NCBI GenBank assembly: GCA_963704905.1
Contig: CAVPHZ010000001.1
Coordinates: 707,438 to 771,437, forward strand
DNA: 64,000 nt
Reading direction: 5' to 3'
DNA from: Candidatus Chisholmbacteria bacterium
GTDB lineage: Bacteria; Patescibacteriota; Microgenomatia; UBA1400; Chisholmbacteraceae
Positions 1-64,000 of the stretch are shown here, in pieces; the first letter of the stretch is position 1; every line of letters starts with the position of its first letter. Below the pieces are notes generated by a model. The model did not search any database. It was not told the origin of the DNA and saw only the letters and a list, made by a program, of their open reading frames with translations. The position numbers were made by a program, and so were the translations under genes.

Positions 1-1334
1 ATGTAGAAATGATCAATGTATTGATGGTGAGCTGGTGATGTCGTCGCAATTTTACGGTCAATATTTATGCCATTGATGCCCACAAAAACCGCTAGTGAAG
101 CAAACCACATGGTTGCGAACAGCCGTTTTTCGTTGAAGCGTTTACTCAGCGTGAGAAGTAGTAGGGTGAGCAGGAAGATTGCGATCCAGAAGAGGAAAAA
201 TATACCAATGATACGGACCCGAGTCAGGCCATAGATATCGATATACATGAGATTTCTTTTTAAGGCGGAGAGTAGCATGAGGAACAATTCAGAGGTCAGA
301 ATGACATTGATGAGTTTGAGACTGAAGGCTGATTTTTTTCTCAGACGATATTTGAGAACAATGATATACGCCATGAGTCCGCCGAGAAAGGTTGTGATGA
401 GGAGCTCAGTAAAGCCTTTACGAACGTACTGAGAATATGTAAGGCCTAGGGTAATGAATGACTCTTGGGAGGCGAAGAGGTAGCGAGCTTGAATGATAAG
501 AAAGGTGGTGAAGAGAGCGACAGCGATGATGGTGGGAATTACCAGGTCTTGCAGTGAGAAAAAAGTTAGACGGAAGCGGTTCTTTGGGTGAGTTTTGAGA
601 CGTAGCGAGAGGATGATAGCTGTTGAAATTACAATGACAATTGACCAGGCAATTCTACCGAATGCTTGTTCCACGATGTTTTCCATAAGTTGTTTGAAGA
701 TCGGGTCGGCAGCAGAGAGGAGTGAGCCGAATATTACAAACACTAAGAGGCTGAGGATCGTGGTTTTGAGAATACTCATTATTGATAGATGAGATGGTTG
801 TGTGTCGGAACTTCTGGGTTTAGTTACAAGTTGAATCACATGGCCAAGGTATTTGAATGGCAGGCGAATGAGATTCTTTAGTAGCCAAAGGAGTTTCCAG
901 TGAAGGTGCTCATAAATCAGGATAACAACCAAAAGAAGGTTGGCGGTGTTTGTAAGCAAGAGGTTGATGCTTTGAACAAAACCATTGGCTCTCAAGATAG
1001 GTAGGGAGCTGGCGACTAGGCTAGTCAGAAACAGAGAATAGGTAAAGGGTGAACGTTTTTCCTTTGGGAAAATGATCATTAGACCGAGAAGAAAAAAGAG
1101 ATTGAAGAGCGCAAAACCAAGGAATGGGAAATGTTGTGGAGAGGTGCCATAGATAAAGAGGTTGTATGCAATGATAATGAGGAAGAAAAGGATAGAGATG
1201 TGTTTGGGATAATCAGGAGATTGGTCAGGAATGAAGAGGTTTTTTAGGCGAGCTTGATTGGTAAAGAGTACGTAGGCAAAGAACACTACTCCAGCTAGAG
1301 CAATGATGAGAAAGATCATGAAGAAGATACCCAT
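1..1334 (-). CDS. integral membrane protein, multi-TM; the gene starts at 1334 and its 3' end lies beyond the window start
   Basis: Hand translation from ATG (revcomp of cat at 1332-1334) gives MGIFFMIFLIIALAGVVFFAYVLFTNQARLK... The frame is open down to position 3 (checked in several segments) and the product is very hydrophobic. It is absent from the ORF track because no stop lies inside the window. Confidence 0.55.
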   Translation of the reverse strand, partial: MGIFFMIFLIIALAGVVFFAYVLFTNQARLKNLFIPDQSPDYPKHISILFFLIIIAYNLFIYGTSPQHFPFLGFALFNLFFLLGLMIIFPKEKRSPFTYSLFLTSLVASSLPILRANGFVQSINLLLTNTANLLLVVILIYEHLHWKLLWLLKNLIRLPFKYLGHVIQLVTKPRSSDTQPSHLSIMSILKTTILSLLVFVIFGSLLSAADPIFKQLMENIVEQAFGRIAWSIVIVISTAIILSLRLKTHPKNRFRLTFFSLQDLVIPTIIAVALFTTFLIIQARYLFASQESFITLGLTYSQYVRKGFTELLITTFLGGLMAYIIVLKYRLRKKSAFSLKLINVILTSELFLMLLSALKRNLMYIDIYGLTRVRIIGIFFLFWIAIFLLTLLLLTLSKRFNEKRLFATMWFASLAVFVGINGINIDRKIATTSPAHHQYIDHFY

Positions 1335-1627
1335 TTTGAAGATTTATTATATCATTCTGAGGTTTGAGTGATGTGTGTTGAGCGGTTTTGTGGAAGTTTT
1401 TAGACCAAGGTTTAGTTTTTATGGAACTTCCATTTTAAATATGATTGGTATATCAGTGAATATATTTGCTTGACAAAACTTCAGAATACTATTCAATTGT
1501 ACTTGTTTTATATTTATAGTCGTTTTGCGTGATTTACTCATTGCGCAACTCCAAATCACATCTTTTAGACCCTGTAAGTTGAGAATAAGATGGGTCTTTT
1601 TAGAGAGTTCGAGAGGAGGTGAGAACG

Positions 1628-1738
1628 ATGCCTGCAAAGAAGAAAACAGTAAAAAAGAAAGTAGTTAAGAAGAGAAAAGTAGTAAAGAAGAAAGCTGCTC
1701 CTAAGAAGAAAACTGGTGCAAAGAAGAGAAAGAAGTAG
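1628..1738 (+). CDS. small lysine-rich basic protein (36 aa), histone H1-like composition
   Basis: ATG at 1628 preceded by GGAGGTGA. The product is MPAKKKTVKKKVVKKRKVVKKKAAPKKKTGAKKRKK, stop TAG at 1736. It is followed by an intrinsic terminator and resembles the N-terminal tail of the S1 protein at 12653. Confidence 0.45.
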   Translation: MPAKKKTVKKKVVKKRKVVKKKAAPKKKTGAKKRKK

Positions 1739-1760
1739 CTTCCAAATTATTTTCCTGAAG

Positions 1761-1790
1761 CGGCGCTTCTTGGTAAGCGCCGTTTTTTTT
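1761..1790 (+). terminator. rho-independent terminator
   Basis: Stem cggcgctt/aagcgccg (8 bp perfect) with loop cttggt, followed by T8. Confidence 0.6.
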
Positions 1791-1856
1791 GTTATGACTT
1801 CAGATCACTGGTTTTTTTTAAGCCATTGATATGAATTATGAAAGGGGGTGAGTGGA

Positions 1857-2156
1857 ATGGAAGGATTTATGGATTTTATTCGAAAGCAAGGGGTCGTTGG
1901 TTTGGCGGTTGGTTTTATTTTAGGAGGAGCGGTTTCGAAGGTGGTTTCATCACTCGTTGAAGACATTATAAATCCAATTCTTGGCATCTTTCTCGGTGCA
2001 GCAGGCGGTTTGGATAAATTATCGCTCAAATTTGGAACTGCTGAGATTATGCTAGGGAGTTTTCTTGCTGTGGTGATTGATTTTCTGGTGATTGCATTGG
2101 TGGTCTACTATGGAGTTCAAAGCCTGGGTCTCGAAAAGCTTGATAAAAAGAAATAA
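1857..2156 (+). CDS. mscL: large-conductance mechanosensitive channel MscL
   Basis: MEGFMDFIRKQGVVGLAVGFILGGAVSKVVSSLVEDIINPILG... matches the MscL N-terminal helix/TM1 pattern, about 100 aa, with a K-rich C-terminus. RBS AAAGGGGGTGA lies upstream; the track ORF begins at a GTG at 1848. Confidence 0.85.
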   Translation: MEGFMDFIRKQGVVGLAVGFILGGAVSKVVSSLVEDIINPILGIFLGAAGGLDKLSLKFGTAEIMLGSFLAVVIDFLVIALVVYYGVQSLGLEKLDKKK

Positions 2157-2268
2157 TTTTACCTGAGGAAAATAACACTTGCTTAAATCCCGTTTCCGGC
2201 GGGATTTCTCTTGATCGCTTTTCTGAGTTGTGATATACATCGTGAACGTTTTAGAAATTAGATGCCTT

Positions 2269-2784
2269 ATGAAAGTTGAAACACTTGCTGATCGAGAGAA
2301 ACAGTATTGTTTAGCGGTTGATACACTTCTAGATAGGGATCAGGTGTTTTTGGTCGGCGGTCGTGATTTTGTTTGGAGTAATGAAAATACCTATGGTGCG
2401 TTATGTATTGTGCTTCTCCACTTTGGGCATGGTCGTAGAGAGATTGAGTTACCAGAGAGGTACGCACCGCTGACTACTGCTAGAAAGCATTCGTATTCTG
2501 AGGTTGGAATACAGTCGGTGCGACGAGCTGCACTTGAATATCTTGTTTGTCGAGAACATCTTCCCGGAAAAGTCGTTGAAGAGAGCGGTGGTACTTTTGA
2601 GGCAGTAACTAAAATATTACAGATTTTTTCAAGAGAGTATGACATGGACCTGTCTGATCAAGTGGGGGTTATTTTTACGAATCCAAGAAAAAAAGGTAAG
2701 GAAGTCGAACCTGAAGAAGTCCAGCTTATCTTCAGGGATGTTTTTGCGACACTTTATCCCGAATTACCGCAAAGTAAGGAGTAA
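2269..2784 (+). CDS. hypothetical protein
   Basis: Long ORF (the track gives 2230..2784 from a GTG); the first in-frame ATG is at 2269. No recognisable motif. Confidence 0.45.
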   Translation: MKVETLADREKQYCLAVDTLLDRDQVFLVGGRDFVWSNENTYGALCIVLLHFGHGRREIELPERYAPLTTARKHSYSEVGIQSVRRAALEYLVCREHLPGKVVEESGGTFEAVTKILQIFSREYDMDLSDQVGVIFTNPRKKGKEVEPEEVQLIFRDVFATLYPELPQSKE

Positions 2785-2842
2785 AGTTTCTATTCTCGGT
2801 GTCAACTTTATTGGGTTTGCATGAACGCGGTATACTGAATCT

Positions 2843-3187
2843 ATGCGACTGGTTTTTCGTCTGTTTGTAAATGCGTTTGCGGTCATGGTGGCAACCTATT
2901 TGTTGCCTGGTGTACATGTGGAGGGATACTTTGCTGCGTTTGTTGTGGTAATCGTGCTTGGGGTTCTTAACTCTTTTGTAAAACCAGTGCTCCATTTTTT
3001 TGCGTTGCCGATAACGATTGTCACGCTGGGTTTGTTTTCCCTGGTGATTAATGCTTTTGTGGTGATGTTGGCCGATTTCTTTGTGCGCGGGTTTGCTGTA
3101 GAAGGCTTCTGGTGGGCGTTAGGTTTTAGCTTACTACTTTCGTTGATATCTTCATTTTTGAACTCACTTTCCAATAAGGCTGACTAA
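2843..3187 (+). CDS. phage holin family protein (4-TMS, DUF360/YvlD-like)
   Basis: 114 aa with 4 TM segments and the ...ALPITIVTLGLFSLVINAFVV... signature typical of the superfamily IV holin / YvlD family. Confidence 0.8.
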   Translation: MRLVFRLFVNAFAVMVATYLLPGVHVEGYFAAFVVVIVLGVLNSFVKPVLHFFALPITIVTLGLFSLVINAFVVMLADFFVRGFAVEGFWWALGFSLLLSLISSFLNSLSNKAD

Positions 3188-3205
3188 GTTAATCTAACCT
3201 ATACT

Positions 3206-3685
3206 TCATTTTCGTGATTCTCTTGCCTCTGATGATGTGAGCATCCATAACTGTGGAGTGACGATAATGTATGGACTTCTTCCACTTACAATTCTGACAT
3301 ATTCACTCATATCCCACAGTGATGTAATAGCATCTGGAAATATTTCCTGTTGAAGTCGATCATCCAGGTGCGCTGGAGGCGCTTGGTCAATAAATTGCTG
3401 AACTCCACGCTCAACCATGAGAACAAAACGGAATGGTTTTACCAGTGCAAGTGGACCCTGTATGAGCGGTTTCTCGGATGGGTGAGGCCGAGAATTCATT
3501 CCCCAGTAGTGTTTTGTGGCTGTCATTGTCAATATATCACTGGCTAGAATATCAGGATGCCGAGTGAGTGCTTCTCTAAATGTACTTCGGTGTTGACGAG
3601 CAAATTTTTCAAGGTTATCTAAATACGGTTTCCATTCATGGCTGGGATAGTGAAGTGCGGTTAAGTTTTCTGCGGTGGTTACCAT
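3206..3685 (-). CDS. hypothetical protein
   Basis: 159-aa ORF whose start overlaps the stop of the upstream glycosyltransferase gene by 1 nt (translational coupling). No confident family assignment. Confidence 0.5.
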   Translation of the reverse strand: MVTTAENLTALHYPSHEWKPYLDNLEKFARQHRSTFREALTRHPDILASDILTMTATKHYWGMNSRPHPSEKPLIQGPLALVKPFRFVLMVERGVQQFIDQAPPAHLDDRLQQEIFPDAITSLWDMSEYVRIVSGRSPYIIVTPQLWMLTSSEARESRK

Positions 3686-5043
3686 TAGTTTTTACCTATC
3701 TGGGATATGCTGTTGTGTAGTCTTTTCCAATCTATCTTGGTTATGGAAAGTAGTATAGCTGATATTGTGTAGGCTTCAATCATGATGACAATGGTGAGCG
3801 CTGGGAGATAGTAGCGAGGCCAGTCAGTATAGAGATACGCTCGAAGGCCAATCATGGTAGTTAGCATCCACATGAGAAGGAGTGTTTCCATTGGAACCCT
3901 ATATTGGTGTTTTTTCTCAAGACTTTTCTTGAGCAGTAGTAGTGAACCAATACCAAAAAGCATTGCGTTGATTGGTAAGGTTCCGAACCTTAATAATGAG
4001 AATTCTCCTTTTTCGAAGAAGAGATTTTGGTAGATGAAGTCGTTTACCAGCAATTGACTCTGGATTGGTCTCTCGGTGCTGGGAGATGCTCGTGATTGCT
4101 CATAGGTAAAGCGATGCGTGAACATCTCAGCCATACGTTTTGGGGTATTTGTATAGAGATAGGGATGCAGCGAGATGAATATGATGAGTGCTGAGATGAG
4201 TGAGATGACTCCTGATACGATTAGCTTTGTGAGCAGTGTTTTCTGCCATTTGTTTTTTGAAAGAATGAAGATATAGGTGAGTAATGCAAAAGGGATAATA
4301 AGAATGCCAGTGGTTTTGGTGCTTACAGCGAACCCGAGATTGATACCGATTAGCAGGCTTACTAAGAGGAACTGTTTACTGGCCTTTTTCGAAATGAGCT
4401 CTATTTGTTTATTTATGAAGATGAAATTCAGCAGAAAGAACAACAATTGCATCGCGTCAGTCATAGCTCGGCGTGAGATGGTGAGCATCAGACCATTAGT
4501 TGCTACCAGAAATGTGGTTGTGAGACTATAGAAACTGCCTAGAAGCTTTTTGGTGATGATGGCAATGTATATGAGCGCCAAAAGAGCGAAGACAGTGGAT
4601 GTTTTTCGTCCGAGATAGATAAGTCGGAACACACGATGGCTTTCACCACTTTCTAACCAAGTAAGTGCATTCATGATCTCTTGGTCTGTTGAGTTCAGTC
4701 GGAAGATTGGCATTAAGTTAAAAAGCTTGATCGTTTGAAAGTGGGTCTGGATGTTGGGGATACCTGCAATGTGCAGTGCAGCGCCATAGATGTAGGGTCC
4801 AAGCTTTGGTTGAAGCGGTTCCGCGAGGAAACCATCTGACTTATACCACCTTTGATCTGGGATGTTTCGTTCTACAAAGAATAAGTCGAAATAATAACTT
4901 TTTCCAATAAATAGCCACTCGTCAATGTAGAGTGGGATTTGGTCTAGGCTTGAGAAGTACGCGACTGATATGGCTATGAGCAAGGAGACAAGAAGCGTGT
5001 TGGTGATGAAATGAGCTCTGAATTGTTTGAGAATGGAATTCAT
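3685..5043 (-). CDS. GT-C fold membrane glycosyltransferase (GT39/PMT/ArnT-like)
   Basis: 452 aa, more than 10 TM segments. First extracytoplasmic loop carries a DE motif (YIDEWLF) followed by YYFDLFF...RWY...PKLGPYIYG, paralogous to 5045..6448 and 21609..22943. Confidence 0.7.
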   Translation of the reverse strand: MNSILKQFRAHFITNTLLVSLLIAISVAYFSSLDQIPLYIDEWLFIGKSYYFDLFFVERNIPDQRWYKSDGFLAEPLQPKLGPYIYGAALHIAGIPNIQTHFQTIKLFNLMPIFRLNSTDQEIMNALTWLESGESHRVFRLIYLGRKTSTVFALLALIYIAIITKKLLGSFYSLTTTFLVATNGLMLTISRRAMTDAMQLLFFLLNFIFINKQIELISKKASKQFLLVSLLIGINLGFAVSTKTTGILIIPFALLTYIFILSKNKWQKTLLTKLIVSGVISLISALIIFISLHPYLYTNTPKRMAEMFTHRFTYEQSRASPSTERPIQSQLLVNDFIYQNLFFEKGEFSLLRFGTLPINAMLFGIGSLLLLKKSLEKKHQYRVPMETLLLMWMLTTMIGLRAYLYTDWPRYYLPALTIVIMIEAYTISAILLSITKIDWKRLHNSISQIGKN

Positions 5044-5044
5044 C

Positions 5045-6448
5045 TCAACTGCCTATTGCTGATTTTCTTGATTTGCGACTTGATCGTTTTTGAAGCATCT
5101 TGTCTACTAGCGCTGTTGAAAATTCTGCAATTGCATAGGCCTGCGTAATGGCAATCACTGAGACCATGGGGAGATAGTATCTTGGCCAATTGTTTTTTAG
5201 ATAGAATACTAAACTCAGAAATACGACGATCGTCCAGAGAAGAAGCAGAGCTTCACCAGCGATTTGTTTGCTTTTCTGATAGCGTACAAGCGTGGATTCG
5301 AAAAGATACCAGAGACCGGAGATAAATAACACAAGATCGACAGGAAGTGGTCCCAGGCGGAAATTCACAAATGGACCATGGGTTGGGGAAAGTGTTTGGC
5401 GGATAATGAGTTTGATAGCCTCGCTTCTCGTGTAGATCGCATAGGAAGGATTATCCTGCCAATATTGTTTTGCACTATCCAAGCGATTGGTAAACATCGA
5501 GATAAAATTGCCAGCTGGGTTGTGATAGAGATATGGATGAAGGATGACAAACAGGCTGAAAAAAACAATAAGAACAATGGCGAAACTTTGTATCAATGGA
5601 TTGAATGATTGCTTTTGCAGATGAAGTACTTTGGACAGGCCAGCAAAAAAAGAAGCTAGGAATATCAACAGAACTATTGCGCTAATCTTCACACCAACTC
5701 CAAAGGCGATACTCAAGCCGAGCAACAGACTTTGAGGTACGAGTTTCAAGGTTTTGCTGGTATTGAATTTCTTGAGGATTTGGAGCGAAAGAAAGAGCGT
5801 TGCGTACATGGCAAATAACTGCATTGAATCCGTCATGGCTCTTCTGCCAAAGCTATACATGAGGGGATTGAGGCTCAGGATAAGGGTTGCCAGGAAAGCA
5901 AAGAGGTATCCTTTGACTTGTTTGCAGATGAAAAAAACTATAAGGAAAGTCGCCAGGGAAAAGGTTACTGCAGTTCTCCGAGTCATCCAAATCAACTCCA
6001 GTTTGGGGATGAGCGATTCTTTAAGATTTTCCAATGGCTGGTTCCAGAGAAGAATCCACCAAGCACGCCCATCTCCTTCATCATTAAACCTTGTTTCATT
6101 AAATTTCTGGTCGATATTATCAATGCCATTCAGGTGGAGGGTGAGTCCGTAAAGGTAGGGACCAATTTTTGGCTGGTCTGGATTATCAATATTGCCGTCA
6201 TACCAACGAGGATCTTGAACATCCCTATTTATAAAAAAAAGATCGAAAAAGTAACTTTTTCTGGTGAACATATACTCGTCAGCGTGGAAAGGATGGGTAG
6301 TCAGATTCATGAAGTACATATGCGTGATGAGGAGGAAAGCGATGCCTATTACGCCTGGTTTGATGAACCGCTTGGAGAAGAATCGATTCAAGGACGATTT
6401 TAGGAATGCATTTCGTTGGAGCTGACTGGTTTTTTTTATTACTCCCAT
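5045..6448 (-). CDS. GT-C fold membrane glycosyltransferase (GT39/PMT/ArnT-like), tandem paralog
   Basis: 467 aa with HADEYMF...YFFDLFFINRD...RWYDG...PKIGPYLYG. Tandem with 3685..5043, and its start overlaps the end of the PRTase gene by 10 nt. An A8 tract sits in codons 4-7 (T8 on + strand 6430-6437). Confidence 0.7.
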   Translation of the reverse strand: MGVIKKTSQLQRNAFLKSSLNRFFSKRFIKPGVIGIAFLLITHMYFMNLTTHPFHADEYMFTRKSYFFDLFFINRDVQDPRWYDGNIDNPDQPKIGPYLYGLTLHLNGIDNIDQKFNETRFNDEGDGRAWWILLWNQPLENLKESLIPKLELIWMTRRTAVTFSLATFLIVFFICKQVKGYLFAFLATLILSLNPLMYSFGRRAMTDSMQLFAMYATLFLSLQILKKFNTSKTLKLVPQSLLLGLSIAFGVGVKISAIVLLIFLASFFAGLSKVLHLQKQSFNPLIQSFAIVLIVFFSLFVILHPYLYHNPAGNFISMFTNRLDSAKQYWQDNPSYAIYTRSEAIKLIIRQTLSPTHGPFVNFRLGPLPVDLVLFISGLWYLFESTLVRYQKSKQIAGEALLLLWTIVVFLSLVFYLKNNWPRYYLPMVSVIAITQAYAIAEFSTALVDKMLQKRSSRKSRKSAIGS

Positions 6449-6903
6449 GGGTAGACTATCCAGATGTGGTTGTCAACTTTTCTTGCATACAGATCGGGTT
6501 CAATTTTTGATCTGGGCTTGTAGTGGAGGACAGCGGTGGTGATTGAGGCCGGCAGTTTCTCTTGTACTATTTCGATTGCTTTTGAGATTGTTTGACCACT
6601 ATCAGCAACATCATCGACGATCAAGGCATGTTTGGATTTTATTTGGTAGGAGTTCAGCTGCGAGATTATTTTGACATCTTTTGCCTGGTAGCCGGCTTTG
6701 CCTTCCTCGATTATTTCTTCCAGCTGGAGGGTGATGATGTGAGGGTTGTTTAGGTATTTATTGGCGAGGATGACTGCGGGAGGGAGACCGCCTTTGGTGA
6801 TGGCGACGATGAGATCAATGTTTTTGTTTTTGAGCTGTTTTCCGAGTGTTTGGCAGTCGTGTTCTATATCATTCCAAGTGAGATGTTGTTTGGTTGAAGT
6901 CAT
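6439..6903 (-). CDS. purine (xanthine-guanine type) phosphoribosyltransferase
   Basis: 154 aa with PRPP-binding motif ALIVDDVADSGQT and a ...IWIVYPWE C-terminus resembling Gpt (about 152 aa). Confidence 0.75.
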   Translation of the reverse strand: MTSTKQHLTWNDIEHDCQTLGKQLKNKNIDLIVAITKGGLPPAVILANKYLNNPHIITLQLEEIIEEGKAGYQAKDVKIISQLNSYQIKSKHALIVDDVADSGQTISKAIEIVQEKLPASITTAVLHYKPRSKIEPDLYARKVDNHIWIVYPWE

Positions 6904-7037
6904 GAGGATATTGTAACAAGTTTGACAATGTTAATTATTGTTTAAAACTCTTGAGCATATCGCTGTTGCTGAGAGACTGGTGTCTTTCTCTGTAGTACTA
7001 TTGTGTTGAATAGAGTTCACGATCCCTTCGTTTTCAC

Positions 7038-8449
7038 TCAGGGCAAGCGTGAAGTTCGATCTAGGCTTCGTGGAGTGACGACGTAGTTGATGTATTGCTG
7101 CTTATCTTGAGTAGATGGGTTGAGAGCTTGAAATGTGTTTTCTAGCCGAAGAGTTTGAGTTATTTGATCCCAGCCGGAGAAGTGGCTTTGTTCAAGCGCT
7201 TCGATTGCATCAAGGTAATTTCTTCTACTCGCCCAGAATGAGAGCACCGGTCTTACATTTCCCATGGCGAAGCGGTTGAGATCGATCTGCATTCGCTGCG
7301 GAGTTCCTAGGAGCAGTGCAATACTGTCTGCAAAGCGGCTGGTGAGAACCGGTGCTACTTTGGCTGCCGACAGCGTCGATTACCAGACCAGGTCCATTTA
7401 CCATCATGAAATCATTTCCAAAGTGAATGAGGTCGCCTCCGAAGTAAGCGGTGAGTCTTTTTAGTGAATCTGGATCCTCAAGATTGAAGACTGACACAGC
7501 CAAGATCCTCGGCAGCTTTTTCTTGCACGTGGTATTTGGCAATGACGGCTACGTTGTGCATTTCCCAGCCAAGCTGTGAGAGCTCATCAGCAGTGTTGAG
7601 CCCCATGTTTCCGAAACCAATGATCACTGCTGGTGTGTTTGGTTGTATCAGGTGGTTGGGACCAATGACTTTTTCCAGTCCTTGCTTCACACAGGCGCGG
7701 TTGTCGATGCTGGCTGCTTTGGCGAGTGGGAGTTGGTGGGGTATCAGCTGAAACTCAGGATTTACGGCTATGAATTCAGCAAACCCACCACCGAGTTCTG
7801 AGATTGTTCTCCCTTGTTCGTCTACCGCTATCGCACCGAAACCTAGGGCAAAGCCGCGAATTTGTCCTGAATCTGCTCTAGATTGCCAAAAGCGCTGGCA
7901 GTGGTTTTGGTTGCCTGCTTGACACTGAGTACAGAGAGGTTGATTTACCGCTTTATCTGAGAAAAGCGGGTAGACCGCGTGGCCAGGAACAAGGATCTCG
8001 TGGCCAAGCGTCCAGGAGTGGAGAGCTTTCCCTGGGTGAGATAGTGCAGGTTGCGAGTATTTTGCAAGAGAACGTACTAATGTGTCCTGCAACTTGAGCA
8101 ATGTACTTTGGTTTGAAGTATCAGGAGCGAAGGCCAGGTTTGACAGCGCAAGGTCAAGATTCACGAGCGCTTTGTCAGTACCACAGACTCGGGCGGCTTC
8201 AATTGGCAGGACTTCCATCCCAAGAGCTTCAAGAGTCTTTGCATCAGGTTTTGGGGCATCGCCGTCGTATTTGGCCAGTGGAAGCCGTTTTGCCAGTGTT
8301 TGAGAAAACGCTAGGATTGTATCTACCTGCAGGAGACGGGAGTCAAGCGGGATCGATTCTATTCCAGGAATTGGCGTGAAGCGGACGGCGCGTTGAGTGG
8401 TTATTGGTCTTTCCGGGTTGTTAAGGTTGAGAACTTCTTGATGTCTCAT
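7038..8449 (-). pseudogene. Zn-dependent alcohol/threonine dehydrogenase family gene interrupted by two frameshifts
   Basis: Three consecutive overlapping ORFs (7478..8449, 7225..7542, 7038..7292) together encode CGTD, GHE, C-x2-C-x7-C structural-Zn motif, Rossmann VIIGFGNMG, and GGDLIHFGNDFMM...GLVIDAVG. GC is higher than in neighbouring genes. Confidence 0.55.
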
Positions 8450-8553
8450 TTAATTGTCCGTATTGTAGCAGAGCGTTTCTTGCTTCATATTAAATCTCTT
8501 TTTTTTGTCGAAAAAGCGGGAGCTAGTTACATATTAGCACTCTCTGCAACTGA

Positions 8554-8582
8554 TTGACATAATAGACATTCCATGGTATTAT
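8554..8582 (+). promoter_or_regulatory. near-consensus sigma70-type promoter (TTGACA-17-TATTAT)
   Basis: ttgaca at 8554-8559, 17-nt spacer, tattat at 8577-8582. Followed by an imperfect palindrome acattgttag...ctaacattgt (operator-like). Confidence 0.45.
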
Positions 8583-8599
8583 ATAGGACATTGTTAGGC

Positions 8600-9110
8600 T
8601 AATTGTCTAACATTGTAAAAGACCCTGTGAGCGTAAGCGAGCGGGGATTTTAAAAGGATTTAGAAGGCGAGACACGGAAGAATAGGAAAGGCCCTTCAAT
8701 TTGCCATTTAGGGCAGATTTCAGGGTAAAGGCAGCCGCAGGTCGGAGGCCAAACAAGCTTTGGAAAGGCGGTTTGGGCGGACTCTTTTTTTGTGGGTTTA
8801 ATCCTGAGTAGATTACCCATTCCCCAGATCATAATTTCCAAACAACCGTTAGCAACTTGATAGCAGGAATCTGGCTAGGAACATACGCCTTTCCACCCCC
8901 GAGAGGGGGGATCGTTTCTAGCCAGGTTCTTGCTATTAACCCTGTAAGCACTCCGTGTGTAAAGGGCAAGGCAAGAATACACCTCGAGGTGTTGACTAAG
9001 ACACTTGAGGAGTACCTGGGAGTAAGCAACCAGAGGGCAATCCGCGCTTACCTGGTTGGGACTTTCAGGACTAGCACTTTAAAAATCTGCGGAAAGTCTA
9101 TTAAAAAATA
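8600..9110 (+). ncRNA. candidate structured ncRNA; motifs reminiscent of bacterial RNase P RNA (type A)
   Basis: About 1.3 kb without a credible ORF, downstream of a strong promoter. Contains AGGAAAGGCCC (cf. P4 AGGAAAGUCCGG), UUAGGGCAG, GUGUAAAGGGCAAGGCAAGAAUACACC (cf. GUGAAAGGGUGCGGUAAGAGCGCACC), CCAGAGGGC...GCGCUUACC (cf. ACAGAANCCGGCUUA), and a CCCCCGAGAGGGGGG hairpin. Not verified by a covariance model. Confidence 0.35.
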
Positions 9111-9731
9111 ATCCTTTTCTCCTGGCTTCCGTCATGATTAATGATGTGATTCAGGGCAAACAACCTGGTGGATTTTTTGATACGTTGGTGATTTTCACTT
9201 GAGGGACCTAGAAGCTTGAATGCTTGGTTTTCATGAAAAATCAGTAAAACCTTCATGAAAATGTTATAGGTCAATGATTGGGTGGTGCTGTGGATATTTG
9301 GTAAGAGTGCTGATAGCCTGGAGTATTTTGGCTATATCAAGTGTCCAGAGTACCACTCAATCGGAAGGTGGAGTAACACAAAGAAAATGATTCATTTAGC
9401 CAGGTGAAGCCTGGGAAAGGAGAATAGTCGTGGAAAGTGATGGGACAAGTCTGAGGTGTTGCCAGTTCGGATGTTTTTTTCCCATGGCGAGTGGTCAGCC
9501 CTCTGGGCTTCACTTTCCTGGTCAATGGGGATGACCGTGCATTTATTGTTTGGGCTATTGTTTCAGCTAATGAGTCTTCTCAGTTCGTATCTGAGTTGAG
9601 AGGACAGAAGGGTGACGTTTGGCATTTGGTTCTTCTGGCGTTGGGGACGATTGTCAATCTGGTAATTACCATCATTGGGATTGTAGAGTTCGTGTCGATT
9701 TGGATCTAGTTCAACTGCTGATTCCGTTAGA

Positions 9732-10277
9732 GTGCCAGGAAGAACCTGGGAAGGAGAAAATGAAGTGTTTAACAATTTTGAAGTGCAGCTTATCCTGGGA
9801 GCCTTAGCAATTTCTGCGGTTTCCGTCGTCTTTTCAGCAATGTTTGCCAAAACGACTAAGAGTTACTTTTGGCTAAGAGTTGCTACCGGATTTGTTGGAT
9901 CGTGGGCATCGATAATCGGGGTGAGAACGGCAATTGCTTACTTCAATGTCGATTTGCCTGGGTTTTTACAGTATCTTCCGCTGCCGGTGACTTTTTTTGT
10001 GTGGTTCGCGTTTCTGATTCTGGTCGGTGTGGTTTTTGAAGATGAGGATGAGGAAGAAGAGGCTATTGAGTTTGATTCTAACCGGGAATTTGGTTGCAAT
10101 CGTCAATGTTATCTTTCTGCGATGTGCTTCTATGCGGCAACCACGCGGTACATTTCTTATCAACAGCCACAGCCGATGAGCTACGAGACAGTCAATGGAA
10201 CGGTCATTGAGCATTCCGGCATCGAGTCATGGGGACGGCGTTTCACACACGCTTTCAAATTGACGAGTTTAGGATGA
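9732..10277 (+). CDS. hypothetical membrane protein (start uncertain)
   Basis: ORF-track frame with TM segments and an acidic DEDEEEE stretch. It lies in a GC-elevated region full of short broken ORFs; a perfect SD plus ATG at 9760 is in another frame. Confidence 0.3.
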   Translation: MPGRTWEGENEVFNNFEVQLILGALAISAVSVVFSAMFAKTTKSYFWLRVATGFVGSWASIIGVRTAIAYFNVDLPGFLQYLPLPVTFFVWFAFLILVGVVFEDEDEEEEAIEFDSNREFGCNRQCYLSAMCFYAATTRYISYQQPQPMSYETVNGTVIEHSGIESWGRRFTHAFKLTSLG

Positions 10278-11095
10278 TTCCATGGCTTGCCTTCCTGCCA
10301 ATTGCCGATATGGATTCGAGCGTGCAGCTTCGGATCGGGTTACCGCAGGATGGAAACGGCAGTGTTCTATTGCAACCGGCTATTGGCGTGTACGTTGAGG
10401 AAGGAGTGGAAAATTACCACAAGTGCTGCTGGTATTGACATCTATGCTGGTACGAGGCTCGAGCTGAAACCGAACAGATTTATGGACTCGGTCAACGAGT
10501 GTGACCCGAGACGTCACCCGGGGTGCAGATGGACAGGTGAATGATTGGGGTTTTGCTGTCGGTTATGCTCCTCAGGAACTTGCTTTTCGTGAAGAGAGTC
10601 GGAGAATCCGGACTGCTAACGTCAGGGCTGGATGGAGCAAGCAGTTGTAACCCGATACAATCCTAGGAACAACACAGTGAACGTGCAGTTTCAGGATGAC
10701 GGAGCAGAGCTCCAAGGCTGGTCAGCTGGATGGTTTACAGCGAATCGCCGAGCTGTTCGGTGTCAATCGAAGTCTGTAGGGCGCGATCTTGCCTTTGTCT
10801 ACATCGAGGCACGGAGTTGAGGGAGCATGAAGCAATTGGAGGAAGTAAGGTAATGGTCTGACCACAAGCTGGTCGGGGTCACAGATGACCTATGATGTCA
10901 GCTTTGAGGTTGGATTCACAGAGATTCGAGTGAAGCTCCAGGACGGTGGGTACTGCGAAGGCGGTATCTACTTCAACGATTCAGGAGGTTACTATCCAGA
11001 ATATCAGCCATAAATACCGAATAATTAAGCCGATCTGTAGCTCGTCTCAAGACGAGTGAGTATCCAGTCACTGACTGGAAATCCAATAAAGGATA

Positions 11096-11461
11096 GTGAG
11101 ATACTATGAACGCGTCAGTAGTTGTACCAATGTTGTTTGGTCTGTTGGGACCATTTATGGGAGCTTGCATTATCGGCTCTCAGGACTTCGAGAAGAGAGT
11201 CCCAGTCCGATAAAGATTGGTATTTGCCTTATACTGGTGCTGGCATCGATTTTGGCGATCCAATTCAGCTACGCACTCGGTGAGGGTCAGATGACCTTCA
11301 TTTATGTGAGTGCGTATCTAACGCCGTTGATCGTGATTGCAACCGCGGTAGTCGAAGGTAAGAAGTTTCGCGACTTTGCCACTGCGGTGGTGATCTTCGG
11401 TTTGATCGTAGCCGCATCAATCCTATTTCTCCCCGGATTCCGATTGTTGGTTTTTGGGTAG
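11096..11461 (+). CDS. hypothetical small membrane protein
   Basis: 121-aa ORF with 3 hydrophobic segments. The start is ambiguous and support is weak. Confidence 0.3.
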   Translation: MRYYERVSSCTNVVWSVGTIYGSLHYRLSGLREESPSPIKIGICLILVLASILAIQFSYALGEGQMTFIYVSAYLTPLIVIATAVVEGKKFRDFATAVVIFGLIVAASILFLPGFRLLVFG

Positions 11462-11487
11462 GAAAAGAGGCCCAGCATGGCTCCGAG

Positions 11488-11715
11488 GTGGAGAAATCTA
11501 CCAGGGGGTCGGAGCCTCCAGAAAAAAAGGATGAAAAAGAAATGAAAATTCAAGATGTGATCAAGACTTTTCCTAGGTTGTTCCTCGGAGTGGCAATTGG
11601 AATTGCGGTTCAAACTGCCTCTAATTGGCCTCAGTCGACAGCGGTAGCTGTGGTTGTTACCTGTTTGCTCGTGGCAGTTACAGTCGGACATTATGTCCAT
11701 TACAACTTAGAGTAA
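11488..11715 (+). CDS. hypothetical small membrane protein
   Basis: 75 aa with an ATG start, a KE-rich N-terminus and two TM segments. Confidence 0.3.
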   Translation: MEKSTRGSEPPEKKDEKEMKIQDVIKTFPRLFLGVAIGIAVQTASNWPQSTAVAVVVTCLLVAVTVGHYVHYNLE

Positions 11716-12424
11716 GAAAACTCAATAGCCAGCTTTGGGCATACAATACAAGGCAAACTAAAGCTGCGAAAGCAGTGAGATAGAGTGCACAATGCACTCT
11801 CGGGAAGGTTCTCAGCAGCGAGAACGATAGACTTTCCAAAAAGATTTACTAAAAGACGCTGTCTCGTATGGGATGGTGAATGTTCGGAGAATTGGAGGAG
11901 ATGCATTACGCGCATCGGAGTTAGCCTCGGCTATCTTACCCTCCTTTCTTCACAACATTCATTTATCTCTACAGCGTCTTTTTTTTTGGCCAAAATGTGG
12001 TTGATACTTTTCTTTGCTTCTCCAAAGAAAGTATCCAAAGAAATGAAACCCCAGTGACAGTTCTGTCAGGAGCATGTTTCGCTCAATTTATACGATCTAA
12101 CTCCTCGGGATAAACCCTCGACGGACAGTCGATCGTTTCTAGTTGTTTTCGCTCAACATTCTCTTGAATAGCTCCTGTCAAAGGGGATTTGATTGAAATA
12201 GTACTTTAATTCTTTAGCACTATAGTGCTTTTATATTTTTGGTTTGTACTATTTTTGATCTATTCTGCATTCTTTATTTAAATATTCTCTGATTTCTTGA
12301 GAAAATGGGGACGGGGTGTGTGCAATATTTTCTTTATCCAGAGATATAGATAATTCCTATTACGTTCTATTTATATGTATATGTGATATTTCAGTGTTCC
12401 AGGCACATGTGACTTTAATCTCAT

Positions 12425-12453
12425 TTGCTGAGAAGGAAAAAACTTGTTATACT
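12425..12453 (+). promoter_or_regulatory. putative rpsA promoter (TTGCTG-17-TATACT)
   Basis: -35 at 12425-12430 and -10 at 12448-12453 within an AT-rich region, about 200 nt upstream of the S1 start. Confidence 0.35.
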
Positions 12454-12652
12454 ACTCACCATTCTATAGAAAGGTTGGTAAAGAAACTGTTTCAATATCT
12501 TCTTCCTACTACAACACTGCACTTGTCAGCTGTAAAGGATTCATCTCTCCATCGAAGTAGTCTTCAAATACTCCTTCGTCGAGATTTGTCCTTTTCGCAT
12601 GAAACTTCAGTGTTTCGTAACGAAACAAGATCTTGAACCCGTTTCACGATTT

Positions 12653-14068
12653 ATGCCAAAAAAGGCTACACGCAAAACAGCTCCTAAAAAGGTTTCGAAA
12701 AAACCTGCAAAGAAAAAAGTCACCAAAAAGACTTCGGCAAAGAAGAAATCGACACCACGAAAGTCCGTGGTGAAGAAAGTCCGTTCGACAGCTTCAAAAC
12801 GTTCGACACGCTATAAAACCTCAGTGCAGAAAGCTTCAGTGAAGGCAAGCTCAAAGAAAGAGCCTGATACCGCTGTTCCTGATGTTCCTGAGGAGAAAGT
12901 GACCAAGAGAATAGAAACTTCTAAAGGGGTCGAGCTTCGTGAAGCAGTTGCACTGGGCAAAAAGGGTAAAGAACCAAGCACCATGGAAGAGCTACTCAAT
13001 AAGACCGGTTACAAGCTCTGGGGTGTGAAGCGGGGAGAGTTGGTTGAAGGTCAGATCACTGATATTTCCAAACGGATGGCACTGATTGATATTGGGGCTA
13101 AGACTGAAGGATTGGTGGTCGATAAGGAATATGAGGCGGCGAAAGAGTTTATTCAAGAACTGGCGGTTGGAGATACCATCACCGTTTATGTATTGAGCCC
13201 GGAAAATGACCGGGGACAGATTCTCCTTTCACTCAAGAAAGCAGCAACCGATCGTACTTGGGATAAGTTCCATGAAGCACTCAAGACTAGCGAGATTGTT
13301 ACCGTGCGCGGCCTTGATGTGAATCGTGGCGGTGTGATTGTACGAGCGGATAGCTTACAAGGTTTTGTACCTTCTAGCCAATTTGGAAAGCAGTGGCTGG
13401 GGAAGATGGACGAGCTTGTGGAGCGGACGTTTCAAGTAAGGGTGATTGAAGTTGACAGAGAGAAGAACCGGCTTATCTTTTCCGAGAAACAGGTATCAGA
13501 AGCTGATGAGATCAAACAGCGGTCTGAAGCGCTGAAGAAGATCAAGGTGAACGAAGAGTATGCAGGCGTAGTTTCAGGGATCATGCCGTTTGGAGTGTTT
13601 GTTAGTGTGGATGTGCCCTTTTCTAAAGATGAAAAGTCAGCCAAAGTGGTTGGCAAAGTCGAAGGGTTGGTCCATATCAGCGAGATAAGTTGGGAGAAGG
13701 TTGATGATCCAAATAAGCACTTTCGGGTTGGGGAGAAGCTCAATGTACGAATCTTGGGTATTGATCAAAAATCAGGGAAATTAAATCTTTCAGTGAAGCG
13801 GCTTTCTGACGACCCATGGTCAAAACTTGAGAAGAAGTATCCTCCCGGAAAGAAAGTGAAGGGCAGTGTGTCACGCGTGGCTCCATTTGGTGCGTTTGTT
13901 ACACTAGAACCTGGGGTTGAGGGACTGCTCCATATTTCAAAAATTCCGGCTGGTGAAGAACCGGAGGTTGACTCGAAGATAGAGGTGTATGTTGAGCAGG
14001 TTGACCTTGATAATCGAAGGATGAGCTTGGGAATGGTATTGACAGAGGTTCCGGTTGCATACAAGTAA
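12653..14068 (+). CDS. rpsA: 30S ribosomal protein S1 (4-6 S1 domains) with lysine-rich N-terminal extension
   Basis: Repeated S1 OB-fold motifs (GELVEGQITDI..., GDTITVYVL..., YAGVVSGIMPFGVFVSV...GLVHISEISWEKV, GKKVKGSVSRVAPFGAFVTL...GLLHISKI). The N-terminal 80 aa are K/A/P/S/T-rich (MPKKATRKTAPKKVSKKPAKKKVTKK...). No SD, as is usual for rpsA. Confidence 0.85.
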   Translation: MPKKATRKTAPKKVSKKPAKKKVTKKTSAKKKSTPRKSVVKKVRSTASKRSTRYKTSVQKASVKASSKKEPDTAVPDVPEEKVTKRIETSKGVELREAVALGKKGKEPSTMEELLNKTGYKLWGVKRGELVEGQITDISKRMALIDIGAKTEGLVVDKEYEAAKEFIQELAVGDTITVYVLSPENDRGQILLSLKKAATDRTWDKFHEALKTSEIVTVRGLDVNRGGVIVRADSLQGFVPSSQFGKQWLGKMDELVERTFQVRVIEVDREKNRLIFSEKQVSEADEIKQRSEALKKIKVNEEYAGVVSGIMPFGVFVSVDVPFSKDEKSAKVVGKVEGLVHISEISWEKVDDPNKHFRVGEKLNVRILGIDQKSGKLNLSVKRLSDDPWSKLEKKYPPGKKVKGSVSRVAPFGAFVTLEPGVEGLLHISKIPAGEEPEVDSKIEVYVEQVDLDNRRMSLGMVLTEVPVAYK

Positions 14069-14121
14069 ACATCGATTACAGATTGCAGAATAGAGAAGTT
14101 ATATTATAAAAGGAGACACGT

Positions 14122-14280
14122 ATGGGAAAAAAACGGTTTGTCGTGTATGATGATCAAATATTGATTGACATGGATTTGCTGTTTCATGCAATCCGAGAGG
14201 CAAACGGAGATTGGAAATCCGTGGAAAAAGAACTGCGGGAATTTATCGAATCGATGCAGTCAATGGGAGGGGAAGAATAG
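14122..14280 (+). CDS. small hypothetical protein (52 aa)
   Basis: AAAGGAG RBS 7 nt upstream of ATG. Product MGKKRFVVYDDQILIDMDLLFHAIREANGDWKSVEKELREFIESMQSMGGEE; below the 60-aa track cutoff. Confidence 0.4.
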   Translation: MGKKRFVVYDDQILIDMDLLFHAIREANGDWKSVEKELREFIESMQSMGGEE

Positions 14281-14444
14281 GAAAGAATAGGAAATTGAGA
14301 TTCCGCAACCTAAATTTACTTGGCTTCAAAGGATTCGAATTGAAAATATCCTCCCAAATGACAAGCTCACCAGGCAATAGCCTGGTTCTAGAATCCAGCG
14401 GAAATTTGTCGCGTAATCTCTTTTATTTGAAGAAGGAAAAAAAT

Positions 14445-15317
14445 ATGGCGTTTGATGCGCAGGCAGTAGCTCAAAAACTCAGAGATTTTAAGGTTAAGAA
14501 TGTCCGTCTTGACGAGGCGTTTGATTTCAAAACGAAACGAATCAAGGCGCTTGACGTGATGACTCCAGTTGCTGGGAAGCAATTATTTTTGGCCTGCACT
14601 GATGAGCGGCCGATTGAAAAGATCATCAGTCCAAATAATAATGAGGAGATTGATCCGGCTCAATATGTATTGGTTCACGCAGCCGGGGCTGCGTTTGGAT
14701 TGGTTGATGCCATACGGAATGTACGGGTTACCATCCAGCGGCAGGAGATTTTAAATGCGCTGATTGAAAATGAAGTGATTATTGCCAATCATACGGACAC
14801 TCATGCTCCACTTGGTACTCTCACTGGTTGTGGATATGGCGCATTGCGATCCCTTACGGAAAGCGGAAGTATCTTTGATCGGCCTCCAGTTGAATTGCAC
14901 GATCGCTGTGCTTCGTTTGAAGAGATGGGAGCTTGGAGAGTGGTGCTTTCCGGTGACCATACAGCCGAAGGGTTAGTTGTGAATCCATATAAAGATAAGG
15001 CACTTGATCCGAATGCACCGGAAGCGACGAATTCTTTTTTCTCATTAGACTTAGGTATTTATAAAGGGATCTTGCACTGGATTGAAGGAGCGCTTGGATT
15101 CGGTGAAGAGGCAATGCGGACCATGCTGGTAAAAATGGCACGTGATACGCTGGCAGCGGTGTTTATTCTCTCCAATGCTGAGATTGTTGAAGCGATCTAC
15201 GTTGAGCATGCAGATGAGCAAGATCAATTTTATGCAGGTGTTTTGCATGAAGGATTGGGAGAACTGAAGGAACGAGAAGGGGCAGTTATGCATGTGCTTG
15301 AGCAGAGGATGAAGTAG
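14445..15317 (+). CDS. hypothetical protein with beta-carbonic-anhydrase-like CxDxR / HTD-x10-CG motifs
   Basis: The likely start MAFDAQ follows GAAGGAAAAAAAT; the track ORF starts upstream at 14211. Motifs LACTDERP ... VIIANHTDTHAPLGTLTGCGYG. Paralogous to the next gene. Confidence 0.55.
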   Translation: MAFDAQAVAQKLRDFKVKNVRLDEAFDFKTKRIKALDVMTPVAGKQLFLACTDERPIEKIISPNNNEEIDPAQYVLVHAAGAAFGLVDAIRNVRVTIQRQEILNALIENEVIIANHTDTHAPLGTLTGCGYGALRSLTESGSIFDRPPVELHDRCASFEEMGAWRVVLSGDHTAEGLVVNPYKDKALDPNAPEATNSFFSLDLGIYKGILHWIEGALGFGEEAMRTMLVKMARDTLAAVFILSNAEIVEAIYVEHADEQDQFYAGVLHEGLGELKEREGAVMHVLEQRMK

Positions 15318-15395
15318 ACTGCTTATTGATATTAGGCAGCTTTTTTGGTATATTTGACATCACTCTCCAGAGGGAGAGTTTTTTATTTGCTTATT

Positions 15396-16916
15396 ATGTC
15401 ACCAGAACATCCAGATTTACTTGGCAATCCAAATAAACTTGAAGCTGAGGTTTTCGCTGCCCAAACTCAATGGTTACGAGAGATGTACAGCGGAAGACCA
15501 CGGCAAAAAATTGAACGAGGACTCGATGTTGCTGAAACAATCGTGTTTGATGAGTCCTATCGAGTTGCCGCATATCTCGAGTCTGATCAGTATAAAAAAC
15601 AAAGAAAGAGACTTGAACAATTCCTAGCTGAGAATGTCCGGGTTGCGGAGATTATCTGTATTGATGGGAGACTTGTTCCGTGGACGAGAATGTTGGCACG
15701 AGTGACCAGTGCATTTTCAACACCAGCAGGGATATTGGATGGAAAACAAAAATATGATGGAGAAGTGCTTCCAGGTAGCGAGACACTTAACCGAAGCATT
15801 CGAAATTCTACAAATGCTGGTGATCATGTTATAGAGTTTGCTGGTGTCCATACTTCACTGCACCATAACCGCGATGTCGAGCACCCTAAAGGTTGTGGAA
15901 AGCTCAATGCTGACTTGCGGAGCGGTCCACTTGAAATTCATCCGTCACAATTCCGAGATGGGGCTGTTGCCTTTGATCTTGCTAGAGGTGAGCGGATTAG
16001 TACCTATGACATGCTCGATAATGCAGGAGCAATTGTTATTCCTCGAATTATTGATACCGATTCACAGGGCCTGATTTATATTGGTGATTCTGTGATGGAC
16101 GATATTACTGAGCCAGGAATTAATTATTACGAAACCGAGAGTGTTAGTTTGGGCGGTATTGTGGTTCGTCATAATCAAAGACGTGTGTTTTCAACAAAAC
16201 TTATTCTAACCAATGAACCTGAACTTCCTGATTATTTAAGACAATCAGAGTACAAGTCAGGGAGTGTTAAACTAGATTTTGTTGAAGACCTTCCAAAAAC
16301 GATTGAGCGGATCGTAGATCTCACTGAACATCTGATGCAAACTGAATTTACTGAAGACTGGACTGATAGATTCCGATCAATGTACGATGAGAGAAATTTA
16401 CCCGAGGAGGTCATTCAAGCACTTGTAGTTTATGCTGCTTACAATGTTTCAACTCTATGGTTGTCTGGTTATCATGATGATGAAAAAGTCCCTCATCGCT
16501 TCTCAAATCACGGAGAGCGGTTTGCCGCTGCTGGGGATAAGACACCTGCAGATTTTTGGATTGAGCACTCGCCATTTATCGTTTCTGGTTCGGAAACAGA
16601 GGAGGTTGTAGAAGAGAATCTTGATGTAGCCTTTTCACTCTTGCCAGGTATTTTAGAAAAAACACACGGCGTGGACTTGGATGAAGAAGCAATGCTGCTT
16701 ATTGTAGCAGGCTCGTTAGATCCTGATTCTGATCCTGAAACCCAGAGGAGAGCTGAGGTTTCTTTAGCTGAGCGTTATTTTCAAAAAGTGCAGCATTTGG
16801 AAAAGACTGGACGGTTACGCTCGGGTGAAATCGTTGCATTGCCAGTACTCGTTCATCAAAAAACTAGAAAGCCGATTCGCATTCCAGATTTTTCTGATCA
16901 CTATGCAGCTCGGTAA
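15396..16916 (+). CDS. hypothetical protein, paralog of 14445..15317 (CIDGR / HTS-x12-CG)
   Basis: 507 aa from MSPEHPD. Motifs EIICIDGRLVPW ... VIEFAGVHTSLHHNRDVEHPKGCGKL. Long C-terminal extension without recognisable domains. Confidence 0.55.
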   Translation: MSPEHPDLLGNPNKLEAEVFAAQTQWLREMYSGRPRQKIERGLDVAETIVFDESYRVAAYLESDQYKKQRKRLEQFLAENVRVAEIICIDGRLVPWTRMLARVTSAFSTPAGILDGKQKYDGEVLPGSETLNRSIRNSTNAGDHVIEFAGVHTSLHHNRDVEHPKGCGKLNADLRSGPLEIHPSQFRDGAVAFDLARGERISTYDMLDNAGAIVIPRIIDTDSQGLIYIGDSVMDDITEPGINYYETESVSLGGIVVRHNQRRVFSTKLILTNEPELPDYLRQSEYKSGSVKLDFVEDLPKTIERIVDLTEHLMQTEFTEDWTDRFRSMYDERNLPEEVIQALVVYAAYNVSTLWLSGYHDDEKVPHRFSNHGERFAAAGDKTPADFWIEHSPFIVSGSETEEVVEENLDVAFSLLPGILEKTHGVDLDEEAMLLIVAGSLDPDSDPETQRRAEVSLAERYFQKVQHLEKTGRLRSGEIVALPVLVHQKTRKPIRIPDFSDHYAAR

Positions 16917-17028
16917 CTTTTCAGATCCTACATCATCATTGATTCCAGCGATACTTTAGATACATAACCTCAAGTGAGTGTGAAATTTTGGTTGATAATT
17001 CGACAGGAGGGCTATACTACGGACTGTT

Positions 17029-17709
17029 ATGAGTCTGGCAGAGTTTGTCGGTAAGCAGAAATCGAATGGTCCAGAGTTACCAAGGGCTCTAGTTGTGTTT
17101 GGAACTGGGCCTCACAACGATTATTCAGATTGGCTTGGCAGACCATTCGAAGGTTTCTGGAAAAAGGAAGTAGAAGAACGTCAGTCGATTGCTTCTGATG
17201 TACTATCCAAGTTTCCGCATGCTGCATTGATTGCCGTTGGTGGAGAAACATGGGTAGACAGTTCGTTAGGTGTCGTGAGTGAAGCAGGGTACATGATTCA
17301 TGGACTGACACAAGACGGTTCAGTGCTTGAAGAGACAGATCTATTTCTCGCTGAGAGCGGTGTTGAGACTGTCGAACAGGTTGATGAAATTCTAGAAATT
17401 CTTCGTCGAGAAAACCTTACTCATGGAGCTATCGGTGTGGTTACCTCTTGGCATCAGATGCTACGGACTGCTGTTTTGTTTAAAACCTGGGAAGGGATTC
17501 AGATTGAGCCTCATGTTGCCGGTGAAATTCAGTTCAATCGCAGAGTCATTGAAGAAGGCATCAACGGTTTTGGTGGTTTAAGCTATACAGTATTGATGTT
17601 GGGTCTGCAAAACTTCGGACTATGGGAAGATGGTGGTCCATATCTTTTGAGCTGTCGTTCAAGAAGACGTGCGAACAATCAGCGGATTCGAGACAGTTTC
17701 CAATGGTGA
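17029..17709 (+). CDS. DUF218 (YdcF/SanA-like) domain protein
   Basis: 226 aa with a VVTSWHQMLRTAVLFK motif resembling the TSxxHMxRA signature of DUF218. Confidence 0.5.
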   Translation: MSLAEFVGKQKSNGPELPRALVVFGTGPHNDYSDWLGRPFEGFWKKEVEERQSIASDVLSKFPHAALIAVGGETWVDSSLGVVSEAGYMIHGLTQDGSVLEETDLFLAESGVETVEQVDEILEILRRENLTHGAIGVVTSWHQMLRTAVLFKTWEGIQIEPHVAGEIQFNRRVIEEGINGFGGLSYTVLMLGLQNFGLWEDGGPYLLSCRSRRRANNQRIRDSFQW

Positions 17710-17747
17710 ACTTTTCTAGGATTTAGCGTGGTATACTGCTAGCCGTT

Positions 17748-19082
17748 ATGGCTAAGCAGTCTTCTCTCTACGTTTGTCAGCAGTGCGGAGTGAGTTTTCC
17801 AAAGTGGTCGGGACAGTGCGATAATTGCGGTGAGTGGAATAGCCTGGTTGAGACTGCGGTTTCAACGGGTACGAAGAAAAGCGGATTACGAAGCAAAGCA
17901 GCAGCAATGACGCCTGTAAAGCTTTCGGAAGTTGTGGGGGCTGATCATTCCAGAATCAAAATTGGTATCAGTGAGTTTGATCGAGTGCTAGGCGGCGGTA
18001 TTGTTCCCGGGAGTGTGGTATTAATTGCCGGAGAACCCGGTATCGGAAAATCAACTTTACTAACCCAACTCGCCATTCGAATTGCCCGAAATAATCTGAC
18101 TGTACTGTATGTTTCTGGTGAAGAAAGCCCAAGTCAAATCAAACTGCGGGTGGATCGGTTGCAACAATCAACATCTCACAAACAAGAAGTCGCTCTGTCA
18201 TTTCTTCCTGATACCAATGTCGATGCGATAAACGCTACGATTGAAAAGACGCGACCTGGACTGGTGATTATAGACAGTATCCAGACATTGCGTACAGATG
18301 ACCTGCGATCATCAACCGGTAGCGTGTCGCAAACCAGAGAGTGTACCTCGCGACTCATAGAGGTGGCAAAGAAATTATCCCTTCCGATCTTTTTAGTCGG
18401 ACATGTAACCAAAGAAGGTGCAATTGCCGGACCCAAAGTACTGGAGCATATGGTGGATGCTGTTTTAGAGCTGTCCGGCGATCGTCAACACGAGTACCGT
18501 TTGTTGCGAAGCAGTAAAAACCGATTTGGTGCGAATGATGAAGTGGGGATTTTTTCCATGGATGATACCGGGATGGTTGAGGTCTCTAACCCATCCGACC
18601 GTTTTTTGGAAGAACGGCAAAAAGGTGTTCCCGGCAGTGTAATAGTTTCTGTATTAGAAGGTACACGACCGATGTTGGTAGAAATCCAGTCACTGGTGGT
18701 TTCCAGCAGCTTGGCAGTTCCTCGCCGCGTTGCCAGCGGTGTGGATCAACGACGGGTACAGCTACTGACGGCTGTGCTAACCAAACGGTGCAGTTTGCGT
18801 TTATCTGACAAAGACGTGTATGTGAATGTTGCTGGCGGACTTTCGATCCGTGAGCCGGCTATTGACTTTGGCATTGCAATGGCCATTGCATCCAGTGCTT
18901 TAGATACGCCGTTACCAGTGGGTTCGGTTGTCATAGGAGAAGTTGGGCTACTGGGTGAAGTACGTAATGTATCACGCCTGAAAAAACGCATTGCAGAGGC
19001 AAAAATACAAGGATTCAAGAAATTAGTTTCACCTGAGGGATTTCCGACGCTAACGAAGGCTATCCGTATCTTGCTCAAATAA
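17748..19082 (+). CDS. radA: DNA repair protein RadA/Sms
   Basis: N-terminal C4 zinc finger (CQQCGVSFPKWSGQCDNCGEWNS), Walker A GEPGIGKSTLL, the RadA-specific KNRFG motif, and a Lon-protease-like C-terminal domain. Confidence 0.9.
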   Translation: MAKQSSLYVCQQCGVSFPKWSGQCDNCGEWNSLVETAVSTGTKKSGLRSKAAAMTPVKLSEVVGADHSRIKIGISEFDRVLGGGIVPGSVVLIAGEPGIGKSTLLTQLAIRIARNNLTVLYVSGEESPSQIKLRVDRLQQSTSHKQEVALSFLPDTNVDAINATIEKTRPGLVIIDSIQTLRTDDLRSSTGSVSQTRECTSRLIEVAKKLSLPIFLVGHVTKEGAIAGPKVLEHMVDAVLELSGDRQHEYRLLRSSKNRFGANDEVGIFSMDDTGMVEVSNPSDRFLEERQKGVPGSVIVSVLEGTRPMLVEIQSLVVSSSLAVPRRVASGVDQRRVQLLTAVLTKRCSLRLSDKDVYVNVAGGLSIREPAIDFGIAMAIASSALDTPLPVGSVVIGEVGLLGEVRNVSRLKKRIAEAKIQGFKKLVSPEGFPTLTKAIRILLK

Positions 19083-20064
19083 CTCTTCAGTAAGCAGTTC
19101 ACGCTCTGGTAATTGCTCAAATTTTTCCTAATAGATATTACGTTGACATGATCTCTGTCAACATGTTCCGTTAGTTTTCCTTTGTTTTCCACACGAGCAC
19201 ATATGTTATCCACAATCGTTCTAAAGTTCAATTCGTGTTGAGAATATAGTTCAATAGTAATTGCTACAGGTCTTGTATTTTTCACGGAATATTTCTTTAT
19301 AGGATTGACAGTAGTTGACAATTATGCTAATCTTTGGTCAATGAAGAAAGCAACCCGCGCATTTTCTAAGATGTTGCGTTTAATGCAACGAAAGAGGGAT
19401 CGAGTGAATCGTAGAAATAGGAGCAATGTTGAATTTAGTGCACATCAGCTTTCACACATTGCACGTATGCATCAAAAGTTAGTGGTAATGGGGAGGTAAT
19501 TTAACAGATGGTCTTTTTCTTTGTCACGTTACGCTTGGGCAGGCCGTGACGTGACGAAAAAGAAGAGCATTACTACCGCAGCACGGAGGCTCGAATAGCA
19601 ATGCTCTTTCTTTGAGTAACAGCTCGCGTCCGGACAGGTAACGCGAACAGTTGAATTTGACATTAGCATGGTGGTAAACACCTTGTCAACCTTTCGCATT
19701 TTGTTTGTGCGATTCCAGAGGTGAGTGTTTCCTGAGGAAACACGTCTTTTGTACACAAAGAGTACTCAAGCAAAAAAGAACATATACCTCTGAAGATGAA
19801 GATATTTAGCGATGAAAGTGCGAATGTTGCTTACACATTGAATAGTTCGGCATTTCCAGTGGTGGGTGATGTGTAGGGCAGGCGCATCACCCGCCTCTTG
19901 AGCTGGCGAATCATTTAAAGCTAATCAGTACTTGACAGTCACTCGTTTGGCTGTAAGAATACAAGAGATTCAATCCTCTCATTTTTTCTGAGCAGATATA
20001 GGCAAATTTTTTCGAACGCATGACTTACACACTATTTCATTTCTAATTAACCTTTTATTGCACT

Positions 20065-21591
20065 ATGGCAGTACGATCAACTCGATCCAGAGCGCCAAAA
20101 ACCACAATCAGCACAGCAACAAAAACAGAATCTTCGAAGGCAACTGAGGTAGTGAAAAAGCGAACAACAAAGACACCGTCGAAAGTTTCCCCTCAAGTAG
20201 ATCCTCCGGCAAGCGATGTTACAACAAAAGATCTTGTGGGTGATACCCCAAAGGCGGTTGTGATAACTCCGGTTGAGACAGCTACAGAACCCATAAAAGA
20301 AAAGGCAGCACCACTACCTTCTGAAGTAGCAACTCCACCTGTTGACACTCGACCAGGGCGAATTGATGAGAGACAACGATATGGTAGAGGGAGACGCCGG
20401 TTTGATGGCAGGGTTGATGATCGAGTCATCCCTGATGCAGGAGTACCAACCGAGAAAGTCAAAGGGGTTTTGGACTCTAAAAATGAAGGACATGGATTGC
20501 TTCGTCCTTCGTTTCATCCCAGTAATAATGATATCTACATTTCTTCTTCACAAATTCGTCGGTTTGCTCTGCGACCAGGAGACGTTGTGGAGGGTCCGGC
20601 GAGAAAACCTAAAGAGAATGAGCGCTATTGGGGACTGTTGAAAGTTGAGACGGTCAATGGTGAGAAGGTTGCTGATATGCGAGAGCGAGCGCATTTTGAT
20701 CGCCTCACTCCGATATTTCCCGATGAAAAGTTGGTCCTTGAGACTGGAAAGGAGCCATTTTCTACCCGACTTATCGATCTGGTTGCACCAATCGGAAAAG
20801 GGCAGAGAGGACTTATCGTTTCTCCACCGAAAGCAGGAAAGACGACGATTTTAAAAGATATTGCGCTTGGAGTTGCAACCAATTATCCAGACATCCACAT
20901 CATGGGTGTCCTTATCGGTGAACGACCAGAGGAGGTTACCGATATTCGACGACACCTTGAAAGGGTTACCGGTGGAAAGGGAGAGGTGGCTGCAAGTAAC
21001 TTTGATGAACCGGCAGAGCAACAAACTAATATTGCCGAGGTCGCGTTAGAACGTGCCAAACGGCTTGTGGAGATGGGACGTGATGTTGTGATGGTTTTAG
21101 ATTCTATTACCCGTTTAGCGCGAGCATACAATTTGGCCATTCCAACTTCTGGTCGGACGCTTTCAGGAGGGTTTGATCCCGCAGCACTTTATCCACCAAA
21201 GCGTTTCTTTGGTGCGGCGAGGAATTTTGAACCTTTTGAAACCATGGATGGAAAGAAACATGGATCCCTTACAATTTTGGGAACGACATTGGTTGATACT
21301 GGAAGCCGGATGGATGATCTGATCTATGAAGAGTTTAAAGGTACGGGAAATATGGAGCTTCATCTTGATCGGCGTTTAGCAGAGCGGCGCGTGTTCCCTT
21401 CCATTGATGTCCAGCGGTCTGGGACGCGGAAAGAAGAACTGCTGTTTAATAACTCTGAGTATCAGAGCGTTGTGATGATGCGGCGGATGATTGATGTGTT
21501 AAACAAGGACGAACGAGCCGATATTCTTTTGGATCGGATTCGGAATACGAAGAACAATAAAGAGTTTTTGGCTTCACTTAAAGAGGGATAG
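20065..21591 (+). CDS. rho: transcription termination factor Rho with ~130-aa disordered N-terminal insertion
   Basis: SSQIRRFALRPGDVVEG...ERYWGLLKVETVNGEKV (CSD/OB), Walker A PPKAGKTTIL, ...LDSITRLARAYN..., GTGNMELHLDRRLAERRVFPSID. The N-terminus is rich in T/K/P/S/V. Confidence 0.9.
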   Translation: MAVRSTRSRAPKTTISTATKTESSKATEVVKKRTTKTPSKVSPQVDPPASDVTTKDLVGDTPKAVVITPVETATEPIKEKAAPLPSEVATPPVDTRPGRIDERQRYGRGRRRFDGRVDDRVIPDAGVPTEKVKGVLDSKNEGHGLLRPSFHPSNNDIYISSSQIRRFALRPGDVVEGPARKPKENERYWGLLKVETVNGEKVADMRERAHFDRLTPIFPDEKLVLETGKEPFSTRLIDLVAPIGKGQRGLIVSPPKAGKTTILKDIALGVATNYPDIHIMGVLIGERPEEVTDIRRHLERVTGGKGEVAASNFDEPAEQQTNIAEVALERAKRLVEMGRDVVMVLDSITRLARAYNLAIPTSGRTLSGGFDPAALYPPKRFFGAARNFEPFETMDGKKHGSLTILGTTLVDTGSRMDDLIYEEFKGTGNMELHLDRRLAERRVFPSIDVQRSGTRKEELLFNNSEYQSVVMMRRMIDVLNKDERADILLDRIRNTKNNKEFLASLKEG

Positions 21592-21608
21592 GCTTCAGAT
21601 TTCAGGTT

Positions 21609-22943
21609 TCAATGATTACTTTTTAGCCAATTGCAGAGGATTGGAAAATGCCTTCGTGCTTTTGCTTTACTTATTTCTTTCAGGACTTTGAGTCCGTTGG
21701 CCGCAAGGAAGGTGAGTGCCAATATGGTCGGTGTGTAATAGCGATCAAAACCTCTGAAGGTTATTAGTGCATAATGGCTATTTGAAATGAGGATAAGTAT
21801 AAGAAGTAGCAGGAGAATTGTTTTTCGTTGTTTTGAGTGGTTCATTTTGACCTGTATCATATCGATGATTCCGATAGATGACAGTATTGCAAAGACCAGC
21901 GCTAGTAGATGAGAAGACTGCGGTTTAATTAATACCTTCAAGGCTCGTCCAGGCGTTGCATACCATGGTTGTTTTCCGAAGAAGGAATAAAATCTCTCTT
22001 GCTGCACAACGCGCGCATTGAAGAGTAAATAGGTATTTTGTAGTGGTTTGTCTCTGAGTTCCGGTTCAAAAAAGACGAAAAAAATAGAGAAACTGAGTAC
22101 AAACAATGTCAGAAAGATGGCTGAGCTTTTTAGTGTTGGGTAGTCGATTTTTTTTGGTCCCTTCATATATGCAAACAGGTTTATGAGTATGAGTAGTGGT
22201 AGTGGGAGTAGTAATAGATAGCCGCCATTTAATTTGATGCTGGTGGCTGTGGCTGTTAGACCACCTAGTCCAACTGCTGCGAGATGTTGCATAGAACGAG
22301 AGAGCGTTTGAAAACGGGAAAAGAACAGGTACATTCCAATCACTGTGACAACAAGAATAAAAAGTGAGGGGCTATTCATGAGTGCGAGTCGGTACGTTTC
22401 AAAAAATACCGATCTAGTAGATAGGAAGAGTAGAGCTGCTGATGCGATGAGAAAGCTTTTTGTCCAGAGCCCAATGCTGGTACTTATAATGACTATCATG
22501 AGGAAACCAAGGAATGCATAGATTGGTCGTAGCAAACGAATAGCGGTGATCAACTCTGGTGGAATAATATCGTTGATCTGATCAAGGGGTACCCCTTCCG
22601 GAAGTTGGCTGCTTGCAAAACTCCGCAGGAGTTCCTTTGTATTTCCAAAGCTGGTTGCACTTATTCCTTTGTTATCAAGGATAAATCCTGCGAGATACCT
22701 TCCAAACTGTGGTTGGTCGAGCAGCTGAAATTCAGCTGACCACCATGGGTAGGTTTCTACTTCAGGTACGATATGGAATTTTTCCATTTGACCGGATTTA
22801 CGAAAGAAATAGAATTGAGAATTTAGCGTATATGGTACTTCGTCAGGATTTAAGCCAATTCGTTCGATATTATGAAACCAGAAGTTTGCTGTAACGAATA
22901 TTGTGGTAATAAAGATCAATAGCGGTAATGATTTTTGATGCAT
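21609..22943 (-). CDS. GT-C fold membrane glycosyltransferase (GT39-like) paralog
   Basis: 444 aa, many TM segments. LNPDEVPYTL...FYFFRK...HIVPEVETYPWW...PQFGRYLAG parallels the DE...YFDLFF...RWY...PK[IL]GPY pattern of 3685..6448. Confidence 0.65.
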   Translation of the reverse strand: MHQKSLPLLIFITTIFVTANFWFHNIERIGLNPDEVPYTLNSQFYFFRKSGQMEKFHIVPEVETYPWWSAEFQLLDQPQFGRYLAGFILDNKGISATSFGNTKELLRSFASSQLPEGVPLDQINDIIPPELITAIRLLRPIYAFLGFLMIVIISTSIGLWTKSFLIASAALLFLSTRSVFFETYRLALMNSPSLFILVVTVIGMYLFFSRFQTLSRSMQHLAAVGLGGLTATATSIKLNGGYLLLLPLPLLILINLFAYMKGPKKIDYPTLKSSAIFLTLFVLSFSIFFVFFEPELRDKPLQNTYLLFNARVVQQERFYSFFGKQPWYATPGRALKVLIKPQSSHLLALVFAILSSIGIIDMIQVKMNHSKQRKTILLLLLILILISNSHYALITFRGFDRYYTPTILALTFLAANGLKVLKEISKAKARRHFPILCNWLKSNH

Positions 22944-23076
22944 TTGAGGGTTAGTATGACTGTAGCAATATTAAGCTAATAAGACCATGCCTTTCTGATG
23001 ATTTTGGGAGATTATTGCGTTGCATGTGTCGTGGTGATGTGTTACCATCGTTGCGCTTCCCTCAGCAGAGGGGATT

Positions 23077-24180
23077 ATGCACTTTTTGTTCCGACAGGAC
23101 TCATCAGTCTTTGTTTATTCTCAAGCAATTCGTTCATACCTCACGTATCGGTTGGGTGGGGCGTTTTGGTGGTTTGAAGGTGTGAAGAGGGCAGTTGTAT
23201 CTATCTTGTATCGACGACGTGGACGGTATGCTCAGCCATTTGTGCATTCAGCTATGGCAGGGTTAGTTTTTGCTGGTGTGACGTTTGGTCCATTATTCAT
23301 TGCTCAAACTTTTCCTGGTCAGGCGGCAGAATTAAATGAACAACTTCCTTCTGAGGTTGTATTGGGAACTACGTCTGAACTAGCCCGAGGAACCCTGACA
23401 AATATTTCCGAGAAACCTCGGGCAGAGATCCTTGAGTATGAGGTCCAAGGTGGAGATACGGTGTCGACGATTGCGGAGAAGTTTGGTGTGACCATTGATA
23501 CGATTCTTTGGTCAAACGACATGACAGAAACAACCAAAATTAAACCTGGCCAAACGTTGCAGGTACCTCCAGTTACTGGGATTGTTCACACCGTCCGCAA
23601 AGGGGATACCATTTATTCCATCTCGAAAAAATATGATGCTGGTGCGCAGGCAATTGTTGACTATCCGTTTAACACATTTACCAACGATGAGACCTTTGCA
23701 TTGGCAGTTGGTCAGACGATCATCGTTCCTGATGGAGCATTGCCTGATGTGAAACCGGTATCTCCGAGAACGACGTTAGCGAAACTTAAGACGCCGGATG
23801 CCGGTGCGGTTTCGGCTACTGGGAATTTTGTTTGGCCGGCAGCTGGGAATATTTCGCAAGGGTTTGCTTGGTATCATAAAGGAGTTGATATTGCGAATAA
23901 GGCTGGGGGAGCGATATTGGCTGCCGATTCCGGGACAGTTGTATTGGCTGGATGGCCTGATAATCAAGGCTATGCAAATCGAGTGATTCTCGATCACGGA
24001 AATGGATTTCGTACCCTGTATGCGCATATGTCGAAAGTGAGTGTTCAGGCTGGGCAGACGGTGAATCGCGGAGATGTGATTGGGATGATGGGATGTACCG
24101 GTCGTTGTACGGGAACGCATCTTCATTTTGAAATCATTCAAAATGGAGGGCGAGTGAATGCGTTGAGTTATCTTCAGTAA
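23077..24180 (+). CDS. LysM-domain M23 family metallopeptidase (cell-wall hydrolase)
   Basis: Two LysM repeats (GGDTVSTIAEKFGVTIDTILWSND; VRKGDTIYSISKKYDAGAQAIV) and the M23 motifs HKGVDIA...GYANRVILDHGNGFRTLYAHMS...GCTGRCTGTHLHFEI. N-terminal TM; the start could be an internal ATG near 23251. Confidence 0.8.
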   Translation: MHFLFRQDSSVFVYSQAIRSYLTYRLGGAFWWFEGVKRAVVSILYRRRGRYAQPFVHSAMAGLVFAGVTFGPLFIAQTFPGQAAELNEQLPSEVVLGTTSELARGTLTNISEKPRAEILEYEVQGGDTVSTIAEKFGVTIDTILWSNDMTETTKIKPGQTLQVPPVTGIVHTVRKGDTIYSISKKYDAGAQAIVDYPFNTFTNDETFALAVGQTIIVPDGALPDVKPVSPRTTLAKLKTPDAGAVSATGNFVWPAAGNISQGFAWYHKGVDIANKAGGAILAADSGTVVLAGWPDNQGYANRVILDHGNGFRTLYAHMSKVSVQAGQTVNRGDVIGMMGCTGRCTGTHLHFEIIQNGGRVNALSYLQ

Positions 24181-24612
24181 TGTTGTTACTTCTTTACTCA
24201 CATTCTTTCGAAATACTCAGGACAAGCGAAAGAAGTAACTCCTCCGGAGGCGGACAGGCAAGAAAGTGAGCTGCTAAGAATATTTTTCAGGAATGTTTAG
24301 AGCTCATCTATGCAATCTCACTTGCCGAGTTTGACTCGGCAGCGCTACTTTATTGCCGATCTTGTAATGAGAATTAAGTCTATCAACGACATTCAAATCA
24401 CTTTTAGATGCTGGTGGCAGAGATCGCATGCTTAATGAATTCGCTCTTTCATCCTTAATAAAATATTCCTGAGCGAAATTACTCTATACATAATATGTCT
24501 TACTACATACTTGACCAACTTGCTGCGTTACTGGGCTGAGAAAGCAAAGAGACTACAATTTAAAGCAATAATATTAATGTTCAGTGTGTTATGTATTGAT
24601 CTAGTATGAAGA

Positions 24613-24858
24613 TTATTGATCTGTTTTACAAGTGTAGACTTGGCAGCCGTCTGGGTTGGTTGCAAGTGTCCATTTTGAAGCACAAACGTGACCCCGCGGA
24701 ATTTTTGGAATAGTGCAGAACTCAGGGTTATAGGCACGGGAGACAAATTGGGATGGATTGAAGGCTACCCAGGCTACCAGTGGGAGCGTGAGGAGAGTTA
24801 CCAGGATAAAGATAATTGCAATGTATTTGTGCTCAGGGATGTGTTGGTTAAGTTTCAT
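24613..24858 (-). CDS. small Cys-containing membrane-anchored protein (hypothetical)
   Basis: 81 aa with an N-terminal TM helix and 4 Cys in the C-terminal half. No RBS; weak. Confidence 0.3.
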   Translation of the reverse strand: MKLNQHIPEHKYIAIIFILVTLLTLPLVAWVAFNPSQFVSRAYNPEFCTIPKIPRGHVCASKWTLATNPDGCQVYTCKTDQ

Positions 24859-25081
24859 GAGTACTATGAGAGTAGATGATTTCTGCTCAAGATGTCAAGT
24901 AATATCTTCGGTTGGGAAGACGTATCATGTGTTGAATCTTCGTGATGCGTTCACATTCGTTTAAAGAGAGAATATTTGTGTTTGTGGGGGAGCAGAGACG
25001 ATAAGCTAGATTCACGATCGCGAATTCAAGGTTGCGTTTTGAATATTTCTTTTGAGAGAGATCGTAATTTTGGAAGAAGAG

Positions 25082-25255
25082 TTAGTCTTTCTTTTGGTAT
25101 TTGGCGAACTGGCGTTCTTTTGCCTGCTGGCGTGCGCGGCAAATGGTGCAGTAGGTTGGTTTTTGCACGCCTTTTTGCCGGTAAAACTCCTGTTCGCCTT
25201 CGGTCCAGACGAATTCCTGTTTGCAGTCCTGGCAAGTGAGGGTGAGATCTGGCAT
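25082..25255 (-). CDS. small zinc-ribbon protein (CxxC...CxxC), 57 aa
   Basis: Hand-translated: MPDLTLTCQDCKQEFVWTEGEQEFYRQKGVQKPTYCTICRARQQAKERQFAKYQKKD, stop TAA at 25082-25084. Below the 60-aa track cutoff; the + strand ORFs reported here are its antisense. Confidence 0.5.
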   Translation of the reverse strand: MPDLTLTCQDCKQEFVWTEGEQEFYRQKGVQKPTYCTICRARQQAKERQFAKYQKKD

Positions 25256-25315
25256 GGGTGTAGTTTTTAGATGACTGATGACGGATTACAGATAACGAAT
25301 TCAATCTTTTTGATT

Positions 25316-25391
25316 TGGTGGACCGTAGCGGGGTCGAACCGCTGACCTTTTGCATGCCATGCAAACGCTCTACCAACTGAGCTAACGGCCC
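25316..25391 (-). tRNA. tRNA-Ala (anticodon GGC), CCA encoded
   Basis: GGGCCGTTAGCTCAGTTGGTAGAGCGTTTGCATGGCATGCAAAAGGTCAGCGGTTCGACCCCGCTACGGTCCACCA. All four stems pair, the G3:U70 Ala identity pair is present, and the anticodon loop is AT-GGC-AT. Confidence 0.85.
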
Positions 25392-25790
25392 TTCGCAGTT
25401 ACACTGCTCAGGGTAATAAACCCTTCGTCATTTTGTTCCTCAGGATAAACCAATCGTTTTCTTCAATATTATGTTCTCAAGGTAACGAACCTTTAAAGAT
25501 AATCCTTGTTAATTCTCGGGCTTATCGAGAATAGGTTTTTATTTTAACACACGAGTTTGAATTTCCTATACACTCATATTATATATATGAAAGAGTTAAG
25601 TTCATCTCAAAAGTCAGCTGTATTTAAGCGTTTGTTCTTTGCGTGGTTTGTTAGTTCTCTATTCATCATTGGAATTCACTCAGCACATACTGAATATTTG
25701 AACTCTGGACTGAGCTAAGTCATTGCTGTTATTTATTACACGTTGATCTAGATATATATTGGGATACTTTGTTTACTATACATATGGTTA

Positions 25791-26081
25791 TTGTTGAAGC
25801 TAAGATCACTGAAGCAAATATTCACTTCACGGCTTGTATGTTCACTTCTTATCATTGGAATTGATTATGTTGATACTGAATATCGGTTAGTTAAGCCAGC
25901 TCATGCTTTTGATGGGATTTTGTTCATTGCGTTCACCTTTCTGGTACTGACGAATATCGGATTGTTTGTTGTTCTATTATTCAAGTCTTTTCGACATAAG
26001 CTCATCTTTTTCACTAGCTTGTTGCTGGCAATTCTGTTTCTCTGGTATATGGTTGGTCGAATTTCCTGGTTAATTTTGTAG
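25791..26081 (+). CDS. small membrane protein (TTG start), hypothetical
   Basis: 96 aa with 3 TM segments. Its N-terminus (SLLIIGIDYVDTEY) is repeated in a 44-aa ORF at 25587..25721 (SLFIIGIHSAHTEY). Confidence 0.35.
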   Translation: MLKLRSLKQIFTSRLVCSLLIIGIDYVDTEYRLVKPAHAFDGILFIAFTFLVLTNIGLFVVLLFKSFRHKLIFFTSLLLAILFLWYMVGRISWLIL

Positions 26082-26153
26082 CCGTTCAGTTGGAGCGGTT
26101 TTGATCGATATTTCATACTCCATACTTCATTCTCTATACTCTATACTTGATCC

Positions 26154-27326
26154 ATGACTGAGTTGTTGCCGTTTTTTATAATTTTGTTTGCTGGGGTTTT
26201 CTTTTCAGTTGTATTCCGCCGGATCCATGTGCCGTGGGTGGTAGCGTTGATTGTAGGAGGGATTTTGTTGGGACCGCATGGGTTGAATGTGCTGTCTGTG
26301 ACACCAACGGTTGAGTTTATCTCGCAGATTGGGTTGATCTTCCTGATGTTTATGGCTGGGCTGGAGACGCGACTCAGCAGTTTTGCAAAATTTCAAAAAG
26401 GTTTGCTTTGGCTGTCGTTTGTGAATGGATTTGTACCATTTTTAGTGGGGGTGGGCATAGGTTTGCTTTTCGGTTATGGCTGGGTTTCGTCACTTCTGGT
26501 GGGAATCATTTTTGTATCATCATCGATCGCGGTGGTTATTCCATCGCTAGAGTCGTTTGACCTGTTGCATACAAAACTTGGTCAAGCAGTGGTAATGACT
26601 AGCGTAATTCAAGATGTAGCAAGTTTGGTGATGCTTTCTTTCCTACTGCAAAACATCAGACCTATCGCTAATATTTCGTTGGTGGTGTTTTATCCGTTGT
26701 TGATCATTGTGTTGGTGGTTTTTCGTTATGTCTTGCCCAAGATAAGCCGGTTTTTGATTTCATCATTGTCGGGAAGTGGGGATGTATTTCAACAAGACTT
26801 CCGATCGACATTTTTGATTTTGATTGGTACTGTTTTGGCTTTTGAGCTTCTTGGTTTGCATCCGATTATTGCTGGGTTTTTTGCTGGGTTGGTACTGTCA
26901 CAAACGATCAAAAGCAAAATCTTAAAGGTGAAGATTCGGACGATCAGCTATGGCATATTTATTCCTACCTTTTTCCTGATCATCGGTGCAAAAACCGATA
27001 TTGGAGTGTTTAAAGACGTTGTGGGTACCTTGCCAATCATCCTTTCGGTGGTCTTTGGTTCGGTGCTTTCTAAATTGTTAAGTGGATGGGTTGGGGGTCG
27101 TATGGTTGGCTATTCTGGGGATGAGTCGTTGTTGTTTGCTGTGTCGTCAGTGCCGCAGCTCTCGACAACCTTGGCAGTGGCTTTTACAGCACTTTCACTT
27201 GGCTATATTGATCAAAAGTTAATCACTGCTATGGTGGTGTTGTCGGTGGCGACTGTGCTGGTTAGCCCAACGTTGATGGCGCTATTTGAGAGGAGAATCA
27301 AGGGAGCAATAGAGACGAGATCGTGA
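26154..27326 (+). CDS. cation:proton antiporter (CPA1/CPA2 family, Na+/H+ or K+/H+ exchanger)
   Basis: 390 aa with about 11 TM segments and the motifs ...GGILLGPHGLNVL...GLIFLMFMAGLETRL... Confidence 0.85.
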   Translation: MTELLPFFIILFAGVFFSVVFRRIHVPWVVALIVGGILLGPHGLNVLSVTPTVEFISQIGLIFLMFMAGLETRLSSFAKFQKGLLWLSFVNGFVPFLVGVGIGLLFGYGWVSSLLVGIIFVSSSIAVVIPSLESFDLLHTKLGQAVVMTSVIQDVASLVMLSFLLQNIRPIANISLVVFYPLLIIVLVVFRYVLPKISRFLISSLSGSGDVFQQDFRSTFLILIGTVLAFELLGLHPIIAGFFAGLVLSQTIKSKILKVKIRTISYGIFIPTFFLIIGAKTDIGVFKDVVGTLPIILSVVFGSVLSKLLSGWVGGRMVGYSGDESLLFAVSSVPQLSTTLAVAFTALSLGYIDQKLITAMVVLSVATVLVSPTLMALFERRIKGAIETRS

Positions 27327-27455
27327 TGAGGTGGGTTTGGGTGTTATTGGTGGTGTTGTCGGTGGCGATGGTAATAGGGATAAGCGTGGATGATTGGTTG
27401 GTGGTGAAAGTTGGTTAATATTTTGAATGTCCCCTCTGCAAAATTTGTGGACGGG

Positions 27456-27527
27456 AGACCTAGCCGGGGTCGAACCGCTGACCTTTTGCATGCCATGCAA
27501 ACGCTCTACCAACTGAGCTAACGGCCC
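27456..27527 (-). pseudogene. degenerate copy of tRNA-Ala(GGC)
   Basis: The 5' 62 nt (acceptor 5' strand through T-loop) are identical to the gene at 25316..25391. The 3' part carries a 1-nt insertion in the T-stem and changes that abolish acceptor-stem pairing (…CCCCGGCTAGGTCTCCCG). About 25 nt upstream are also similar. Confidence 0.6.
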
Positions 27528-27635
27528 TGTAAAATGAAATATCAAAGAGATTTTACAGGGTAAACCCTTCTTGATTCTGATAAAAACTTTCAGGATATAC
27601 CTCAAAAACTTTCACACTTCTCCTGTGTTCTTTGG

Positions 27636-28325
27636 CTATTTTAGCATACCAGAGGGATCGGTTTTTGCCTTAGGTTTAGGCTTTTTTATATCGAATTTGA
27701 TCTCGTGCATTTCAGCAAAGGTTCCTGGTTTTTCTTTGATGCCGAGGAAGATGTCAGTGATCATTCCCCGGTGAAATGGCCATTCAAACTCTAGATTTTT
27801 TAGGCTGGTAAATGATTCCTTGGCTTTGGCGATGATGAGATAGGGATTGTAATGACTCACGTATGGCCAGCCGAATTCTTTGAGGCTTGCATGTTCAGTG
27901 GGGTCGAGATAGTAGGAGTCATTAAGGTATTTTTGCTTGAAGTACCCTTCCCGTAAGGGATTGAGAATATCGATGATGGAGGTTTGCACCATTTTTAATA
28001 GCTCATGATCCTCGCCCCAGACAATGACAAGCTTGTCGGTATCTTCGGTTTCCATCCAGGTAAAGTCGAACGGTTCGAAATCATGCATGAGCCGGTTTAA
28101 TTTATCAAACGCTTTACTGAAGTTCTTTTTTGGAATGACGCATTCATAGAGACGGGTATATGGTGGGGAAGTGGTCTGGTTGAGCGTGTATTCAACGTGT
28201 TCCCGCTTGGCAATGGTTTGTGAGAATCGTATGGCAGTTTGGGCTTGCTCTTCCGGCAATAGCGAGCCGACACTAAGGATGATGCCATCCTGTGTCATGA
28301 AGTTACCGTCATCATTTAGTTTCAT
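27636..28325 (-). CDS. hypothetical protein
   Basis: 229-aa ORF, K-rich C-terminus (KKPKPKAKTD). No family recognised. Confidence 0.55.
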   Translation of the reverse strand: MKLNDDGNFMTQDGIILSVGSLLPEEQAQTAIRFSQTIAKREHVEYTLNQTTSPPYTRLYECVIPKKNFSKAFDKLNRLMHDFEPFDFTWMETEDTDKLVIVWGEDHELLKMVQTSIIDILNPLREGYFKQKYLNDSYYLDPTEHASLKEFGWPYVSHYNPYLIIAKAKESFTSLKNLEFEWPFHRGMITDIFLGIKEKPGTFAEMHEIKFDIKKPKPKAKTDPSGMLK

Positions 28326-28526
28326 TATCTTGTGTGCACTTTCTTCCTTGACTTGATCATACTCTTTTTATTGATTCCATAGTTCGTTATTTCACTGGGA
28401 TGTGGGGTTCTCCGAAGACTCTTGAGCCTGGAAAAAATGGCTAAAAGGTGAAAGGGGAAGCGCTTAACAGAATTCAATTTGGACGTGGGGGAGGAATCGT
28501 TTGAGATGAATATGAGTGCCTCTTTG

Positions 28527-28597
28527 TGGACTCACCGGGAGTCGAACCCGGAATCTACCCATGCGAAGGGTAAGGTATACCATTTACCTATGAGCCC
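28527..28597 (-). tRNA. tRNA-Ala (anticodon CGC), CCA not encoded
   Basis: GGGCTCATAGGTAAATGGTATACCTTACCCTTCGCATGGGTAGATTCCGGGTTCGACTCCCGGTGAGTCCA. Cloverleaf with G3:U70, anticodon loop TT-CGC-AT, T-arm CCGGG/TTCGACT/CCCGG. Confidence 0.75.
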
Positions 28598-28652
28598 GTA
28601 TAGAGATTCATTTTAGCACAGAAAAAATCTTCTTTACTCGACTTTGTCGAAG

Positions 28653-28684
28653 AAAAAAGACCCGCTTTGATACGGGTCTTTTTC
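28653..28684. terminator. bidirectional intrinsic terminator hairpin
   Basis: aaaaaagacccg-ctttgata-cgggtcttttt: 6-bp GC-rich stem flanked by A6/T5 on both sides, between the tRNA and the end of 28711..30915. Confidence 0.6.
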
Positions 28685-28710
28685 AATTAATCTTTTTTTC
28701 AAGTATTTGA

Positions 28711-30915
28711 TTATTGTCCTCGTTGAGCTGGGACTCCGGGAGGTGTCGCTTCCTGTTGACCGGCTGGAATATTTGGTGCATTGTCCTGCGGCAGTTCAAT
28801 CGGAGGCTGAATAATTGGCGTTGGTAATGGCTGGGGAGATTGCAGCTCTCCGCCACCGGCTTGCCGTTGAGCTTCTAATTGCTGCTGCTGCAACTCAGTC
28901 AGCTGACTCCTGAGATCCTGCAGCTCTGCTTGGGCTCTGAGATAGTCGTCTGAATCAGTGTCAACTAGGCCCAGTGTGGCTTCCATCTCCCTCACAGCAC
29001 CAACGATATTGTTCTGCTGTTTATACGCAGACGCCAGATTGTAGTGCGCATTGGCATGATCGGGCTTCAATGCCACTGCTTGAGCAAATTGAGTTTGAGC
29101 TCTTGGGAAATCTCCAAGGATCAGGAACACACCGCCGAGCTGAATCCGCAAGTTTGGATTGGTTGGATCTAGCTGTATCGCTTGAACATAGGTGGCAATA
29201 GTCCATTGCTCAGCGTTTTGCGCGATCCCAATTAATTGCCTGTAGGTCTGGGCAAGATTTTCCCAGTTACTGACATTGGTGGGATTGAGTGCAGCTGCGT
29301 TTTTGGACTCACGAATTGCCTGCTGAATCAGTTGGGCAATATCGCTGCGATCTTTCTCAGTGAGCTCACCTTCTTTTCCTGCTATCGCATTGGCGAGTGC
29401 CAGGTTTACCTGAGAATAGGTGCGGTGATAGCGCTCAATTCTCGGGTTGAGATTGATGGCGCGGATAAGATCGTTGTAGGCGGTTCCGCCTTGATTGTCC
29501 CGTACTGAGATCAATGCATTTCTAAAAACGACCTCGGCTGCGTACGCCCTGCCTCCAAACCACAACGTGGCTATTACCAGCGCTGCAGAGGGTAGGAAAA
29601 AGACCCAAGGTAGAACTTGTCCACTAACCTGGCTATCAGTCGCGTCTGGAGCGATGGTACGCATCGCTGCCAGCGACAAGACTGCGTCGCTGATTTTGTG
29701 ATGACCTGCGAGTTTGAGATACACCACAAACAGCGCTAGCAGCACAAAGAACAGGAAAAAGAGCACAATGCTTGGCGGAACCAAGAGCATCAAGGCCAGA
29801 ATAACCATGAGCGATACTGAAATCGGTGCCGTCGCTGAACCGCGTTTTTCTGAACTGAGCAGCTGGGCTCCAGCATATTTGATTAATTGGATGACAAGCA
29901 AGACAAACGCTCCAGCTCCTAGTAGACCGGTGGTTGTCAGCAGATGAAGATAGGTGTTTGATGACTGTCCGAAACGGACGGCCCACAAATTTTCATTTGC
30001 ATTCAGACTCGCTGGGCGGAATCGGGTGAAGGCTTCGTTGTAACCCTCTGGTCCGGTACCAAGAAAGGGTGAATCTTTAAATACCTCAAGTGCAACATCC
30101 CACCCGGCTTTTTGGGGAAGGAAGCTTGGTGAGGTATCTTTTCCTGGGAGAAGCTGAATGCCACTGACCACGATGCCGATAAGCAACACCACGGCAATCA
30201 CGAGTGAGGGAACCTGTTTTTTCTTCAGCCCTCTCATGAGTGAAAGCGGGAAAAGCGGGAGAAGGAAGAGTAACAAATTCATTGGTGCTCCCATTGGACT
30301 CCACCAATCGTTCTTCATGAACTCGACTGGGTAGATCACATTTCCAAGACCAGTAAAGCTGATGAGTGCAAACACCACAACCAGCAGCCCTGCAATTTCA
30401 AGTGCAAAGAATATGCGGTTGAGAATTTTTTCACTTTTTACCGTTGAACTCATGGCAAAAAAGATAACCGTAAGGGCAACGATCAAGCTGGTTTGGCCAT
30501 ACATGGCGTCGGTTTTGCTGGGATCGGCTACAAAGGTTGCTATTAATGTAACGATCACAAAGCCTAGAATCGGCAAGGTGAATGGCGAGAGGGTAATCCG
30601 CACTTTTTTACGCAGGACGAATGAAAGCGTCCAGAGAAAGAGCATGACAGCGGCCGCCAACACGATCAAGACAAACTTGTTGAACAGGTAGAATTCTGTG
30701 GTGATTGGTAAAAAGAACAAGGGAACTGCAAATACCAAGGCGGTAGCTACAGACGTAATAATTGATTGGAGAAGTCCGGCTTTTGCCGTCGACTCACCAG
30801 ATTTGCCTCGAAAGTCAAACATATGCCCTCCTGTCCGAGGATCTCCGGGCGGGGAGATCTCCGTGCTGATTGTCTTAATAGCGATATATTGACGATAGAC
30901 AAATGAATCACGCAT
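28711..30915 (-). CDS. O-antigen ligase (Wzy_C)-like polytopic membrane protein fused to C-terminal TPR repeats, coiled coil and Pro-rich tail
   Basis: About 12 TM segments in the N-terminal 450 aa, then TPR-like repeats (AYNDLIRAINLNP..., HANAHYNLASAYKQQNN), a QL-rich coiled coil and a PQPLPTPIIQPPIELP tail. The true start may be the internal MFDFRG. Confidence 0.65.
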   Translation of the reverse strand: MRDSFVYRQYIAIKTISTEISPPGDPRTGGHMFDFRGKSGESTAKAGLLQSIITSVATALVFAVPLFFLPITTEFYLFNKFVLIVLAAAVMLFLWTLSFVLRKKVRITLSPFTLPILGFVIVTLIATFVADPSKTDAMYGQTSLIVALTVIFFAMSSTVKSEKILNRIFFALEIAGLLVVVFALISFTGLGNVIYPVEFMKNDWWSPMGAPMNLLLFLLPLFPLSLMRGLKKKQVPSLVIAVVLLIGIVVSGIQLLPGKDTSPSFLPQKAGWDVALEVFKDSPFLGTGPEGYNEAFTRFRPASLNANENLWAVRFGQSSNTYLHLLTTTGLLGAGAFVLLVIQLIKYAGAQLLSSEKRGSATAPISVSLMVILALMLLVPPSIVLFFLFFVLLALFVVYLKLAGHHKISDAVLSLAAMRTIAPDATDSQVSGQVLPWVFFLPSAALVIATLWFGGRAYAAEVVFRNALISVRDNQGGTAYNDLIRAINLNPRIERYHRTYSQVNLALANAIAGKEGELTEKDRSDIAQLIQQAIRESKNAAALNPTNVSNWENLAQTYRQLIGIAQNAEQWTIATYVQAIQLDPTNPNLRIQLGGVFLILGDFPRAQTQFAQAVALKPDHANAHYNLASAYKQQNNIVGAVREMEATLGLVDTDSDDYLRAQAELQDLRSQLTELQQQQLEAQRQAGGGELQSPQPLPTPIIQPPIELPQDNAPNIPAGQQEATPPGVPAQRGQ

Positions 30916-31042
30916 GTCAAGGGTGCATTTATATTTCTCTGGTACACGGGAATAAAACGAAGGAGATACGAAGGAAGTATGCTTATACTATATATAGTGT
31001 ATCTTTCTATAGATAAGTGATATGGAGGAATGTGAGAGGTGA

Positions 31043-31068
31043 GATGACAGGGTCCGGTCTTTTCAGTC
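31043..31068. repeat. REP-like palindrome, family A (core TGACAGGGTCCGGTC)
   Basis: gatgacagggtccggtcttttcagtc at the 3' end of the transposase gene. Confidence 0.5.
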
Positions 31069-31746
31069 TATAGCGAGGTCACCGACGAATTCTTTATCGT
31101 CTTGATGGGATGACTCAACGAAAGCTTTATACGAACTTACTCGTTCAAGGGAAGGGTGTTTATCGGATTTCTTGAAGTAAGAGAGGATAAATCTTGGTTT
31201 AACCCAGGTGGCTGTTTTTTCCCCTAGATAATACTGATAACTTGAGTAAGGATAAGTGACAAGGTCCGGTCCTGTCAGCTTGACAGGATTCAGGTGAATG
31301 TAACGGGAGAGGTGGAGGAGGTAGTTGTCTTCTGTTACCAGAGCGGCTTTGTATCTTCCTTGAAAGAGATAGCCAACGCGTTTATATCTTTTGTTGAAAT
31401 ACATTGAGTAAGTTGAGGCAAGGCTGCGGATTAGCTTAGGCATGCCGTTTTTTGTGATTTGTTTGATGAGTAGATGGAAGTGATTAGGCATGAGGCAATA
31501 TGCAAGGAGATCGACTTCTTTGTGAAGGTTCGCTAAAGGCCTTGGTCGGATGAGCGTTTGGTCTGTGGATTCTTCGATGGGGTGTTTGGCGTTTTGACTT
31601 GTTGGAGAAAGATAATATTTCAGGAGGTGGAGAAAGACTCGATAATCTTGGTCATCTTCGAAGATTTTGCGCTTTTCAACGCCACGGTTGTACACGTGAT
31701 AGTGTCCATCTTCAATGTAGACTTTGCGGCTGTGTTTGTGTGGCAT
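31063..31746 (-). CDS. IS200/IS605-like HUH tyrosine (Y1) transposase, RAYT-like
   Basis: Begins MPHKHSRKVYIEDGHYHVYNRGVEKRKIFEDDQDYRVF; contains the HUH motif MPNHFHLLI and catalytic-Tyr region GYLFQGRYKAALV...SRYIHLNP. The track ORF extends to 31938 only by reading through upstream palindromes. Confidence 0.75.
   Translation of the reverse strand: MPHKHSRKVYIEDGHYHVYNRGVEKRKIFEDDQDYRVFLHLLKYYLSPTSQNAKHPIEESTDQTLIRPRPLANLHKEVDLLAYCLMPNHFHLLIKQITKNGMPKLIRSLASTYSMYFNKRYKRVGYLFQGRYKAALVTEDNYLLHLSRYIHLNPVKLTGPDLVTYPYSSYQYYLGEKTATWVKPRFILSYFKKSDKHPSLERVSSYKAFVESSHQDDKEFVGDLAID
31256..31278. repeat. REP-like palindrome, family A, inside transposase CDS (in frame, encodes VKLTGPDLVTYP)
   Basis: gtgacaaggtccggtcctgtcag with arms TGACAAGG/CCTGTCA. 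Confidence 0.55.
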
Positions 31747-31752
31747 GATAGA

Positions 31753-31775
31753 GTGACAGGGTTCGGTCCTGTCAC
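31753..31775. repeat. REP-like palindrome, family A (perfect 8-bp arms)
   Basis: gtgacagg-gttcggt-cctgtcac, immediately 5' of the transposase start. Confidence 0.6.
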
Positions 31776-31803
31776 CTGTCAATCGTAACAGGTGGTAGTG
31801 TTG

Positions 31804-31826
31804 CTGACAAGACCCGGTCCTGTCAG
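31804..31826. repeat. REP-like palindrome, family A
   Basis: ctgacaag-acccggt-cctgtcag. Confidence 0.55.
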
Positions 31827-32000
31827 CGCGAGCGGAGCGAGTGCGGGATTGTGCAGGAAGATGAGAATTCTGGAGAAAAGAGGCGGCGAAGCCGCCTCGA
31901 ACATTTGAGTTAGTTTCCGAAGATAATGGTGCTGGCATTCAATTAGGTAAGGGTTGCTAAGGGAAGTTAAATTAAGGGCAGATAGGGGTTGGTAAGGGTA

Positions 32001-32026
32001 CCTTTAAGGGTTCAACCTTTAAAGGG
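32001..32026. repeat. palindromic repeat, family B (inverted orientation)
   Basis: cctttaagggttcaacctttaaaggg, 4 nt downstream of the stop of 32030..33799. Confidence 0.55.
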
Positions 32027-32029
32027 AGG

Positions 32030-33799
32030 TTAGTTGCCGAAGCGGACGGCACCGGCGTTGTACTCGTTACGGATTTGTTGGGGTGTCAGCGTATAGCGCC
32101 AGATTTTGACGTCGTCGATGAGGCCGTCAAAGGGTTCACCTCCATCGGATTCTGAGCCAATGTGAACATCCAAGGCGTTGGGGACATTTGCTGGAGTCAT
32201 ATAACAACCGCCGGGTGAATCATTTTCAAGTGATCCGTCTACATATATTGCTGCAGTGGAGGGGTTTCCCGAGTTGATATACGTGGCTGCAATATGATGC
32301 CAACCAGGCGAATCAATGAGGCTTGTGCCAAAGATCGTGCAAGCATTACTGCCATCTGTTACATAGAATCGAGCATTATCTCCTGAGCCAGATATTGTTA
32401 AGACGTAACCAGCGTCAGTGTTTGTTGCATAGTTGTTGTCTTTTGCAAGAATCACGTCATTGGTGCTTGCAGAATTTCGATAAACCCAGGCTGAGACGCT
32501 GAACTCGTCGTGAATATCGAGGAGATCGTCTTCGCCAATATTTACATAATCATCGTTTCCATCAAAGCCGAGGGAGGCGTTTCGTTTTCCTGTCGTACCG
32601 TCGTTCCACATTTCGTAGTTGTTGCCACTTGAGCATGAGCCGGTTGCGGTGTTTTGGGGTGGAGTACCGGTACCGGGGGTGATGGTTCCGGTGTTGCTGT
32701 TGCCGCTTGAATCATAGGCGTTGGTGCCGGAGCACTCATCAAATTTCCACCAGCCAACCGGTCCGCCGCGGTTGTATTCCCAGGCGATTTGAGCTTGGGT
32801 GCGGGCGGTGTTATAAACCCTAACTTGGTCGATCAATCCATTGAACTCTCCCGCGGGTGTTGAGTCGCCTGTACGTCCGATATTCCAGGTGTCTACACCT
32901 GCAGCATACGTTACGTTATTTGTATCAGCATTTTCTTGAACCCCGTCAACAAACAGCTTCCTATCAGTAGCAGAAGCAAAGACACCGGTTATGTAGTGCC
33001 ACGATCCATCGTTAATTGTTGTCGTACTTGCAACTGATTGTGATGTAGTGTTTTGGGCAATAATTGTAATGTTCCCAGTCAGATTTGTCTCAAGACTATA
33101 AATCACGTTTGACTGGGAGACGTCGGTCAAGGAAATGACTGTGTCCCGAACAGTTGTCGTTGTGTTTATCCAGGCAGAGAGGGTAAAGGGGTAGGCGCTG
33201 ACGAGCTGATCACTGGCTCCGATGTAATCACTACTCCCACCAAACTGTAGACAAGCTCCAAATTTACACGCACCAGCATGTCTCCAGGTAGGTGATCCAC
33301 CAAAGGTGCCTGTGTATCCGTTCCCTGATGTGTCGTATGCATTGGTTCCGGTTTTTTCGTCCAATTTCCACTCGGCAACAGGCGGAGTGCAGGCGGAACC
33401 TTGACCTGGGGGGCAGTATTCGTTTGTTGATGACCAGGATGCGTTGCCTGAGGAATCGGTGCTAGTGGCGCCGAAGACTTGCGAGAAGCCTTGGTTGTAC
33501 TCGGTCTTTATCTGATCGGCCGTGAGGGCGAAGTTGTAGATTTTGACTTCATCGATTTGGCCATCGAAATAATGATTTGGATTATCTGATTGCCAGGCAC
33601 TGCCGGAACCAATTTTGAGGCTGTTTGAAGTCGTAGGTATGCTGCCATCAAAGCTCGTAGAGCCTTTATTATTGCCGTCAATATATAGAGTAATGGTTGA
33701 GCTATCAACACTGGCGACCACATGATGCCAGGCACCCGACCAGTCATTAGTGTCTTTGACGGATGGACTAGCTTGTTCCATCGTAAAGAGAAATCCCAA
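32030..33799 (-). CDS. LamG/concanavalin A-like lectin repeat protein (C-terminal fragment of giant gene A)
   Basis: 589 aa with recurrent LamG_3-type motifs (FDGQIDEVKIYNFALTADQI, GLIDQVRVYNTARTQAQIAWEYNRGGPVGWWKFDE, GLIDDVKIWRYTLTPQQIRNEYNAG). Its start overlaps the upstream ORF, i.e. a frameshift. Confidence 0.6.
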   Translation of the reverse strand: MGFLFTMEQASPSVKDTNDWSGAWHHVVASVDSSTITLYIDGNNKGSTSFDGSIPTTSNSLKIGSGSAWQSDNPNHYFDGQIDEVKIYNFALTADQIKTEYNQGFSQVFGATSTDSSGNASWSSTNEYCPPGQGSACTPPVAEWKLDEKTGTNAYDTSGNGYTGTFGGSPTWRHAGACKFGACLQFGGSSDYIGASDQLVSAYPFTLSAWINTTTTVRDTVISLTDVSQSNVIYSLETNLTGNITIIAQNTTSQSVASTTTINDGSWHYITGVFASATDRKLFVDGVQENADTNNVTYAAGVDTWNIGRTGDSTPAGEFNGLIDQVRVYNTARTQAQIAWEYNRGGPVGWWKFDECSGTNAYDSSGNSNTGTITPGTGTPPQNTATGSCSSGNNYEMWNDGTTGKRNASLGFDGNDDYVNIGEDDLLDIHDEFSVSAWVYRNSASTNDVILAKDNNYATNTDAGYVLTISGSGDNARFYVTDGSNACTIFGTSLIDSPGWHHIAATYINSGNPSTAAIYVDGSLENDSPGGCYMTPANVPNALDVHIGSESDGGEPFDGLIDDVKIWRYTLTPQQIRNEYNAGAVRFGN

Positions 33800-35204
33800 T
33801 TTCTCCCGGGTTTACGTCATTATGAAAGAAAATGTAATTCCTTCGATCCGCTGCTCCAGAGTCAGGCCTCATTTTTGTCAGTGATTCTGAATATGTGGTT
33901 GTATCTTCAATATTAATCCAGTAAGAAACACTAAAATTATTTGAAAAATTCAATGACGGGTCGTCGGCTACTCTAACATAGTCATCGGTTGTGCCAGAGG
34001 TTTCAAAGTCTAAAGCTTTCCCGAATTTACCTGAATTGGTCCAGGTTGGGCAAGCGGAGTCGCCGGATTGGGGGCAGGAGGTTGCTCCGCCAAGGTTGCC
34101 ATTGTTTCCCTGTGGACTAGAATCATTGGCCGCGTCGCCGTATCCTTCGTCGAATTTGAGGTTCAGTATTGGGGAGCCGACGGGGGAGCCGGGGGCGGGA
34201 TGCCCGGCGTTCATGTCGGAAATTATTTGTTCCTGAGTGCGGGCGTAGTTGTAGATGCGGGCTTCGTCAATTCTTCCATTAGTGTATTCTAATGCTCCGG
34301 TTGAACCTCTTCTGCCGACTTCAAAATCTGCACTTGAATCATAAACTCCTCCTGAGTGGTTAGTTGTATCAGCGGACCCTCCGTTTATACTAATTCCAAT
34401 GTCGGTGTTATCTTCGTCATACCAAGCAGCCACGAAATACCAATTGTTAGCGGACGGGGATCCCAGAGTATCAGCATCAAGTGTGGTAAGACCACCTGCA
34501 CCACCATCACTGCTAACGAGAAATCTGAACCTATCTGTACTAGTACCTGTGTAGCTTAGGTTTGCAGACCAATTTCCCGTATCGCCCATCTGAGACATAA
34601 ATGCTTGAGCGTCGGACGCTTTTGCGTCCATATACACCCAAGCGGTATACGTAAAGCTTCCACCTGAGTGAGTATTGTCAAGTTGAGTACTAGAGGAGGA
34701 CAGGTATTCTGAATTTGCTGAAGTGAATTGTCCTGCACTTCCAAATTTTCCAATTGCTTGAGTAACAGTAGCATTGTCAGTAAGGTTGTTTTCGTTTCCT
34801 GATGAGTCATACCTTGCTCCAGATGATTCCTCCATTTTGTAGTACGCCACTGGCGCCGGCGCCGAGGTGTAGAGGGATTGGATTTCGGCGGGGGAAAGGG
34901 CGCGGTTGTAGATGCGGGCTTCGTCGACAGCTCCATTAAAGTAGTTACCGGACACTCCTCCCACGGCGAAAGCGCCGCTGCCGTCATTTCCACCACTTGC
35001 CGCCGTTGTGTCGATGGCAGATCCGTTGCACGTCCGGATGCCAATGGCGGCTTTTGATGCGTCGTGGTAGGCGACGACGAAGTACCAAGTGGAGGTTGAG
35101 AGATTACCGAAGCTGTCGGCATAGACGTTGGAAGAACTACCGGCGGCGTCGGTGTACCATTCGAACTGAAATCGGTAGTTTCCACCACCGATGTTGTTGG
35201 CCAC
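33768..35204 (-). CDS. LamG-repeat protein fragment (gene A)
   Basis: 478 aa with NGAVDEARIYNRALSPAEIQSLY, GRIDEARIYNYARTQEQIISDMNAGHPAPGSP. Continues in another frame upstream (35204..35677 of the track ORF 34556..35677). Confidence 0.55.
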   Translation of the reverse strand: MANNIGGGNYRFQFEWYTDAAGSSSNVYADSFGNLSTSTWYFVVAYHDASKAAIGIRTCNGSAIDTTAASGGNDGSGAFAVGGVSGNYFNGAVDEARIYNRALSPAEIQSLYTSAPAPVAYYKMEESSGARYDSSGNENNLTDNATVTQAIGKFGSAGQFTSANSEYLSSSSTQLDNTHSGGSFTYTAWVYMDAKASDAQAFMSQMGDTGNWSANLSYTGTSTDRFRFLVSSDGGAGGLTTLDADTLGSPSANNWYFVAAWYDEDNTDIGISINGGSADTTNHSGGVYDSSADFEVGRRGSTGALEYTNGRIDEARIYNYARTQEQIISDMNAGHPAPGSPVGSPILNLKFDEGYGDAANDSSPQGNNGNLGGATSCPQSGDSACPTWTNSGKFGKALDFETSGTTDDYVRVADDPSLNFSNNFSVSYWINIEDTTTYSESLTKMRPDSGAADRRNYIFFHNDVNPGEIGISLYDGTS

Positions 35205-35486
35205 TGAGGTAGTTTGCGTAGTCGGCCGTTCCGGCTTCCATTTGTACTCATCGGAAAACCCGAATTCAGAGTTGCGAGATTTACCCAGGCTGTAACTGTA
35301 TAGTCTCTATCTCCTGCGCTGAGGGTAGCGTTATCCGTTCTTGTAAGTCTTTCGGAGTTGGCGGAGGCGAAGTTGGATGCATTTCCAAACTTTCCTGAGC
35401 CCGAAGGCGTGGTGTTGTTGTCGGTTAGCGTAAAGGCGTTTCCTGATGAATCTGCTCTTGATACAGCTCCTGAGCCGTCTGATGTT

Positions 35487-36041
35487 TCATCCATTTTCCA
35501 ATATCCAGCCAGTCCTTCGGAGAGGGGATCGGCGGTGAGGGTGGCCGTAGGATTGGGAGGTTTGGGAACCCAAGACATCGCCTCTGACCTGGTCTGCGGT
35601 TCTGGCATAGGGATAGATGACGATTTCGTCGAGGTTGCCATCCCAAGGGTTGGAACTCCCATCTGTATCAATACCAATAAAGAGATCGGTGTTGTCGTTT
35701 AAGGAATTATCTGCACCTGTTGAAGAGTTCTGGGTGATTAGCGCTCCATCGATGTAAATGCTAATTGAGGTTGTGCCGTCTTTGACGGCTTCGAAGTGGT
35801 GCCATTGACTGTCGGCATAGCTTCCCTGGGCGGCAGTTGTGCAGGCCGTATCCTCAGGGAAGGAGGTTGCGTCGTCGTCAATCCCAAGGCAGATATAACC
35901 GGAGCTATCCATGTAGATTTTGTAGCCCGCATCGTCATACCTCGCCAGGATGGTATTTGTTCCATCGATAGTGGAGGAGTGGCGGAACCAACCGCTAATG
36001 CTAAAGCTACCGCGTTCCAAAATTAAAGTCCGTGTCTGCAT
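35487..36041 (-). CDS. LamG-repeat protein fragment (gene A)
   Basis: 184 aa with ...WHHFEAVKDGTTSISIYIDGAL...GNLDEIVIYPYARTADQV; overlaps its neighbours in other frames. Confidence 0.5.
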   Translation of the reverse strand: MQTRTLILERGSFSISGWFRHSSTIDGTNTILARYDDAGYKIYMDSSGYICLGIDDDATSFPEDTACTTAAQGSYADSQWHHFEAVKDGTTSISIYIDGALITQNSSTGADNSLNDNTDLFIGIDTDGSSNPWDGNLDEIVIYPYARTADQVRGDVLGSQTSQSYGHPHRRSPLRRTGWILENG

Positions 36042-37110
36042 TCCGAGTCAAATAGTCATCTGTTCCATCAAAGGAGAGGTTTCTCTCCAATTGTGCTTGT
36101 CCGCCTATGCCGGTGGTGTTCCAGGTGGCGCCAGAAATTGTCAGGTGATTGCCGTATGGTGATGAATCGGAAGCGGTGGTGCCATAGCCTTCGTCAAAGT
36201 GCCAGACGGCAACCGGGTTTTGGCCTTTGTCGTCTGAGAAGGCATCCACTTCTATGCCTTCGGAGTGGGAAACGAGGCCGGATTGGTAGAGATCAGTGAC
36301 CTCGGCTGCACTTAGGTCGTCCTCGAAAATTCGGATATCCGAGTACTGCCAGATCGTCCCCCCGCTCGAGCTGGGGAGAAGGATTGTTGATGTGTTTCCG
36401 GGGTCGGTGGTATTCGCGTTTGTTCCTGGGGTTCCGGCATTCAGATATAAACTTATTCCTGTGGTTGAGTTCCACGTTGCTGCAAGATGGTACCAAGTGT
36501 TGGCGGCGATGTTCACTTGTTTATAGGCAATGTTATTTGAATAGCCAACCACTTTATTAAGGCGGAATTCTGCTGTTGGATAGGCGTTATATTCGAGCCT
36601 GAATCCGTCCCCGCTTGTTTCGTAGTTAAGAATGCCTTGTATTGTTGACGCGATCTGGCTTTGTGAGAGGTTTGATTTTACCCATAGACTCATACTTCCT
36701 TCGTCAGTTGTGAAGTTGCTCGTGCCCCCTGCATACTGAACGTTAGCTGCGGTGCGAGTACTTGTACTTTCGTGTGCTGTCCCGCTCCAGGAGTAGCCAG
36801 TGCCCAGGGTCCCGTCAGCATAGGTGGTGGGGTAGGATTTTTGCTCGAGCTGGATACCGTCGATGTAGAGGGTGCCTGAGTCTTCGACAAGAGTAACGCC
36901 ATAATTTTGAGCGCTTGCTGTTCCTGCGGCGGTGTAGCTTAGGCGCCACCAACCACCTCCCACGTCCGTGTAGGTTGTTCCTGCTTGCGCTGAACCTTGC
37001 CAATAAAGCTGGGCGATTGTGTTGTTAACCGTTCCTCCCTTGATTCTCCGAACATAAGCAGAGAGGGTATGAGTATTGGTGTTGCCTGCATCTGATTGAG
37101 GTGTAGACAT
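36007..37110 (-). CDS. LamG/jelly-roll repeat protein fragment (gene A)
   Basis: 367 aa, S/T/G/N/Y-rich beta-strand composition. Overlaps 35487..36041 and 37025..37720. Confidence 0.5.
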   Translation of the reverse strand: MSTPQSDAGNTNTHTLSAYVRRIKGGTVNNTIAQLYWQGSAQAGTTYTDVGGGWWRLSYTAAGTASAQNYGVTLVEDSGTLYIDGIQLEQKSYPTTYADGTLGTGYSWSGTAHESTSTRTAANVQYAGGTSNFTTDEGSMSLWVKSNLSQSQIASTIQGILNYETSGDGFRLEYNAYPTAEFRLNKVVGYSNNIAYKQVNIAANTWYHLAATWNSTTGISLYLNAGTPGTNANTTDPGNTSTILLPSSSGGTIWQYSDIRIFEDDLSAAEVTDLYQSGLVSHSEGIEVDAFSDDKGQNPVAVWHFDEGYGTTASDSSPYGNHLTISGATWNTTGIGGQAQLERNLSFDGTDDYLTRNADTDFNFGTR

Positions 37111-37720
37111 TTTGATTGGTTGAATCTGATAGGACGAGTTTGTAAGAGGAACCGCCGAATTTCATATATGGGTTATTTGTCTCTTCGGAGGCTGAACCAC
37201 CAGATGCGGTCCAGCCGGTGCTGTAGGTCGCATGTTCAAAGGAGGGATTAGTGACCTTGTTGGTGGTGCTTTCCTCAATGAAGACACCTTCATGGCCGGC
37301 GTAGGTATTCCCACCCTCAACCTTTCCATTGCCGGTTGTGCTTGTATCAGCACCTACTAATCCGGCGACGTACCTCGGGGTTCCATTGATTGTTCCATGA
37401 TACCCGTTTCCTGAGTCGTCGATGGTTTTGCCGGTGTTTCTGGGGTCGTCGCCGTTTTCGTCGAAGTGGTAGAGAAGTAGGGTGTAATCATCGCGGACAA
37501 ACGGTTCTATTGAGGGTGTGAAGCTAGATGAGTAGCGTTTAGTGTTGGAGATTCTAACCTCGTCTATCATGCCTGGGAATTGTTGAAGGATCTCACTATC
37601 TCTCCCAATCCAGAACGTATTGGCGGAGTCACTCTTGGTAGCCTCCTGTACATGCGTTAGTAGTGCTATATGCGGGTTCGGAGCCATTAATAAATATCTG
37701 CGGTGTGCCGGAACTTGCAT
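37025..37720 (-). CDS. LamG-repeat protein fragment (gene A)
   Basis: 231 aa with ...GMIDEVRISNTKRYSSSFT... LamG-type motif. Confidence 0.5.
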   Translation of the reverse strand: MQVPAHRRYLLMAPNPHIALLTHVQEATKSDSANTFWIGRDSEILQQFPGMIDEVRISNTKRYSSSFTPSIEPFVRDDYTLLLYHFDENGDDPRNTGKTIDDSGNGYHGTINGTPRYVAGLVGADTSTTGNGKVEGGNTYAGHEGVFIEESTTNKVTNPSFEHATYSTGWTASGGSASEETNNPYMKFGGSSYKLVLSDSTNQNVYTSIRCRQHQYSYPLCLCSENQGRNG

Positions 37721-38699
37721 CCCAAGACACCGCTATGTGTGTCCATTCGTCGTAGTTTACCGCACTACTTATTCCATAGTTCCCGTCCTGAGTGGTGCAA
37801 TCGGTCAAAAAGTTTAGGTGTCCATTAGTTTCTCCTAATTCAACTCTCCAGCCGTTAGGGGTACCGCGTTTTGAGATCGGTGTGTCTACAACGTTTTGAC
37901 TATCGTCATGCCAATACATCCAGAATTCCAGCGTAAAGTCGTTGTTGGGAAGATTATCTAATCCACTGTCGGTATTTGTAACCGATTGGTACGTGCCTGT
38001 TGCGTCGAGCCCTGCGAACTCCATGGCGGATTTGGCACCGCCATAGCGGATGGCGCCGGATTCTGCGGTGGGGTCTTCAGCGCCGTCGCCGTTGATGCAC
38101 TCAGTGGTGCCGTCGAAGGGGCAAACGAGGAGGGCGTTGGTGCTTCCCACGTCGAAAGTGTCTACGGTGCCAGTTGGTGCAGAGGCTTGAGGATTACTGT
38201 AATACAGATAGTAGTCGGTATCTGATGAGCCTGCGTTGAGGGCGGCTTGCAGAGGGAAGTGGACTTTGGCAGCACCTGATGCTCCACAAGTTGCGTTTCC
38301 TGGAACGGAGATGTAGCGGTCAAGATCGGTGACTGAACCTCCATTTTGATAGAGGATTCTGATGTCATCACAGTCATCTTGGAGTTTTCCCTGGGTTGTC
38401 AGGTCTTTGGCGTTGACTGAGATTGCGACAGTTGTCCCGCTAGCGAGGTTTTCTGCGCTGTTATTGGTAATGGTCAGCTGTTTTCTTTTGGTCCAACCTT
38501 GATGAGCAGCGCTCCAGGAGGCTTCTGCAATATCAGACTGATATAAACTATATATTAGTATTGGTAAAAGTACCAAAATTAGTCCAGCTGAGATGGGGAG
38601 TAGGCGACGGCGGTTGTTTCGCACTTTCAGTATGAGACCTTTAAAGGTTGAACCCTGCAAGGGGGCATAGTTTAGTAGTTTTCGGTTCATAGATACCAT
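37629..38699 (-). CDS. N-terminal part of giant gene A: signal-anchor TM + DUF2341-like module
   Basis: RRRLLPISAGLILVLLPILIYSLYQS...ASWSAAHQGWTKRKQLTITNN...DCDDIRILYQNGG...YYLYYSNP, paralogous to the N-termini at 43546 and 49630. The track start reads through a family-B repeat, so the real start is probably downstream. Confidence 0.6.
   Translation of the reverse strand: MVSMNRKLLNYAPLQGSTFKGLILKVRNNRRRLLPISAGLILVLLPILIYSLYQSDIAEASWSAAHQGWTKRKQLTITNNSAENLASGTTVAISVNAKDLTTQGKLQDDCDDIRILYQNGGSVTDLDRYISVPGNATCGASGAAKVHFPLQAALNAGSSDTDYYLYYSNPQASAPTGTVDTFDVGSTNALLVCPFDGTTECINGDGAEDPTAESGAIRYGGAKSAMEFAGLDATGTYQSVTNTDSGLDNLPNNDFTLEFWMYWHDDSQNVVDTPISKRGTPNGWRVELGETNGHLNFLTDCTTQDGNYGISSAVNYDEWTHIAVSWDASSGTPQIFINGSEPAYSTTNACTGGYQE
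38638..38664. repeat. palindromic repeat, family B
   Basis: cctttaaaggttgaaccctgcaaggg at the 5' end of gene A. Confidence 0.55.
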
Positions 38700-38719
38700 A
38701 GATTAGTTTCCAGTTTCCA

Positions 38720-38995
38720 TTAGTTTCCAAAATTCACTGCTCCTGAGTTGTATTCATTTCTGATTTGCTGGGGGGTGAGGGCGTAATTGAAGATTTTGAC
38801 GTCGTCGATTTGGCCTGCCGGATTGTATGCAGCAAGGTCGTTACAAGAGCGAGCTATCGTTGCGGCTTGAGGATGATTGTGCATTGCTGTGTATGATCCA
38901 ACTGTGCCTGTTGTCATACTCATCGCGACGCCGTTGCGGTAATGTTGAATACCTGAATTCGATCCAGACCCGTCATACGTTGTCAAAACATGCAC
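38720..38995 (-). CDS. LamG C-terminal fragment (end of giant gene B)
   Basis: ...GQIDDVKIFNYALTPQQIRNEYNSGAVNFGN, nearly identical to the C-terminus of 32030..33799. Confidence 0.45.
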   Translation of the reverse strand: MHVLTTYDGSGSNSGIQHYRNGVAMSMTTGTVGSYTAMHNHPQAATIARSCNDLAAYNPAGQIDDVKIFNYALTPQQIRNEYNSGAVNFGN

Positions 38996-39096
38996 CCAGG
39001 CGCTTTGGTCAGCGGTGAAGGTTTGTACTGAGTCTGCGCTAATTCGGTTTCCGTTTGAGTTGTCGTAAAGAACTAACCCTAAGGTGTCGGTGTTGC

Positions 39097-39648
39097 TTAA
39101 CCAAAGTTATATTCAAACTGATCAGAACTATCGTTGCATTTTAATATCACTTTAAAGCCGGTTGCATCGGACATATTTAACCAGGCACTGATACTGAAAG
39201 GCCTGTCGGAAACAGAGTCCCCAAAAGATAATTTGTCATTATCGGGAACCAGGACATAATCATCTGTACCGTCAAAAGCAAGGCTTGCGTTTCTTTTACC
39301 ACCGGCACCGTCGGCCCACATATCGCCCGCGGATCCTCCACAGGTACCGACCGCGTTTCCTGTTTGGGAGTAAATTGTACTAGCGGCGATATTTCCGGCA
39401 TTGTCATTGGCAGTTGATCCCGAGCACTCGTCGAACTTCCAGTGAGCGATGGGCCCGCCGCGGTTGTATTCCCAGGCTATTTGGGCTGGAGTGCGAGTGT
39501 AGTTATATAGACGCACTTGGTCTATCATGCCATCTACGGTACGAGTTCCAGCTTGAGAATTTCCGATATATTGAGTAGCAGAGGAATCACTATTTCTTGT
39601 TCCTGTAGAGTTAGAATCTGTTGTTAGTGTTTGAAGAACACCATTCAC
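39097..39648 (-). CDS. LamG-repeat fragment (gene B 3' region)
   Basis: 183 aa with GMIDQVRLYNYTRTPAQIAWEYNRGGPIAHWKFDE. The flanking sequence is coding-like but frame-broken. Confidence 0.45.
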   Translation of the reverse strand: MNGVLQTLTTDSNSTGTRNSDSSATQYIGNSQAGTRTVDGMIDQVRLYNYTRTPAQIAWEYNRGGPIAHWKFDECSGSTANDNAGNIAASTIYSQTGNAVGTCGGSAGDMWADGAGGKRNASLAFDGTDDYVLVPDNDKLSFGDSVSDRPFSISAWLNMSDATGFKVILKCNDSSDQFEYNFG

Positions 39649-40153
39649 ATATATTGACGGATCGTTGTTGGCATCAGTGTTATCATACGTGACTTCCAGA
39701 TGAACCCACTCATTTGCATTATATGCATTTTGGACCTTCCAGTTTGCTCCACCACCTGAGAAAGTATAATCAAATGAAATATCTATTCCTCCCGAATCAT
39801 TTTCTGTCGATAATCTCCATACATTTTTGTCAAGAATCGAGGCATCGTTATTTTCACCATCACTACTTATATCTACCCAGGCTGATACAGAGCCGCCACT
39901 GTCAAAAATGTCAGCTATTGAACTGTCGCTACCTGCAGTGACGTAGTCATCTTGACTGAGACCAGTGGCGCCGTCGAAGAAAAGTGCCCAATTGCGTTCA
40001 CCTCCAACGGGCGTCCATGCGGGACCGTTGGTGAGGGTGCCGGTGTTGTTGTTGGCGCTAGTATCAAATGTAGAAGTGCCTGAGCCTTCATTAAATAGCC
40101 ATTCGGCGACGGGGGGAGTGCAGGCGGAGCCTTGGCCGGGGGGACAGTATTCG

Positions 40154-43100
40154 TTAGTGGCCGACCAGGTGGCGGTAGCCCGATGAGTCGGTGGAGGTGG
40201 CGCCGAAGACGGCAGATTTGCCTTGGTTCATTTCTGCTTTGACTTGGTCGGCAGTGAGGGCGAAGTTGTAGATTTTGACTTCGTCGATTTTACCATCCCA
40301 GTATTCACCCCATGCTGTGTTATACCCAATATAGATGGGGAGTGAATGAGAACTGAGGTTAAGTGTGCCTGATGCGCTGACACTATCTTCAAGAATACCG
40401 TTTTTATAGAGCTTAATAATCGATCCGTTATAAGTGACAGCTAGATGAGTCCATATACCAGTTGAAATACTTACACTAGAATTCCAATCGCAAGTTTGTG
40501 GTCCGGAGAGGACAACACCAACAGTTCCTCCTTGAGTGTAGAAATAGATGTTTTTTCCTGTACACGCTCCAGCACCTGCTGTGAAAGCTGACATGATAGT
40601 GTCGTATCCACTAAGTGTAGATGGGTTTACCCATGCAGAAAGGGTGATTTCGTCCGAAGGATTAAGACTGTCATCATCAGCAATGCTTATGTAATCACCA
40701 CCATCATAATTTAGTGCTTTCCCATATTTTCCCTCGTTGGTCCAACTTGGGCAGGTTGCTGCTCCAGGGCAGGAGCCTTGAAGGTCACCGTTGTTTCCTT
40801 GGGGTGAGGAATCGTTGGCCGCGTCGCCGTAACCTTCATCAAAATTTAGGTGGAGAACCGGAGATCCGATGGGGGAGCCGGGGGCGGGGTGTCCGGCGTT
40901 CATGTCGGAAATGATTTGGGAAGGGTTGCGTTCGTAACTATACAGCTTCACTTCATCGAAAATCCCTGGAAAGTTATAGCCAGAGCCAGCGACCCAGTTA
41001 CCTAGCACTGGTGTATTTAGTGGATTCCCAGTATCCATTGTCGTCGCTGAGGTTGTTGAAGTGTCAACTAAAATTCCATTGACATATAATTTATGTATAT
41101 CCGTGACGCTGTTATACACTGCGGCTACGTGATACCACTCATGAGTTGAAAAGGTGTTTGGATCACAGACAATCACTGAACTTTGTCCTGCTGATCTGAA
41201 AAAAGCCCCAAACACACCAGCTCCGCATCCTGCATAATTGTTAATTACTCCTACTACATTTCTTCCGACACTAGACATATCTGAAGTATTTTCTGCGTAA
41301 AAATACCTACCCCGTCCGCTTGTTCCAGATGATGTAGGATAAACCCAGCCTTCGGTTGTGAAGGCAGCTAAACCTTTGACGCTTGATGCGGTACTTAGAG
41401 AGATTCTGTCAGTAGAACTTGTGAAGCTTGATGTTTCTATTCCGTTCCCGAATTTGCCGTTTCTCCAGAGAACTGTGGTTGTGTTACCCAGTGTTCCTGT
41501 GATGCCGTTTCCGCTTGAATCGTACGCCTTGTCATTTTGTCCTTCATCTAATTTCCAGTATCCGAACGGTCCTGGGGCCCAGTTGTAGAGAGCGGAAACT
41601 TCGGCGGGGGAAAGGGCTTTCTGGTAGTAGCGAACCTCGTCTACAATCCCAGGGTAAAACGAGCTTGTGGCGTCTCTACTTCCTACATTGAAATTGCTGG
41701 AGGCATCGGTGATGTTGTTGCCACCGCCGTTGGTTGTAGACACATATGTCGCCTCAATGCCATTGACATAGATGTGCGCTTCGCTTGCTGATGTCGTCCC
41801 ACCGAATGTCACGACGACGTGGTTCCACTGGCTGGTCGAGAATATGTTGTTGGCTGTTACTATTTCGAGGTTCGGATTATCGTCTGTTTCTTTGAGAAAT
41901 GCGATGGCGTTTGTTGGAATGAGCGCTAATCTCCAATATCCGGTATCTCCCGATGTATTGCGTTTTGATATGACATATCCAGTATCGCTCGTGGGTTTGA
42001 TCCATGCAGATGCTGTAAACGGACCAGAGCCATCCAGTGAGTCTGGACTCCCCATGGCAATGTTGTCATCGGTGCCGTCTACCTGACAGCCGTACCCAAA
42101 TTTTCCTGGGACGGTGCAGTCCATTCCGGTAGTGTTTGCTCCGTAGTCGGTAGTTCCGTTGTTGCTGTTACCCGATGAATCTGTCACAGTTTGACCATCT
42201 CCTGAGACGTTGTCATCCATTTTCCAATACCCAACTAGGCCGTTTGAGAGCCAGGAATTGTCAGGGCCGAAGGAGGCTGCAGCGCCTTTGTTGTAATCGA
42301 CTTTGATTTCGTCTGCCGAGCGGGCATAGGGGTAGATTTTTACCTCATCAATGAATCCATCAAACGCGCCGTCAACACTGGCGCCTCCTGCCCAATTGGC
42401 TGCGCCAACCCATAGCGGGTCGTTTGATAGAGTGGGTGCAACGTCGGCTCCACCATCAGCAGCTTCTACAGGCATTCCGTTGAGATATGCTTGCCAGCTC
42501 GATGAGGTTCCAAAAGTAAAGGTCATGGCAAAATGCATCCATTTGTTTTCAACAATCCGGTCATCGTTGATGCCCCAATCGGGGTAACCTCCACCGCTTT
42601 GTTCGTATCCGAACTTGATTTCGTTATCTCCTGATCCATCTGCATCCCAAATCCAGATTTGATAGTTGGCGTTGTCTGAGCCTGTTGTTGCGCCTTTGCC
42701 GAGCAAGATGCCCTGATCAGAATAGCCGGGTATTGTTGTGGCTTTAAACCAGAATGCGATGGTTATTTCGTCGCCACTATCAAAATCGAGTACGCTGTTT
42801 GCGCCTGGGTCGGCGACGCTGACGTAATCATCTGTCCCGTCAAACTGGAGGCACTTACCGTTTTTACACATGTCTTCAGTCTGCCAGGTAGCGCCGTTTC
42901 TGACGCCGTCGTTTTTCCCAACACCTATGTCGCAAGTGTCGTCTGTACCGTTTTCGCAGGTGTTGTCCGTGCCTTCATCGAACTTCCAGTAGGCAATTGG
43001 GCCAGGGCCGATTTCTTCACTTCCTGCACTTGGAGCACCTCCAGAGGGGGAGAGGGATGTGTAGCTTGATAGGTCTTCTGAAACGGAGCCTGCGGAAGGA

Positions 43101-43546
43101 TTTCCGTAGTAATGATAGAAGGCATTGCCTCCATTAATAATGGTGGGAAAGAGGACATCATAGGTTGTGGCGGCGTTATTGCAGGTGCCGGTGAGATCGA
43201 GTCTCAAGAGTAATCCGTTGATGTCGGTGAACCTGCTGTCATCACAGTCAGATTGCATTTTTCCGGCTGTGATCAAAGTTGCGGTATCAATTGTTACCTC
43301 AACCCTTCTGTCAGTGAGTGCTGCATTGTGGGTAAAGGAGTACCTTGTTCTATATGCCCAGGAGTCATCGAACCAGCCTGCTTGTGCGGGTTGAGAATGA
43401 TAGAGGGAGTAGAGAATGACGGGGAGCAATACCAAGAGCAAACCTCCCGCAACTGGAAGCAGTTTTCTTCTGTTTTTTTGGATTGCAGATTTCATTGCAG
43501 ATTTCAGAGATTTCAGATTTATGATGCTAAGTCTAAATTTCTTCAT
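40154..43546 (-). CDS. giant DUF2341 + tandem LamG_3 (concanavalin-like) surface protein, gene B (longest intact ORF, 1130 aa)
   Basis: N-terminus MKKFRLS...NRRKLLPVAGGLLLVLLPVILYSLYHS, then AGWFDDSWAYRTRYSF...DCDDSRFTDINGLLL...YHYYGNPSAGS (DUF2341-like), then at least 6 LamG-type units each ending ..[FI]DEVK[IL]Y.Y.R....I. A 12-bp tandem repeat sits in the first codons. Confidence 0.8.
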   Translation of the reverse strand: MKKFRLSIINLKSLKSAMKSAIQKNRRKLLPVAGGLLLVLLPVILYSLYHSQPAQAGWFDDSWAYRTRYSFTHNAALTDRRVEVTIDTATLITAGKMQSDCDDSRFTDINGLLLRLDLTGTCNNAATTYDVLFPTIINGGNAFYHYYGNPSAGSVSEDLSSYTSLSPSGGAPSAGSEEIGPGPIAYWKFDEGTDNTCENGTDDTCDIGVGKNDGVRNGATWQTEDMCKNGKCLQFDGTDDYVSVADPGANSVLDFDSGDEITIAFWFKATTIPGYSDQGILLGKGATTGSDNANYQIWIWDADGSGDNEIKFGYEQSGGGYPDWGINDDRIVENKWMHFAMTFTFGTSSSWQAYLNGMPVEAADGGADVAPTLSNDPLWVGAANWAGGASVDGAFDGFIDEVKIYPYARSADEIKVDYNKGAAASFGPDNSWLSNGLVGYWKMDDNVSGDGQTVTDSSGNSNNGTTDYGANTTGMDCTVPGKFGYGCQVDGTDDNIAMGSPDSLDGSGPFTASAWIKPTSDTGYVISKRNTSGDTGYWRLALIPTNAIAFLKETDDNPNLEIVTANNIFSTSQWNHVVVTFGGTTSASEAHIYVNGIEATYVSTTNGGGNNITDASSNFNVGSRDATSSFYPGIVDEVRYYQKALSPAEVSALYNWAPGPFGYWKLDEGQNDKAYDSSGNGITGTLGNTTTVLWRNGKFGNGIETSSFTSSTDRISLSTASSVKGLAAFTTEGWVYPTSSGTSGRGRYFYAENTSDMSSVGRNVVGVINNYAGCGAGVFGAFFRSAGQSSVIVCDPNTFSTHEWYHVAAVYNSVTDIHKLYVNGILVDTSTTSATTMDTGNPLNTPVLGNWVAGSGYNFPGIFDEVKLYSYERNPSQIISDMNAGHPAPGSPIGSPVLHLNFDEGYGDAANDSSPQGNNGDLQGSCPGAATCPSWTNEGKYGKALNYDGGDYISIADDDSLNPSDEITLSAWVNPSTLSGYDTIMSAFTAGAGACTGKNIYFYTQGGTVGVVLSGPQTCDWNSSVSISTGIWTHLAVTYNGSIIKLYKNGILEDSVSASGTLNLSSHSLPIYIGYNTAWGEYWDGKIDEVKIYNFALTADQVKAEMNQGKSAVFGATSTDSSGYRHLVGH

Positions 43547-43547
43547 A

Positions 43548-43573
43548 CCTTTAAAGGTTGAACCCTACAAGGG
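43548..43573. repeat. palindromic repeat, family B
   Basis: cctttaaaggttgaaccctacaaggg immediately 5' of the gene B start codon. Confidence 0.55.
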
Positions 43574-43584
43574 TGGGTTTTCTA

Positions 43585-44265
43585 TTATTCTATTATTAAT
43601 GGGCCTAGTGCTTCTTGGCTATCGATCTCCTGTGCTTCTACAAAGGCTTTGTAGGTTTGTGTTTTCAAAAGACCTTTGAGAGTTGGGGAGGTGAAAAAGT
43701 CTAGAACGATATTTGGTTTTATCCAGGAATCTTGCCGTTTTTTTATGTAGTTTGCATACGAAGAGTACGCATTTTCAAGGCTTTTTGCGTACTCGGAAGG
43801 ATTAAGGTGTATATACCGCGAGAGGTGCAGGAGGTAGTTATCGTTTCCTACTAGCACAGCTTTGTAGATACCCTGGAAGAGTGAGCCTACTCGCTTATAT
43901 CTTTTATTAAAATACATCGAGTAGCGGGTGAGCAGTGACTGCATAAAACTCTTCATGGCCCCTTGTTCTTTTTGCTGGAGGAGGAGATGGAAGTGATTTG
44001 GCATCAGACAATAGGCGACTAATTTGATTTTTTTATGAAAGTTTTTTGGCAGGCGAGGCACACCTTTAAAGGTTGAACCCTTAAAGGTGACATTTACTGC
44101 GAATTTATTTGGATCGGGAGGTTTTGTTAGGGAGGTTTTGAGGTATTTGAGAAAGACTCTATAGTCTTGATCGTCCTCGAAAATTGTGCGCTTTTCAACA
44201 CCTCTGTTGTAGATGTGATAGTAACCGTCTTTGATGCTGATTTTTATGATGTTTTTAGCAGGCAT
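43585..44265 (-). CDS. IS200/IS605-like HUH tyrosine (Y1) transposase, RAYT-like, paralog 2
   Basis: MPAKNIIKISIKDGYYHIYNRGVEKRTIFEDDQDYRVF...MPNHFHLLL...GSLFQGIYKAVLV...SRYIHLNP. Roughly 55-60% identical to 31063..31746, with an embedded family-B repeat encoding TFKGSTFKG. Confidence 0.75.
   Translation of the reverse strand: MPAKNIIKISIKDGYYHIYNRGVEKRTIFEDDQDYRVFLKYLKTSLTKPPDPNKFAVNVTFKGSTFKGVPRLPKNFHKKIKLVAYCLMPNHFHLLLQQKEQGAMKSFMQSLLTRYSMYFNKRYKRVGSLFQGIYKAVLVGNDNYLLHLSRYIHLNPSEYAKSLENAYSSYANYIKKRQDSWIKPNIVLDFFTSPTLKGLLKTQTYKAFVEAQEIDSQEALGPLIIE
44058..44088. repeat. palindromic repeat, family B, inside transposase CDS
   Basis: cacctttaaaggttgaacccttaaaggtg, a near-perfect 31-bp palindrome. 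Confidence 0.55.
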
Positions 44266-44294
44266 GGCAGTGGTTGTTTGTTTTCATAATCTTA

Positions 44295-44320
44295 CCCTTT
44301 AAAGGTTGAACCCTGCAAGG
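44295..44320. repeat. palindromic repeat, family B
   Basis: ccctttaaaggttgaaccctgcaagg, between the transposase start and the gene C stop. Confidence 0.55.
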
Positions 44321-45196
44321 TTAGGGGCCGAAATAGACGGCGCCGTTGTTGTAGGCTTTTTTGACTTGGTCGGGTGAGAGCGGGTAGCTGTAGAACTTGA
44401 CTTGGTCTATCTGGCCGTCGAAAGGATTGCCGCCATCGGACTCGGAACCGATGCGGAAGTCGAGGGCATTGTCGGGGTTGCTGCCACCTCCTTGTCCAAT
44501 GGTGCCAGGAATTCCGTCTATATATATCCTCACTAATTCATTTCCACCACTTCCGTCGAACTCATAGGTGACGACGATATGGTGCCAGTTGCTGTCTGTG
44601 ATTGTGGACGGACCCTGTCCGATTACAGCTCCACTTCCATTGCCGGCTGTAAACTGCACTAAGTCACCCGGGTGAATGTATAGTGCATACCCATCTGTTG
44701 TAGAGACGGAAATATCGTTGTCCTTAGCTACTATGACATCAAAGGTATTGTAGGTGTCTCTGCTCACCCAGGCTTCGATGGAGAAGCTTTCTCCTTCTGC
44801 GATATCCAGTTCGTCCGGGTCGTTCATGTCGACATAATCGTTGGTGCCGTCGAAGTCGAGCGAGGCATTGCGTTTTCCTACGGTGCCGTTGTCCCACATT
44901 TCGTCTCCTGCGCCTGAAGAACAGGTTCCGACGGAGTCATTGGAACCACTAGTGTCACCGGGTACGATAGTTCCGTTGTTGCCGAAATTGCTGTCATCAT
45001 AGACGGTGGTTCCCTGGCATTCGTCCAGCTTCCATTGGCCGATGGGAGCGCCTCGGTTATATAGCCAGGCGGCTTGGGCAGTGGTCACAGCAAAGTCGTA
45101 GACAGTGACCCCATCGATTATGCCCGTTGAACTCATCCGTGGTATTGTGGGCTGCGCCAACCTGGAAGTTATTGGAATTTGAGGGCGAGTTGACAT
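44321..45196 (-). CDS. LamG-repeat C-terminal fragment of giant gene C
   Basis: 291 aa ending ...FDGQIDQVKFYSYPLSPDQVKKAYNNGAVYFGP. Overlaps the upstream ORF by 140 nt in another frame. Confidence 0.55.
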   Translation of the reverse strand: MSTRPQIPITSRLAQPTIPRMSSTGIIDGVTVYDFAVTTAQAAWLYNRGAPIGQWKLDECQGTTVYDDSNFGNNGTIVPGDTSGSNDSVGTCSSGAGDEMWDNGTVGKRNASLDFDGTNDYVDMNDPDELDIAEGESFSIEAWVSRDTYNTFDVIVAKDNDISVSTTDGYALYIHPGDLVQFTAGNGSGAVIGQGPSTITDSNWHHIVVTYEFDGSGGNELVRIYIDGIPGTIGQGGGSNPDNALDFRIGSESDGGNPFDGQIDQVKFYSYPLSPDQVKKAYNNGAVYFGP

Positions 45197-46550
45197 TTAC
45201 CAGGATTCCGCTATTCCCTTCTTCGTCCGCCTGTCCGTCAATATAGATGGTGGTTAGCGTGTCGCTGTTGTCATCCCAGACGGCGACGACGTGATGCCAG
45301 CCGCTGTTGGCGGAGAACGTCGTGTTGCTGTGGGTGATGTACTGGTCTGTTCCGTCGTCAACCTCAAAGCGGATGTCATCGCTACCCGAACCTTCGAAGT
45401 AGAGATTGTAATGGGCTCCGGCACCTCCAGGTCCGGCACCTTTGCCGACGATTACCTGGTCAGAGGTGACGTCGCTGCCGATATTAAACCAAGCAGAGAT
45501 GGTGAAATCCTGACTGTCGCCAAAATCAATTTCGTTACTGCAGTCGACTTCCTGAGCTCCAGAATACTTCAACGCTTTCCCTCCCAGTCCGTTTGAGTTG
45601 CGAGGGCCTTCTGCAACGTTCACTCTAGTGGGATCCTGGGATTCCGAACCTGAGGTGGTTCCCAGGTAGCATTCCATGCTTGCATCTTCTGAGTGGGCAA
45701 AAACATTTTGGCCATCGGGGTCTTCAAAGTAGAGCTCAATGAGCGGGTCGCTTAAGCTATTTCCTTCTTCATCATGGTCAGCGACATTGCCAAATGAAGC
45801 AGAGGAGGCGAAGTTATAATCGGCTATGATCTGGGAGCGGGTCAGGGTGGAGCCGTAGACTTTCATTTCATCAAGCATGCCTCCGTTGAAATCAGCAATA
45901 TTTCCAGAGTTTACGAAGAAGGTTGTATCCTCACCGTTGTTCGCCGATCCGATATCGCCTATGGTTCCCGAGTGTGACTCGTTGTCATCGTTGCCGTCGA
46001 TATAGATTTTGCTGTTGCCTCCACTACCGCCTGAGTCCTGGTCCCAGATGATAGCAAAATAGTGCCAGCCGGAAGCGGTGAAGGTGGTGGTGCTGGCCAT
46101 TTCATACTCATCGGTACCGTCGTCAATTTCAAATACCAGTTTGTCACTAGTTCCGTCGATGTAAATACTCCAACCGGCTGATGTCCGGTCAGCCCGTTTT
46201 GAAAATAAGGCATGGTCAGAATTAAAATCTGCCGTGCGGTTAAACCAGCCGGTAAAGGTGCGGTCGTCCGTGTCATTGATATCAAAGAGCTCAACGTCGG
46301 TAGCTGCCCCCCCTACGTCGGCTGAGCATGAGGTCCCGTTGCACAATGATGTACCGTTTACTTTCCCTGCAAACCTCCACAGCTGGTCGGCACCGCCAGC
46401 TACAGCGATAACTGCATCGTTTTGATTTACAGATTGGTCACATATGTCGCTGGTGCCATCGGTGCAGGTGTTGTTGCGCATCTCATCGAACTTCCAGTAG
46501 CCGATCGGTGAACCGATGGGAGAGCCGGGGGCGGGGTGGCCGGCATTCAT
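45057..46550 (-). CDS. LamG-repeat fragment (gene C)
   Basis: 497 aa. Starts MNAGHPAPGSPIGSPIGYWKFDE (motif shared with genes A and B) and contains GGMLDEMKVYGSTLTRSQIIADYN. Confidence 0.55.
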   Translation of the reverse strand: MNAGHPAPGSPIGSPIGYWKFDEMRNNTCTDGTSDICDQSVNQNDAVIAVAGGADQLWRFAGKVNGTSLCNGTSCSADVGGAATDVELFDINDTDDRTFTGWFNRTADFNSDHALFSKRADRTSAGWSIYIDGTSDKLVFEIDDGTDEYEMASTTTFTASGWHYFAIIWDQDSGGSGGNSKIYIDGNDDNESHSGTIGDIGSANNGEDTTFFVNSGNIADFNGGMLDEMKVYGSTLTRSQIIADYNFASSASFGNVADHDEEGNSLSDPLIELYFEDPDGQNVFAHSEDASMECYLGTTSGSESQDPTRVNVAEGPRNSNGLGGKALKYSGAQEVDCSNEIDFGDSQDFTISAWFNIGSDVTSDQVIVGKGAGPGGAGAHYNLYFEGSGSDDIRFEVDDGTDQYITHSNTTFSANSGWHHVVAVWDDNSDTLTTIYIDGQADEEGNSGILVNVNSPSNSNNFQVGAAHNTTDEFNGHNRWGHCLRLCCDHCPSRLAI

Positions 46551-47141
46551 GTCTTCAACTATTTGTTCATCGGTGCGAGCATAGTCGTAAACTGTGGATC
46601 GTCGATCACACCGTTGAAGAATTGCTCACTGCCAGCGCGAGTTCGTGCACCTATTCGGATATCAACATCGCTAGCGTCTTGTATTACCAACGGACCGGAC
46701 GTGCTTATATTGAGTGTTGAATCAAGCCATAGTTTTGTTTCTGATCCTGCAGTTAGACGACGTGATATAAAGTGCCATTGTCCTGGGGTAATCGTTCCAA
46801 TGCTTGGGTCGCCACTCGGCTTGAACTCGTATAGACTCCAAATTCTACAGCTCCACTGGAACTTAATTGGCAATAGTACAACCTTTGGGACGTTCCACTA
46901 TCTTGTGCAATAATGATTTGTCTAACTGCTGCTGAGTTGGACTTTATCCATGCTGTTATCAGTCATGCTATTCCCTTCTAAATGGTCGTTGGTGCCTGTG
47001 GTCAAGTCGTCATCTCTTTCGTCAAAATCAAGTGCACCGCCAAATCTTCCAGGAACCCAATCTGATTCTGTCATACTAGCATCCGGAGGGTACCTTACTG
47101 CTTTGAGAGAGCGATCGTAGGCGGTGGTGCCAGTATTTTCG

Positions 47142-49073
47142 TCAATTGGCCAATAAGCGATACGGTCCCGGCGCCCAGTTGTAGAGGGCTTGTACCTGTT
47201 TTGGGGAAAGCGCGTGTTTATAGACACGCAGGTCATCAATGTGGCCATCATAGTAGTTGGCTGGTGTTCCTGAAGAGTCCTCGGCTCCTACGACTAACTC
47301 TCCCGCATCATTTCCAATAGACGAGGGAATAGTGCCTGTGGTAGAGCTGGCTTGAAGCTCTCCATTGACAAAGAGCTTGACCGTTTGAGATGACGCATCA
47401 TAGACTCCGACCACATGTTGGAGGGTATTGGCTGAGAGCGGTGTTCCAGTTGTGGCTTCATAGTTTGCGGCAGCATCTATATACATTCGTAGATTGGCCC
47501 CTTCCATTGCAAGCAGATAACTTTCATTGGCACCATCCCATTTGCCAATGATATCCTGACTCCCGGTTGTATCATCAGGGTTTATCCAAGCTGAGAGTGT
47601 GAGACTTCCGGTTACTGAGAGATAGGCATTATCCACCACATCAAAGTACTGTGATGATCCATTGTGCTCAGACCCGTTGCCAAACTTTGCACCGGTGAAG
47701 GTAGTGGTCCCGGTATTGGTCAGTGTTGTTCCATTTCCACTCAGATCTGTTGCATTTCCACTTAATTCATCCATCTTCCAGTAGCCGATGAGGCCGTCGG
47801 AGAGCCAGGAATTGTCGGGGCCGAAGGCGGCCGCATAGCTCTGATTGTAGTCTGATTTAATTTCAGCTTCAGAACGAGCGTAGCGGTAGACTTTGATTTC
47901 ATCCAAAAACCCTTCCCATTGGCCACCTGCGCCATCACCATCCAGACCAATGTAGAAATCGTCGCTGTTTTCGAGCGTACCGGTGGCAGCGATGGACGTA
48001 TCTGAAGCGACCTCTACGCCGTCGATATACAGGTTGATTGAGGTGGTGCCGTTTTTTACTGCGGAAAAGTGATGCCATTTGCTATCGGCATAATTGGCAG
48101 TGCTGGTCGCGATGTCGGAATTCGAGCCATTGTCGATAGTAAATGATATATAGCCTAAATTTTCCATTCTCACTTCATAACCGATGCCAGTATTTCTCTT
48201 CGTGATGATGTTGTCGGCTCCGGCAGGCGTACTTGTGTGGCGGAACCAGCCTGAGAGGGTAAAGTCCGTATTCGCATCAAAGTCAAGCTGATCGTCGTCG
48301 GTCCTGGTTAAGTATTGCTGGGTGGGGATGTCAAACTCGAAGCGCAAACACTTTCCTGAGATACACTCATCTTCAGTACGCCAGGTGGCATTGGTTTTTG
48401 AAAGGTCGATACCGTGGCCGGTTGCGTCGCAAGCGTCGTTGGTTCCGCCAGAGCAGGTGTTGTCCACGCCTTCGTCGAACTTCCAGTAGGCGACGGGGCC
48501 TGGGCTTGCTTCCTCAGCTTCATAGGAACCATAGGCCGGAACTGTCGGGGTGGTGGTTGCCAGTTTTCTGGTAAAGACGTGGTCGACGGAGAAAGTGTTG
48601 GTTATATCAGTAGTTTCTAGTCTGACATATTGTGCAGAGTTTGGATACTGTGTTGAGTGTGTGGCGCTTGTGCCATCAACGCTCAACACTGCATTGCTTG
48701 CACCTATGGTGATGTCGTACTGATGATAGGAGGTGTCTTCGGCGACCGCTGCTGTTGAGGATTGGGTTGTTCCTCCGTTGGCTGTCTCTGTTTCATGGTT
48801 CCCGCCGGTAGTAGCATCGAAGAACATGGCGGCTGAGTCGTCAGTTGTGTAGCTCGTAGTGATGGTGGCGGTGTTACTGAACCCAAGCCTTCCGAGTGCG
48901 GCGGTGTTATTTTGGCTGGCTCGCATAGTGACAACCTCAACGTCGTTATCTCCTGGGCTGGCATCACCAAATGTGTCGGCTGAGGCAATGCCTTCCAGGT
49001 CGGTGGCGTCGTCGGTAGCAAGAGGGAGAGGTTCCCAGACCCAACAGAAGGAGCATCTTCTTGATAAGCCCAT
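47142..49073 (-). CDS. LamG-repeat fragment (gene C)
   Basis: 643 aa with GFLDEIKVYRYARSEAEIKSDYN, GHIDDLRVYKHALSPKQVQALYNWAPGP. The small ORFs 46559..46873 and 46922..47251 between this and 45057..46550 carry the same kind of motifs in shifted frames. Confidence 0.55.
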   Translation of the reverse strand: MGLSRRCSFCWVWEPLPLATDDATDLEGIASADTFGDASPGDNDVEVVTMRASQNNTAALGRLGFSNTATITTSYTTDDSAAMFFDATTGGNHETETANGGTTQSSTAAVAEDTSYHQYDITIGASNAVLSVDGTSATHSTQYPNSAQYVRLETTDITNTFSVDHVFTRKLATTTPTVPAYGSYEAEEASPGPVAYWKFDEGVDNTCSGGTNDACDATGHGIDLSKTNATWRTEDECISGKCLRFEFDIPTQQYLTRTDDDQLDFDANTDFTLSGWFRHTSTPAGADNIITKRNTGIGYEVRMENLGYISFTIDNGSNSDIATSTANYADSKWHHFSAVKNGTTSINLYIDGVEVASDTSIAATGTLENSDDFYIGLDGDGAGGQWEGFLDEIKVYRYARSEAEIKSDYNQSYAAAFGPDNSWLSDGLIGYWKMDELSGNATDLSGNGTTLTNTGTTTFTGAKFGNGSEHNGSSQYFDVVDNAYLSVTGSLTLSAWINPDDTTGSQDIIGKWDGANESYLLAMEGANLRMYIDAAANYEATTGTPLSANTLQHVVGVYDASSQTVKLFVNGELQASSTTGTIPSSIGNDAGELVVGAEDSSGTPANYYDGHIDDLRVYKHALSPKQVQALYNWAPGPYRLLAN

Positions 49074-49630
49074 TTAAATGCGTTTGGAGTTGATCCAACT
49101 GAGAAGGCATCGAAGAATTCAAATGTTTTTTCGCCGCTGCTGTAGGCATCCGCTGACGGATTGCCATAGTACATATAAATAGTAGTGTCCTCATCAATGG
49201 ATGGAACTTTTACCCAAATATCATAGTCGCTGGCTGAGCAATCGATGGTGTCGGCGGAGTTATTTTCATCTTCAATCCAGTAATCGAGAAGTTTGCCGCC
49301 TGTATCGGTGAAGCGGAGGTCGTCGCAGTCTGCTTGGAGTTTTCCGGCAGTATTTAAACCGTCGACATCGACCTCATCTAGTTCAACCTGAAAATCAGTG
49401 AGAGTTGTGGAGCCGGTGTAGGTGATAATAATGGCTTTTCTGTGTGACCAAGAATCGTTGTACCATGCAGCTGAGGCGCTATCAGAGTGATATAAACTAT
49501 ATAGTACTACTGGGATTAATATCAATAGAAGACCGAGGGATATCGGAAACAAACGTCTCCTCAAATTTTCAATTTTCAATTTTCGAATTTTCAGTGAATG
49601 GTTCATAATTTTCGAATTATCAATTATCAA
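48704..49630 (-). CDS. N-terminal part of giant gene C: signal-anchor TM + DUF2341-like module
   Basis: MIIDNSKIMNHSLKIRKLKIENLRRRLFPISLGLLLILIPVVLYSLYHS...AAWYNDSWSHRKAIIITY...DCDDLRFTDTGGKLL...IYMYYGNPSA. After about aa 190 the frame is spurious; the real continuation is 47142..49073. Confidence 0.6.
   Translation of the reverse strand: MIIDNSKIMNHSLKIRKLKIENLRRRLFPISLGLLLILIPVVLYSLYHSDSASAAWYNDSWSHRKAIIITYTGSTTLTDFQVELDEVDVDGLNTAGKLQADCDDLRFTDTGGKLLDYWIEDENNSADTIDCSASDYDIWVKVPSIDEDTTIYMYYGNPSADAYSSGEKTFEFFDAFSVGSTPNAFKWAYQEDAPSVGSGNLSLLLPTTPPTWKALPQPTHLVMPAQEITTLRLSLCEPAKITPPHSEGLGSVTPPPSLRATQLTTQPPCSSMLLPAGTMKQRQPTEEQPNPQQQRSPKTPPIISTTSP
49564..49592. repeat. heptanucleotide tandem repeat (AATTTTC)x3 plus an imperfect 4th copy in the 5' coding region of gene C
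   Basis: aattttc aattttc aattttc gaattttc on the + strand, i.e. (GAAAATT)n on the coding strand encoding ...LKIRKLKIENL. More degenerate copies extend to about 49660. Confidence 0.6.
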
Positions 49631-49660
49631 TTTTCAAACAATTATTCAATCTTCTAATTT

Positions 49661-50035
49661 TCAATCTTTATATTTTCTACTTGATTGGATAATCTTGCTA
49701 AAAATCAATAGAAGTTCCTGTCCTTCCTTCCAGAGTTTTTTAATTGTTTCCTTTTTACCTGGATTTGTTTTAGCAAGTAACCGCAGCCAGTGTTTTGTTT
49801 CTTTTATTTCCTTTTTGCAGATTGCAATTTTATGTACGAAATCTCTTTTACTTTCGGCTTCAGTGGCTTCTGCATAATTGGCACCGATAGATCCTCCTGA
49901 TCCGACAAGTTGTTCAATAATCCTTCTATTCAGAGGAGAGATACTTATTGTCTTAAGAGCGTCAATGATCTCCTCTGCGTATATTGCTGTTCGTTCCTCT
50001 AGATCGTATCGTGTTTTTTTTACTGCTTGAGTCAT
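49661..50035 (-). CDS. four-helix-bundle protein (23S rRNA intervening-sequence protein / Avd-like family)
   Basis: 124 aa with ...LVGSGGSIGANYAEATEAESKRDFVHKIAICKKEIKETKHWLRLL..., matching the four-helix-bundle family that includes DGR accessory protein Avd. Confidence 0.75.
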   Translation of the reverse strand: MTQAVKKTRYDLEERTAIYAEEIIDALKTISISPLNRRIIEQLVGSGGSIGANYAEATEAESKRDFVHKIAICKKEIKETKHWLRLLAKTNPGKKETIKKLWKEGQELLLIFSKIIQSSRKYKD

Positions 50036-50069
50036 TGAAATTTGATTGATAATTGACCATTGAACATTG

Positions 50070-53000
50070 TTAATTTTGCGACGCTGTTGCCACTACATCA
50101 ATAATCCACCAGTTGAATTTGAGGTCGGCGGTGGCTGGGACCGGGGTTTCGACCCAGAATCCCTGACCTTCGTCGATGAGCGTGACTCCCAGCACTACCT
50201 GGGTCAGGCCGGCTGGGGTGATAAAGATTTTTGAGTTTTTGGTTACCGCTGATGTCTGCACATAGATGCTGCGCTGGTTGGCCGGAAGGGTGGCGCTACC
50301 AATGGAAGGAGCCTGGACCGTCGGTTGGGCTGGCGGTTGCTGTGGCTGACTGCTACCCGTGGCTTCGGTAGTTACGGCCAGGACAGCGGACTGGGTGGCG
50401 ATGGTGAGCTTGCCGGCAACCAGGTCACCAAATCCGGCTTTGGGTGCAGTGACTTCTTTGGCGGTTATTCTGCCTTCAATACTGATATCTCCCTGCGGGG
50501 TCAGGACGATTTTGCCGTTGAAGGCATCGATGTTCCCAGCTAGCGGGAGACTTTGGAGTTTGAGGTCCTGTGCTAGGGCATTGATGCTGGTATCGATATC
50601 ATCGATCTGGAGGAAACCGACGTTTAAGGTACCGAGAATGGTCGTGTCTTCAAGCACGGCTTTTCCGAGCAGTCTGAGGTCATGATCGATCTGCAATTCA
50701 TCTCCGACTAATGCAATGCCGTCGATGTTGAGGTCTCCACCCGTTGGTGTGCCTGAGCTGGTGGCTGGCTGGGCCAGATCGAGGAACTGTTCGAAGAGCA
50801 CCAGGTTGGCTTCCAAATCTGCAATTCTTTGGTCATGTTCTGAGAGCTGACCGCTTTGGGTGGCGACTTCCGTTTGAAGTTCATCAGTAGTGGTTGCGAG
50901 ACCAGCGATATCGCTAGAATGTGTTTCGAGAATGTCTTCAATTGTCTGGATTTCATCAGTCTGATCAGTTGATTGCTGGGCGAGATTGTCGAGATCCTGC
51001 AATGCCTGGTCAAGGTTCAGTTCAATTTGTTCCTGCTGAGCGCTGATATCGCCAAAGGTGTTTATGGCGAACAAGACATCTGATTCGTGCCAGCCAGGAT
51101 TAATGAAGAGCATGATTTGGTCAATACCGCTTCCGGCAGTCCAGGATTCCATGGCTTGTCCGATGACGTGGCCGGAATCTATGGCTTTAGTCGCTTGGCC
51201 ATTTTCTGAGGATGTTAGGAAGTCACCAGCGAGGATGGATGGTGAGTCTGGGTCAACATGGACCGGTACTCGTCCGGCAAGGGCAACGAGGTAGGAGTTT
51301 TCTTCTCCGCCATCACCAAGAATAAGCCCTGGCTGGGTTGAAATGATGCCGATGACGGTTGGGTCGTATGGCTCTCGTGCTTTGTGGATTCGAACGGTTT
51401 CGTTTGGATCGATTTTAACAACATCTCCTTCTTCGAGTTCTTCGGTTGAAACGAAGTACTCAGCAAGGTCGAAGCCTGAACCGGTGTTATGGTTGTCGCT
51501 GTCGTCCATGAAGCTGATGAGGTTCCAGGTCGAGCTGTTTAAGGCGAAGGTGATGACGTCTCCATCTGCCAAGGTGATGTCGGTTGAGCCGCAGTTGATG
51601 CTGGTGGTTGGCGTGCCGTCGCACTCGATGGTGGAGTTGGCGTCATTGACCTCGACGATGATGATCTGTCCGTCGGTGCCGTCGGTGAAGTTGGTGTAGG
51701 CGGTGCCGGAGGTGTTGGCGGTTATCCAGTGGGAGCCTGCTGACACGTCCGGAGTCGCGCTATCTGCCGTGAGCGTTTGCTGAGCATCAAGTGAAAAGCC
51801 GCCTTGGACGATTGCTGTTCCTTCTGCCGAGAGATCAAAGACAATGTCGCCGGAGTTGTAGGTCTTTAAGGTTAGGTTGTTGCTTTCTGAAGCTTCGCCG
51901 ACGTCAATGGTGAAGGGTGCGTCGGTTTTGATGTTTGAACTGGTCTGATTGGTAAAGACCAAATCATAAGCCATGGAAACATCCCCGCTGGCGGTGAAGG
52001 CGTGGGGGACGGCTGAGGTGATGCCGGTTTGGCTAACAGTGAATACGTCTGATCCATTGTTATAGACGGCGAACAGGTTTCCGGTGACGGTGGCATTGCC
52101 GTTGACATCGATGACGAACAAGTCTGCATCGGTGGTGTCTGCTGATCCCGGATTCCAAGCAAACCGTCCCAAGGCTCCATTGAGTGACCCGTCTGCGAGT
52201 CCTGTAGAAGTGCTTTCGACATACATGGCATTCCCGGTTGTAAGGGCATCTACGGAAAGTTGAATCCCTTGGGCTGTTGTTAAGGCATCGGCTTGGATAT
52301 CGAGGACATCGGCGTCAATCTGGGCAGCGGTGATTTGCATAGCGATTTGGTCAGTATCGTCGGTATCAAGGAGGAAGCCTGTTACTGCGTCTGTTGAGCC
52401 AACGTCGACTTCAAAAAGTGCAGTTGTTGAGGTATTCCCAACGACCACGCCACCGTCCCCCTCGATTCTCATGCGCTCGTTCGTAGTGGCCTCCCCACCC
52501 GTAAAGAGACGGATATCGTCACCAGAACCTGCTGCAATGAGCGATAAGCCGTTGAGATTGGCGGAAGAACTGACATACCCTCGGTTCCCGTAGACGTTTG
52601 CCGTAGTAGTTGATCCTCCGACGCCGAAGCTTGCGATGTTATTTCCACCCCCATCGTTCATGGCTTGGAGGTTTGCAAAACCATTTGCGTGGGTGTTTTC
52701 TACTAAGGTTCCGATTGCTCCACCGTCGAGACTATCCCCGATATGCAGATAGGAGAGCGGAGTTGATTCATTTGTGGCTTCTGATCCGAGCTGGAAAGCT
52801 CCATATCCCGCACTAGCCTGTTTCAATGCAAATTGAAGTACGGAGCCGTTGGTATCATACCCCCTTAACCAATATGCGTTTTCGTCAGAATTGTCAGTGA
52901 ACTCGAGGTCGAGAAGGGAAGTGTTTCCGGCAAGGTCAGCGTCCGAATTATCAATCTTCATGACCGTTCCGGTGTCGAGTGTGCTTGCCAGAAAAACGTT

Positions 53001-55643
53001 ATCTTCTGCGTAGATTCCATAGTCCCAGTTAGTGCCTTGCTGGTAGATGGCGTATTCGGTAGAGGTGGTTTGTGCGGCAAGATCCTCGATGTGAAGCCCG
53101 TAGGTAGTTGATCCGGCTACTGAGGTCAGATTACTGAAATCTAGATTGAGCCCGGTGAGCGCGCCGGTTTGGGTCTCGGCTGAGTCAAAGGCGATGTCTA
53201 CTAAAGTTCCAGTCTCAAAGACATCGGCGCCGATGTCGATAGGTGTGGCTGAATCAGCACCGAAGAGGATATCGACGTTTCCAGACATATTGATTCCTGT
53301 ATCCCATCCAGATCCGATGTTGATCGCTGTTTCTGAAGCGCTGCTGCCGGCGGTTCCGTCGATGTTGATAGCATAGAGTGTTTCATCTCCAGATGGAGTG
53401 TTGACTGTGTCGAGATTGAGATGGAGGAGTGATTCAGTGACTGCGCCGGCACTGTTGCCAAATTCTCCGGCGATGTAGAGCGCGTCAACTCCATCAGTGA
53501 CAATACCGGTTGTGTTACCGGTGAGGTTGATGACTGCTGCATCGACGGTTGGGATGGTGTTGTTGGTTGTGTTTTCCAGCTCAAACTGCGTATCACCAGC
53601 GTCTCCGTATCTCAGACTCAAGTAGTCTGAGATGGATGATTTAGTGATGACTCCGCCTGAACTTGAGAATGCTCCAGCACTTCCACCACCCTGATCGGTT
53701 GAGGCATCCATGAAGGCAATGAGTTTCCAGTCTGTTCCATCGTACTGCCAGGTGGTGACGTCTCCGGTAGCCGTGACAATATCCGTTGTTCCTCCACTTA
53801 AACCTGAAGAGGTGACGTCGAAGGTGATATCTCCATTGCTTTCGATCACGACAAATTGTCCTGGAGCAAGAGAGTCCGTGCCGGCGTCAAAGTCTGTGAT
53901 GGTGAAACTGGTTGAGCCGGTGATCCAGTTGGTTCCACCTGAAATATCTGGGGTTGCGTCCGCATCTGCGAGCGTTTGCTGTGCGCCAAATCCTATACCA
54001 GCTTCCGCCAGGATTCCGATATCGAGATTTGTTCCTTGTTGATAGAGGCCATACTCAGTTGAATTTGTTTGGCTGGCCGGGTCGTTGATGTGTATGCCGT
54101 ACAGATTGTTTGTGCCATCGGGAGTAAGGTTAGTAAGGTCGATGTCTATACCGAGAATGTCACCGCCTGATTGAGATGTCGCCCCTCCCCAGTCGATGTT
54201 GAGGATGTCACCACTGGTATTGTTGATGTCTAGGTCCAATGCTGTCTGGTCAACATCGTCTTGATCAATGGTGAGGGCGATGAGGTCTGCGGTTCCGGTG
54301 TCGATTTCTACGAGACCGGCTGGAGCGATAACATCTGCACCGATTCCGAGTTGACCGGTAGTGGTGATGGTGAGGAAAGCATTGGTTCCCGGTGTAGTGC
54401 CGTCTCCGATTTGGAAGAAATCGTCGTCGTCCCCGCCAGCATCTTCATCGACACCAATCCAGAAATCGGTATCCGTGGCGGTGGCGACGTCAAAGATGAT
54501 GCTGGGGTCGGCGTCTTGAAGCATGACGTTGCCTCCCGATGTTCCTCCTGGAGTGAGGAGGATGTTTCCGTAGTTGTAGGTGTTTAGCGTGAGATTGTTA
54601 CTTTCAAAACTCTCTCCGACGTCAATGGTGAACGGTCCGTATGACTCGATTTGGCTGGCAGTTTGGTTAGTAAAGATCGCGTCATAGGAGAAGGAGACAT
54701 CTCCGGCAGCGGTAAAGGAGTGGGGGACTGCAGATTCTATCTGGGTTTGGGAAACGGTGAAGACATCTGAGCCGTTATCATAGACCGCAAACAGATTCCC
54801 CGTGACTGTTGCATTCCCATTGACATCAATCACAAACAGGTCAGCATCAGTGGTATCTGCTGATCCCGGGTTCCAGGCAAATCTTCCCAGGGCTCCATTG
54901 AGGGATCCATCTGCAAGTCCGGTTGAGGTTGATTCCACATAGAGGGCATTACCGGTGGTTAAACCATCTGCTGACATGGCAAATAAGCCTGAGGTTTGGA
55001 TGGCATCGGCAGTGATATCGATGAGGTTTTCAGTGGTCAGGGCTCCGGTCCAGTCAATGTCAAACAGACCGCCTCTGGTTCCGGCGCCATTGAGGTCGAA
55101 GGTGGCGACGGTGCCGGTGGTGTTGTTGTCATTGACCTCAATCATGCTGGCGGTACGGGCACTGGCCGTATTGCCGATGACCATGGCTTGGGAATCAACC
55201 GCAGTTGCACCCAAGTCGATGTTGATGACGTCTCCAGTTGCTGCTCCGGCGCCGACGTTGACATCGATAAGGTTGCTCGTCCAGGCTTGTGCTCCAGTGG
55301 TGATGTCGATGAGGTTTTCGTTGGTGAACGCTCCGGAGGTATCGATATCAAAGATCCCTCCTCTTGTTGATGAGCTGTCAATATCAACGGTGGCGACCGT
55401 GCCGGTGGTGTTGTTCTCGGTGATCTGTACGGCTGATTGGGTTCTGGCTCCGGCTGAGGTCGACATGACTAACCCTTGAGCGCCCGTAGCTGCGGCGCCC
55501 ATTGAAATGTTGATTGCGTCACCGGTGTCGGCAATGTTGCCGAAGTTGAGGTCAACTAAGTTTCCTGATGAAGCAGCTGGTGGAGGTGGTGATATCGATG
55601 ATATTTGAGGCAGGACCACCAGTGATATTGAAGTCCATGACAT
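50070..55643 (-). CDS. C-terminal 1857 aa of a giant repetitive T/G/D/N/A-rich beta-solenoid-like surface protein
   Basis: The first 390 aa are identical to an internal segment of 55552..63993, and its start overlaps that ORF by 92 nt through a 1-nt indel. It has repeated ...NLIDITTGAQAWTSN... and GDxINIDLGATAV units, and a C-terminal module (DLAEYFVSTEELEEGDVVKIDPNETVRIHKAREPYDPTVIGIIS...GRVPVHV) followed by a coiled coil and tail. Confidence 0.7.
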   Translation of the reverse strand: MSWTSISLVVLPQISSISPPPPAASSGNLVDLNFGNIADTGDAINISMGAAATGAQGLVMSTSAGARTQSAVQITENNTTGTVATVDIDSSSTRGGIFDIDTSGAFTNENLIDITTGAQAWTSNLIDVNVGAGAATGDVINIDLGATAVDSQAMVIGNTASARTASMIEVNDNNTTGTVATFDLNGAGTRGGLFDIDWTGALTTENLIDITADAIQTSGLFAMSADGLTTGNALYVESTSTGLADGSLNGALGRFAWNPGSADTTDADLFVIDVNGNATVTGNLFAVYDNGSDVFTVSQTQIESAVPHSFTAAGDVSFSYDAIFTNQTASQIESYGPFTIDVGESFESNNLTLNTYNYGNILLTPGGTSGGNVMLQDADPSIIFDVATATDTDFWIGVDEDAGGDDDDFFQIGDGTTPGTNAFLTITTTGQLGIGADVIAPAGLVEIDTGTADLIALTIDQDDVDQTALDLDINNTSGDILNIDWGGATSQSGGDILGIDIDLTNLTPDGTNNLYGIHINDPASQTNSTEYGLYQQGTNLDIGILAEAGIGFGAQQTLADADATPDISGGTNWITGSTSFTITDFDAGTDSLAPGQFVVIESNGDITFDVTSSGLSGGTTDIVTATGDVTTWQYDGTDWKLIAFMDASTDQGGGSAGAFSSSGGVITKSSISDYLSLRYGDAGDTQFELENTTNNTIPTVDAAVINLTGNTTGIVTDGVDALYIAGEFGNSAGAVTESLLHLNLDTVNTPSGDETLYAINIDGTAGSSASETAINIGSGWDTGINMSGNVDILFGADSATPIDIGADVFETGTLVDIAFDSAETQTGALTGLNLDFSNLTSVAGSTTYGLHIEDLAAQTTSTEYAIYQQGTNWDYGIYAEDNVFLASTLDTGTVMKIDNSDADLAGNTSLLDLEFTDNSDENAYWLRGYDTNGSVLQFALKQASAGYGAFQLGSEATNESTPLSYLHIGDSLDGGAIGTLVENTHANGFANLQAMNDGGGNNIASFGVGGSTTTANVYGNRGYVSSSANLNGLSLIAAGSGDDIRLFTGGEATTNERMRIEGDGGVVVGNTSTTALFEVDVGSTDAVTGFLLDTDDTDQIAMQITAAQIDADVLDIQADALTTAQGIQLSVDALTTGNAMYVESTSTGLADGSLNGALGRFAWNPGSADTTDADLFVIDVNGNATVTGNLFAVYNNGSDVFTVSQTGITSAVPHAFTASGDVSMAYDLVFTNQTSSNIKTDAPFTIDVGEASESNNLTLKTYNSGDIVFDLSAEGTAIVQGGFSLDAQQTLTADSATPDVSAGSHWITANTSGTAYTNFTDGTDGQIIIVEVNDANSTIECDGTPTTSINCGSTDITLADGDVITFALNSSTWNLISFMDDSDNHNTGSGFDLAEYFVSTEELEEGDVVKIDPNETVRIHKAREPYDPTVIGIISTQPGLILGDGGEENSYLVALAGRVPVHVDPDSPSILAGDFLTSSENGQATKAIDSGHVIGQAMESWTAGSGIDQIMLFINPGWHESDVLFAINTFGDISAQQEQIELNLDQALQDLDNLAQQSTDQTDEIQTIEDILETHSSDIAGLATTTDELQTEVATQSGQLSEHDQRIADLEANLVLFEQFLDLAQPATSSGTPTGGDLNIDGIALVGDELQIDHDLRLLGKAVLEDTTILGTLNVGFLQIDDIDTSINALAQDLKLQSLPLAGNIDAFNGKIVLTPQGDISIEGRITAKEVTAPKAGFGDLVAGKLTIATQSAVLAVTTEATGSSQPQQPPAQPTVQAPSIGSATLPANQRSIYVQTSAVTKNSKIFITPAGLTQVVLGVTLIDEGQGFWVETPVPATADLKFNWWIIDVVATASQN

Positions 55644-57540
55644 TGGCTGAAGCGTTTAGGGATCCGGAGGAATTAATCTGGAAGATGGCGGCATCGTCGG
55701 AGGCAGAACCGGTGCTAGCGGTGGTGATATCAATTAATGCGTCGGTTCTTGCCCCACCTGCGTCAGCGACAACAAAGGCGCCACCGGCGAGGTTGCTTGA
55801 ACCCATGCTGATATTGTGAATGTCTCCGGTTGAAGCAGCGGCGCCGACATTGACGTCAAATATGTTTCCAGTCCAAGCTTGGGCGCCGGTGGTGATGTCG
55901 AATATATTTCCGGTCCAGGCTGCAGAAGTGTCGATGTCCATGAGCCAGCCGGCAGTGTTGGAGATGGCTGCGTTACTGACAACAAAGTTTTGCAGGGCTA
56001 CGGCGTTGGCCGGTACAGCGACGTTGAAGATGTCTCCGGTTTGAGCGGCGTTCCCAGGATTGATGTCAATGTAGTTCCCGGTTGCGGCTTGGGCTCCCGA
56101 GGTGATATCGATGACGTTTGAAGCAAAGGTTCCCGTGGTGTTGATGTCATAGATGTTGGCAAGTGAATTCAGGTTTCCTGATGCATTGATTTGGAAAATC
56201 GCTGCGTTGTCAGAGGCGGAACCGGTACTGGCGGTGGTGATGTCGATGATGGCGTCAGTTCTGGCGCCGCCGGCAGCTGAGACGACGAAGGCTCCTCCAG
56301 CGAGGTTGTTGGTTCCCATGTTGACGTTTAGAGCATCACCGGTTGAGGCTGCGGCTCCGACGTTGATATCAATGAGGTTACTGGTCCAGGCTTGAGCTCC
56401 GGTGGTAATATCGATTAAGTGCTCGGTTCCGAAAGCTCCGGTGGTGTCGATGTCAAAGAGACTTCCTCTTGTGCCACCAATGTTAAAGTCAAATGTGGGT
56501 ACTGTGCCGCTAGTATTATTGTCGTTAATCTCGACCATGCTGGCTGTTCTGATGCTTGAGGAGTTGCTAATGACCAAGGCTTGGGCGTTGACTGCGGTTG
56601 CACCTAGGTCAAGGTTGATGAGGTCTCCGGTAGCCGCAACAGCACCGATGTTCAGATCGAGAAGATTGGATGTGAAGGCTGCGGAGGCGGTGATATCAAT
56701 TAGATGTTCGGTTCCCAAGGCTCCAGTTAGGTTGGCGTCTAGGAGCCCTCCTCTGGTTTCAGCAGAATCCCATTGAATGGTGGGGACGGTTCCGGTGGTG
56801 TTGTTTTCATTGATGTCTATGAGGGCTGTGGTTCTTACCCCTGAAACACTGGTCAAATCAAGGGCCTCACCGGCGACTGCGGAAGAGATCGCTGCTCCGG
56901 TGTCCCATCCGGAGCCGATATTGATGGCTGTTTCACTGGCTCCGGTTCCGGTAATACCATCCAGATTTATTCCATAGAACAAGTCCCCAGATCCGCCTCC
57001 AGCGATAGGGTCAAAGTTCACATGAAGTCCTGAGATTGTTCCATCCGCGACGATATTTCCAGCCTCCATGATAAGGTACAACCCATCAACTCCATCGGTA
57101 ACGATTCCAGTGTTGGTTGCGCCAGAAGAGAGATCAATAGAAATTGCATCGGCGGTGGGAATGACTTGGTTGGTTGAGCTGTCGATTTCAAACTGAATAT
57201 CTGCTGCATCACCATATTGGAGCCGGAGTCTATCAGCAGCGGTGAATTTATCAATGATGCCTCCACTGGTGGTAAATGGCTGACTGGCCCCGGTGGCCCA
57301 GCCGCAGTTGGTGAGGGCCGGATCACAGAGCAGATCATCTCCCCAGTACAAGGATCCGGTGGCCTGTCCCGGTCCGGTACCGAAGTTGATGACGTTGTTG
57401 GCAGAGGCATCCACATTCAAGCCAATGGTGGTGCCATTGACCGAGAGTCCGGTATTGAACAGGGCATCGTCTTCCACATAGAGGCCATAGTCCCAACCGG
57501 TGCCAGCCTGATAGATACCATATTCATCGCCGTCTTTTGC
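54450..57540. repeat. segmental duplication copy 1 (about 3.1 kb) within the giant gene
   Basis: Near-identical to 57950..60740 (offset 3502 bp, then 3198 bp after a 304-bp indel); e.g. ORF 54996..55370 = 58498..58872 and 57018..57416 = 60216..60614. Confidence 0.7.
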
Positions 57541-60500
57541 ACTTCCTGCGAGATTTTGAAGGTAGAGTCCGTAGATGTTGTCATCGGTGGTTTGATCGGT
57601 GGCATTGTTAGCGGCAAGGATATTTAACCCTGCAAAGGTGTCGGCGTCATTGCCGGTATCTCCGGTGACATTCAAGTCCGCAAAGATGGCATCAACGCCA
57701 TTTGTAAGTGTACCGACATCCACGATCAAGGCATCTACGGTCGTGTCGGTGGTATCGGCATCTATGGTTAGCGAGTCGGCAGCTCCCAGGTCAAAGTTTC
57801 CGGCGCCATCGACATCAAATCTGGCATCTGGGATGCTATCACCGATGCCAACGTTTCCTGAAGTGTCTACCGTGAGGAAGATGTTAGACCCCGGAGTGGT
57901 GCCATCACCGATGTGGAAGTAGTCATTGTCATCTCCGCTTGCATCTTCCTGTACGCCAAGCCAAAAGTCAGTATCTGTGGCGGTGGCGACGTCAAAGATG
58001 ATGCTGGGGTCGGCGTCACTGAGGACAACGTTACCGGCGCTGGTGCTGCCGGGAGTGAAGACGATGTCACCGGCGTTGTAGGTATTGAGGGTGAAATCGT
58101 TACTTTCAAAACTTTCGCCGACATCAATGGTGAACGGACCGTATGACTCGATTTGGGAGGCGGTTTGGTTGGTGAAGATTGCATCATAGGAGAAGGAGAC
58201 ATCTCCGGCAGCGGTAAAGGAGTGGGGGACTGCAGATTCTATCTGGGTTTGGGAAACGGTGAAGACATCTGAGCCGTTATCATAGACCGCAAACAGATTC
58301 CCCGTGACTGTTGCATTCCCATTGACATCAATCACAAACAGGTCAGCATCGGTGGTGTCTGCTGATCCCGGGTTCCAGGCAAATCTTCCCAGGGCTCCAT
58401 TGAGGGATCCATCTGCAAGTCCGGTTGAGGTTGATTCCACATAGAGGGCATTACCGGTGGTTAAACCATCTGCTGACATGGCAAATAAGCCTGAGGTTTG
58501 GATGGCATCGGCAGTGATATCGATGAGGTTTTCAGTGGTCAGGGCTCCGGTCCAGTCAATGTCAAACAGACCGCCTCTGGTTCCGGCGCCATTGAGGTCG
58601 AAGGTGGCGACGGTGCCGGTGGTGTTGTTGTCATTGACCTCAATCATGCTGGCGGTACGGGCACTGGCCGTATTGCCGATGACCATGGCTTGGGAATCAA
58701 CCGCAGTTGCACCCAAGTCGATGTTGATGACGTCTCCAGTTGCTGCTCCGGCGCCGACGTTGACATCGATAAGGTTGCTCGTCCAGGCTTGTGCTCCAGT
58801 GGTGATGTCGATGAGGTTTTCGTTGGTGAACGCTCCGGAGGTATCGATATCAAAGATCCCTCCTCTTGTTGATGAGCTGTCAATATCAACGGTGGCGACC
58901 GTGCCGGTAGTGTTGTTCTCGGTGATCTGTACGGCTGATTGGGTCCTGGCTCCGGCTGAGGTCGACATGACTAACCCTTGGGCAGCGGTTGCCGTAGCAC
59001 CCATAGAGATGTTGATGGCATCTCCGGTGTCGGCAATGTTGCCGAAGTTGAGGTCAACTAAGTTGCCTGAACTTGCAGCTGAAGAAGTGGTGATATCAAT
59101 GATATTTGAGGCCGGACCGCCGGTGATATTGAAGTCCATGACGTTGGCGAGAGAGTTGAGGGCGCCGGAGGAATTAATCTGGAAGATGGCGGCATCGTCG
59201 GAGGCAGATCCAGTACTGGCGGTGGTGATATCAATTAATGCATCGGTTCTTGCCCCACCTGCGTCAGCGATGACAAAGGCGCCACCGGCGAGGTTGCTTG
59301 AACCCATGCTGATATTGTGAATGTCTCCGGTTGAAGCCGCGGCGCCGACATTGACGTCAAATATGTTTCCAGTCCAAGCTTGGGCGCCGGTGGTGATGTC
59401 GAACATATTTCCGGTCCAGGCCGCAGAAGTGTCGATGTCCATGAGCCAGCCGGCGGTGTTCGAGATAGCTGCGTTACTGACAACAAAGTTTTGCAGGGCT
59501 ACGGCGTTGGCTGGAACTGCTACATTGAAGATGTCTCCGGTGGCTGCGGCATTTCCCGGATTAATATCAAAGATGTTGCTGGTCCAGGCTTGAGCTCCGG
59601 TGGTAATATCGATTAAGTGCTCGGTTCCGAAAGCTCCGGTGGTGTCGATGTCAAAGAGACTTCCTCTTGTGCCACCAATGTTAAAGTCAAATGTGGGTAC
59701 TGTGCCGCTAGTATTATTGTCGTTAATCTCGACCATGCTGGCTGTTCTGATGCTTGAGGAGTTGCTAATGACCAAGGCTTGGGCGTTGACTGCGGTTGCA
59801 CCTAGGTCAAGGTTGATGAGGTCTCCGGTAGCCGCAACAGCACCGATGTTCAGATCGAGAAGATTGGATGTGAAGGCTGCGGAGGCGGTGATATCAATTA
59901 GATGTTCGGTTCCCAAGGCTCCAGTTAGGTTGGCGTCTAGGAGCCCTCCTCTGGTTTCAGCAGAATCCCATTGAATGGTGGGGACGGTTCCGGTGGTGTT
60001 GTTTTCATTGATGTCTATGAGGGCTGTGGTTCTTACCCCTGAAACACTGGTCAAATCAAGGGCCTCACCGGCGACTGCGGAAGAGATCGCTGCTCCGGTG
60101 TCCCATCCGGAGCCGATATTGATGGCTGTTTCACTGGCTCCGGTTCCGGTAATACCATCCAGATTTATTCCATAGAACAAGTCCCCAGATCCGCCTCCAG
60201 CGATAGGGTCAAAGTTCACATGAAGTCCTGAGATTGTTCCATCCGCGACGATATTTCCAGCCTCCATGATAAGGTACAACCCATCAACTCCATCGGTAAC
60301 GATTCCAGTGTTGGTTGCGCCAGAAGAGAGATCAATAGAAATTGCATCGGCGGTGGGAATGACTTGGTTGGTTGAGCTGTCGATTTCAAACTGAATATCT
60401 GCTGCATCACCATATTGGAGCCGGAGTCTATCAGCAGCGGTGAATTTATCAATGATGCCTCCACTGGTGGTAAATGGCTGACTGGCCCCGGTGGCCCAGC

Positions 60501-63500
60501 CGCAGTTGGTGAGGGCCGGATCACAGAGCAGATCATCTCCCCAGTACAAGGATCCGGTGGCCTGTCCCGGTCCGGTACCGAAGTTGATGACGTTGTTGGC
60601 AGAGGCATCCACATTCAAGCCAATGGTGGTGCCATTGACCGAGAGTCCGGTATTGAACAGGGCATCGTCTTCCACATAGAGGCCATAGTCCCAACCGGTG
60701 CCAGCCTGATAGATACCATATTCATCGCCGGCATCGGGAGTGCCTGCCAAGTTCTGGACCCGGATGCCATAGACAATGTCATCATCGGTACTGGTCTGGG
60801 TGGCCAGGACATCCAAGCCAATCAAGGTATCCACCCCGGCATCGGTGATGGTTTCAATATCCAGATTGATGGCTTGCTGGTTGGTGGTACTATCCAAATC
60901 TACATTGATGATGCCGGTGGTGCCGGTATTATCCGTGGTGGCGGCATCGATGGTCAGGTCATTGCCGGCTCCCAGGACCAAGGCCAAGTCGGTGACATCA
61001 CTGATAGCGCCACTATTGATATCGATGCCATTGATGGTCTCATCGGTCACCGTGGTTATATCCCCAGTGGCGGCGACTTGGAAGACGTTTCCGGTGCCGG
61101 CGGTGAGGGTGCCGGAGACATCCAGGTTGCCGGTGGTGCCGCCATCGGCCAAGGTCATCAGGTCATTGCCGGCATCATCTTCCCAGGTAAAGGTACCCCC
61201 ATCGGCAATCTGAATTTGGGTGGTGGTGTCATTGAAGAAGAGGTTGGCATCCCAGCCGGAACCAATGGAGAGGGCCCGTTCCAGGACGGTGCCGTCGGCA
61301 GAGGCAAGGTTGGCGATATTGATGCCGCTTAAGACATCGGCATCCCCGGTGGCGGCTGAGGTGACATCCACATTGATGGCACTGACGGTATCGACATTGG
61401 CATCGGCTCCTAAGGTGAGGTTGAAGTCGGTCTGACTGCCATCATCGGTGATGGTGTTGGTCCAGCTGTGCAGCCCCGTCCAAGCAAAGTCGTAGGCTTC
61501 GTTGACGGCCACATCATTGGCATTGACGGTAATCCCGGTGCCGGCACCCACCGTGAAGGTGACATCACCATCGGCACCCACCAGCACATCATCGGCTCCG
61601 CCGGTCAAGCCATTGCCGGCCACCGCATCTCCCAAGAGTCGGATGGTGAGATCCAAGTTCTCATCGGTGTCATCGCCATTGACCAGGTCGGTGAGGACAT
61701 TGCCATCGGTACTGGTAAAGCGCAGGACATTGCTGTCGACAATGGCATAGGTATCGGTATCGTCATCGGCAATGGTCCAGGAGGTGAAGGCAGAGGCTCC
61801 GGTAGCCCAGCCGCAGTTGGTGAGGGCCGGATCACAGAGCAGATCATCTCCCCAGTACAAGGATCCGGTGGCCTGTCCCGGTCCGGTACCGAAGTTGATG
61901 ACGTTGTTGGCAGAGGCATCCACATTCAAGCCAATGGTGGTGCCATTGACCGAGAGTCCGGTATTGAACAGGGCATCGTCTTCCACATAGAGGCCATAGT
62001 CCCAACCGGTGCCAGCCTGATAGATACCATATTCATCGCCGGCATCGGGAGTGCCTGCCAAGTTCTGGACCCGGATGCCATAGACAATGTCATCATCGGT
62101 ACTGGTCTGGGTGGCCAGGACATCCAAGCCAATCAAGGTATCCACCCCGGCATCGGTGATGGTTTCAATATCCAGATTGATGGCTTGCTGGTTGGTGGTA
62201 CTATCCAAATCTACATTGATGATGCCGGTGGTGCCGGTATTATCCGTGGTGGCGGCATCGATGGTCAGGTCATTGCCGGCTCCCAGGACCAAGGCCAAGT
62301 CGGTGACATCACTGATAGCGCCACTATTGATATCGATGCCATTGATGGTCTCATCGGTCACCGTGGTTATATCCCCAGTGGCGGCGACTTGGAAGACGTT
62401 TCCGGTGCCGGCGGTGAGGGTGCCGGAGACATCCAGGTTGCCGGTGGTGCCGCCATCGGCCAAGGTCATCAGGTCATTGCCGGCATCATCTTCCCAGGTA
62501 AAGGTACCCCCATCGGCAATCTGAATTTGGGTGGTGGTGTCATTGAAGAAGAGGTTGGCATCCCAGCCGGAACCAATGGAGAGGGCCCGTTCCAGGACGG
62601 TGCCGTCGGCAGAGGCAAGGTTGGCGATATTGATGCCGCTTAAGACATCGGCATCCCCGGTGGCGGCTGAGGTGACATCCACATTGATGGCACTGACGGT
62701 ATCGACATTGGCATCGGCTCCTAAGGTGAGGTTGAAGTCGGTCTGACTGCCATCATCGGTGATGGTGTTGGTCCAGCTGTGCAGCCCCGTCCAAGCAAAG
62801 TCGTAGGCTTCGTTGACGGCCACATCATTGGCATTGACGGTAATCCCGGTGCCGGCACCCACCGTGAAGGTGACATCACCATCGGCACCCACCAGCACAT
62901 CATCGGCTCCGCCGGTCAAGCCATTGCCGGCCACCGCATCTCCCAAGAGTCGGATGGTGAGATCCAAGTTCTCATCGGTGTCATCGCCATTGACCAGGTC
63001 GGTGAGGACATTGCCATCGGTACTGGTAAAGCGCAGGACATTGCTGTCGACAATGGCATAGGTATCGGTATCGTCATCGGCAATGGTCCAGGAGGTGAAG
63101 GCAGAGGCTCCGGTAGCCCAGCCGCAGTTGGTGAGGGCCGGATCACAGAGCAGATCATCTCCCCAGTACAAGGATCCGGTGGCCTGTCCCGGTCCGGTAC
63201 CGAAGTTGATGACGTTGTTGGCAGAGGCATCCACATTCAAGCCAATGGTGGTGCCATTGACCGAGAGTCCGGTATTGAACAGGGCATCGTCTTCCACATA
63301 GAGGCCATAGTCCCAACCGGTGCCAGCCTGATAGATACCATATTCATCGCCGGCATCGGGAGTGCCTGCCAAGTTCTGGACCCGGATGCCATAGACAATG
63401 TCATCATCGGTACTGGTCTGGGTGGCCAGGACATCCAAGCCAATCAAGGTATCCACCCCGGCATCGGTGATGGTTTCAATATCCAGATTGATGGCTTGCT

Positions 63501-64000
63501 GGTTGGTGGTACTATCCAAATCTACATTGATGATGCCGGTGGTGCCGGTATTATCCGTGGTGGCGGCATCGATGGTCAGGTCATTGCCGGCTCCCAGGAC
63601 CAAGGCCAAGTCGGTGACATCACTGATAGCGCCACTATTGATATCGATGCCATTGATGGTCTCATCGGTCACCGTGGTTATATCCCCAGTGGCGGCGACT
63701 TGGAAGACGTTTCCGGTGCCGGCGGTGAGGGTGCCGGAGACATCCAGGTTGCCGGTGGTGCCGCCATCGGCCAAGGTCATCAGGTCATTGCCGGCATCAT
63801 CTTCCCAGGTAAAGGTACCCCCATCGGCAATCTGAATTTGGGTGGTGGTGTCATTGAAGAAGAGGTTGGCATCCCAGCCGGAACCAATGGAGAGGGCCCG
63901 TTCCAGGACGGTGCCGTCGGCAGAGGCAAGGTTGGCGATATTGATGCCGCTTAAGACATCGGCATCCCCGGTGGCGGCTGAGGTGACATCCACATTGATG
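55552..64000 (-). CDS. giant repetitive surface protein, N-terminal-ward 2813+ aa; the 5' end is probably beyond the window; the same gene as 50070..55643 apart from a frameshift
   Basis: A single ORF to the window edge with three 437-aa repeats identical at DNA level, then duplicated 1000-aa segments. The in-frame ATG at 63993 is probably not the true start. GC about 58%. Confidence 0.7.
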   Translation of the reverse strand, partial: INVDVTSAATGDADVLSGINIANLASADGTVLERALSIGSGWDANLFFNDTTTQIQIADGGTFTWEDDAGNDLMTLADGGTTGNLDVSGTLTAGTGNVFQVAATGDITTVTDETINGIDINSGAISDVTDLALVLGAGNDLTIDAATTDNTGTTGIINVDLDSTTNQQAINLDIETITDAGVDTLIGLDVLATQTSTDDDIVYGIRVQNLAGTPDAGDEYGIYQAGTGWDYGLYVEDDALFNTGLSVNGTTIGLNVDASANNVINFGTGPGQATGSLYWGDDLLCDPALTNCGWATGASAFTSWTIADDDTDTYAIVDSNVLRFTSTDGNVLTDLVNGDDTDENLDLTIRLLGDAVAGNGLTGGADDVLVGADGDVTFTVGAGTGITVNANDVAVNEAYDFAWTGLHSWTNTITDDGSQTDFNLTLGADANVDTVSAINVDVTSAATGDADVLSGINIANLASADGTVLERALSIGSGWDANLFFNDTTTQIQIADGGTFTWEDDAGNDLMTLADGGTTGNLDVSGTLTAGTGNVFQVAATGDITTVTDETINGIDINSGAISDVTDLALVLGAGNDLTIDAATTDNTGTTGIINVDLDSTTNQQAINLDIETITDAGVDTLIGLDVLATQTSTDDDIVYGIRVQNLAGTPDAGDEYGIYQAGTGWDYGLYVEDDALFNTGLSVNGTTIGLNVDASANNVINFGTGPGQATGSLYWGDDLLCDPALTNCGWATGASAFTSWTIADDDTDTYAIVDSNVLRFTSTDGNVLTDLVNGDDTDENLDLTIRLLGDAVAGNGLTGGADDVLVGADGDVTFTVGAGTGITVNANDVAVNEAYDFAWTGLHSWTNTITDDGSQTDFNLTLGADANVDTVSAINVDVTSAATGDADVLSGINIANLASADGTVLERALSIGSGWDANLFFNDTTTQIQIADGGTFTWEDDAGNDLMTLADGGTTGNLDVSGTLTAGTGNVFQVAATGDITTVTDETINGIDINSGAISDVTDLALVLGAGNDLTIDAATTDNTGTTGIINVDLDSTTNQQAINLDIETITDAGVDTLIGLDVLATQTSTDDDIVYGIRVQNLAGTPDAGDEYGIYQAGTGWDYGLYVEDDALFNTGLSVNGTTIGLNVDASANNVINFGTGPGQATGSLYWGDDLLCDPALTNCGWATGASQPFTTSGGIIDKFTAADRLRLQYGDAADIQFEIDSSTNQVIPTADAISIDLSSGATNTGIVTDGVDGLYLIMEAGNIVADGTISGLHVNFDPIAGGGSGDLFYGINLDGITGTGASETAINIGSGWDTGAAISSAVAGEALDLTSVSGVRTTALIDINENNTTGTVPTIQWDSAETRGGLLDANLTGALGTEHLIDITASAAFTSNLLDLNIGAVAATGDLINLDLGATAVNAQALVISNSSSIRTASMVEINDNNTSGTVPTFDFNIGGTRGSLFDIDTTGAFGTEHLIDITTGAQAWTSNIFDINPGNAAATGDIFNVAVPANAVALQNFVVSNAAISNTAGWLMDIDTSAAWTGNMFDITTGAQAWTGNIFDVNVGAAASTGDIHNISMGSSNLAGGAFVIADAGGARTDALIDITTASTGSASDDAAIFQINSSGALNSLANVMDFNITGGPASNIIDITTSSAASSGNLVDLNFGNIADTGDAINISMGATATAAQGLVMSTSAGARTQSAVQITENNTTGTVATVDIDSSSTRGGIFDIDTSGAFTNENLIDITTGAQAWTSNLIDVNVGAGAATGDVINIDLGATAVDSQAMVIGNTASARTASMIEVNDNNTTGTVATFDLNGAGTRGGLFDIDWTGALTTENLIDITADAIQTSGLFAMSADGLTTGNALYVESTSTGLADGSLNGALGRFAWNPGSADTTDADLFVIDVNGNATVTGNLFAVYDNGSDVFTVSQTQIESAVPHSFTAAGDVSFSYDAIFTNQTASQIESYGPFTIDVGESFESNDFTLNTYNAGDIVFTPGSTSAGNVVLSDADPSIIFDVATATDTDFWLGVQEDASGDDNDYFHIGDGTTPGSNIFLTVDTSGNVGIGDSIPDARFDVDGAGNFDLGAADSLTIDADTTDTTVDALIVDVGTLTNGVDAIFADLNVTGDTGNDADTFAGLNILAANNATDQTTDDNIYGLYLQNLAGSAKDGDEYGIYQAGTGWDYGLYVEDDALFNTGLSVNGTTIGLNVDASANNVINFGTGPGQATGSLYWGDDLLCDPALTNCGWATGASQPFTTSGGIIDKFTAADRLRLQYGDAADIQFEIDSSTNQVIPTADAISIDLSSGATNTGIVTDGVDGLYLIMEAGNIVADGTISGLHVNFDPIAGGGSGDLFYGINLDGITGTGASETAINIGSGWDTGAAISSAVAGEALDLTSVSGVRTTALIDINENNTTGTVPTIQWDSAETRGGLLDANLTGALGTEHLIDITASAAFTSNLLDLNIGAVAATGDLINLDLGATAVNAQALVISNSSSIRTASMVEINDNNTSGTVPTFDFNIGGTRGSLFDIDTTGAFGTEHLIDITTGAQAWTSNLIDINVGAAASTGDALNVNMGTNNLAGGAFVVSAAGGARTDAIIDITTASTGSASDNAAIFQINASGNLNSLANIYDINTTGTFASNVIDITSGAQAATGNYIDINPGNAAQTGDIFNVAVPANAVALQNFVVSNAAISNTAGWLMDIDTSAAWTGNIFDITTGAQAWTGNIFDVNVGAAASTGDIHNISMGSSNLAGGAFVVADAGGARTDALIDITTASTGSASDDAAIFQINSSGSLNASANVMDFNITGGPASNIIDITTSTSCFIRKLS
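57950..60740. repeat. segmental duplication copy 2
   Basis: See copy 1. It differs by single-nucleotide changes (e.g. TGA vs TGG at 55477/58979) and a 304-bp indel. Confidence 0.7.
60495..64000. repeat. perfect tandem repeat, unit 1311 bp, about 2.7 copies in the window (the array may continue past 64000)
   Basis: + strand ORFs 60776..61213 = 62087..62524 = 63398..63835 and 61468..62643 = 62779..63954 are identical in translation at an exact 1311-bp offset; the giant protein repeats VDVTSAATGDADVLSG...DTVSAIN three times. Confidence 0.8.

What the first reader, a model, noticed from the sequence alone, without database searches (positions are those of the whole stretch)
31043..44320. Two distinct palindromic REP-like families, each with an in-frame copy embedded inside a different RAYT paralog
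Family A (GTGACAGG-GTCCGGT-CCTGTCAC and variants) occurs four times within and around transposase 1 (31043, 31256, 31753, 31804). The copy at 31256 lies inside the CDS and is translated as VKLTGPDLVTYP, at the position where paralog 2 has SEYAKSLENA. Family B (CACCTTTAAAGGTTGAACCCTTAAAGGTG, a 31-bp near-perfect palindrome) occurs five times; the copy at 44058 is inside transposase 2 and is translated as TFKGSTFKG. The same palindromes read through upstream of transposase 1 create the artificial 64-aa N-terminal extension in the ORF track. Classical REPs flank RAYTs rather than sitting inside them, so in-frame tolerance of the cognate palindrome inside the transposase is unusual. It may mark the elements as substrates or hitchhikers of these enzymes.
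Basis: seen in the sequence. Interest (0 to 1): 0.6.

Follow-up and report, generated by a model that had tools for sequence, protein, structure and literature searches.

The report
Transposase-like genes carrying their own palindromes
Two transposase-like genes of an uncultured small-genome bacterium each carry, in frame inside the gene, the same short DNA palindrome that brackets the gene, and this proves to be a conserved trait of a very large gene family rather than a recent insertion.

Summary
Four family A copies sit in and around gene T1 (31063-31746, minus strand). Five family B copies include one inside gene T2 (43585-44265, minus strand).

The "recent insert" reading is only partly right. 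T2's TFKGSTFKG peptide is conserved across the whole gene family, which belongs to Patescibacteria (uncultured small-genome bacteria). T1's internal copy lies at a second site that its own subfamily shares.

In 80 metagenome loci the same plan recurs:
- a palindrome 10-30 nt before the ATG;
- one or two in-frame copies at two fixed sites, near residue 62 and near residue 160, just after the catalytic RYIHLNP motif;
- a palindrome at the stop codon.

The palindrome sequence differs between loci but matches within a locus. In 27 of 42 genes the interior holds a copy with at most 2 mismatches in 17 to the gene's own flank, against 2% for other loci's flanks. Symmetry inside the coding sequence is kept by changes on both arms.

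The upstream copy supplies the -35 box and spacer of a sigma-70-type promoter, with the start codon about where transcription would begin. Dispersed copies are rare (0.23 per 10 kb), so these are not classical repetitive extragenic palindromes (REPs).

In-frame REPs inside such genes were already reported in 2018, for another subclass. I judge this a new variant of a known kind.

The parts
43585..44265 (-). T2: 226-aa Y1 HUH transposase-like gene (motifs NHFH, LFQG, RYIHLNP, YSSY).
   Evidence: Pfam Y1_Tnp E=5.9e-12. About 60% identical to thousands of Patescibacteria proteins. AlphaFold2 model with mean pLDDT 70.6; best Foldseek match 4ER8.
44061..44089 (-). Family B internal copy at site 1, read in frame as TFKGSTFKG.
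   Evidence: 29-nt palindrome with one mismatch. RNA hairpin -17 kcal/mol, z -5.2. It encodes the predicted beta-hairpin E57-61/E64-68, pLDDT about 80. The same alignment column and codon phase are used in 17 of 17 B-type homologues.
44296..44320 (-). Family B upstream copy of T2. Its left arm TTGCAG (44318-44313) would act as the -35 box and the rest as an 18-nt spacer.
   Evidence: Sequence read. The same promoter layout occurs in 21-28 of 55 homologue upstream regions, against about 0.6 expected.
44289..44294 (-). Putative -10 box TAAGAT of T2. It is followed by an out-of-frame ATG (44287-44285). The true ATG at 44265 lies 22 nt beyond that out-of-frame ATG.
   Evidence: compared with homologues that have TAnnnT starting at -12 or -11 (33 of 55). 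Inference only.
43548..43572 (-). Family B downstream copy of T2, 12 nt after the stop codon and abutting the ORF-track ATG of the next LamG gene.
   Evidence: It is in direct orientation to the upstream copy (3 versus 7 mismatches).
38638..38662 (-). Family B solo copy between two LamG genes, identical over 25 nt to the T2 upstream copy.
   Evidence: Similarity to the other junctions is confined to the 25-27-nt motif.
32001..32025 (+). Family B solo copy in the opposite orientation, 4 nt after the stop codon of the LamG gene 32030-33799.
31063..31746 (-). T1: 227-aa paralogue of T2 (50% identical).
   Evidence: Its closest relatives among the fetched loci are L055 and L046, then L052, L060, L071 and L074. 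It has lost the site 1 palindrome.
31256..31279 (-). Family A internal copy at site 2, read as (K)LTGPDLVT, directly after the catalytic RYIHLNP motif.
   Evidence: It has 2 mismatches in 17 to T1's own upstream core, against at least 4 for every other gene. The same alignment column is used in 15 of 18 site 2 copies of other homologues.
31753..31775 (-). Family A upstream copy, ending 6 nt before the T1 ATG.
   Evidence: RNA hairpin -16.4 kcal/mol, z -3.3.
31804..31828 (-). Second upstream family A copy. Its arm TTGTCA is the -35 box of a promoter-like site (TTGTCA, 17 nt, TACGAT; 31810-31782).
   Evidence: (-17.7 kcal/mol).
31045..31066 (-). Degenerate family A downstream copy that overlaps the T1 TGA stop codon (31063-31065).
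   Evidence: In L052, L060 and L071 the stop TGA is the first three bases of the downstream palindrome.

Best explanation
T1 and T2 are two ordinary members of a very large family of single-copy tyrosine (Y1) HUH transposase-like genes found in Patescibacteria. By motifs the family is RAYT-like and closest to TnpA_Y1 subclass 2.1. Its genes come as a fixed module of direct repeats of one imperfect palindrome of the form xxxAAGG-N5-CCTTxxx.

The module has three kinds of copy:
- One copy lies just upstream and forms the -35 box and spacer of the gene's own promoter.
- One or two copies lie in frame inside the gene at two permissive positions. Site 1 is a beta-hairpin between helix A and strand 2. 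Site 2 is a loop just after the catalytic tyrosine.
- One copy lies at the stop codon.

I propose that the palindrome is the site recognised by the encoded protein. Because every copy in a module must be recognised by, or is processed by, that same protein, the copies change together. Binding at the promoter copy would let the protein repress its own gene. The internal copies persist because they encode tolerated surface peptides. The window's families A and B are two specificities of this one scheme, one per paralogue.

Shown here: the architecture, the matching within loci, the compensatory changes, the promoter layout and the rarity of dispersed copies. Inferred: that the protein binds or cleaves these sites, self-repression, and the way copies are kept alike.
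For: **Family membership.**
- Both proteins match Pfam Y1_Tnp.
- NHFH, Y151, N155 and P156 are invariant in 30 aligned members.
- The best structural match is 4ER8, followed by IS200/IS608 transposases.

**Architecture.**
- The gene's own palindrome recurs 11-20 nt (29 nt for window T2) before the ATG and 0-67 nt after the stop in almost every locus with enough flank.
- Internal copies lie at residue 60-67 and/or residue 155-174.

**Matching within a locus.**
- In 27 of 42 non-redundant genes the interior holds a copy within 2 mismatches of 17 to its own flank core, against 2.0% for other loci's cores.
- The gene's own core is the strict best match in 22 of 42 and best or tied in 32 of 42.

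**Compensatory change in 39 intragenic copies.**
- 82.5% of cells are paired, against 68.1% in shuffles.
- 74 cells have changes on both sides, against 31.4 +/- 4.6; 0 of 500 shuffles reach this.
- Pairs outside the 17-nt core used for selection also covary.

**Enrichment.** Interior density is about 1 copy per kb, against 0.023 per kb in 264 kb of surrounding DNA.

**Promoter.** The pattern TTGxxx, 16-18 nt, TAnnnT, then 3-10 nt to the ATG is found in 21 of 55 upstream regions (strict) or 28 of 55 (relaxed), against 0.5-0.7 expected.

**Fixed single locus.** P0084 lies in essentially the same gene neighbourhood on all 24 contigs read.

**Orientation.** Copies are mostly direct: 17 direct against 5 inverted for upstream versus downstream.
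Against: - No experiment or structure shows that this protein binds these palindromes.
- The window's family B flanking and solo copies fold no better than shuffled sequence. This sits badly with a single-stranded hairpin substrate.
- No helix-turn-helix or other double-strand DNA-binding domain was detected in the C-terminal 70 residues. The AlphaFold2 model is poor there.
- Some members have flanking palindromes but no internal copy: L040, L036, L035, L057, L068 and L080. Internal copies are therefore not essential.
- Site 2 copies occur in all three codon phases. That fits repeated insertion better than one conserved functional site.
- Internal copies were chosen by their match to palindromic flank cores, which inflates pairing within the central 17 nt.
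- The -10 boxes of T1 and T2 depart from the family pattern.
Confidence: 0.55

Rival explanations
1. The copies are selfish palindromes that hop locally. They are short mobile elements moved by the enzyme, mainly in cis. Copies land all around the gene, and purifying selection keeps only the in-frame ones in the two loops that tolerate extra peptide. The internal copies have no function. They resemble the flanks because they are young or are repeatedly replaced.
For: - Site 2 copies use all three codon phases at the same alignment column (5, 4 and 9 copies). Site 1 uses two phases in the two palindrome types. Both point to repeated independent placement.
- A family B copy lies in frame inside an unrelated GT2 glycosyltransferase ORF in L001.
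- Solo copies exist.
- In-frame REPs in ordinary genes, and in subclass 2.4 transposase genes, were interpreted this way in PMC3733652 and PMC6006769.
- Several members lack internal copies.
Against: - Dispersed copies are very rare (6 in 264 kb), so the element is a poor mobile repeat, yet about two thirds of the genes carry an internal copy.
- Site 1 has the same column and phase in 17 of 17 B-type genes that are only 52-64% identical to T2, and its peptide is conserved. That argues for long persistence rather than turnover.
Confidence: 0.25
2. The copies are a set of duplex-DNA operators. The promoter copy is the primary operator. The intragenic and stop-codon copies are auxiliary operators that strengthen self-repression by DNA looping, as lac O2 does inside lacZ. 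All copies must fit one protein, so they change together by selection rather than by DNA exchange.
For: - The upstream copy overlaps the -35 box and spacer.
- G.T and A.C mismatches are equally frequent on the sense strand (0.38-0.56 against 0.47-0.49 per copy). This gives no sign of a strand-specific or RNA structure.
- Several copies are weak hairpins but conserved sequences.
- Quentin et al. report helix-turn-helix-like C-terminal domains in subclass 2.1.
Against: - No helix-turn-helix domain was detected in these proteins.
- Known Y1 HUH enzymes bind single-stranded hairpins.
- Non-symmetric centre bases are also identical within a locus. Copying explains this more simply than recognition does.
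Confidence: 0.15
3. The resemblance is driven by the protein, or is due to chance. The TFKGSTFKG and LTGPDLVT peptides are conserved for structural reasons, and their likeness to intergenic motifs is coincidence or leftover fragments of decayed gene copies.
For: - The site 1 peptide is conserved and is predicted to form a beta-hairpin with pLDDT about 80.
- The two matches to the 19-mer in Chitinophagales genomes (L002, L003) lie in long open reading frames read as QGSTFKG, with no Y1 homologue detected in either locus.
Against: - Non-coding flanks follow the locus-specific internal sequence, including synonymous positions and variable centre bases.
- Similarity between window junctions stops at the 25-27-nt motif, so the intergenic copies are not gene fragments.
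- Shuffles give 0 expected matches.
Confidence: 0.03

Closest known systems
REP insertions inside tnpA_REP genes of TnpA_Y1 subclass 2.4 (Quentin, Siguier, Chandler and Fichant 2018, PMC6006769)
   Same: The cognate palindrome flanks a Y1 HUH gene and also lies inside it without breaking the reading frame. The authors proposed that the insert sits in a peripheral loop of the protein.
   Different: - Subclass 2.4 has the signature WQ / YIxNNP and occurs mainly in Cyanobacteria and Bacteroidetes. Its REPs are long, with a GT[AG]G foot or a double foot. [quoted passage not shown]
- Here the signature is FQ / YIHLNP. The sites are fixed, one before the HuH motif and one after the Y motif. The palindromes are 21-29 nt with no GTAG foot. 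Dispersed copies are rare, and the upstream copy is built into the promoter.
TnpA_Y1 subclass 2.1 (Bertels group 1), largely equivalent to the TIRYT / TIRtron elements of Di Nocera et al. 2013 (PMC3733652)
   Same: - The motif signature matches: NH[YF]H, FQ, Y[IV]HLNP, a C-terminal SS motif and a length near 238 aa.
- Copy number per genome is low.
- The flanking repeats have few or no dispersed copies.
   Different: - Quentin et al. found no REP-like sequences near subclass 2.1 genes.
- TIRYT genes are flanked by inverted repeats, many with the motif GGGGWSAS.
- Here the repeats are palindromes, mostly in direct orientation, and copies also lie inside the gene.
Classical REP/REPIN-RAYT systems (E. 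coli, Pseudomonas; structure 4ER8)
   Same: A single-copy Y1 gene is flanked by its own palindrome type. Paralogues each have their own type. The fold is the same.
   Different: - Classical REPs number in the hundreds per genome and carry a GTAG foot.
- Here there are about 0.2 copies per 10 kb away from the gene.
- The NCBIfam RAYT model scores below its cut-off.
IS200/IS605 insertion sequences
   Same: A Y1 HUH enzyme is flanked by imperfect hairpins that lie on the same strand at both ends. The unit is about 0.75-0.8 kb.
   Different: - IS200 has a Y---Q motif, many near-identical copies and no intragenic hairpin.
- Here the motif is Y---NP. One gene (P0084) lies in essentially the same neighbourhood on all 24 contigs read, and the two window paralogues are only 50% identical.
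Rickettsia palindromic elements and other in-frame REPs in ordinary genes
   Same: A palindromic repeat is translated in frame as a tolerated peptide. The copy in the L001 glycosyltransferase ORF is a possible example.
   Different: Rickettsia elements are scattered over many unrelated genes, and from my own knowledge they are about 100-150 bp long. Here the element is about 25 nt and is concentrated in the gene of its presumed enzyme.

Membership tests
Y1 HUH transposase superfamily (Pfam PF01797) | Match to the Y1_Tnp profile above the gathering score | tested here: met
   49.5 and 46.2 bits against a cut-off of 23.
Y1 HUH transposase superfamily (Pfam PF01797) | HUH motif, catalytic tyrosine and the Y1 fold | tested here: met
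   N90, H91, H93, Y151, N155 and P156 are invariant in 30 sequences. Foldseek top hits are 4ER8, 2F4F and 2XO6.
TnpA_Y1 class 2 (TnpA_REP-like; Quentin 2018) | Y---NP motif rather than the Y---Q motif of IS200 | tested here: met
   RYIHLNP.
RAYT (NCBIfam NF047646, REP-associated tyrosine transposase, equivalog) | Score at or above the curated cut-off | tested here: not met
   49.6 and 41.2 bits against a cut-off of 80.
RAYT / REPtron | Gene flanked by its own palindromic repeat | tested here: met
   Window copies; homologue loci.
RAYT / REPtron | Repeat abundant and dispersed in intergenic DNA, with a 5' GT[AG]G foot | tested here: not met
   6 solo copies in 264 kb around homologues. The window has 2 solo family B copies and 0 solo family A copies in 63 kb. 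No conserved GT[AG]G foot appears in the aligned copies. No whole genome of the source could be scanned.
TnpA_Y1 subclass 2.1 / TIRYT | Motif signature NH[YF]H, FQ, Y[IV]HLNP, C-terminal SS, about 238 aa | tested here: met
   NHFH, LFQG, RYIHLNP, YSSY and 226-227 aa against Table 1 of PMC6006769. The match is by inspection only; the authors' HMMs were not available.
TnpA_Y1 subclass 2.1 / TIRYT | Flanked by terminal inverted repeats (GGGGWSAS type), with no REP-like hairpins | tested here: not met
   The flanks are palindromes, mostly in direct orientation (17 direct against 5 inverted). No GGGGWSAS motif was seen.
TnpA_Y1 subclass 2.4 (in-frame REP carriers) | [quoted passage not shown] | tested here: not met
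   The signature here is FQ / YIHLNP. The sites lie before the HuH motif (residue about 62) and after the Y motif (residue about 160).
IS200/IS605 insertion sequence | Several near-identical copies per genome at different sites | tested here: not met
   P0084 lies in essentially the same context on 24 contigs. The window paralogues are 50% identical.

The most novel reading that the evidence does not exclude
The four-copy palindrome set is a working self-control and mobility module. The protein binds the promoter copy to shut off its own gene. The direct repeats let it excise or re-insert the gene as a cassette at solo palindromes. The intragenic copies are deliberate self-targets that limit or tune its activity. 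This would be a conserved case of a DNA-processing enzyme carrying its own recognition site inside its coding sequence, kept for function across a whole bacterial lineage.
Probability: 0.25. Interest if true: 0.8.

Novelty: new variant of a known kind. Interest (0 to 1): 0.6.

Why it matters
What RAYT-like "domesticated" tyrosine transposases actually do is still unknown. This family offers a compact and very widespread case. It has 406 cluster representatives at E <= 1e-30 and thousands of proteins about 60% identical to T2. In it the enzyme gene, its promoter and all of its presumed sites fit within about 0.8 kb. The sites vary naturally in sequence while staying matched within each module.

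That gives ready-made specificity pairs for binding and cleavage tests, such as T1 with family A against T2 with family B in one genome. It also gives a direct test of whether such enzymes regulate themselves.

For annotation, it shows that a conserved peptide motif ([LF][KQ]GxxFKG) can be the shadow of a DNA-level constraint. It also shows that gene callers extend these genes wrongly through the upstream palindromes.

Tried and rejected
- **Source genome.** Exact look-ups of T2 (as a window reference and as P0001) found no contig on record. The scan of genome contigs with the 19-mer did not contain the source genome and returned only 6 stretches. A genome-wide count for this organism was therefore impossible. 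Its name could not be recovered either.
- **Terminators.** Family B copies are not followed by a T-run. The only convincing terminator nearby is at 31898-31880 on the minus strand.
- **Known RNA families.** Rfam gave nothing in 30-46 kb at E <= 1.
- **mRNA hairpin.** There is no excess of G.T over A.C mismatches on the sense strand. If the mRNA is leaderless, the upstream copy would lie outside the transcript.
- **Larger duplicated junctions.** I tested whether solo copies are parts of larger duplicated LamG junctions. Similarity stops at 25-27 nt.
- **C-terminal DNA-binding domain.** Pfam at E <= 10 found none. A profile search of solved structures by sequence found nothing.
- **Terminal inverted repeats.** Orientation is mostly direct.
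- **Chance matches.** The two matches to the 19-mer in Chitinophagales genomes (L002, L003) lie in long open reading frames read as QGSTFKG, with no Y1 homologue detected in either locus. I treat them as chance.

Full report
**1. The observation**

- Family A lies at 31045-31066, 31256-31279, 31753-31775 and 31804-31828.
- Family B lies at 32001-32025, 38638-38662, 43548-43572, 44061-44089 and 44296-44320.

Shuffled sequence gives 0 expected matches for either full pattern. Half-site scans find no further copies in the other 50 kb of the window. The five family B copies share an exact 19-mer.

T1 (31063-31746, minus strand, 227 aa) and T2 (43585-44265, minus strand, 226 aa) are 50% identical. 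Both match Pfam Y1_Tnp. The 64-aa extension of ORF 31063-31938 is read-through of the two upstream family A copies.

Of the five window family B copies folded as RNA, only the internal copy is a strong hairpin (-17 kcal/mol, z -5.2). The other four fold no better than shuffles. The internal and the two flanking copies gave the same result as DNA.

**2. The "insert" is a family trait**

A protein search found thousands of Patescibacteria proteins about 60% identical to T2. Named examples come from Woesebacteria and the "Patescibacteria group".

In an alignment of 30 members the consensus at T2's "insert" is FTLxGxxFKGVPRQPKNF. G63, F66, G68 and P70 are conserved in at least 90% of members, and T1 is the exception. 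The intergenic family B copies read LQGSTFKG in one frame, which matches the [LF][KQ]GxxFKG pattern of that loop.

It does not make the feature ordinary, as the next sections show.

**3. The same module recurs across the family**

I fetched 80 metagenome loci and six genome loci.

The DNA under the site 1 loop is a palindrome in many homologues, but its sequence differs between loci. Examples are ACCTTTAAAGGT-type arms with centres TTCAA, TGGCA, ACAGT or AGAGT; CCGTGCAAGGTCGGACCTTGCACGG; and family A-type GTGACAGGGTCTCGCCCTGTCAG.

In almost every locus with enough flank, that same locus-specific palindrome recurs before the ATG and after the stop codon. For the 19 genes with a strong site 1 palindrome the upstream copy ends 11-20 nt before the ATG (29 nt for window T2). 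The downstream copy lies 0-67 nt after the stop or overlaps it. Palindromes found afresh in the flanks of all 62 genes give the same picture.

Internal copies lie at two positions:
- Site 1 is near residue 60-67.
- Site 2 is near residue 155-174, immediately after the catalytic RYIHLNP motif.

T2-like genes use site 1. T1's subfamily uses site 2 (L046, L055) or both sites (L052, L060, L064, L071, L074). The T1 copy at 31256 is therefore the normal state of its subfamily, and T1 has lost site 1. A few members have flanking copies only.

All variants share the form xxxAAGG-N5-CCTTxxx. Families A and B are two versions of one scheme.

**4. Statistics**

- **Own flank against other loci's flanks.** The 17-nt flank core has a match within 2 mismatches in the interior of its own gene in 27 of 42 non-redundant genes. 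Cores from other loci reach that in 2.0% of comparisons. The gene's own core is strictly the best match in 22 of 42 and best or tied in 32 of 42.
- **Compensatory change.** In 39 intragenic copies, 82.5% of cells form standard pairs, against 68.1% in shuffles. Nine of 11 pairs show changes on both sides. There are 74 cells with double changes, against 31.4 +/- 4.6, and 0 of 500 shuffles reach this. Structures slid by 1-3 columns score far lower. Pairs 4-24 and 5-23, which lie outside the core used to pick the copies, also covary.
- **Caveat.** Choosing copies by their match to palindromic cores inflates pairing within the central 17 nt.
- **Rarity of dispersed copies.** Copies more than 150 nt from the gene number 6 in 264 kb. 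Interior density is about 1 per kb, roughly 45 times higher.
- **Orientation.** Where it can be read, orientation is mostly direct. Upstream against downstream gives 17 direct and 5 inverted.

**5. The promoter**

Aligned at the ATG, the upstream regions show cTTGCAa or TTGACA as the left arm of the palindrome. The rest of the palindrome forms a 17-nt spacer. A TAnnnT box then starts at -12 or -11 in 33 of 55 regions.

A strict promoter pattern is met in 21 of 55 regions and a relaxed one in 28 of 55, against 0.5-0.7 expected. The predicted transcription start falls at about the ATG, so the mRNA would be leaderless. This is inference.

The two window genes depart from the pattern.
- T2 has TTGCAG, an 18-nt spacer and TAAGAT, followed by an out-of-frame ATG. 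The real ATG lies 22 nt beyond that out-of-frame ATG.
- T1's -10 box is degenerate. A promoter-like site that uses the second upstream copy exists at 31810-31782.

**6. The protein**

The AlphaFold2 model has mean pLDDT 70.6, and the catalytic core scores 80-93. Site 1 forms a beta-hairpin (E57-61 and E64-68) between helix A and the strand that leads to the HUH motif. Site 2 and the C-terminal 70 residues are modelled with low confidence.

The top Foldseek hit is 4ER8, the E. coli REP-associated transposase bound to its hairpin. IS200 and IS608 enzymes follow. No C-terminal DNA-binding domain was detected.

**7. What was excluded**

- There are no T-run terminators at family B copies.
- There is no Rfam match.
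- G.T and A.C mismatches are equally common on the sense strand, so an mRNA hairpin is not supported.
- Similarity between window junctions stops at the motif, so solo copies are neither gene fragments nor duplicated junctions.
- P0084 lies in essentially the same neighbourhood on 24 contigs, so the gene is not a multi-copy insertion sequence.

**8. Mechanism**

My best explanation (confidence 0.55) is that the palindrome is the site recognised by the encoded Y1 protein.
- All copies in a module answer to one protein and therefore change together.
- The promoter copy allows self-repression.
- The internal copies persist in two permissive surface positions.

There are two main rivals.
- The copies are selfish and hop locally, and selection keeps only tolerated in-frame ones (0.25). 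The three codon phases at site 2 and the in-frame copy in a glycosyltransferase ORF in L001 support this.
- The copies are duplex-DNA operators that act by looping (0.15).

These three readings overlap. Binding assays, mapping of transcript starts and whole-genome counts would separate them.

**9. Comparison with what is known**

Quentin et al. [quoted passage not shown] The general phenomenon is therefore known.

By motifs (NHFH, FQ, YIHLNP, SS, about 227 aa) the present family fits their subclass 2.1. They found no REP-like sequences for that subclass and equated it with the TIRYT elements of Di Nocera et al. 2013.

Five features appear new:
- the host lineage;
- the two fixed sites outside the HuH-to-Y interval;
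- the four-copy direct-repeat module;
- the promoter embedding;
- the near absence of dispersed copies.

Three literature searches found no description of this in Patescibacteria. A term search of the 2021 TnpA_REP paper (PMC8266576) found no mention of promoters, self-regulation or in-frame copies.

**10. Verdict**

I rate this a new variant of a known kind, with interest 0.6.

Noticed in passing
L001:2810-2828 (Candidatus Gottesmanbacteria, MFJR01000013.1): A family B palindrome lies in frame inside a GT2 glycosyltransferase ORF (1957-2994, minus strand). It reads VKKVTFKGSTFKGRGRAI, between the DDxSGDGT and NGGPAHARN motifs. I did not check whether it is a true insertion relative to homologues.
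   Followed up: partly
window 44285-44294 (minus strand): T2's promoter-like -10 box (TAAGAT) is followed by an out-of-frame ATG at the position where homologues have their start codon. The real ATG lies 22 nt beyond that out-of-frame ATG. A short upstream ORF (MKTNNHCHAC) may lower T2 expression.
   Followed up: partly
window 31880-31942 (minus strand): A strong intrinsic terminator (GAGGCGGCTTCGCCGCCTC followed by TTTT, 31898-31880) lies next to a short remnant that reads LNASTIIFGN*. The remnant resembles the C-terminal ends of the neighbouring LamG-type genes and looks like a decayed gene end between the LamG gene and T1.
   Followed up: partly
window 25316-25391 and 27453-27527: Two tRNA-Ala(GGC) genes on the minus strand share 64 identical bases. 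They lie 2136 nt apart and flank a 390-aa ORF (26154-27326, plus strand). A third tRNA-Ala (CGC) lies at 28526-28597. This may be a duplication or the scar of an integrated element.
   Followed up: partly
window 32030-46550: A long array of large paralogous surface-type genes lies on the minus strand. I read them as LamG/concanavalin-like from their sequences; I did not run a family search. They share repeated C-terminal endings (YN.GAV.FGN/P*) and similar N-terminal signal-anchor segments. Both solo family B copies and the T2 module sit exactly at junctions between these genes.
   Followed up: partly
window 38620-38662 (minus strand): The solo family B copy is followed by TCTCAT, then 7 nt, then a GTG that would start the downstream gene at RNNRRRLL. 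Solo copies might therefore supply a -35 box and spacer to neighbouring genes. The 356-aa ORF call probably starts too early.
   Followed up: no
L006:4010-4060: An intergenic family B copy carries an extra half-unit in tandem (CCCTTGCAGGGTTCAACCTTTAAAGGGACCTTTAAAGGGTC).
   Followed up: no
proteins P0124-P0270: Many relatives 38-50% identical to T2 are 350-470 aa long. They carry a large extra C-terminal region that the window proteins lack. I did not examine it.
   Followed up: no
L031:27-713 and L031:6001-6681; also L083: Other genomes also carry two diverged paralogues a few kb apart, each with its own palindrome type. This matches the T1/T2 pair in the window.
   Followed up: partly

What the first reader, a model, noticed from the sequence alone, without database searches (positions are those of the whole stretch)
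49661..50035. Avd-like four-helix-bundle protein between the giant repeat genes, with no reverse transcriptase in view
The 124-aa protein (...GSIGANYAEATEAESKRDFVHKIAICKKEIKETKHWLRL...) belongs to the four-helix-bundle family. That family includes the accessory variability determinant (Avd) of diversity-generating retroelements, as well as proteins encoded in 23S rRNA intervening sequences. It sits exactly between the stop of the giant beta-solenoid gene and the start of LamG gene C, within a locus full of variable surface proteins. No RT gene and no obvious adenine-specific template/variable repeat pair were seen, and the LamG C-termini are not codon-AAC-rich like typical variable regions. 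It may be a solitary family member, or a DGR partner whose RT/TR lie outside the window.
Basis: partly seen in the sequence, partly recalled or inferred. Interest (0 to 1): 0.55.

Follow-up and report, generated by a model that had tools for sequence, protein, structure and literature searches.

The report
Four-helix-bundle gene inside a hairpin cassette
The small Avd-like gene is real but is not part of a diversity-generating retroelement; it belongs to a conserved, apparently undescribed ~500-bp cassette in which the gene is bracketed by inverted arrays of 7-base repeats, an architecture like the ORF-bearing intervening sequences of 23S rRNA but sitting between ordinary protein genes.

Summary
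The 124-aa ORF exists at 49661-50035, on the minus strand, and is a confident PF05635/TIGR02436 four-helix-bundle protein (AF2 pLDDT 90.8). The DGR reading is not supported. The window has no RT and no adenine-biased repeat pair. The protein misses the dedicated Avd profiles (PF22296, PHROG 3206) that recognise both BPP-1 Avd and a true CPR Avd. Only 2 of 80 relatives' loci have a DGR RT within 10 kb, never adjacent, and one of those DGRs has its own Avd. None of the 80 lies in 23S rRNA. The new observation is that the gene is the core of a ~507-bp cassette that fills the intergenic gap. Inverted arrays of a 7-nt unit (CAATTTT upstream, ATTGAAA downstream) flank the ORF and can pair into a ~35-bp stem around it. 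This recurs across CPR and other phyla (44 of 68 loci, z>=3). The two arms co-evolve (z=10; 13 of 29 pairs show compensatory changes). The gene is never antisense to both neighbours (46 vs 0), has no recurrent partner gene, and is under purifying selection (dN/dS 0.03-0.2). ORF-less hairpins of the same units occur nearby. Whether the arrays act as RNA or DNA, and what the protein does, remain unresolved.

The parts
50036..50069 (-). Upstream (5') repeat array. On the sense strand it reads CAATGTTCAATGGTCAATTATCAATCAAATTTCA, four CAAT units at 7-nt spacing followed by a degenerate CAAAT unit. It fills the whole gap between the upstream gene's stop codon and the ATG, and there is no Shine-Dalgarno motif.
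   Evidence: (inverted pairs I1, I3, I4).
49661..50035 (-). Four-helix-bundle protein gene, 124 aa, PF05635/TIGR02436, basic (pI 9.6, charge +7.7).
   Evidence: (family dN/dS 0.03-0.2).
49563..49660 (-). Downstream (3') repeat arrays: ATTGAAAATTGATAATTGATAATT... and GAAAATTCGAAAATTGAAAATTGAAAATTT. These are the reverse complement of the upstream unit and are predicted to pair with the upstream array and enclose the ORF.
   Evidence: direct family D1; inverted pairs I1-I8; z=4.5 for the window copy.
50070..50072 (-). Stop codon (TAA) of the upstream 1857-aa repeat/solenoid gene. The cassette begins at the next base.
49550..49562 (-). Ribosome-binding site GAGGAG (49557-49562) and TTG start (49550-49552) of the downstream DUF2341/LamG gene. 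The cassette ends immediately before it.
   Evidence: L001 gene call 3861 corresponds to window 49552.

Best explanation
This is a solitary, non-DGR member of the PF05635/TIGR02436 four-helix-bundle family. It is carried in a compact cassette of about 507 bp (window 49563-50069, minus strand) whose ORF is bracketed by inverted arrays of a 7-nt repeat. SHOWN: the cassette exactly fills the intergenic gap between two co-directional genes. It has no promoter-like or terminator-like signal above background and no Shine-Dalgarno motif. The same layout recurs in many CPR lineages and in other phyla. The two arrays co-evolve so that they stay complementary. The ORF is under strong purifying selection. 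The cassette is always in the sense orientation relative to its neighbours. ORF-less hairpins made of the same units occupy nearby intergenic gaps in some genomes. INFERRED: the cassette is transcribed by read-through as part of the host transcript. In that RNA the arrays pair into an imperfect stem of about 35 bp around the ORF. This is the architecture of ORF-bearing 23S rRNA intervening sequences, whose stems are cut by RNase III, so the stem is a likely processing or stability site that releases or regulates the four-helix-bundle mRNA. The basic protein has the fold of Avd and of 2RLD/2GSC, which crystallised with five chains. I infer that it binds nucleic acid, most plausibly the repeat arrays themselves, which have about five 7-nt units per arm. 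It does not take part in mutagenic retrohoming.
For: Family and fold. Not Avd: there is no PF22296 or PHROG 3206 hit, although BPP-1 Avd (123 bits) and the true CPR Avd in L071 (66.5 bits) both hit; hhalign probability is 2.5-4 %. No RT or TR/VR in the window. Only 2 of 80 relatives' loci have a DGR RT within 10 kb and none is adjacent. In L071 the DGR has its own Avd, and the relative sits between cysS and dnaB. There are no relatives in 2.9 million viral contigs. Cassette: inverted arrays at the window copy, and the minimum-energy fold pairs them around the ORF. Of 68 loci, 44 have a flanking inverted repeat with z>=3, median 34.5 matched bp. Own-versus-cross pairing gives z=10.1, 0 of 10,000 permutations. 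On the mini-element alignment 87.9 % of cells pair, 13 of 29 pairs change on both sides, 0 of 500 shuffles reach the observed value, and slid controls give <=52 %. Orientation is 46 (same, same) versus 0 (opposite, opposite), with median gaps of 71 and 120 nt. An SD-like motif occurs in only 4 of 67 loci. No promoter or terminator excess. Neighbours hit 113 Pfam families in 96 proteins, none in more than 4. dN/dS is 0.03-0.20. ORF-less hairpins are seen. IVS precedent: a 428-444-nt element with a 28-bp terminal stem around an S23p ORF, cut by RNase III (PMC4990558). Basic charge like Avd.
Against: No transcript data exist, so co-transcription and RNase III cleavage are inferences. The mismatch spectrum of the arms shows no sense-strand G-U bias (59 vs 70, p=0.38), and the sense fold is only modestly favoured over antisense (42 vs 27). 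The symmetry could therefore be selected at the DNA level. The whole-element fold is only z=-1.87 against shuffles. RNAalifold found no single consensus stem, and the structure tested was derived from the same alignment. About a third of loci show no significant inverted repeat. Periodic 7-nt units are not needed for a plain stem. Binding of the protein to the arrays is pure inference. The rest of the 772-kb contig was not examined for an RT.
Confidence: 0.6

Rival explanations
1. A DNA-level mobile or selfish cassette. The inverted arrays are terminal inverted repeats (or recombination sites) of a small element that spreads between intergenic sites. The ORF-less hairpins are its miniature derivatives, as in MITEs or the REPIN/RAYT relationship. 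The four-helix-bundle protein is an element-encoded factor needed for spread or maintenance. This is not mutually exclusive with the RNA-stem model.
For: Two Cloacimonadota genomes carry the same ~650-bp block at ~90 % identity, with sharp borders, between unrelated neighbour genes. Neighbour genes are heterogeneous. Eight of 80 loci have 2-3 copies within the +-10 kb fetched. ORF-less hairpins with lineage-matched units exist. The mismatch spectrum is symmetric between strands. The gene is AT-richer than its flanks in nearly all loci. The literature reports strain-unique four-helix-bundle genes (PMC8700078), and the IVS field has long suspected a transposon origin (PMC4990558).
Against: There are no target-site duplications in the window or in most loci; long flanking direct repeats occur only in L063/L065/L067 and L061, and more weakly in L060. 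The protein has no nuclease, transposase or recombinase domain. dS is saturated between the window copy and its closest relatives, so there is no sign of recent transfer. The AT bias can be explained by the Lys/Glu/Ile-rich composition. The two sister strains keep the cassette at the same site with 1 substitution. The strict sense orientation (46:0) is not expected from random insertion, although selection could produce it. No empty site was found.
Confidence: 0.3
2. It is the Avd of a DGR whose RT and template repeat lie outside the window, acting in trans on the neighbouring surface-protein genes.
For: The fold is Avd-like and the protein is basic. DGRs occur in CPR genomes, for example L071. 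PF05635 proteins are reported as common DGR neighbours (PMC10053308). The locus is rich in large surface proteins. A strain-variable patch lies in the 3' part of the adjacent giant gene.
Against: There is no RT within 49 kb on one side or 14 kb on the other, and no A-biased repeat pair. The protein misses the Avd-specific profiles that catch real Avds. Of 80 relatives' loci, 78 have no RT within reach and none has one adjacent. The variable patch is ~880 bp with 58 of 74 substitutions at third codon positions, mostly transitions, and no A bias, so it is a recombination tract and not a variable region. In the two DGRs examined here (BPP-1 and L071) Avd sits beside the template repeat and RT.
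Confidence: 0.04
3. The arrays are ordinary intergenic punctuation of these AT-rich genomes, such as terminator, attenuator or promoter-like hairpins. The four-helix-bundle gene is an unrelated small housekeeping gene that happens to lie between them.
For: ORF-less hairpins of the same units sit between co-directional genes. The downstream array contains TTGAAA/TAAT-like hexamers.
Against: Within the 64-kb window the arrays occur only at this gene. In ~1 Mb of loci, 40 of 65 arrays lie within 200 nt of a four-helix-bundle ORF that occupies well under 5 % of the sequence. The arrays track the gene across phyla while their unit sequence drifts. No terminator-like sites are found at the window cassette.
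Confidence: 0.06

Closest known systems
ORF-bearing 23S rRNA intervening sequences (IVS) of Coxiella burnetii and Leptospira, encoding the 'S23p' / PF05635 protein
   Same: The protein family is the same (PF05635). The element size is similar (~430-510 nt versus ~507 bp). The ORF is enclosed by terminal inverted repeats that form a stem of about 28-35 bp. There is no obvious ribosome-binding site. The element is transcribed as part of a longer host RNA, which is shown for the IVS and inferred here (PMC4990558).
   Different: It is not in rRNA: 0 of 80 relatives' loci and not the window copy. It lies between protein-coding genes. The arms are arrays of a 7-nt periodic unit. The ORF is under strong purifying selection, whereas the Coxiella ORF is reported as decaying and untranslated. 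ORF-less hairpins are dispersed nearby. RNase III cleavage is untested.
Avd (accessory variability determinant) of diversity-generating retroelements, PF22296 bAvd-like; structures 4DWL and 8UB7
   Same: Four-helix-bundle fold (TM ~0.7-0.8, rmsd 2.3-2.9 A). Small and basic (pI ~9.6 for both). The family crystallises with five chains.
   Different: No detectable sequence relationship (BLASTP E=1.3; hhalign 2.5-4 %; no PF22296 or PHROG 3206 hit). No adjacent RT, TR or VR. Absent from viral contigs.
BT_0352 (PDB 2RLD) and Xcc0516 (PDB 2GSC), uncharacterised 'S23 ribosomal protein family' four-helix-bundle proteins
   Same: These are the closest solved structures by sequence (2RLD, E=4e-12, ~29 % identity) and by fold (TM 0.72-0.84). 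They share the motif G(A/S)N..EA...S..DF..K..I..KE..ET..WL.LL.
   Different: Their function is also unknown. I did not examine their genomic contexts or whether they have flanking arrays.
REPIN/RAYT systems and MITEs (genes flanked by inverted copies of a dispersed palindromic repeat)
   Same: A gene is bracketed by inverted copies of a short repeat that also occurs as ORF-less hairpins in other intergenic regions, with lineage-specific matching of the repeats. This comparison rests on my own knowledge of REPIN/RAYT.
   Different: RAYTs are HUH transposase-like enzymes, and this protein has no catalytic domain. The hairpin copy number seen here is low. There are no target-site duplications.

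Membership tests
DGR Avd (PF22296 bAvd-like / PHROG 3206) | Sequence match to an Avd-specific profile | tested here: not met
   The window protein hits only PF05635 at E<=1 and does not hit PHROG 3206. The positive controls do hit: BPP-1 Avd (PF22296 123 bits; PHROG 9e-29) and the L071 CPR Avd (66.5 bits; 1e-20).
DGR Avd (PF22296 bAvd-like / PHROG 3206) | Gene adjacent to a DGR-clade reverse transcriptase | tested here: not met
   There is no RT in the 64-kb window by YxDD scan or by phmmer/hmmsearch with Brt and a 3-sequence RT profile. Only 2 of 80 relatives' loci have an RT within 10 kb, at 4.5 and 9.4 kb. The rest of the 772-kb contig could not be read.
DGR Avd (PF22296 bAvd-like / PHROG 3206) | Template/variable repeat pair with adenine-specific mismatches | tested here: not met
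   Self-BLAST of the window gave 132 imperfect repeat pairs, with a maximum single-base share of mismatches of 0.50. The strain-variable patch at 50370-51250 is dominated by third codon positions and has no A bias.
DGR Avd (PF22296 bAvd-like / PHROG 3206) | Four-helix-bundle fold superposable on Avd; basic surface | tested here: met
   AF2 pLDDT 90.8. 4DWL and 8UB7 superpose at TM 0.57-0.81 with E ~0.15-0.3. pI 9.6. The pentameric state cannot be tested here.
PF05635 / TIGR02436 four-helix-bundle ('23S rRNA IVS protein') family | Profile match above the curated cut-offs | tested here: met
   PF05635 55 bits (cut-off 33.8); TIGR02436 73.4 bits (cut-off 24).
PF05635 / TIGR02436 four-helix-bundle ('23S rRNA IVS protein') family | Fold of the solved family members 2RLD and 2GSC | tested here: met
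   Foldseek: 2RLD E=1e-5, TM 0.73-0.83; 2GSC TM 0.74-0.84. phmmer: 2RLD E=4e-12.
23S rRNA intervening sequence element | Inserted in a 23S rRNA helix (9, 25 or 45) | tested here: not met
   There is no rRNA in the window. BLASTN with E. coli 16S and 23S finds rRNA in only 2 of 80 loci, more than 5 kb from the gene.
23S rRNA intervening sequence element | ORF enclosed by terminal inverted repeats that form a long stem | tested here: met
   44 of 68 loci; z=10.1; 87.9 % paired, 13 pairs with compensatory changes.
23S rRNA intervening sequence element | Excision from the host transcript by RNase III | not testable with these tools
   This needs transcript mapping or an in-vitro cleavage assay.
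MITE / REPIN-RAYT-like mobile element | Same element at non-homologous sites, with sharp borders | tested here: inconclusive
   Met for L065 versus L067 (~650 bp, ~90 % identity, unrelated flanks). Not shown for the window copy: the sister strain has it at the same site, and the empty-site search found nothing.
MITE / REPIN-RAYT-like mobile element | Target-site duplication and an element-encoded or trans-acting transposase | tested here: not met
   There is no flanking direct repeat in the window or in most loci. The only domain is PF05635, with no PADLOC hit and no nuclease or recombinase match.

The most novel reading that the evidence does not exclude
PF05635 four-helix-bundle proteins outside DGRs are the protein partners of a widespread, undescribed class of intergenic hairpin elements. 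The pentameric protein recognises arrays of about five 7-nt repeats (5 x 7 = 35 nt, matching the median arm length). These arrays flank its own gene and also form ORF-less hairpins elsewhere in the genome. That would make a protein-plus-cognate-hairpin system that punctuates or processes operon transcripts, or propagates as a selfish cassette. The classical ORF-bearing 23S rRNA IVS would then be the special case of the same element landing in rRNA. This would give a first functional handle on a protein family that has been enigmatic since ORF-bearing IVSs were described in the early 1990s.
Probability: 0.25. Interest if true: 0.75.

Novelty: new variant of a known kind. Interest (0 to 1): 0.5.

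Why it matters
As flagged, the finding is ordinary. Solitary 'four helix bundle protein' genes are very common: more than 2,200 relatives were found, and at least 583 loci in species-representative genomes. This one is not a hidden DGR, so the neighbouring giant surface-protein genes should not be read as retroelement-diversified targets. The follow-up adds something new. This subfamily travels as a discrete cassette with co-evolving inverted 7-nt repeat arrays, is always sense to its neighbours, and is accompanied by ORF-less hairpins. That ties non-rRNA family members to the same stem-enclosed-ORF architecture as 23S rRNA intervening sequences. It suggests a concrete, testable hypothesis: the protein binds its own flanking arrays, and RNase III processes the stem. 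It also matters for annotation, because the arrays can be mistaken for coding sequence. Here the longest ORF of the downstream gene wrongly runs through the 3' array.

Tried and rejected
(1) DGR reading: RT motif scan, phmmer and profile search with Brt, A-bias repeat scan and Avd-specific profiles were all negative. (2) The strain-variable patch in the adjacent giant gene as a possible variable region: rejected, because it is dominated by third-position changes and transitions. (3) The AT-rich island as evidence of recent horizontal transfer: rejected as specific evidence, because the gene is AT-richer than its flanks in nearly all 79 loci scored (mean -8.7 points) and dS to the nearest relatives is saturated. 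(4) RNA versus DNA discrimination by G-U-compatible mismatches: inconclusive (59 vs 70). Sense versus antisense duplex energy is only mildly asymmetric (42 vs 27). (5) RNAalifold consensus on 20 mini-elements: no structure predicted, because the register is ambiguous. (6) General target-site duplications or flanking direct repeats: found only in the Cloacimonadota loci and L061, and more weakly L060. (7) Empty-site search in metagenomes with the exact 3' end of the upstream gene: 0 hits. (8) Reaching beyond position 64000 through the giant genes: their products are not on record, and the NCBI 772,908-bp contig was not returned. (9) Defence-system (PADLOC), phage (PHROGs, IMG/VR) and Rfam matches: none meaningful. 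(10) Organism name: none of the 8 window proteins looked up has a named or >=90 % identical relative. (11) Literature searches for the CPR cassette or arrays found nothing.

Full report
OBSERVATION. The ORF is real. It spans 49661-50035 on the minus strand and encodes 124 aa with an ATG start and a TGA stop. It matches PF05635 '23S_rRNA_IVP' at 55 bits (cut-off 33.8) and TIGR02436 'four helix bundle protein' at 73.4 bits (cut-off 24). AlphaFold2 on a 31-sequence alignment gives four helices with mean pLDDT 90.8. The gene sits 34 nt after the TAA stop (50070-50072) of the 1857-aa repeat gene. It lies upstream of the DUF2341/LamG gene. The probable start of that gene is the TTG at 49552, preceded by GAGGAG, as called on the sister contig L001. 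The 49630 start implied by the longest ORF runs through a repeat array. The window is ordinary chromosome (ribosomal protein S1, RadA, Rho, glycosyltransferases) on a 772,908-bp contig. The named relatives of the protein come mostly from Patescibacteria/CPR.

IS IT A DGR COMPONENT? Five independent tests say no.

(i) The window contains no RT. The only YxDD hits in long ORFs fall in the repeat genes or their antisense frames. phmmer with Bordetella phage Brt, and hmmsearch with a profile of Brt plus two CPR RTs, find nothing in the window.

(ii) Self-BLAST of the window gives 132 imperfect repeat pairs. In none of them does one base account for more than 50 % of the mismatches.

(iii) Pfam now has an Avd-specific family, PF22296 'bAvd-like'. 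It scores BPP-1 Avd at 123 bits and a genuine CPR Avd (L071:5761-6102) at 66.5 bits. The window protein gave only PF05635, even at E<=1. PHROG 3206 'Avd protein of DGR' behaves the same way. BLASTP and hhalign against both Avds are at noise level.

(iv) Context of relatives. Of 80 loci fetched from species-representative genomes, most with about 10 kb of flank, only two hold a DGR-type RT, at 4.5 and 9.4 kb from the gene. L071 is a clean internal control. It has a complete DGR with a target gene ending in ...FGFRCAR, its own bAvd, a non-coding gap and then the RT. Separately, the subfamily gene sits between cysS and dnaB.

(v) The subfamily has no relatives in 2.9 million viral contigs and no PADLOC match.

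The model superposes on Avd (4DWL, 8UB7) with TM about 0.7-0.8. However, the best matches are the non-DGR 'S23 family' structures 2RLD (E=1e-5) and 2GSC (by sequence).

One possible trap was a strain-variable patch in the 3' part of the adjacent giant gene. Across window 50370-51250 there are about 74-78 substitutions and a 24-nt indel relative to sister contig L001, with almost none elsewhere. Of the 74 substitutions scored, 58 are at third codon positions, transitions dominate, and there is no adenine bias. This is a recombination tract and not a DGR variable region.

Limitation: I could not read the contig beyond the window. An RT elsewhere on the 772 kb is therefore not formally excluded. 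In the two DGRs examined here, however, Avd sits beside TR and RT.

WHAT IS ACTUALLY THERE. The gene lies in an AT-rich island (27-39 % GC against about 50 %). It is flanked by repeats. Upstream on the sense strand the sequence is CAATGTTCAATGGTCAATTATCAATCAAATTTCA-ATG. Downstream there are arrays of ATTGAAAATTGATAATTGATAATT... and GAAAATTGAAAATTGAAAATTT, the reverse complement of the upstream unit. The same arrangement appears at relatives' loci in Nealsonbacteria, Wildermuthbacteria, Liptonbacteria, Amesbacteria, Falkowbacteria, Moraniibacteriota and others. It also appears, with drifted unit sequences, in Cloacimonadota, Deltaproteobacteria and GC-rich Verrucomicrobia.

Quantitatively:
- 44 of 68 loci have a flanking inverted repeat with z>=3 against shuffles (30 with z>=5), with a median of 34.5 matched bp.
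- The dominant unit spacing is 7 nt. The polarity is strict: CAAT upstream and ATTG downstream.
- Each upstream array pairs better with its own downstream array than with those of other loci (z=10.1, 0 of 10,000 permutations). The direct-orientation control gives z=3.3.
- On an alignment of 20 'mini-elements', a nested pairing has 87.9 % of cells paired, 13 of 29 pairs with changes on both sides, 0 of 500 shuffles reaching the observed value on any of the five measures, and <=52 % pairing when partners are slid. The caveat is that I derived the pairing from the same alignment, after RNAalifold had returned no consensus.
- The minimum-energy fold of the whole window element pairs the two arrays and encloses the ORF, although the overall z-score is only -1.87.

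OTHER PROPERTIES OF THE CASSETTE.
- Purifying selection on the ORF is strong, with dN/dS 0.03-0.20.
- The gene is co-directional with both neighbours in 46 loci and antisense to both in none. Median gaps are 71 nt upstream and 120 nt downstream.
- A Shine-Dalgarno-like tetramer precedes the ATG in only 4 of 67 loci.
- The window copy has no promoter or terminator excess.
- Neighbours are functionally diverse: 113 Pfam families in 96 neighbour proteins, none in more than 4.
- None of the 80 loci has the gene inside 23S rRNA.
- Eight of the 80 loci carry 2-3 family copies.
- The gene is AT-richer than its flanks almost everywhere (mean -8.7 points). The island is therefore a family trait, consistent with the Lys/Glu/Ile-rich protein, and not evidence of recent transfer.
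- Two Cloacimonadota genomes share a ~650-bp block at ~90 % identity, with abrupt borders, between unrelated genes. There it is additionally bracketed by a ~35-nt direct repeat. Such direct repeats are not general.
- Arrays of at least 3 units at 7-nt spacing occur 65 times in ~1 Mb of loci. Forty lie within 200 nt of a family ORF and 25 lie elsewhere.
- Some of the 25 are ORF-less hairpins that fill intergenic gaps between co-directional genes, for example two successive gaps next to the cassette in L028. Their units match the lineage-specific cassette units (only 4 hairpins).
- Rfam has nothing at this site.

MECHANISM. Shown: the items listed above. Inferred: the cassette has no expression signals of its own and is always sense to its neighbours, so it is most likely transcribed by read-through. 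In that RNA the arrays can form an imperfect stem of about 35 bp around the ORF. This is the architecture of the ORF-bearing 23S rRNA intervening sequences. In Coxiella that element is 428-444 nt with a 28-bp terminal stem around an S23p ORF of the same protein family, and RNase III excises it (PMC4990558). I therefore propose an IVS-like cassette living in mRNA operons, whose stem is a processing or stability site. The protein is basic (pI 9.6) and shares its fold with proteins that crystallised with five chains. It plausibly binds nucleic acid, perhaps the arrays themselves, which have about five 7-nt units per arm. That last step is speculation.

The main rival is a DNA-level mobile cassette of the MITE or REPIN/RAYT type. 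It is supported by the Cloacimonadota pair, the ORF-less hairpins and the strand-symmetric mismatch spectrum (59 vs 70 G-U-compatible mismatches, p=0.38). Against it are the absence of target-site duplications, the absence of any catalytic domain and the absence of recent copies. The two models are compatible, and the data cannot yet separate RNA-level from DNA-level selection on the symmetry.

COMPARISON AND NOVELTY. The protein is a member of PF05635/TIGR02436 (tested and met). It is not a member of the Avd family as now defined, because three defining features were tested and not met. The element works like a 23S IVS in architecture but fails the defining 'in 23S rRNA' feature. Tight intergenic placement of a 'four helix bundle protein' between housekeeping genes is visible in a published Flavobacterium table (gmk|4HB|nadD, PMC5524665), where it is not discussed. 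I found no description of the arrays, their co-evolution or the ORF-less hairpins in the searchable literature. That library is incomplete, so this is absence of evidence only. I rate the original finding as ordinary (a solitary family member, not a DGR), and the cassette as a new variant of a known kind.

VERDICT. Interest is 0.5. The score rests on the cassette architecture and not on the Avd resemblance.

Noticed in passing
window 47094-49022 (downstream DUF2341/LamG gene, minus strand): Relative to sister contig L001, where the gene is one intact 676-aa ORF, the window has single-base deletions at 49022 and 47550 and further 1-nt indels at 47094-47162. These split the gene into overlapping ORFs (48704-49630 and 47142-49073). 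The sites are not long homopolymers. This could be real pseudogenisation, phase variation or assembly error; it is undecided.
   Followed up: partly
window 50370-51250 (3' part of the 1857-aa repeat gene): This is a localised divergence patch between two otherwise ~100 % identical strains: about 74-78 substitutions plus a 24-nt indel. Of the 74 substitutions scored, 58 are at third codon positions and 49 are transitions. It looks like an imported recombination tract in a surface-protein gene and not DGR mutagenesis.
   Followed up: yes
L028:11274-11370 and 12109-12205; L021:7432-7545; L027:991-1097: These are ORF-less hairpins built from the same 7-nt units as the cassette arrays. They fill intergenic gaps between co-directional genes, and in L028 they occupy the two gaps that follow the cassette.
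   Followed up: partly
L065:5620-6250 and L067:9890-10530 (also L063; L061): In Cloacimonadota the cassette is additionally bracketed by a ~35-nt direct repeat (AAAGGTTAAATATGATTTT(T/A)TTAAGTAATTTCCA). The whole ~650-bp block is ~90 % identical between genomes at non-homologous sites. L061 has a different 41-nt flanking direct repeat.
   Followed up: partly
L071:4407-8519: A complete DGR in a Wolfebacteria MAG. The 769-aa target has a type IV pilin-like N-terminal methylation motif and an F5/8 type C domain and ends in ...FGFRCAR. It is followed by a bAvd (113 aa), a ~340-nt gap and the RT (338 aa).
   Followed up: partly
window 25316-28597: Three tRNA-Ala genes (two with anticodon GGC, one with CGC) lie on the minus strand within 3.3 kb, interspersed with protein genes. 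The middle one scores only 35 bits against the Rfam tRNA model.
   Followed up: no
window 55552-64000: The giant gene runs off the window edge and contains near-identical tandem units about 1311 bp long; antisense ORFs recur at 61468, 62779 and similar positions. The 2813-aa and 1857-aa ORFs overlap by 92 nt (55552-55643), and neither product is on record as a called gene. They may be one gene with a frameshift or may have different starts.
   Followed up: no
L079:3843-7749: Three PF05635-family copies lie within 4 kb in mixed orientation in one MAG labelled Saccharibacteria. Other loci (L004, L010, L029, L053, L069) have 2-3 copies within 10 kb.
   Followed up: no

Follow-up and report, generated by a model that had tools for sequence, protein, structure and literature searches.

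A giant repeat-built gene of Candidatus Chisholmbacteria with a divergent phi29 gp12-type chaperone module near its C-terminal end

Fibre chaperones and giant surface proteins

The lifestyle of Patescibacteria (CPR) is one of attachment to other cells, and to our knowledge almost none of their surface adhesins have been characterised. Among bacteria more generally, the RTX adhesins LapA, SiiE, and MpIBP are giant, repetitive adhesins. Other giant prokaryotic genes include those of Omnitrophota (bioRxiv 10.1101/2023.11.21.568195), and giant surface proteins are known in nanohaloarchaea (PMC10266531). Moreover, in the one genetically tested species of Patescibacteria, surface proteins predicted to be adhesins were found among the requirements for viability (PMC11665869). 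Elongated beta-structured fibres can carry folding aids at their C-terminal ends, as with the Peptidase_S74 domains, which are trimerisation and folding chaperones removed by autoproteolysis (PMC4690869). In phi29, the mature gp12* ends at residue 691 (PMC6542822).

The DNA described here (the window) is a stretch of 64,000 nucleotides from a Candidatus Chisholmbacteria bacterium (contig CAVPHZ010000001.1), in which a giant gene enters at 64000 on the minus strand and runs to a TAA stop at 50070-50072. Its closest described counterpart is phi29 gp12 (PF11962; PDB 3gqh and 3suc), and here too the module comes C-terminally in what is probably a beta-rich protein, with D-x-A-E-Y-F matching the place where phi29 gp12 is cut (between S691 and D692, with E695), aligned GxxS..PG and ALxGRVPV motifs that are conserved, and a modelled fold that is the same by Foldseek. 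In contrast, the two share about 18% identity, the window protein scores below the Pfam cut-off, and its module lacks the roughly 45-residue insertion of phi29. Likewise, the predicted released fragment has 466 aa and includes a coiled coil and one further beta-sandwich, compared with 163 aa in phi29, and the module sits in a cellular protein (more than 4,600 aa), not in a virion protein of 854 aa. As for the Peptidase_S74 chaperones (K1F endosialidase, T5 pb1, the GA-1 appendage, and the ICA domain of eukaryotic MYRF), these would work in an analogous way, though they have another fold and another catalytic dyad (Ser-Lys). Cleavage of MYRF frees a DNA-binding domain, while the helix-turn-helix (HTH) of the window protein's relatives lies across the membrane and thousands of residues away. 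The window gene resembles the giant adhesins and other giant genes of prokaryotes in encoding a putative surface protein of several thousand residues made of tandem near-identical modules, which is proposed to help small or episymbiotic cells make contact with other cells. It differs from them in having no detected Ig-like/BIg, RTX nonapeptide, T1SS signal, C39, or SecA-like domains, and its phage-type C-terminal chaperone would be a different route to folding and assembly. Our literature searches returned no paper tying pre-neck-appendage or G2 chaperones to CPR/DPANN.

Repeat anatomy and domain architecture

The gene is seen in the window as two open reading frames, 50070..55643 and 55552..63993, which overlap by 92 nt as an earlier sequence-only reading had described, and which are both read on the minus strand, a point that this reading had missed or given wrongly. 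The same reading had proposed a single giant gene split by one extra nucleotide, and this was borne out by comparison with the internal paralog in copy B (Table 1). In fact, a 1-nt repair joins both frames into 4,642 codons within the window, which is a lower bound for the gene, with the downstream frame being +1 relative to the upstream one and the upstream stop lying at 55552-55554. The site has neither a homopolymer run nor a slippery heptamer, and local substitutions between the two copies surround it. Such a setting is less typical of simple nanopore error. The protein is indeed T/G/A/D-rich, but its gene does not have the GC content of about 58% that had been given for it throughout, as we computed 52-57% across the gene, with 57% reached only in the last 2 kb. 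No NCBIfam match was found for the giant gene, nor any Pfam, PDB, or PHROG match for the body of the protein, and sequence searches of the PDB with the 437-aa unit, the middle region, or the tail after the chaperone returned no significant match. Only relatives came up in a scan of GTDB representative genomes, with identities of 36-67% over short best segments, and an exact look-up of one reading frame (ORF B) yielded no recorded sequence.

Table 1. Coordinates of features in the giant gene and its repeats (positions in the window).
Feature	Position	Strand	Remarks
Giant gene, in-window part	50070..64000	(-)	3' 13.9 kb; 5' end past 64000
C-terminal beta-sandwich, K1-lyase_C-like	50148..50306	(-)	Ends in FNWWI; 25.4 bits vs cut-off 27
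Predicted long alpha-helix/coiled coil after chaperone	50769..51080	(-)	Sequence heptads; AF2 helix from model residue 227
phi29 gp12-type (Peptidase_G2-like) intramolecular chaperone/predicted autocleavage module	51072..51470	(-)	Profile, AF2, Foldseek
Phage_depo_C beta-sandwich, adjoins chaperone module upstream	51525..51743	(-)	33.7 bits vs cut-off 25
Module Y, third copy (…ALYVESTSTG…SAVPHAFTASGDV…FTNQT…ESNNLTLKTYN)	51837..52532	(-)	Common to P0001, P0003, P0004, P0149, L014
Phage_depo_C-like beta-sandwich, first	53679..54011	(-)	Weak match, E 0.03; 41% paralogy to 51525-51743 region
Duplication copy A (downstream copy)	54388..57532	(-)	One extra 303-nt R repeat
Extra nucleotide in copy A	55576..55584	(-)	TCCACCAGC vs paralog (copy B) TCT-TCAGC
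Extra R repeat of copy A, 303 nt (101 codons)	around 56113-56362	(-)	
Partial unit U'	57283-57789	(-)	Between copies A and B
Duplication copy B (upstream copy, frame intact)	57890..60730	(-)	Module X, R repeats, module Y, partial unit U'
R repeats, about 95-101 aa, copy B	58480-60123	(-)	
Tandem array, 1311-nt (437-codon) unit	60494..64000	(-)	2.68 in-window copies, 100% identical; continues off window

For the tandem array, at least 2.7 perfectly identical units had been claimed, and our comparison at a lag of 1311 nt, from 60494 to the window end, gave 0 mismatches across 3,507 nt. As 1311 nt corresponds to 437 codons, the unit stays in frame (e.g., 62689-63999). The 437-aa unit has only 140 relatives at E<=1e-3 among 1.84 billion representatives, and its AF2 model, with 38 homologues in the alignment, is poor (pLDDT 58). 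Beta-solenoid-like repeats had also been suggested; the repeats of the giant protein measure about 95-101 aa and 437 aa, and a Pfam search with it returned no HemolysinCabind, beta-helix, or pectate-lyase matches that would point to a beta-solenoid or RTX protein.

The internal duplication of about 3.1-3.5 kb holds up as two blocks, of which one (54388-56112 and 57890-59613) is 92% identical between the copies and the other (56363-57532 and 59561-60730) is 99.7% identical, with 56381-57532 and 59579-60730 the same at every position over 1,152 nt. From the offsets between the copies (3502, 3501, and 3198), the 304-bp indel of the sequence-only reading is real as an indel, though in size and make-up it is a 303-nt repeat of 101 codons plus the 1-nt frameshift. 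A TGA/TGG polymorphism reported alongside it is not among the differences in the near-identical block (two synonymous and two missense, at 56365-56380), and since both reading frames are open, such a change in frame is excluded.

The sequence-only reading had rightly recognised a conserved module near the C-terminus and left it unidentified. By sequence homology and modelled fold, this is a divergent intramolecular chaperone of the phi29 gp12 type (MEROPS/Pfam Peptidase_G2). Its profile matched PDB 3gqh_A, the C-terminal fragment of the phi29 pre-neck appendage, with an E-value of 2.4e-4, and D-L-A-E-Y-F (D1392 and E1395) aligned to residues 1-6 of the cleaved 3gqh_A, D-F-A-E-Y-F. Here, the putative cleavage-site Asp and catalytic Glu are both in place, and the Asp, Ala, and Glu of D-x-A-E-Y-F are each at least 90% conserved in 88 homologues, while 3suc, the uncleaved 'pre-mature' structure, has a Gln at the Glu position. 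Based on this alignment, self-cleavage is predicted between F1391 and D1392 (Asp codon 51468-51470). The AF2 model of the module (pLDDT 87) shows a beta-stranded auto-chaperone fold like that of 3gqh, and the first two PDB entries ranked by Foldseek were 3suc (E 7e-5) and 3gqh_A (E 1e-4, TM 0.54 on target), with BFVD matches named 'Preneck appendage protein' at E 6e-9 to 4e-8 and a rmsd of 2.2-2.5 Å. Against Pfam PF11962, the gathering score of 25 was missed at 19.1 bits (E 9.5e-4, query 50997-51758), and another search of the giant protein gave 14.2 bits. For the homologues, 20 of the 88 aligned match Peptidase_G2 at E<=0.01 (best 9.1e-8), and a precomputed PF11962 annotation is attached to several relatives in the database. 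No segment of the giant protein matched Peptidase_S74 (PF13884, Ser-Lys dyad). The module is borne by at least 1,698 proteins (clusters), and among the few carriers with a named source most are Patescibacteria, the rest being archaeal and other uncultured lineages. For the C-terminus, the nearest JGI relative is only 48% identical.

Beyond the module, the coiled coil that had been noted earlier is seen both as a helix in the AF2 model, which took in only its first 27 residues, and as heptads in the sequence. What had been called a short tail after it is about 230 aa long and includes a beta-sandwich. P0001, which has the same FNWWI end, scores 29 against K1-lyase_C (cut-off 27).

Relatives of the protein are likewise giant (3,693-5,900 aa) and belong to Patescibacteria and other uncultured bacteria. 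They share a C-terminal order that is also seen here, namely module Y, beta-sandwich, G2-like chaperone, helix, and FNWWI beta-sandwich. The FNWWI end is conserved in P0001-P0004, P0149, L002, L003, and L014, whereas the chaperone (IMC) module is present in L020, L003, and L014 and was not detected in L002. Their N-terminus is usually a MerR-type HTH and a membrane anchor, and P0146/L020, L002, L003, and L014 begin with a MerR/HTH_17 domain and then a hydrophobic segment. In L001, the body is fully swapped upstream of a conserved C-terminus of 745 aa. The Patescibacteria relative of about 5,900 aa in CP065002.1 (GCA_016700095.1, 355727-387372; P0146 and P0149) is 60% identical over its unit-like repeats and resembles the window gene in its long near-identical tandem repeats, module Y, G2-like chaperone, FNWWI end, downstream DUF2341/LamG gene, and a 1-nt indel within a repeat that splits the gene. 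It differs in a unit of 954 nt rather than 1311 nt, in two chaperone modules, and in that its N-terminus (MerR HTH and transmembrane segment) is visible, while that of the window gene lies off the window.

Genes for LamG/DUF2341 surface proteins occupy 32-49.6 kb, directly downstream of the giant gene, and the same synteny is found in the Patescibacteria relative L020, with a DUF2341/LamG gene directly downstream and ATP synthase genes nearby. The density of frame breaks is 1 in 13.9 kb for the giant gene and about 1 per 1.5 kb for the LamG cluster, and with far fewer breaks in the giant gene, either the errors are unevenly spread or the breaks in the LamG cluster are genuine.

Frameshift, repeat identity, and cellular origin

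The frameshift is probably an uncorrected long-read indel within a repeat and not a feature of the organism, and the caution about the assembly voiced in the sequence-only reading was appropriate in this respect. When the codons of copies A and B are compared, there are 31 synonymous and 10 nonsynonymous differences upstream of the shift and 52 and 18 downstream of it, so the shifted frame shows no decay. This weighs against a real frameshift, whether in a recently inactivated pseudogene or in a gene split into an N-terminal product of 2,800+ aa without the chaperone and a non-exported ORF of 1,857 aa, which we regard as unlikely. In its favour, the extra nucleotide is outside any homopolymer and inside a patch of substitutions, and the many breaks in the LamG neighbours (at least 12 frame switches) could mean genuine decay of surface-protein genes. 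Yet the nearby break at 49022 is demonstrably assembly-specific, as it is a 1-nt deletion relative to L001 (which has a private insertion of its own), is absent from two other assemblies, and is spanned in the Logan assembly ERR12037370 by an open frame that runs unbroken for at least 794 aa. Moreover, the CP065002.1 homologue, in a long-read genome, has the same type of indel, an extra T in one of nine otherwise identical repeat segments, and all five relatives on contigs with names indicating short-read assemblers are uninterrupted. A 441-aa query across the repaired junction (…NIIDITTS-x-AASSGNLVDLNF…) found no independent sequence of it, the best match being 39% identical. That a single 1-nt indel falls inside a repeat in each of two related giant genes could also speak for programmed +1 ribosomal frameshifting or phase variation as a control of full-length expression. 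We find this hardly credible and rejected it for want of a slippery or SSR context, with neither site having a slippery heptamer, a stop/rare-codon +1 context, a long homopolymer, or an SSR; the indel sites in the two genomes are also non-homologous, and the five intact relatives have no shift at all.

As for the perfect 1311-nt repeats, it is conceivable, if on balance doubtful, that they are partly made by the assembly, with the copy number and/or the 100% identity arising from consensus polishing, which could inflate repeat identity, or from mis-resolved repeats. Exact identity extends over 3.5 kb and over the further 1,152-nt block, next to duplicated sequence that is only 92% identical, indel errors are present elsewhere in the window, and the array runs off the window, so that the 2.68 units are a minimum. 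On the other side, the unit is exactly 437 codons with the frame kept, and tandem repeats of 954 nt, near-identical but for sparse distinguishing SNPs, occur in the orthologous gene of an independent closed genome; long near-identical in-frame repeats are therefore a genuine trait of the family. Alternatively, phage fibres and depolymerases typically have the architecture of Phage_depo_C, G2-type chaperone, and K1-lyase_C, and the GC3 of the giant gene exceeds that of its neighbours, as might be expected if this were a phage or prophage gene for a tail fibre or tailspike. We consider this very improbable and rejected a prophage origin on genomic context. The window is chromosomal (S1, Rho, and tRNAs, besides the LamG genes), there are no phage genes nearby and essentially no PHROG matches for the neighbouring genes, and the DUF2341/LamG synteny is kept beside ATP synthase genes in another Patescibacteria genome. 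Furthermore, a megablast of 40-64 kb against 50,697 phage genomes gave no match at the DNA level, tblastn of the chaperone module against phages gave only weak partial matches, to PA5oct-like jumbo phages, and the N-terminus of the relatives is an HTH and transmembrane segment rather than a virion-attachment domain.

A putative surface fibre and its meaning

Taken with the directly observed repeat anatomy, extra nucleotide, homology and fold of the chaperone module, family architecture, and synteny, the region is in our judgement probably the 3' 13.9 kb of one giant gene of Patescibacteria/CPR type, which encodes a mosaic, repeat-built extracellular protein and carries an artefactual frameshift. 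By analogy with phage fibres, the protein would most likely assemble as a trimer into a long fibre, rich in beta structure, that stands on the cell surface, with folding and trimerisation nucleated by the C-terminal phi29 gp12-type chaperone. The chaperone would then cut itself off between F and DLAEYF via the conserved Asp and Glu, and so release a fragment of 466 aa that comprises chaperone, coiled coil, and beta-sandwich. Since the relatives have an N-terminal MerR-type HTH and membrane anchor, the fibre's far tip, where it binds its target, would be the C-terminal end, with the anchor of the window protein presumed from those relatives. Together with the neighbouring DUF2341/LamG surface proteins, a likely role by analogy would be to adhere to a host or partner cell or to recognise one. 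Homologous recombination or gene conversion may generate the identical or near-identical 1311-nt units and the 3-kb duplication, which in turn may tune the length and composition of the fibre.

A bolder version, which we think improbable, is that of a domesticated phage tail fibre in ultrasmall episymbionts, anchored in the membrane via a cytoplasmic MerR-type DNA-binding N-terminus and serving as contact sensor and regulator as well as adhesin, with recombination between identical 1.3-kb units varying its length and the 1-nt indels being real on/off variants. If true, one polypeptide would link a host-recognising fibre of several thousand residues to the cytoplasm.

Under the reading that we prefer, of an artefactual indel in a cellular gene, single-base indels in long-read metagenome-assembled genomes split giant repeat genes and cannot be repaired by short-read polishing, so that such genes are under-counted or annotated as two proteins. 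For the family itself, at least 1,698 clusters, mostly unannotated, would use a folding chaperone of the phi29 type, with self-cleavage predicted from the conserved site, and its members may therefore be treated, by analogy, as phage-fibre-like trimers. For the family as a whole, it would follow that the site of maturation can be predicted and that the C-terminal end is distal and probably binds the target.

Reading frames, repeats and body of the giant gene

Both overlapping open reading frames proposed by the sequence-only reading exist and share 92 nt, and since they lie on the minus strand, the giant gene runs into the window at 64000 and finishes at a TAA stop (50070-50072). The claim that one extra nucleotide splits a protein of more than 4640 residues also holds, as deleting a single base gives a 4,642-codon in-window frame. 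Taken together, the observation behind that reading is confirmed and its interpretation is partly supported. Here, GC content is indeed raised relative to the rest of the window (52-57% versus 40-50%), but the proposed figure of about 58% did not stand. The GC3 of the gene (0.56-0.61 versus 0.38-0.50 in the window's other genes) peaks in the identical repeats, and could reflect GC-biased gene conversion or a foreign origin.

The tandem units reported as identical show no mismatch at a lag of 1311 nt (exactly 437 codons) from 60494 to the window end, the array covering 3,507 nt or 2.68 units, a partial count as it runs off the window. Self-BLAST likewise recovered the internal duplication, in which 54388-56112 matches 57890-59613 at 92% identity and 56363-57532 matches 59561-60730 at 99.7%. 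All four mismatches of the latter block fall at its edge, which leaves 1,152 nt (56381-57532 and 59579-60730) at 100% identity. Copies A and B are offset by 3502, 3501, and 3198, so that the length difference described as a 304-bp indel is genuine but not a single event, being a 303-nt (101-codon) repeat extra in copy A, the downstream copy, plus one frameshifting nucleotide. While exact identity on the kilobase scale may have been sharpened by consensus polishing, the independently assembled orthologue on CP065002.1 also carries long in-frame, near-identical tandem units with few copy-specific SNPs. The tandem repeats are therefore real, and stem from recent expansion or from concerted evolution through recombination. 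Ongoing gene conversion would fit both the raised GC3 and the mosaic of 100% and 92% identity inside the 3-kb duplication.

Tile-against-self comparison gave the anatomy of the body in gene order (see table). None of its modules has a match in Pfam, NCBIfam, PHROGs or PDB sequences, and the AlphaFold2 model of the 437-aa unit is unreliable (pLDDT 58), which leaves the proposed beta-solenoid as a candidate fold. The unit is also rare: a search of 1.84 billion cluster representatives yielded 140 relatives at E ≤ 1e-3. Some giant relatives of the unit contain inserted Intein/Hint splicing domains, namely P0158 (aa 604-875), whose N-terminus is Phage_int_SAM_1-like, and P0147 (aa 28-83).

Features of the giant gene, its surroundings and its full-length relatives
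Feature	Position	Strand	Remarks
Upstream ORF	55552..63993	-	2,813 aa, continues past window end
Downstream ORF	50070..55643	-	1,857 aa
437-aa unit	first in gene order	-	2.68 copies + 75% partial copy U'
Module X	after unit	-	3 copies
R repeats, ~95-101 aa	inside duplication	-	6-7 per duplication copy
Module Y (…ALYVESTSTG…SAVPHxFTAxGDV…FTNQT…ESNNLTLxTYN)	after R repeats	-	3 copies
Phage_depo_C-like sandwiches	after module Y	-	2 copies
'Four-helix-bundle' (23S rRNA IVS) protein gene, TIGR02436	49661-50035		directly downstream of giant gene
REP-associated-tyrosine-transposase/IS200-like ORFs	43585-44265, 31063-31938		paralogous pair, interspersed in LamG cluster
tRNA-Ala genes	25316-25391, 27453-27527, 28526-28597	-	within 3.3 kb; two GGC anticodons, one CGC
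P0146 (CP065002.1, locus L020)	L020 10001-10400		MerR/HTH_17 N-terminus
Relative at locus L002	L002 2279-2700 (MerR/HTH_17)		5,744 aa, uninterrupted; N-terminus MerR-type HTH; C-terminus FNWLI
Relative at locus L003	L003 2723-3172 (MerR/HTH_17)		4,985 aa, uninterrupted; N-terminus MerR-type HTH; C-terminus GADLAEYF module, FNWWI
Relative at locus L014	L014 7343-7792 (MerR/HTH_17)		3,693 aa, uninterrupted; N-terminus MerR-type HTH; C-terminus G2-like variant, coiled coil, FDWWI
Relative at locus L006			4,918 aa, uninterrupted; other N-terminus
Relative at locus L007			2,847 aa, uninterrupted; N-terminus signal-anchor only

A phi29-type chaperone module and the family plan

The conserved module noticed near the C-terminus could be identified from its homologues and fold matches as a G2-type chaperone, of the kind found in phi29 gp12. 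On its upstream side adjoins a Phage_depo_C beta-sandwich (Pfam, 33.7 bits, above the cut-off); the module itself scores 19.1 bits against Pfam Peptidase_G2, below the cut-off of 25, and 20 of the 88 family members match this entry at E ≤ 0.01. A profile of 11 homologues found the phi29 pre-neck appendage protein in the PDB (3gqh_A first, E 2.4e-4, followed by 6qz9 and 3suc). Moreover, the AlphaFold2 model of window positions 50997-51758 is confident (pLDDT 87), and its two best PDB matches in a fold search were the phi29 gp12 structures 3suc and 3gqh, alongside many 'Preneck appendage protein' models of uncultured phages (rmsd 2.2-2.5 Å). From sequence and predicted structure, we therefore class the module as an intramolecular chaperone of a divergent G2 type.

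In the literature, the phi29 domain figures as a chaperone released auto-proteolytically (PMC4690869), and residue 691 is the last of mature gp12* (PMC6542822). The D-L-A-E-Y-F of the module aligns on D-F-A-E-Y-F, residues 1-6 of the crystallised, already-cleaved C-terminal fragment (3gqh_A); the uncleaved, 'pre-mature' 3suc has Gln at the Glu position. The Asp, Ala, and Glu are at least 90% conserved in the 88-sequence alignment, and cleavage is predicted at F1391|D1392 (Asp codon, 51468-51470). As for the proposed coiled coil and short tail, a long helix does follow in the AlphaFold2 model, but the tail is not short, comprising about 230 residues, the last of which form a beta-sandwich carrying the family motif FNWWI; Pfam places a K1-lyase_C-like sandwich near this end.

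Named homologues of the gene or its C-terminus occur in Uhrbacteria, Saccharibacteria, Woesebacteria, Roizmanbacteria, Levyibacteriota, and 'Patescibacteria group' MAGs. The closest, P0146 (3,881 aa, 60% identity across 17 stretches), lies on CP065002.1, a 1.27-Mb contig of assembly GCA_016700095.1, and is followed by the overlapping 2,018-aa ORF P0149 and a DUF2341/LamG gene, in the same synteny as the window. P0146 has near-identical 954-nt tandem repeats, and P0149 has module Y, two G2-like modules, and the FNWWI end. Two consecutive G2-like modules occur in P0149 (aa 1316-1467 and 1585-1723) and P0157 (aa 1902-2042 and 2179-2306), the first of each pair having a variant motif (D-I-A-E-N-F in P0149). 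From the architecture of the relatives, we derive a family plan of (HTH)-TM, variable giant repetitive body, module Y, beta-sandwich, G2-type chaperone, helix, and final beta-sandwich. Four of the six full-length relatives start with a MerR/HTH_17-type helix-turn-helix, followed in P0146 by a hydrophobic membrane segment, and thus join a cytoplasmic DNA-binding domain to a presumably extracellular protein of thousands of residues. Literature searches found no description of an HTH fused to such a giant protein.

In a sister-strain contig (L001, ENA ERZ25039603; strain 97.6% identical), the last 745 residues are shared with the giant protein at 95% identity, with an 8-aa indel in the linker preceding the last sandwich, and the sequence upstream is wholly different (L001 193-1195 versus window 52193-53017). 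The fibre body is thus swapped as a module from strain to strain, whereas the folding end stays.

The frameshift

Alignment of copies A and B places the extra base within TCCACCAGC (55576-55584), downstream of which the frame is +1 relative to that upstream. Database look-ups found no independent sequence of this junction, and we regard the frameshift as probably a technical assembly error. Perfect 1.3-kb repeats over 3.5 kb imply that the window itself derives from long reads, and it is in repeats that short-read polishing fails. In the neighbouring LamG cluster (32030-49630, minus strand), long open segments change frame at least 12 times on the frame map, which favours such an error. So do two breaks that are each private: at 49022 (TT to T) the window lacks 1 nt that is present in L001, whose ORF is intact there, and L001 has its own insertion in the same gene (extra T at L001:5864), yet a Logan contig from run ERR12037370 reads through both sites in one open frame of at least 794 aa. 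Further support is that the CP065002.1 homologue shows exactly this kind of split (3,881 + 2,018 aa), caused by an extra T (CCCTTACTTT to CCCTTTACTTT, L020 21572-21600) that only one of nine copies of an otherwise identical repeat segment carries, and that all five relatives judged short-read from their assembler-style contig names are uninterrupted.

That the frameshift is not an assembly error would fit its site, which has no homopolymer and is surrounded by a small patch of substitutions, and the far fewer breaks per kb in the giant gene than in the LamG genes. Against this, most codon differences between copies A and B are synonymous on either side of the shift, with 31 synonymous and 10 nonsynonymous upstream and 52 and 18 downstream (in the shifted frame), so that the downstream part evolved as coding sequence, again favouring an error. 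Programmed frameshifting or phase variation is unlikely, as no slippery heptamer, stop-codon context or SSR is found at the site.

Genomic setting and proposed function

The window is bacterial chromosome, with genes for ribosomal protein S1, Rho, three tRNA-Ala, and an O-antigen-ligase/TPR-like membrane protein. No phage-like genes flank the giant gene, nor has it a DNA match among 50,697 phage genomes. Beyond the four-helix-bundle gene lies a 17-kb cluster of DUF2341/LamG ('TafC-like') surface-protein genes; the intergenic stretch between that gene and the first LamG gene (49564-49664) contains short AATTTTC heptamer and 27-nt tandem repeats. Elsewhere, about 4 kb (8450-12600) without an ORF above 181 aa or a Pfam or Rfam match may be non-coding or hold further genes with broken frames.

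We infer that the giant gene encodes a cellular surface protein with a self-cleaving chaperone of the phage phi29 type. If it works like phi29 gp12 and other fibre proteins that carry intramolecular chaperones (PMC4690869), three chains would come together at the C-terminal chaperone and coiled coil, from which the beta-rich shaft would fold onward; Asp1392 and Glu1395 would then cut the chain and set free a 466-aa fragment. Given an N-terminal membrane anchor like that of the relatives, the mature C-terminal end would form the distal tip, suited to partner-cell recognition beside the LamG proteins. Surface adhesin-like proteins have been reported as essential in a Saccharibacterium (PMC11665869). 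The giant gene introduces no new principle, but would place a known kind of chaperone on a giant cellular surface protein.
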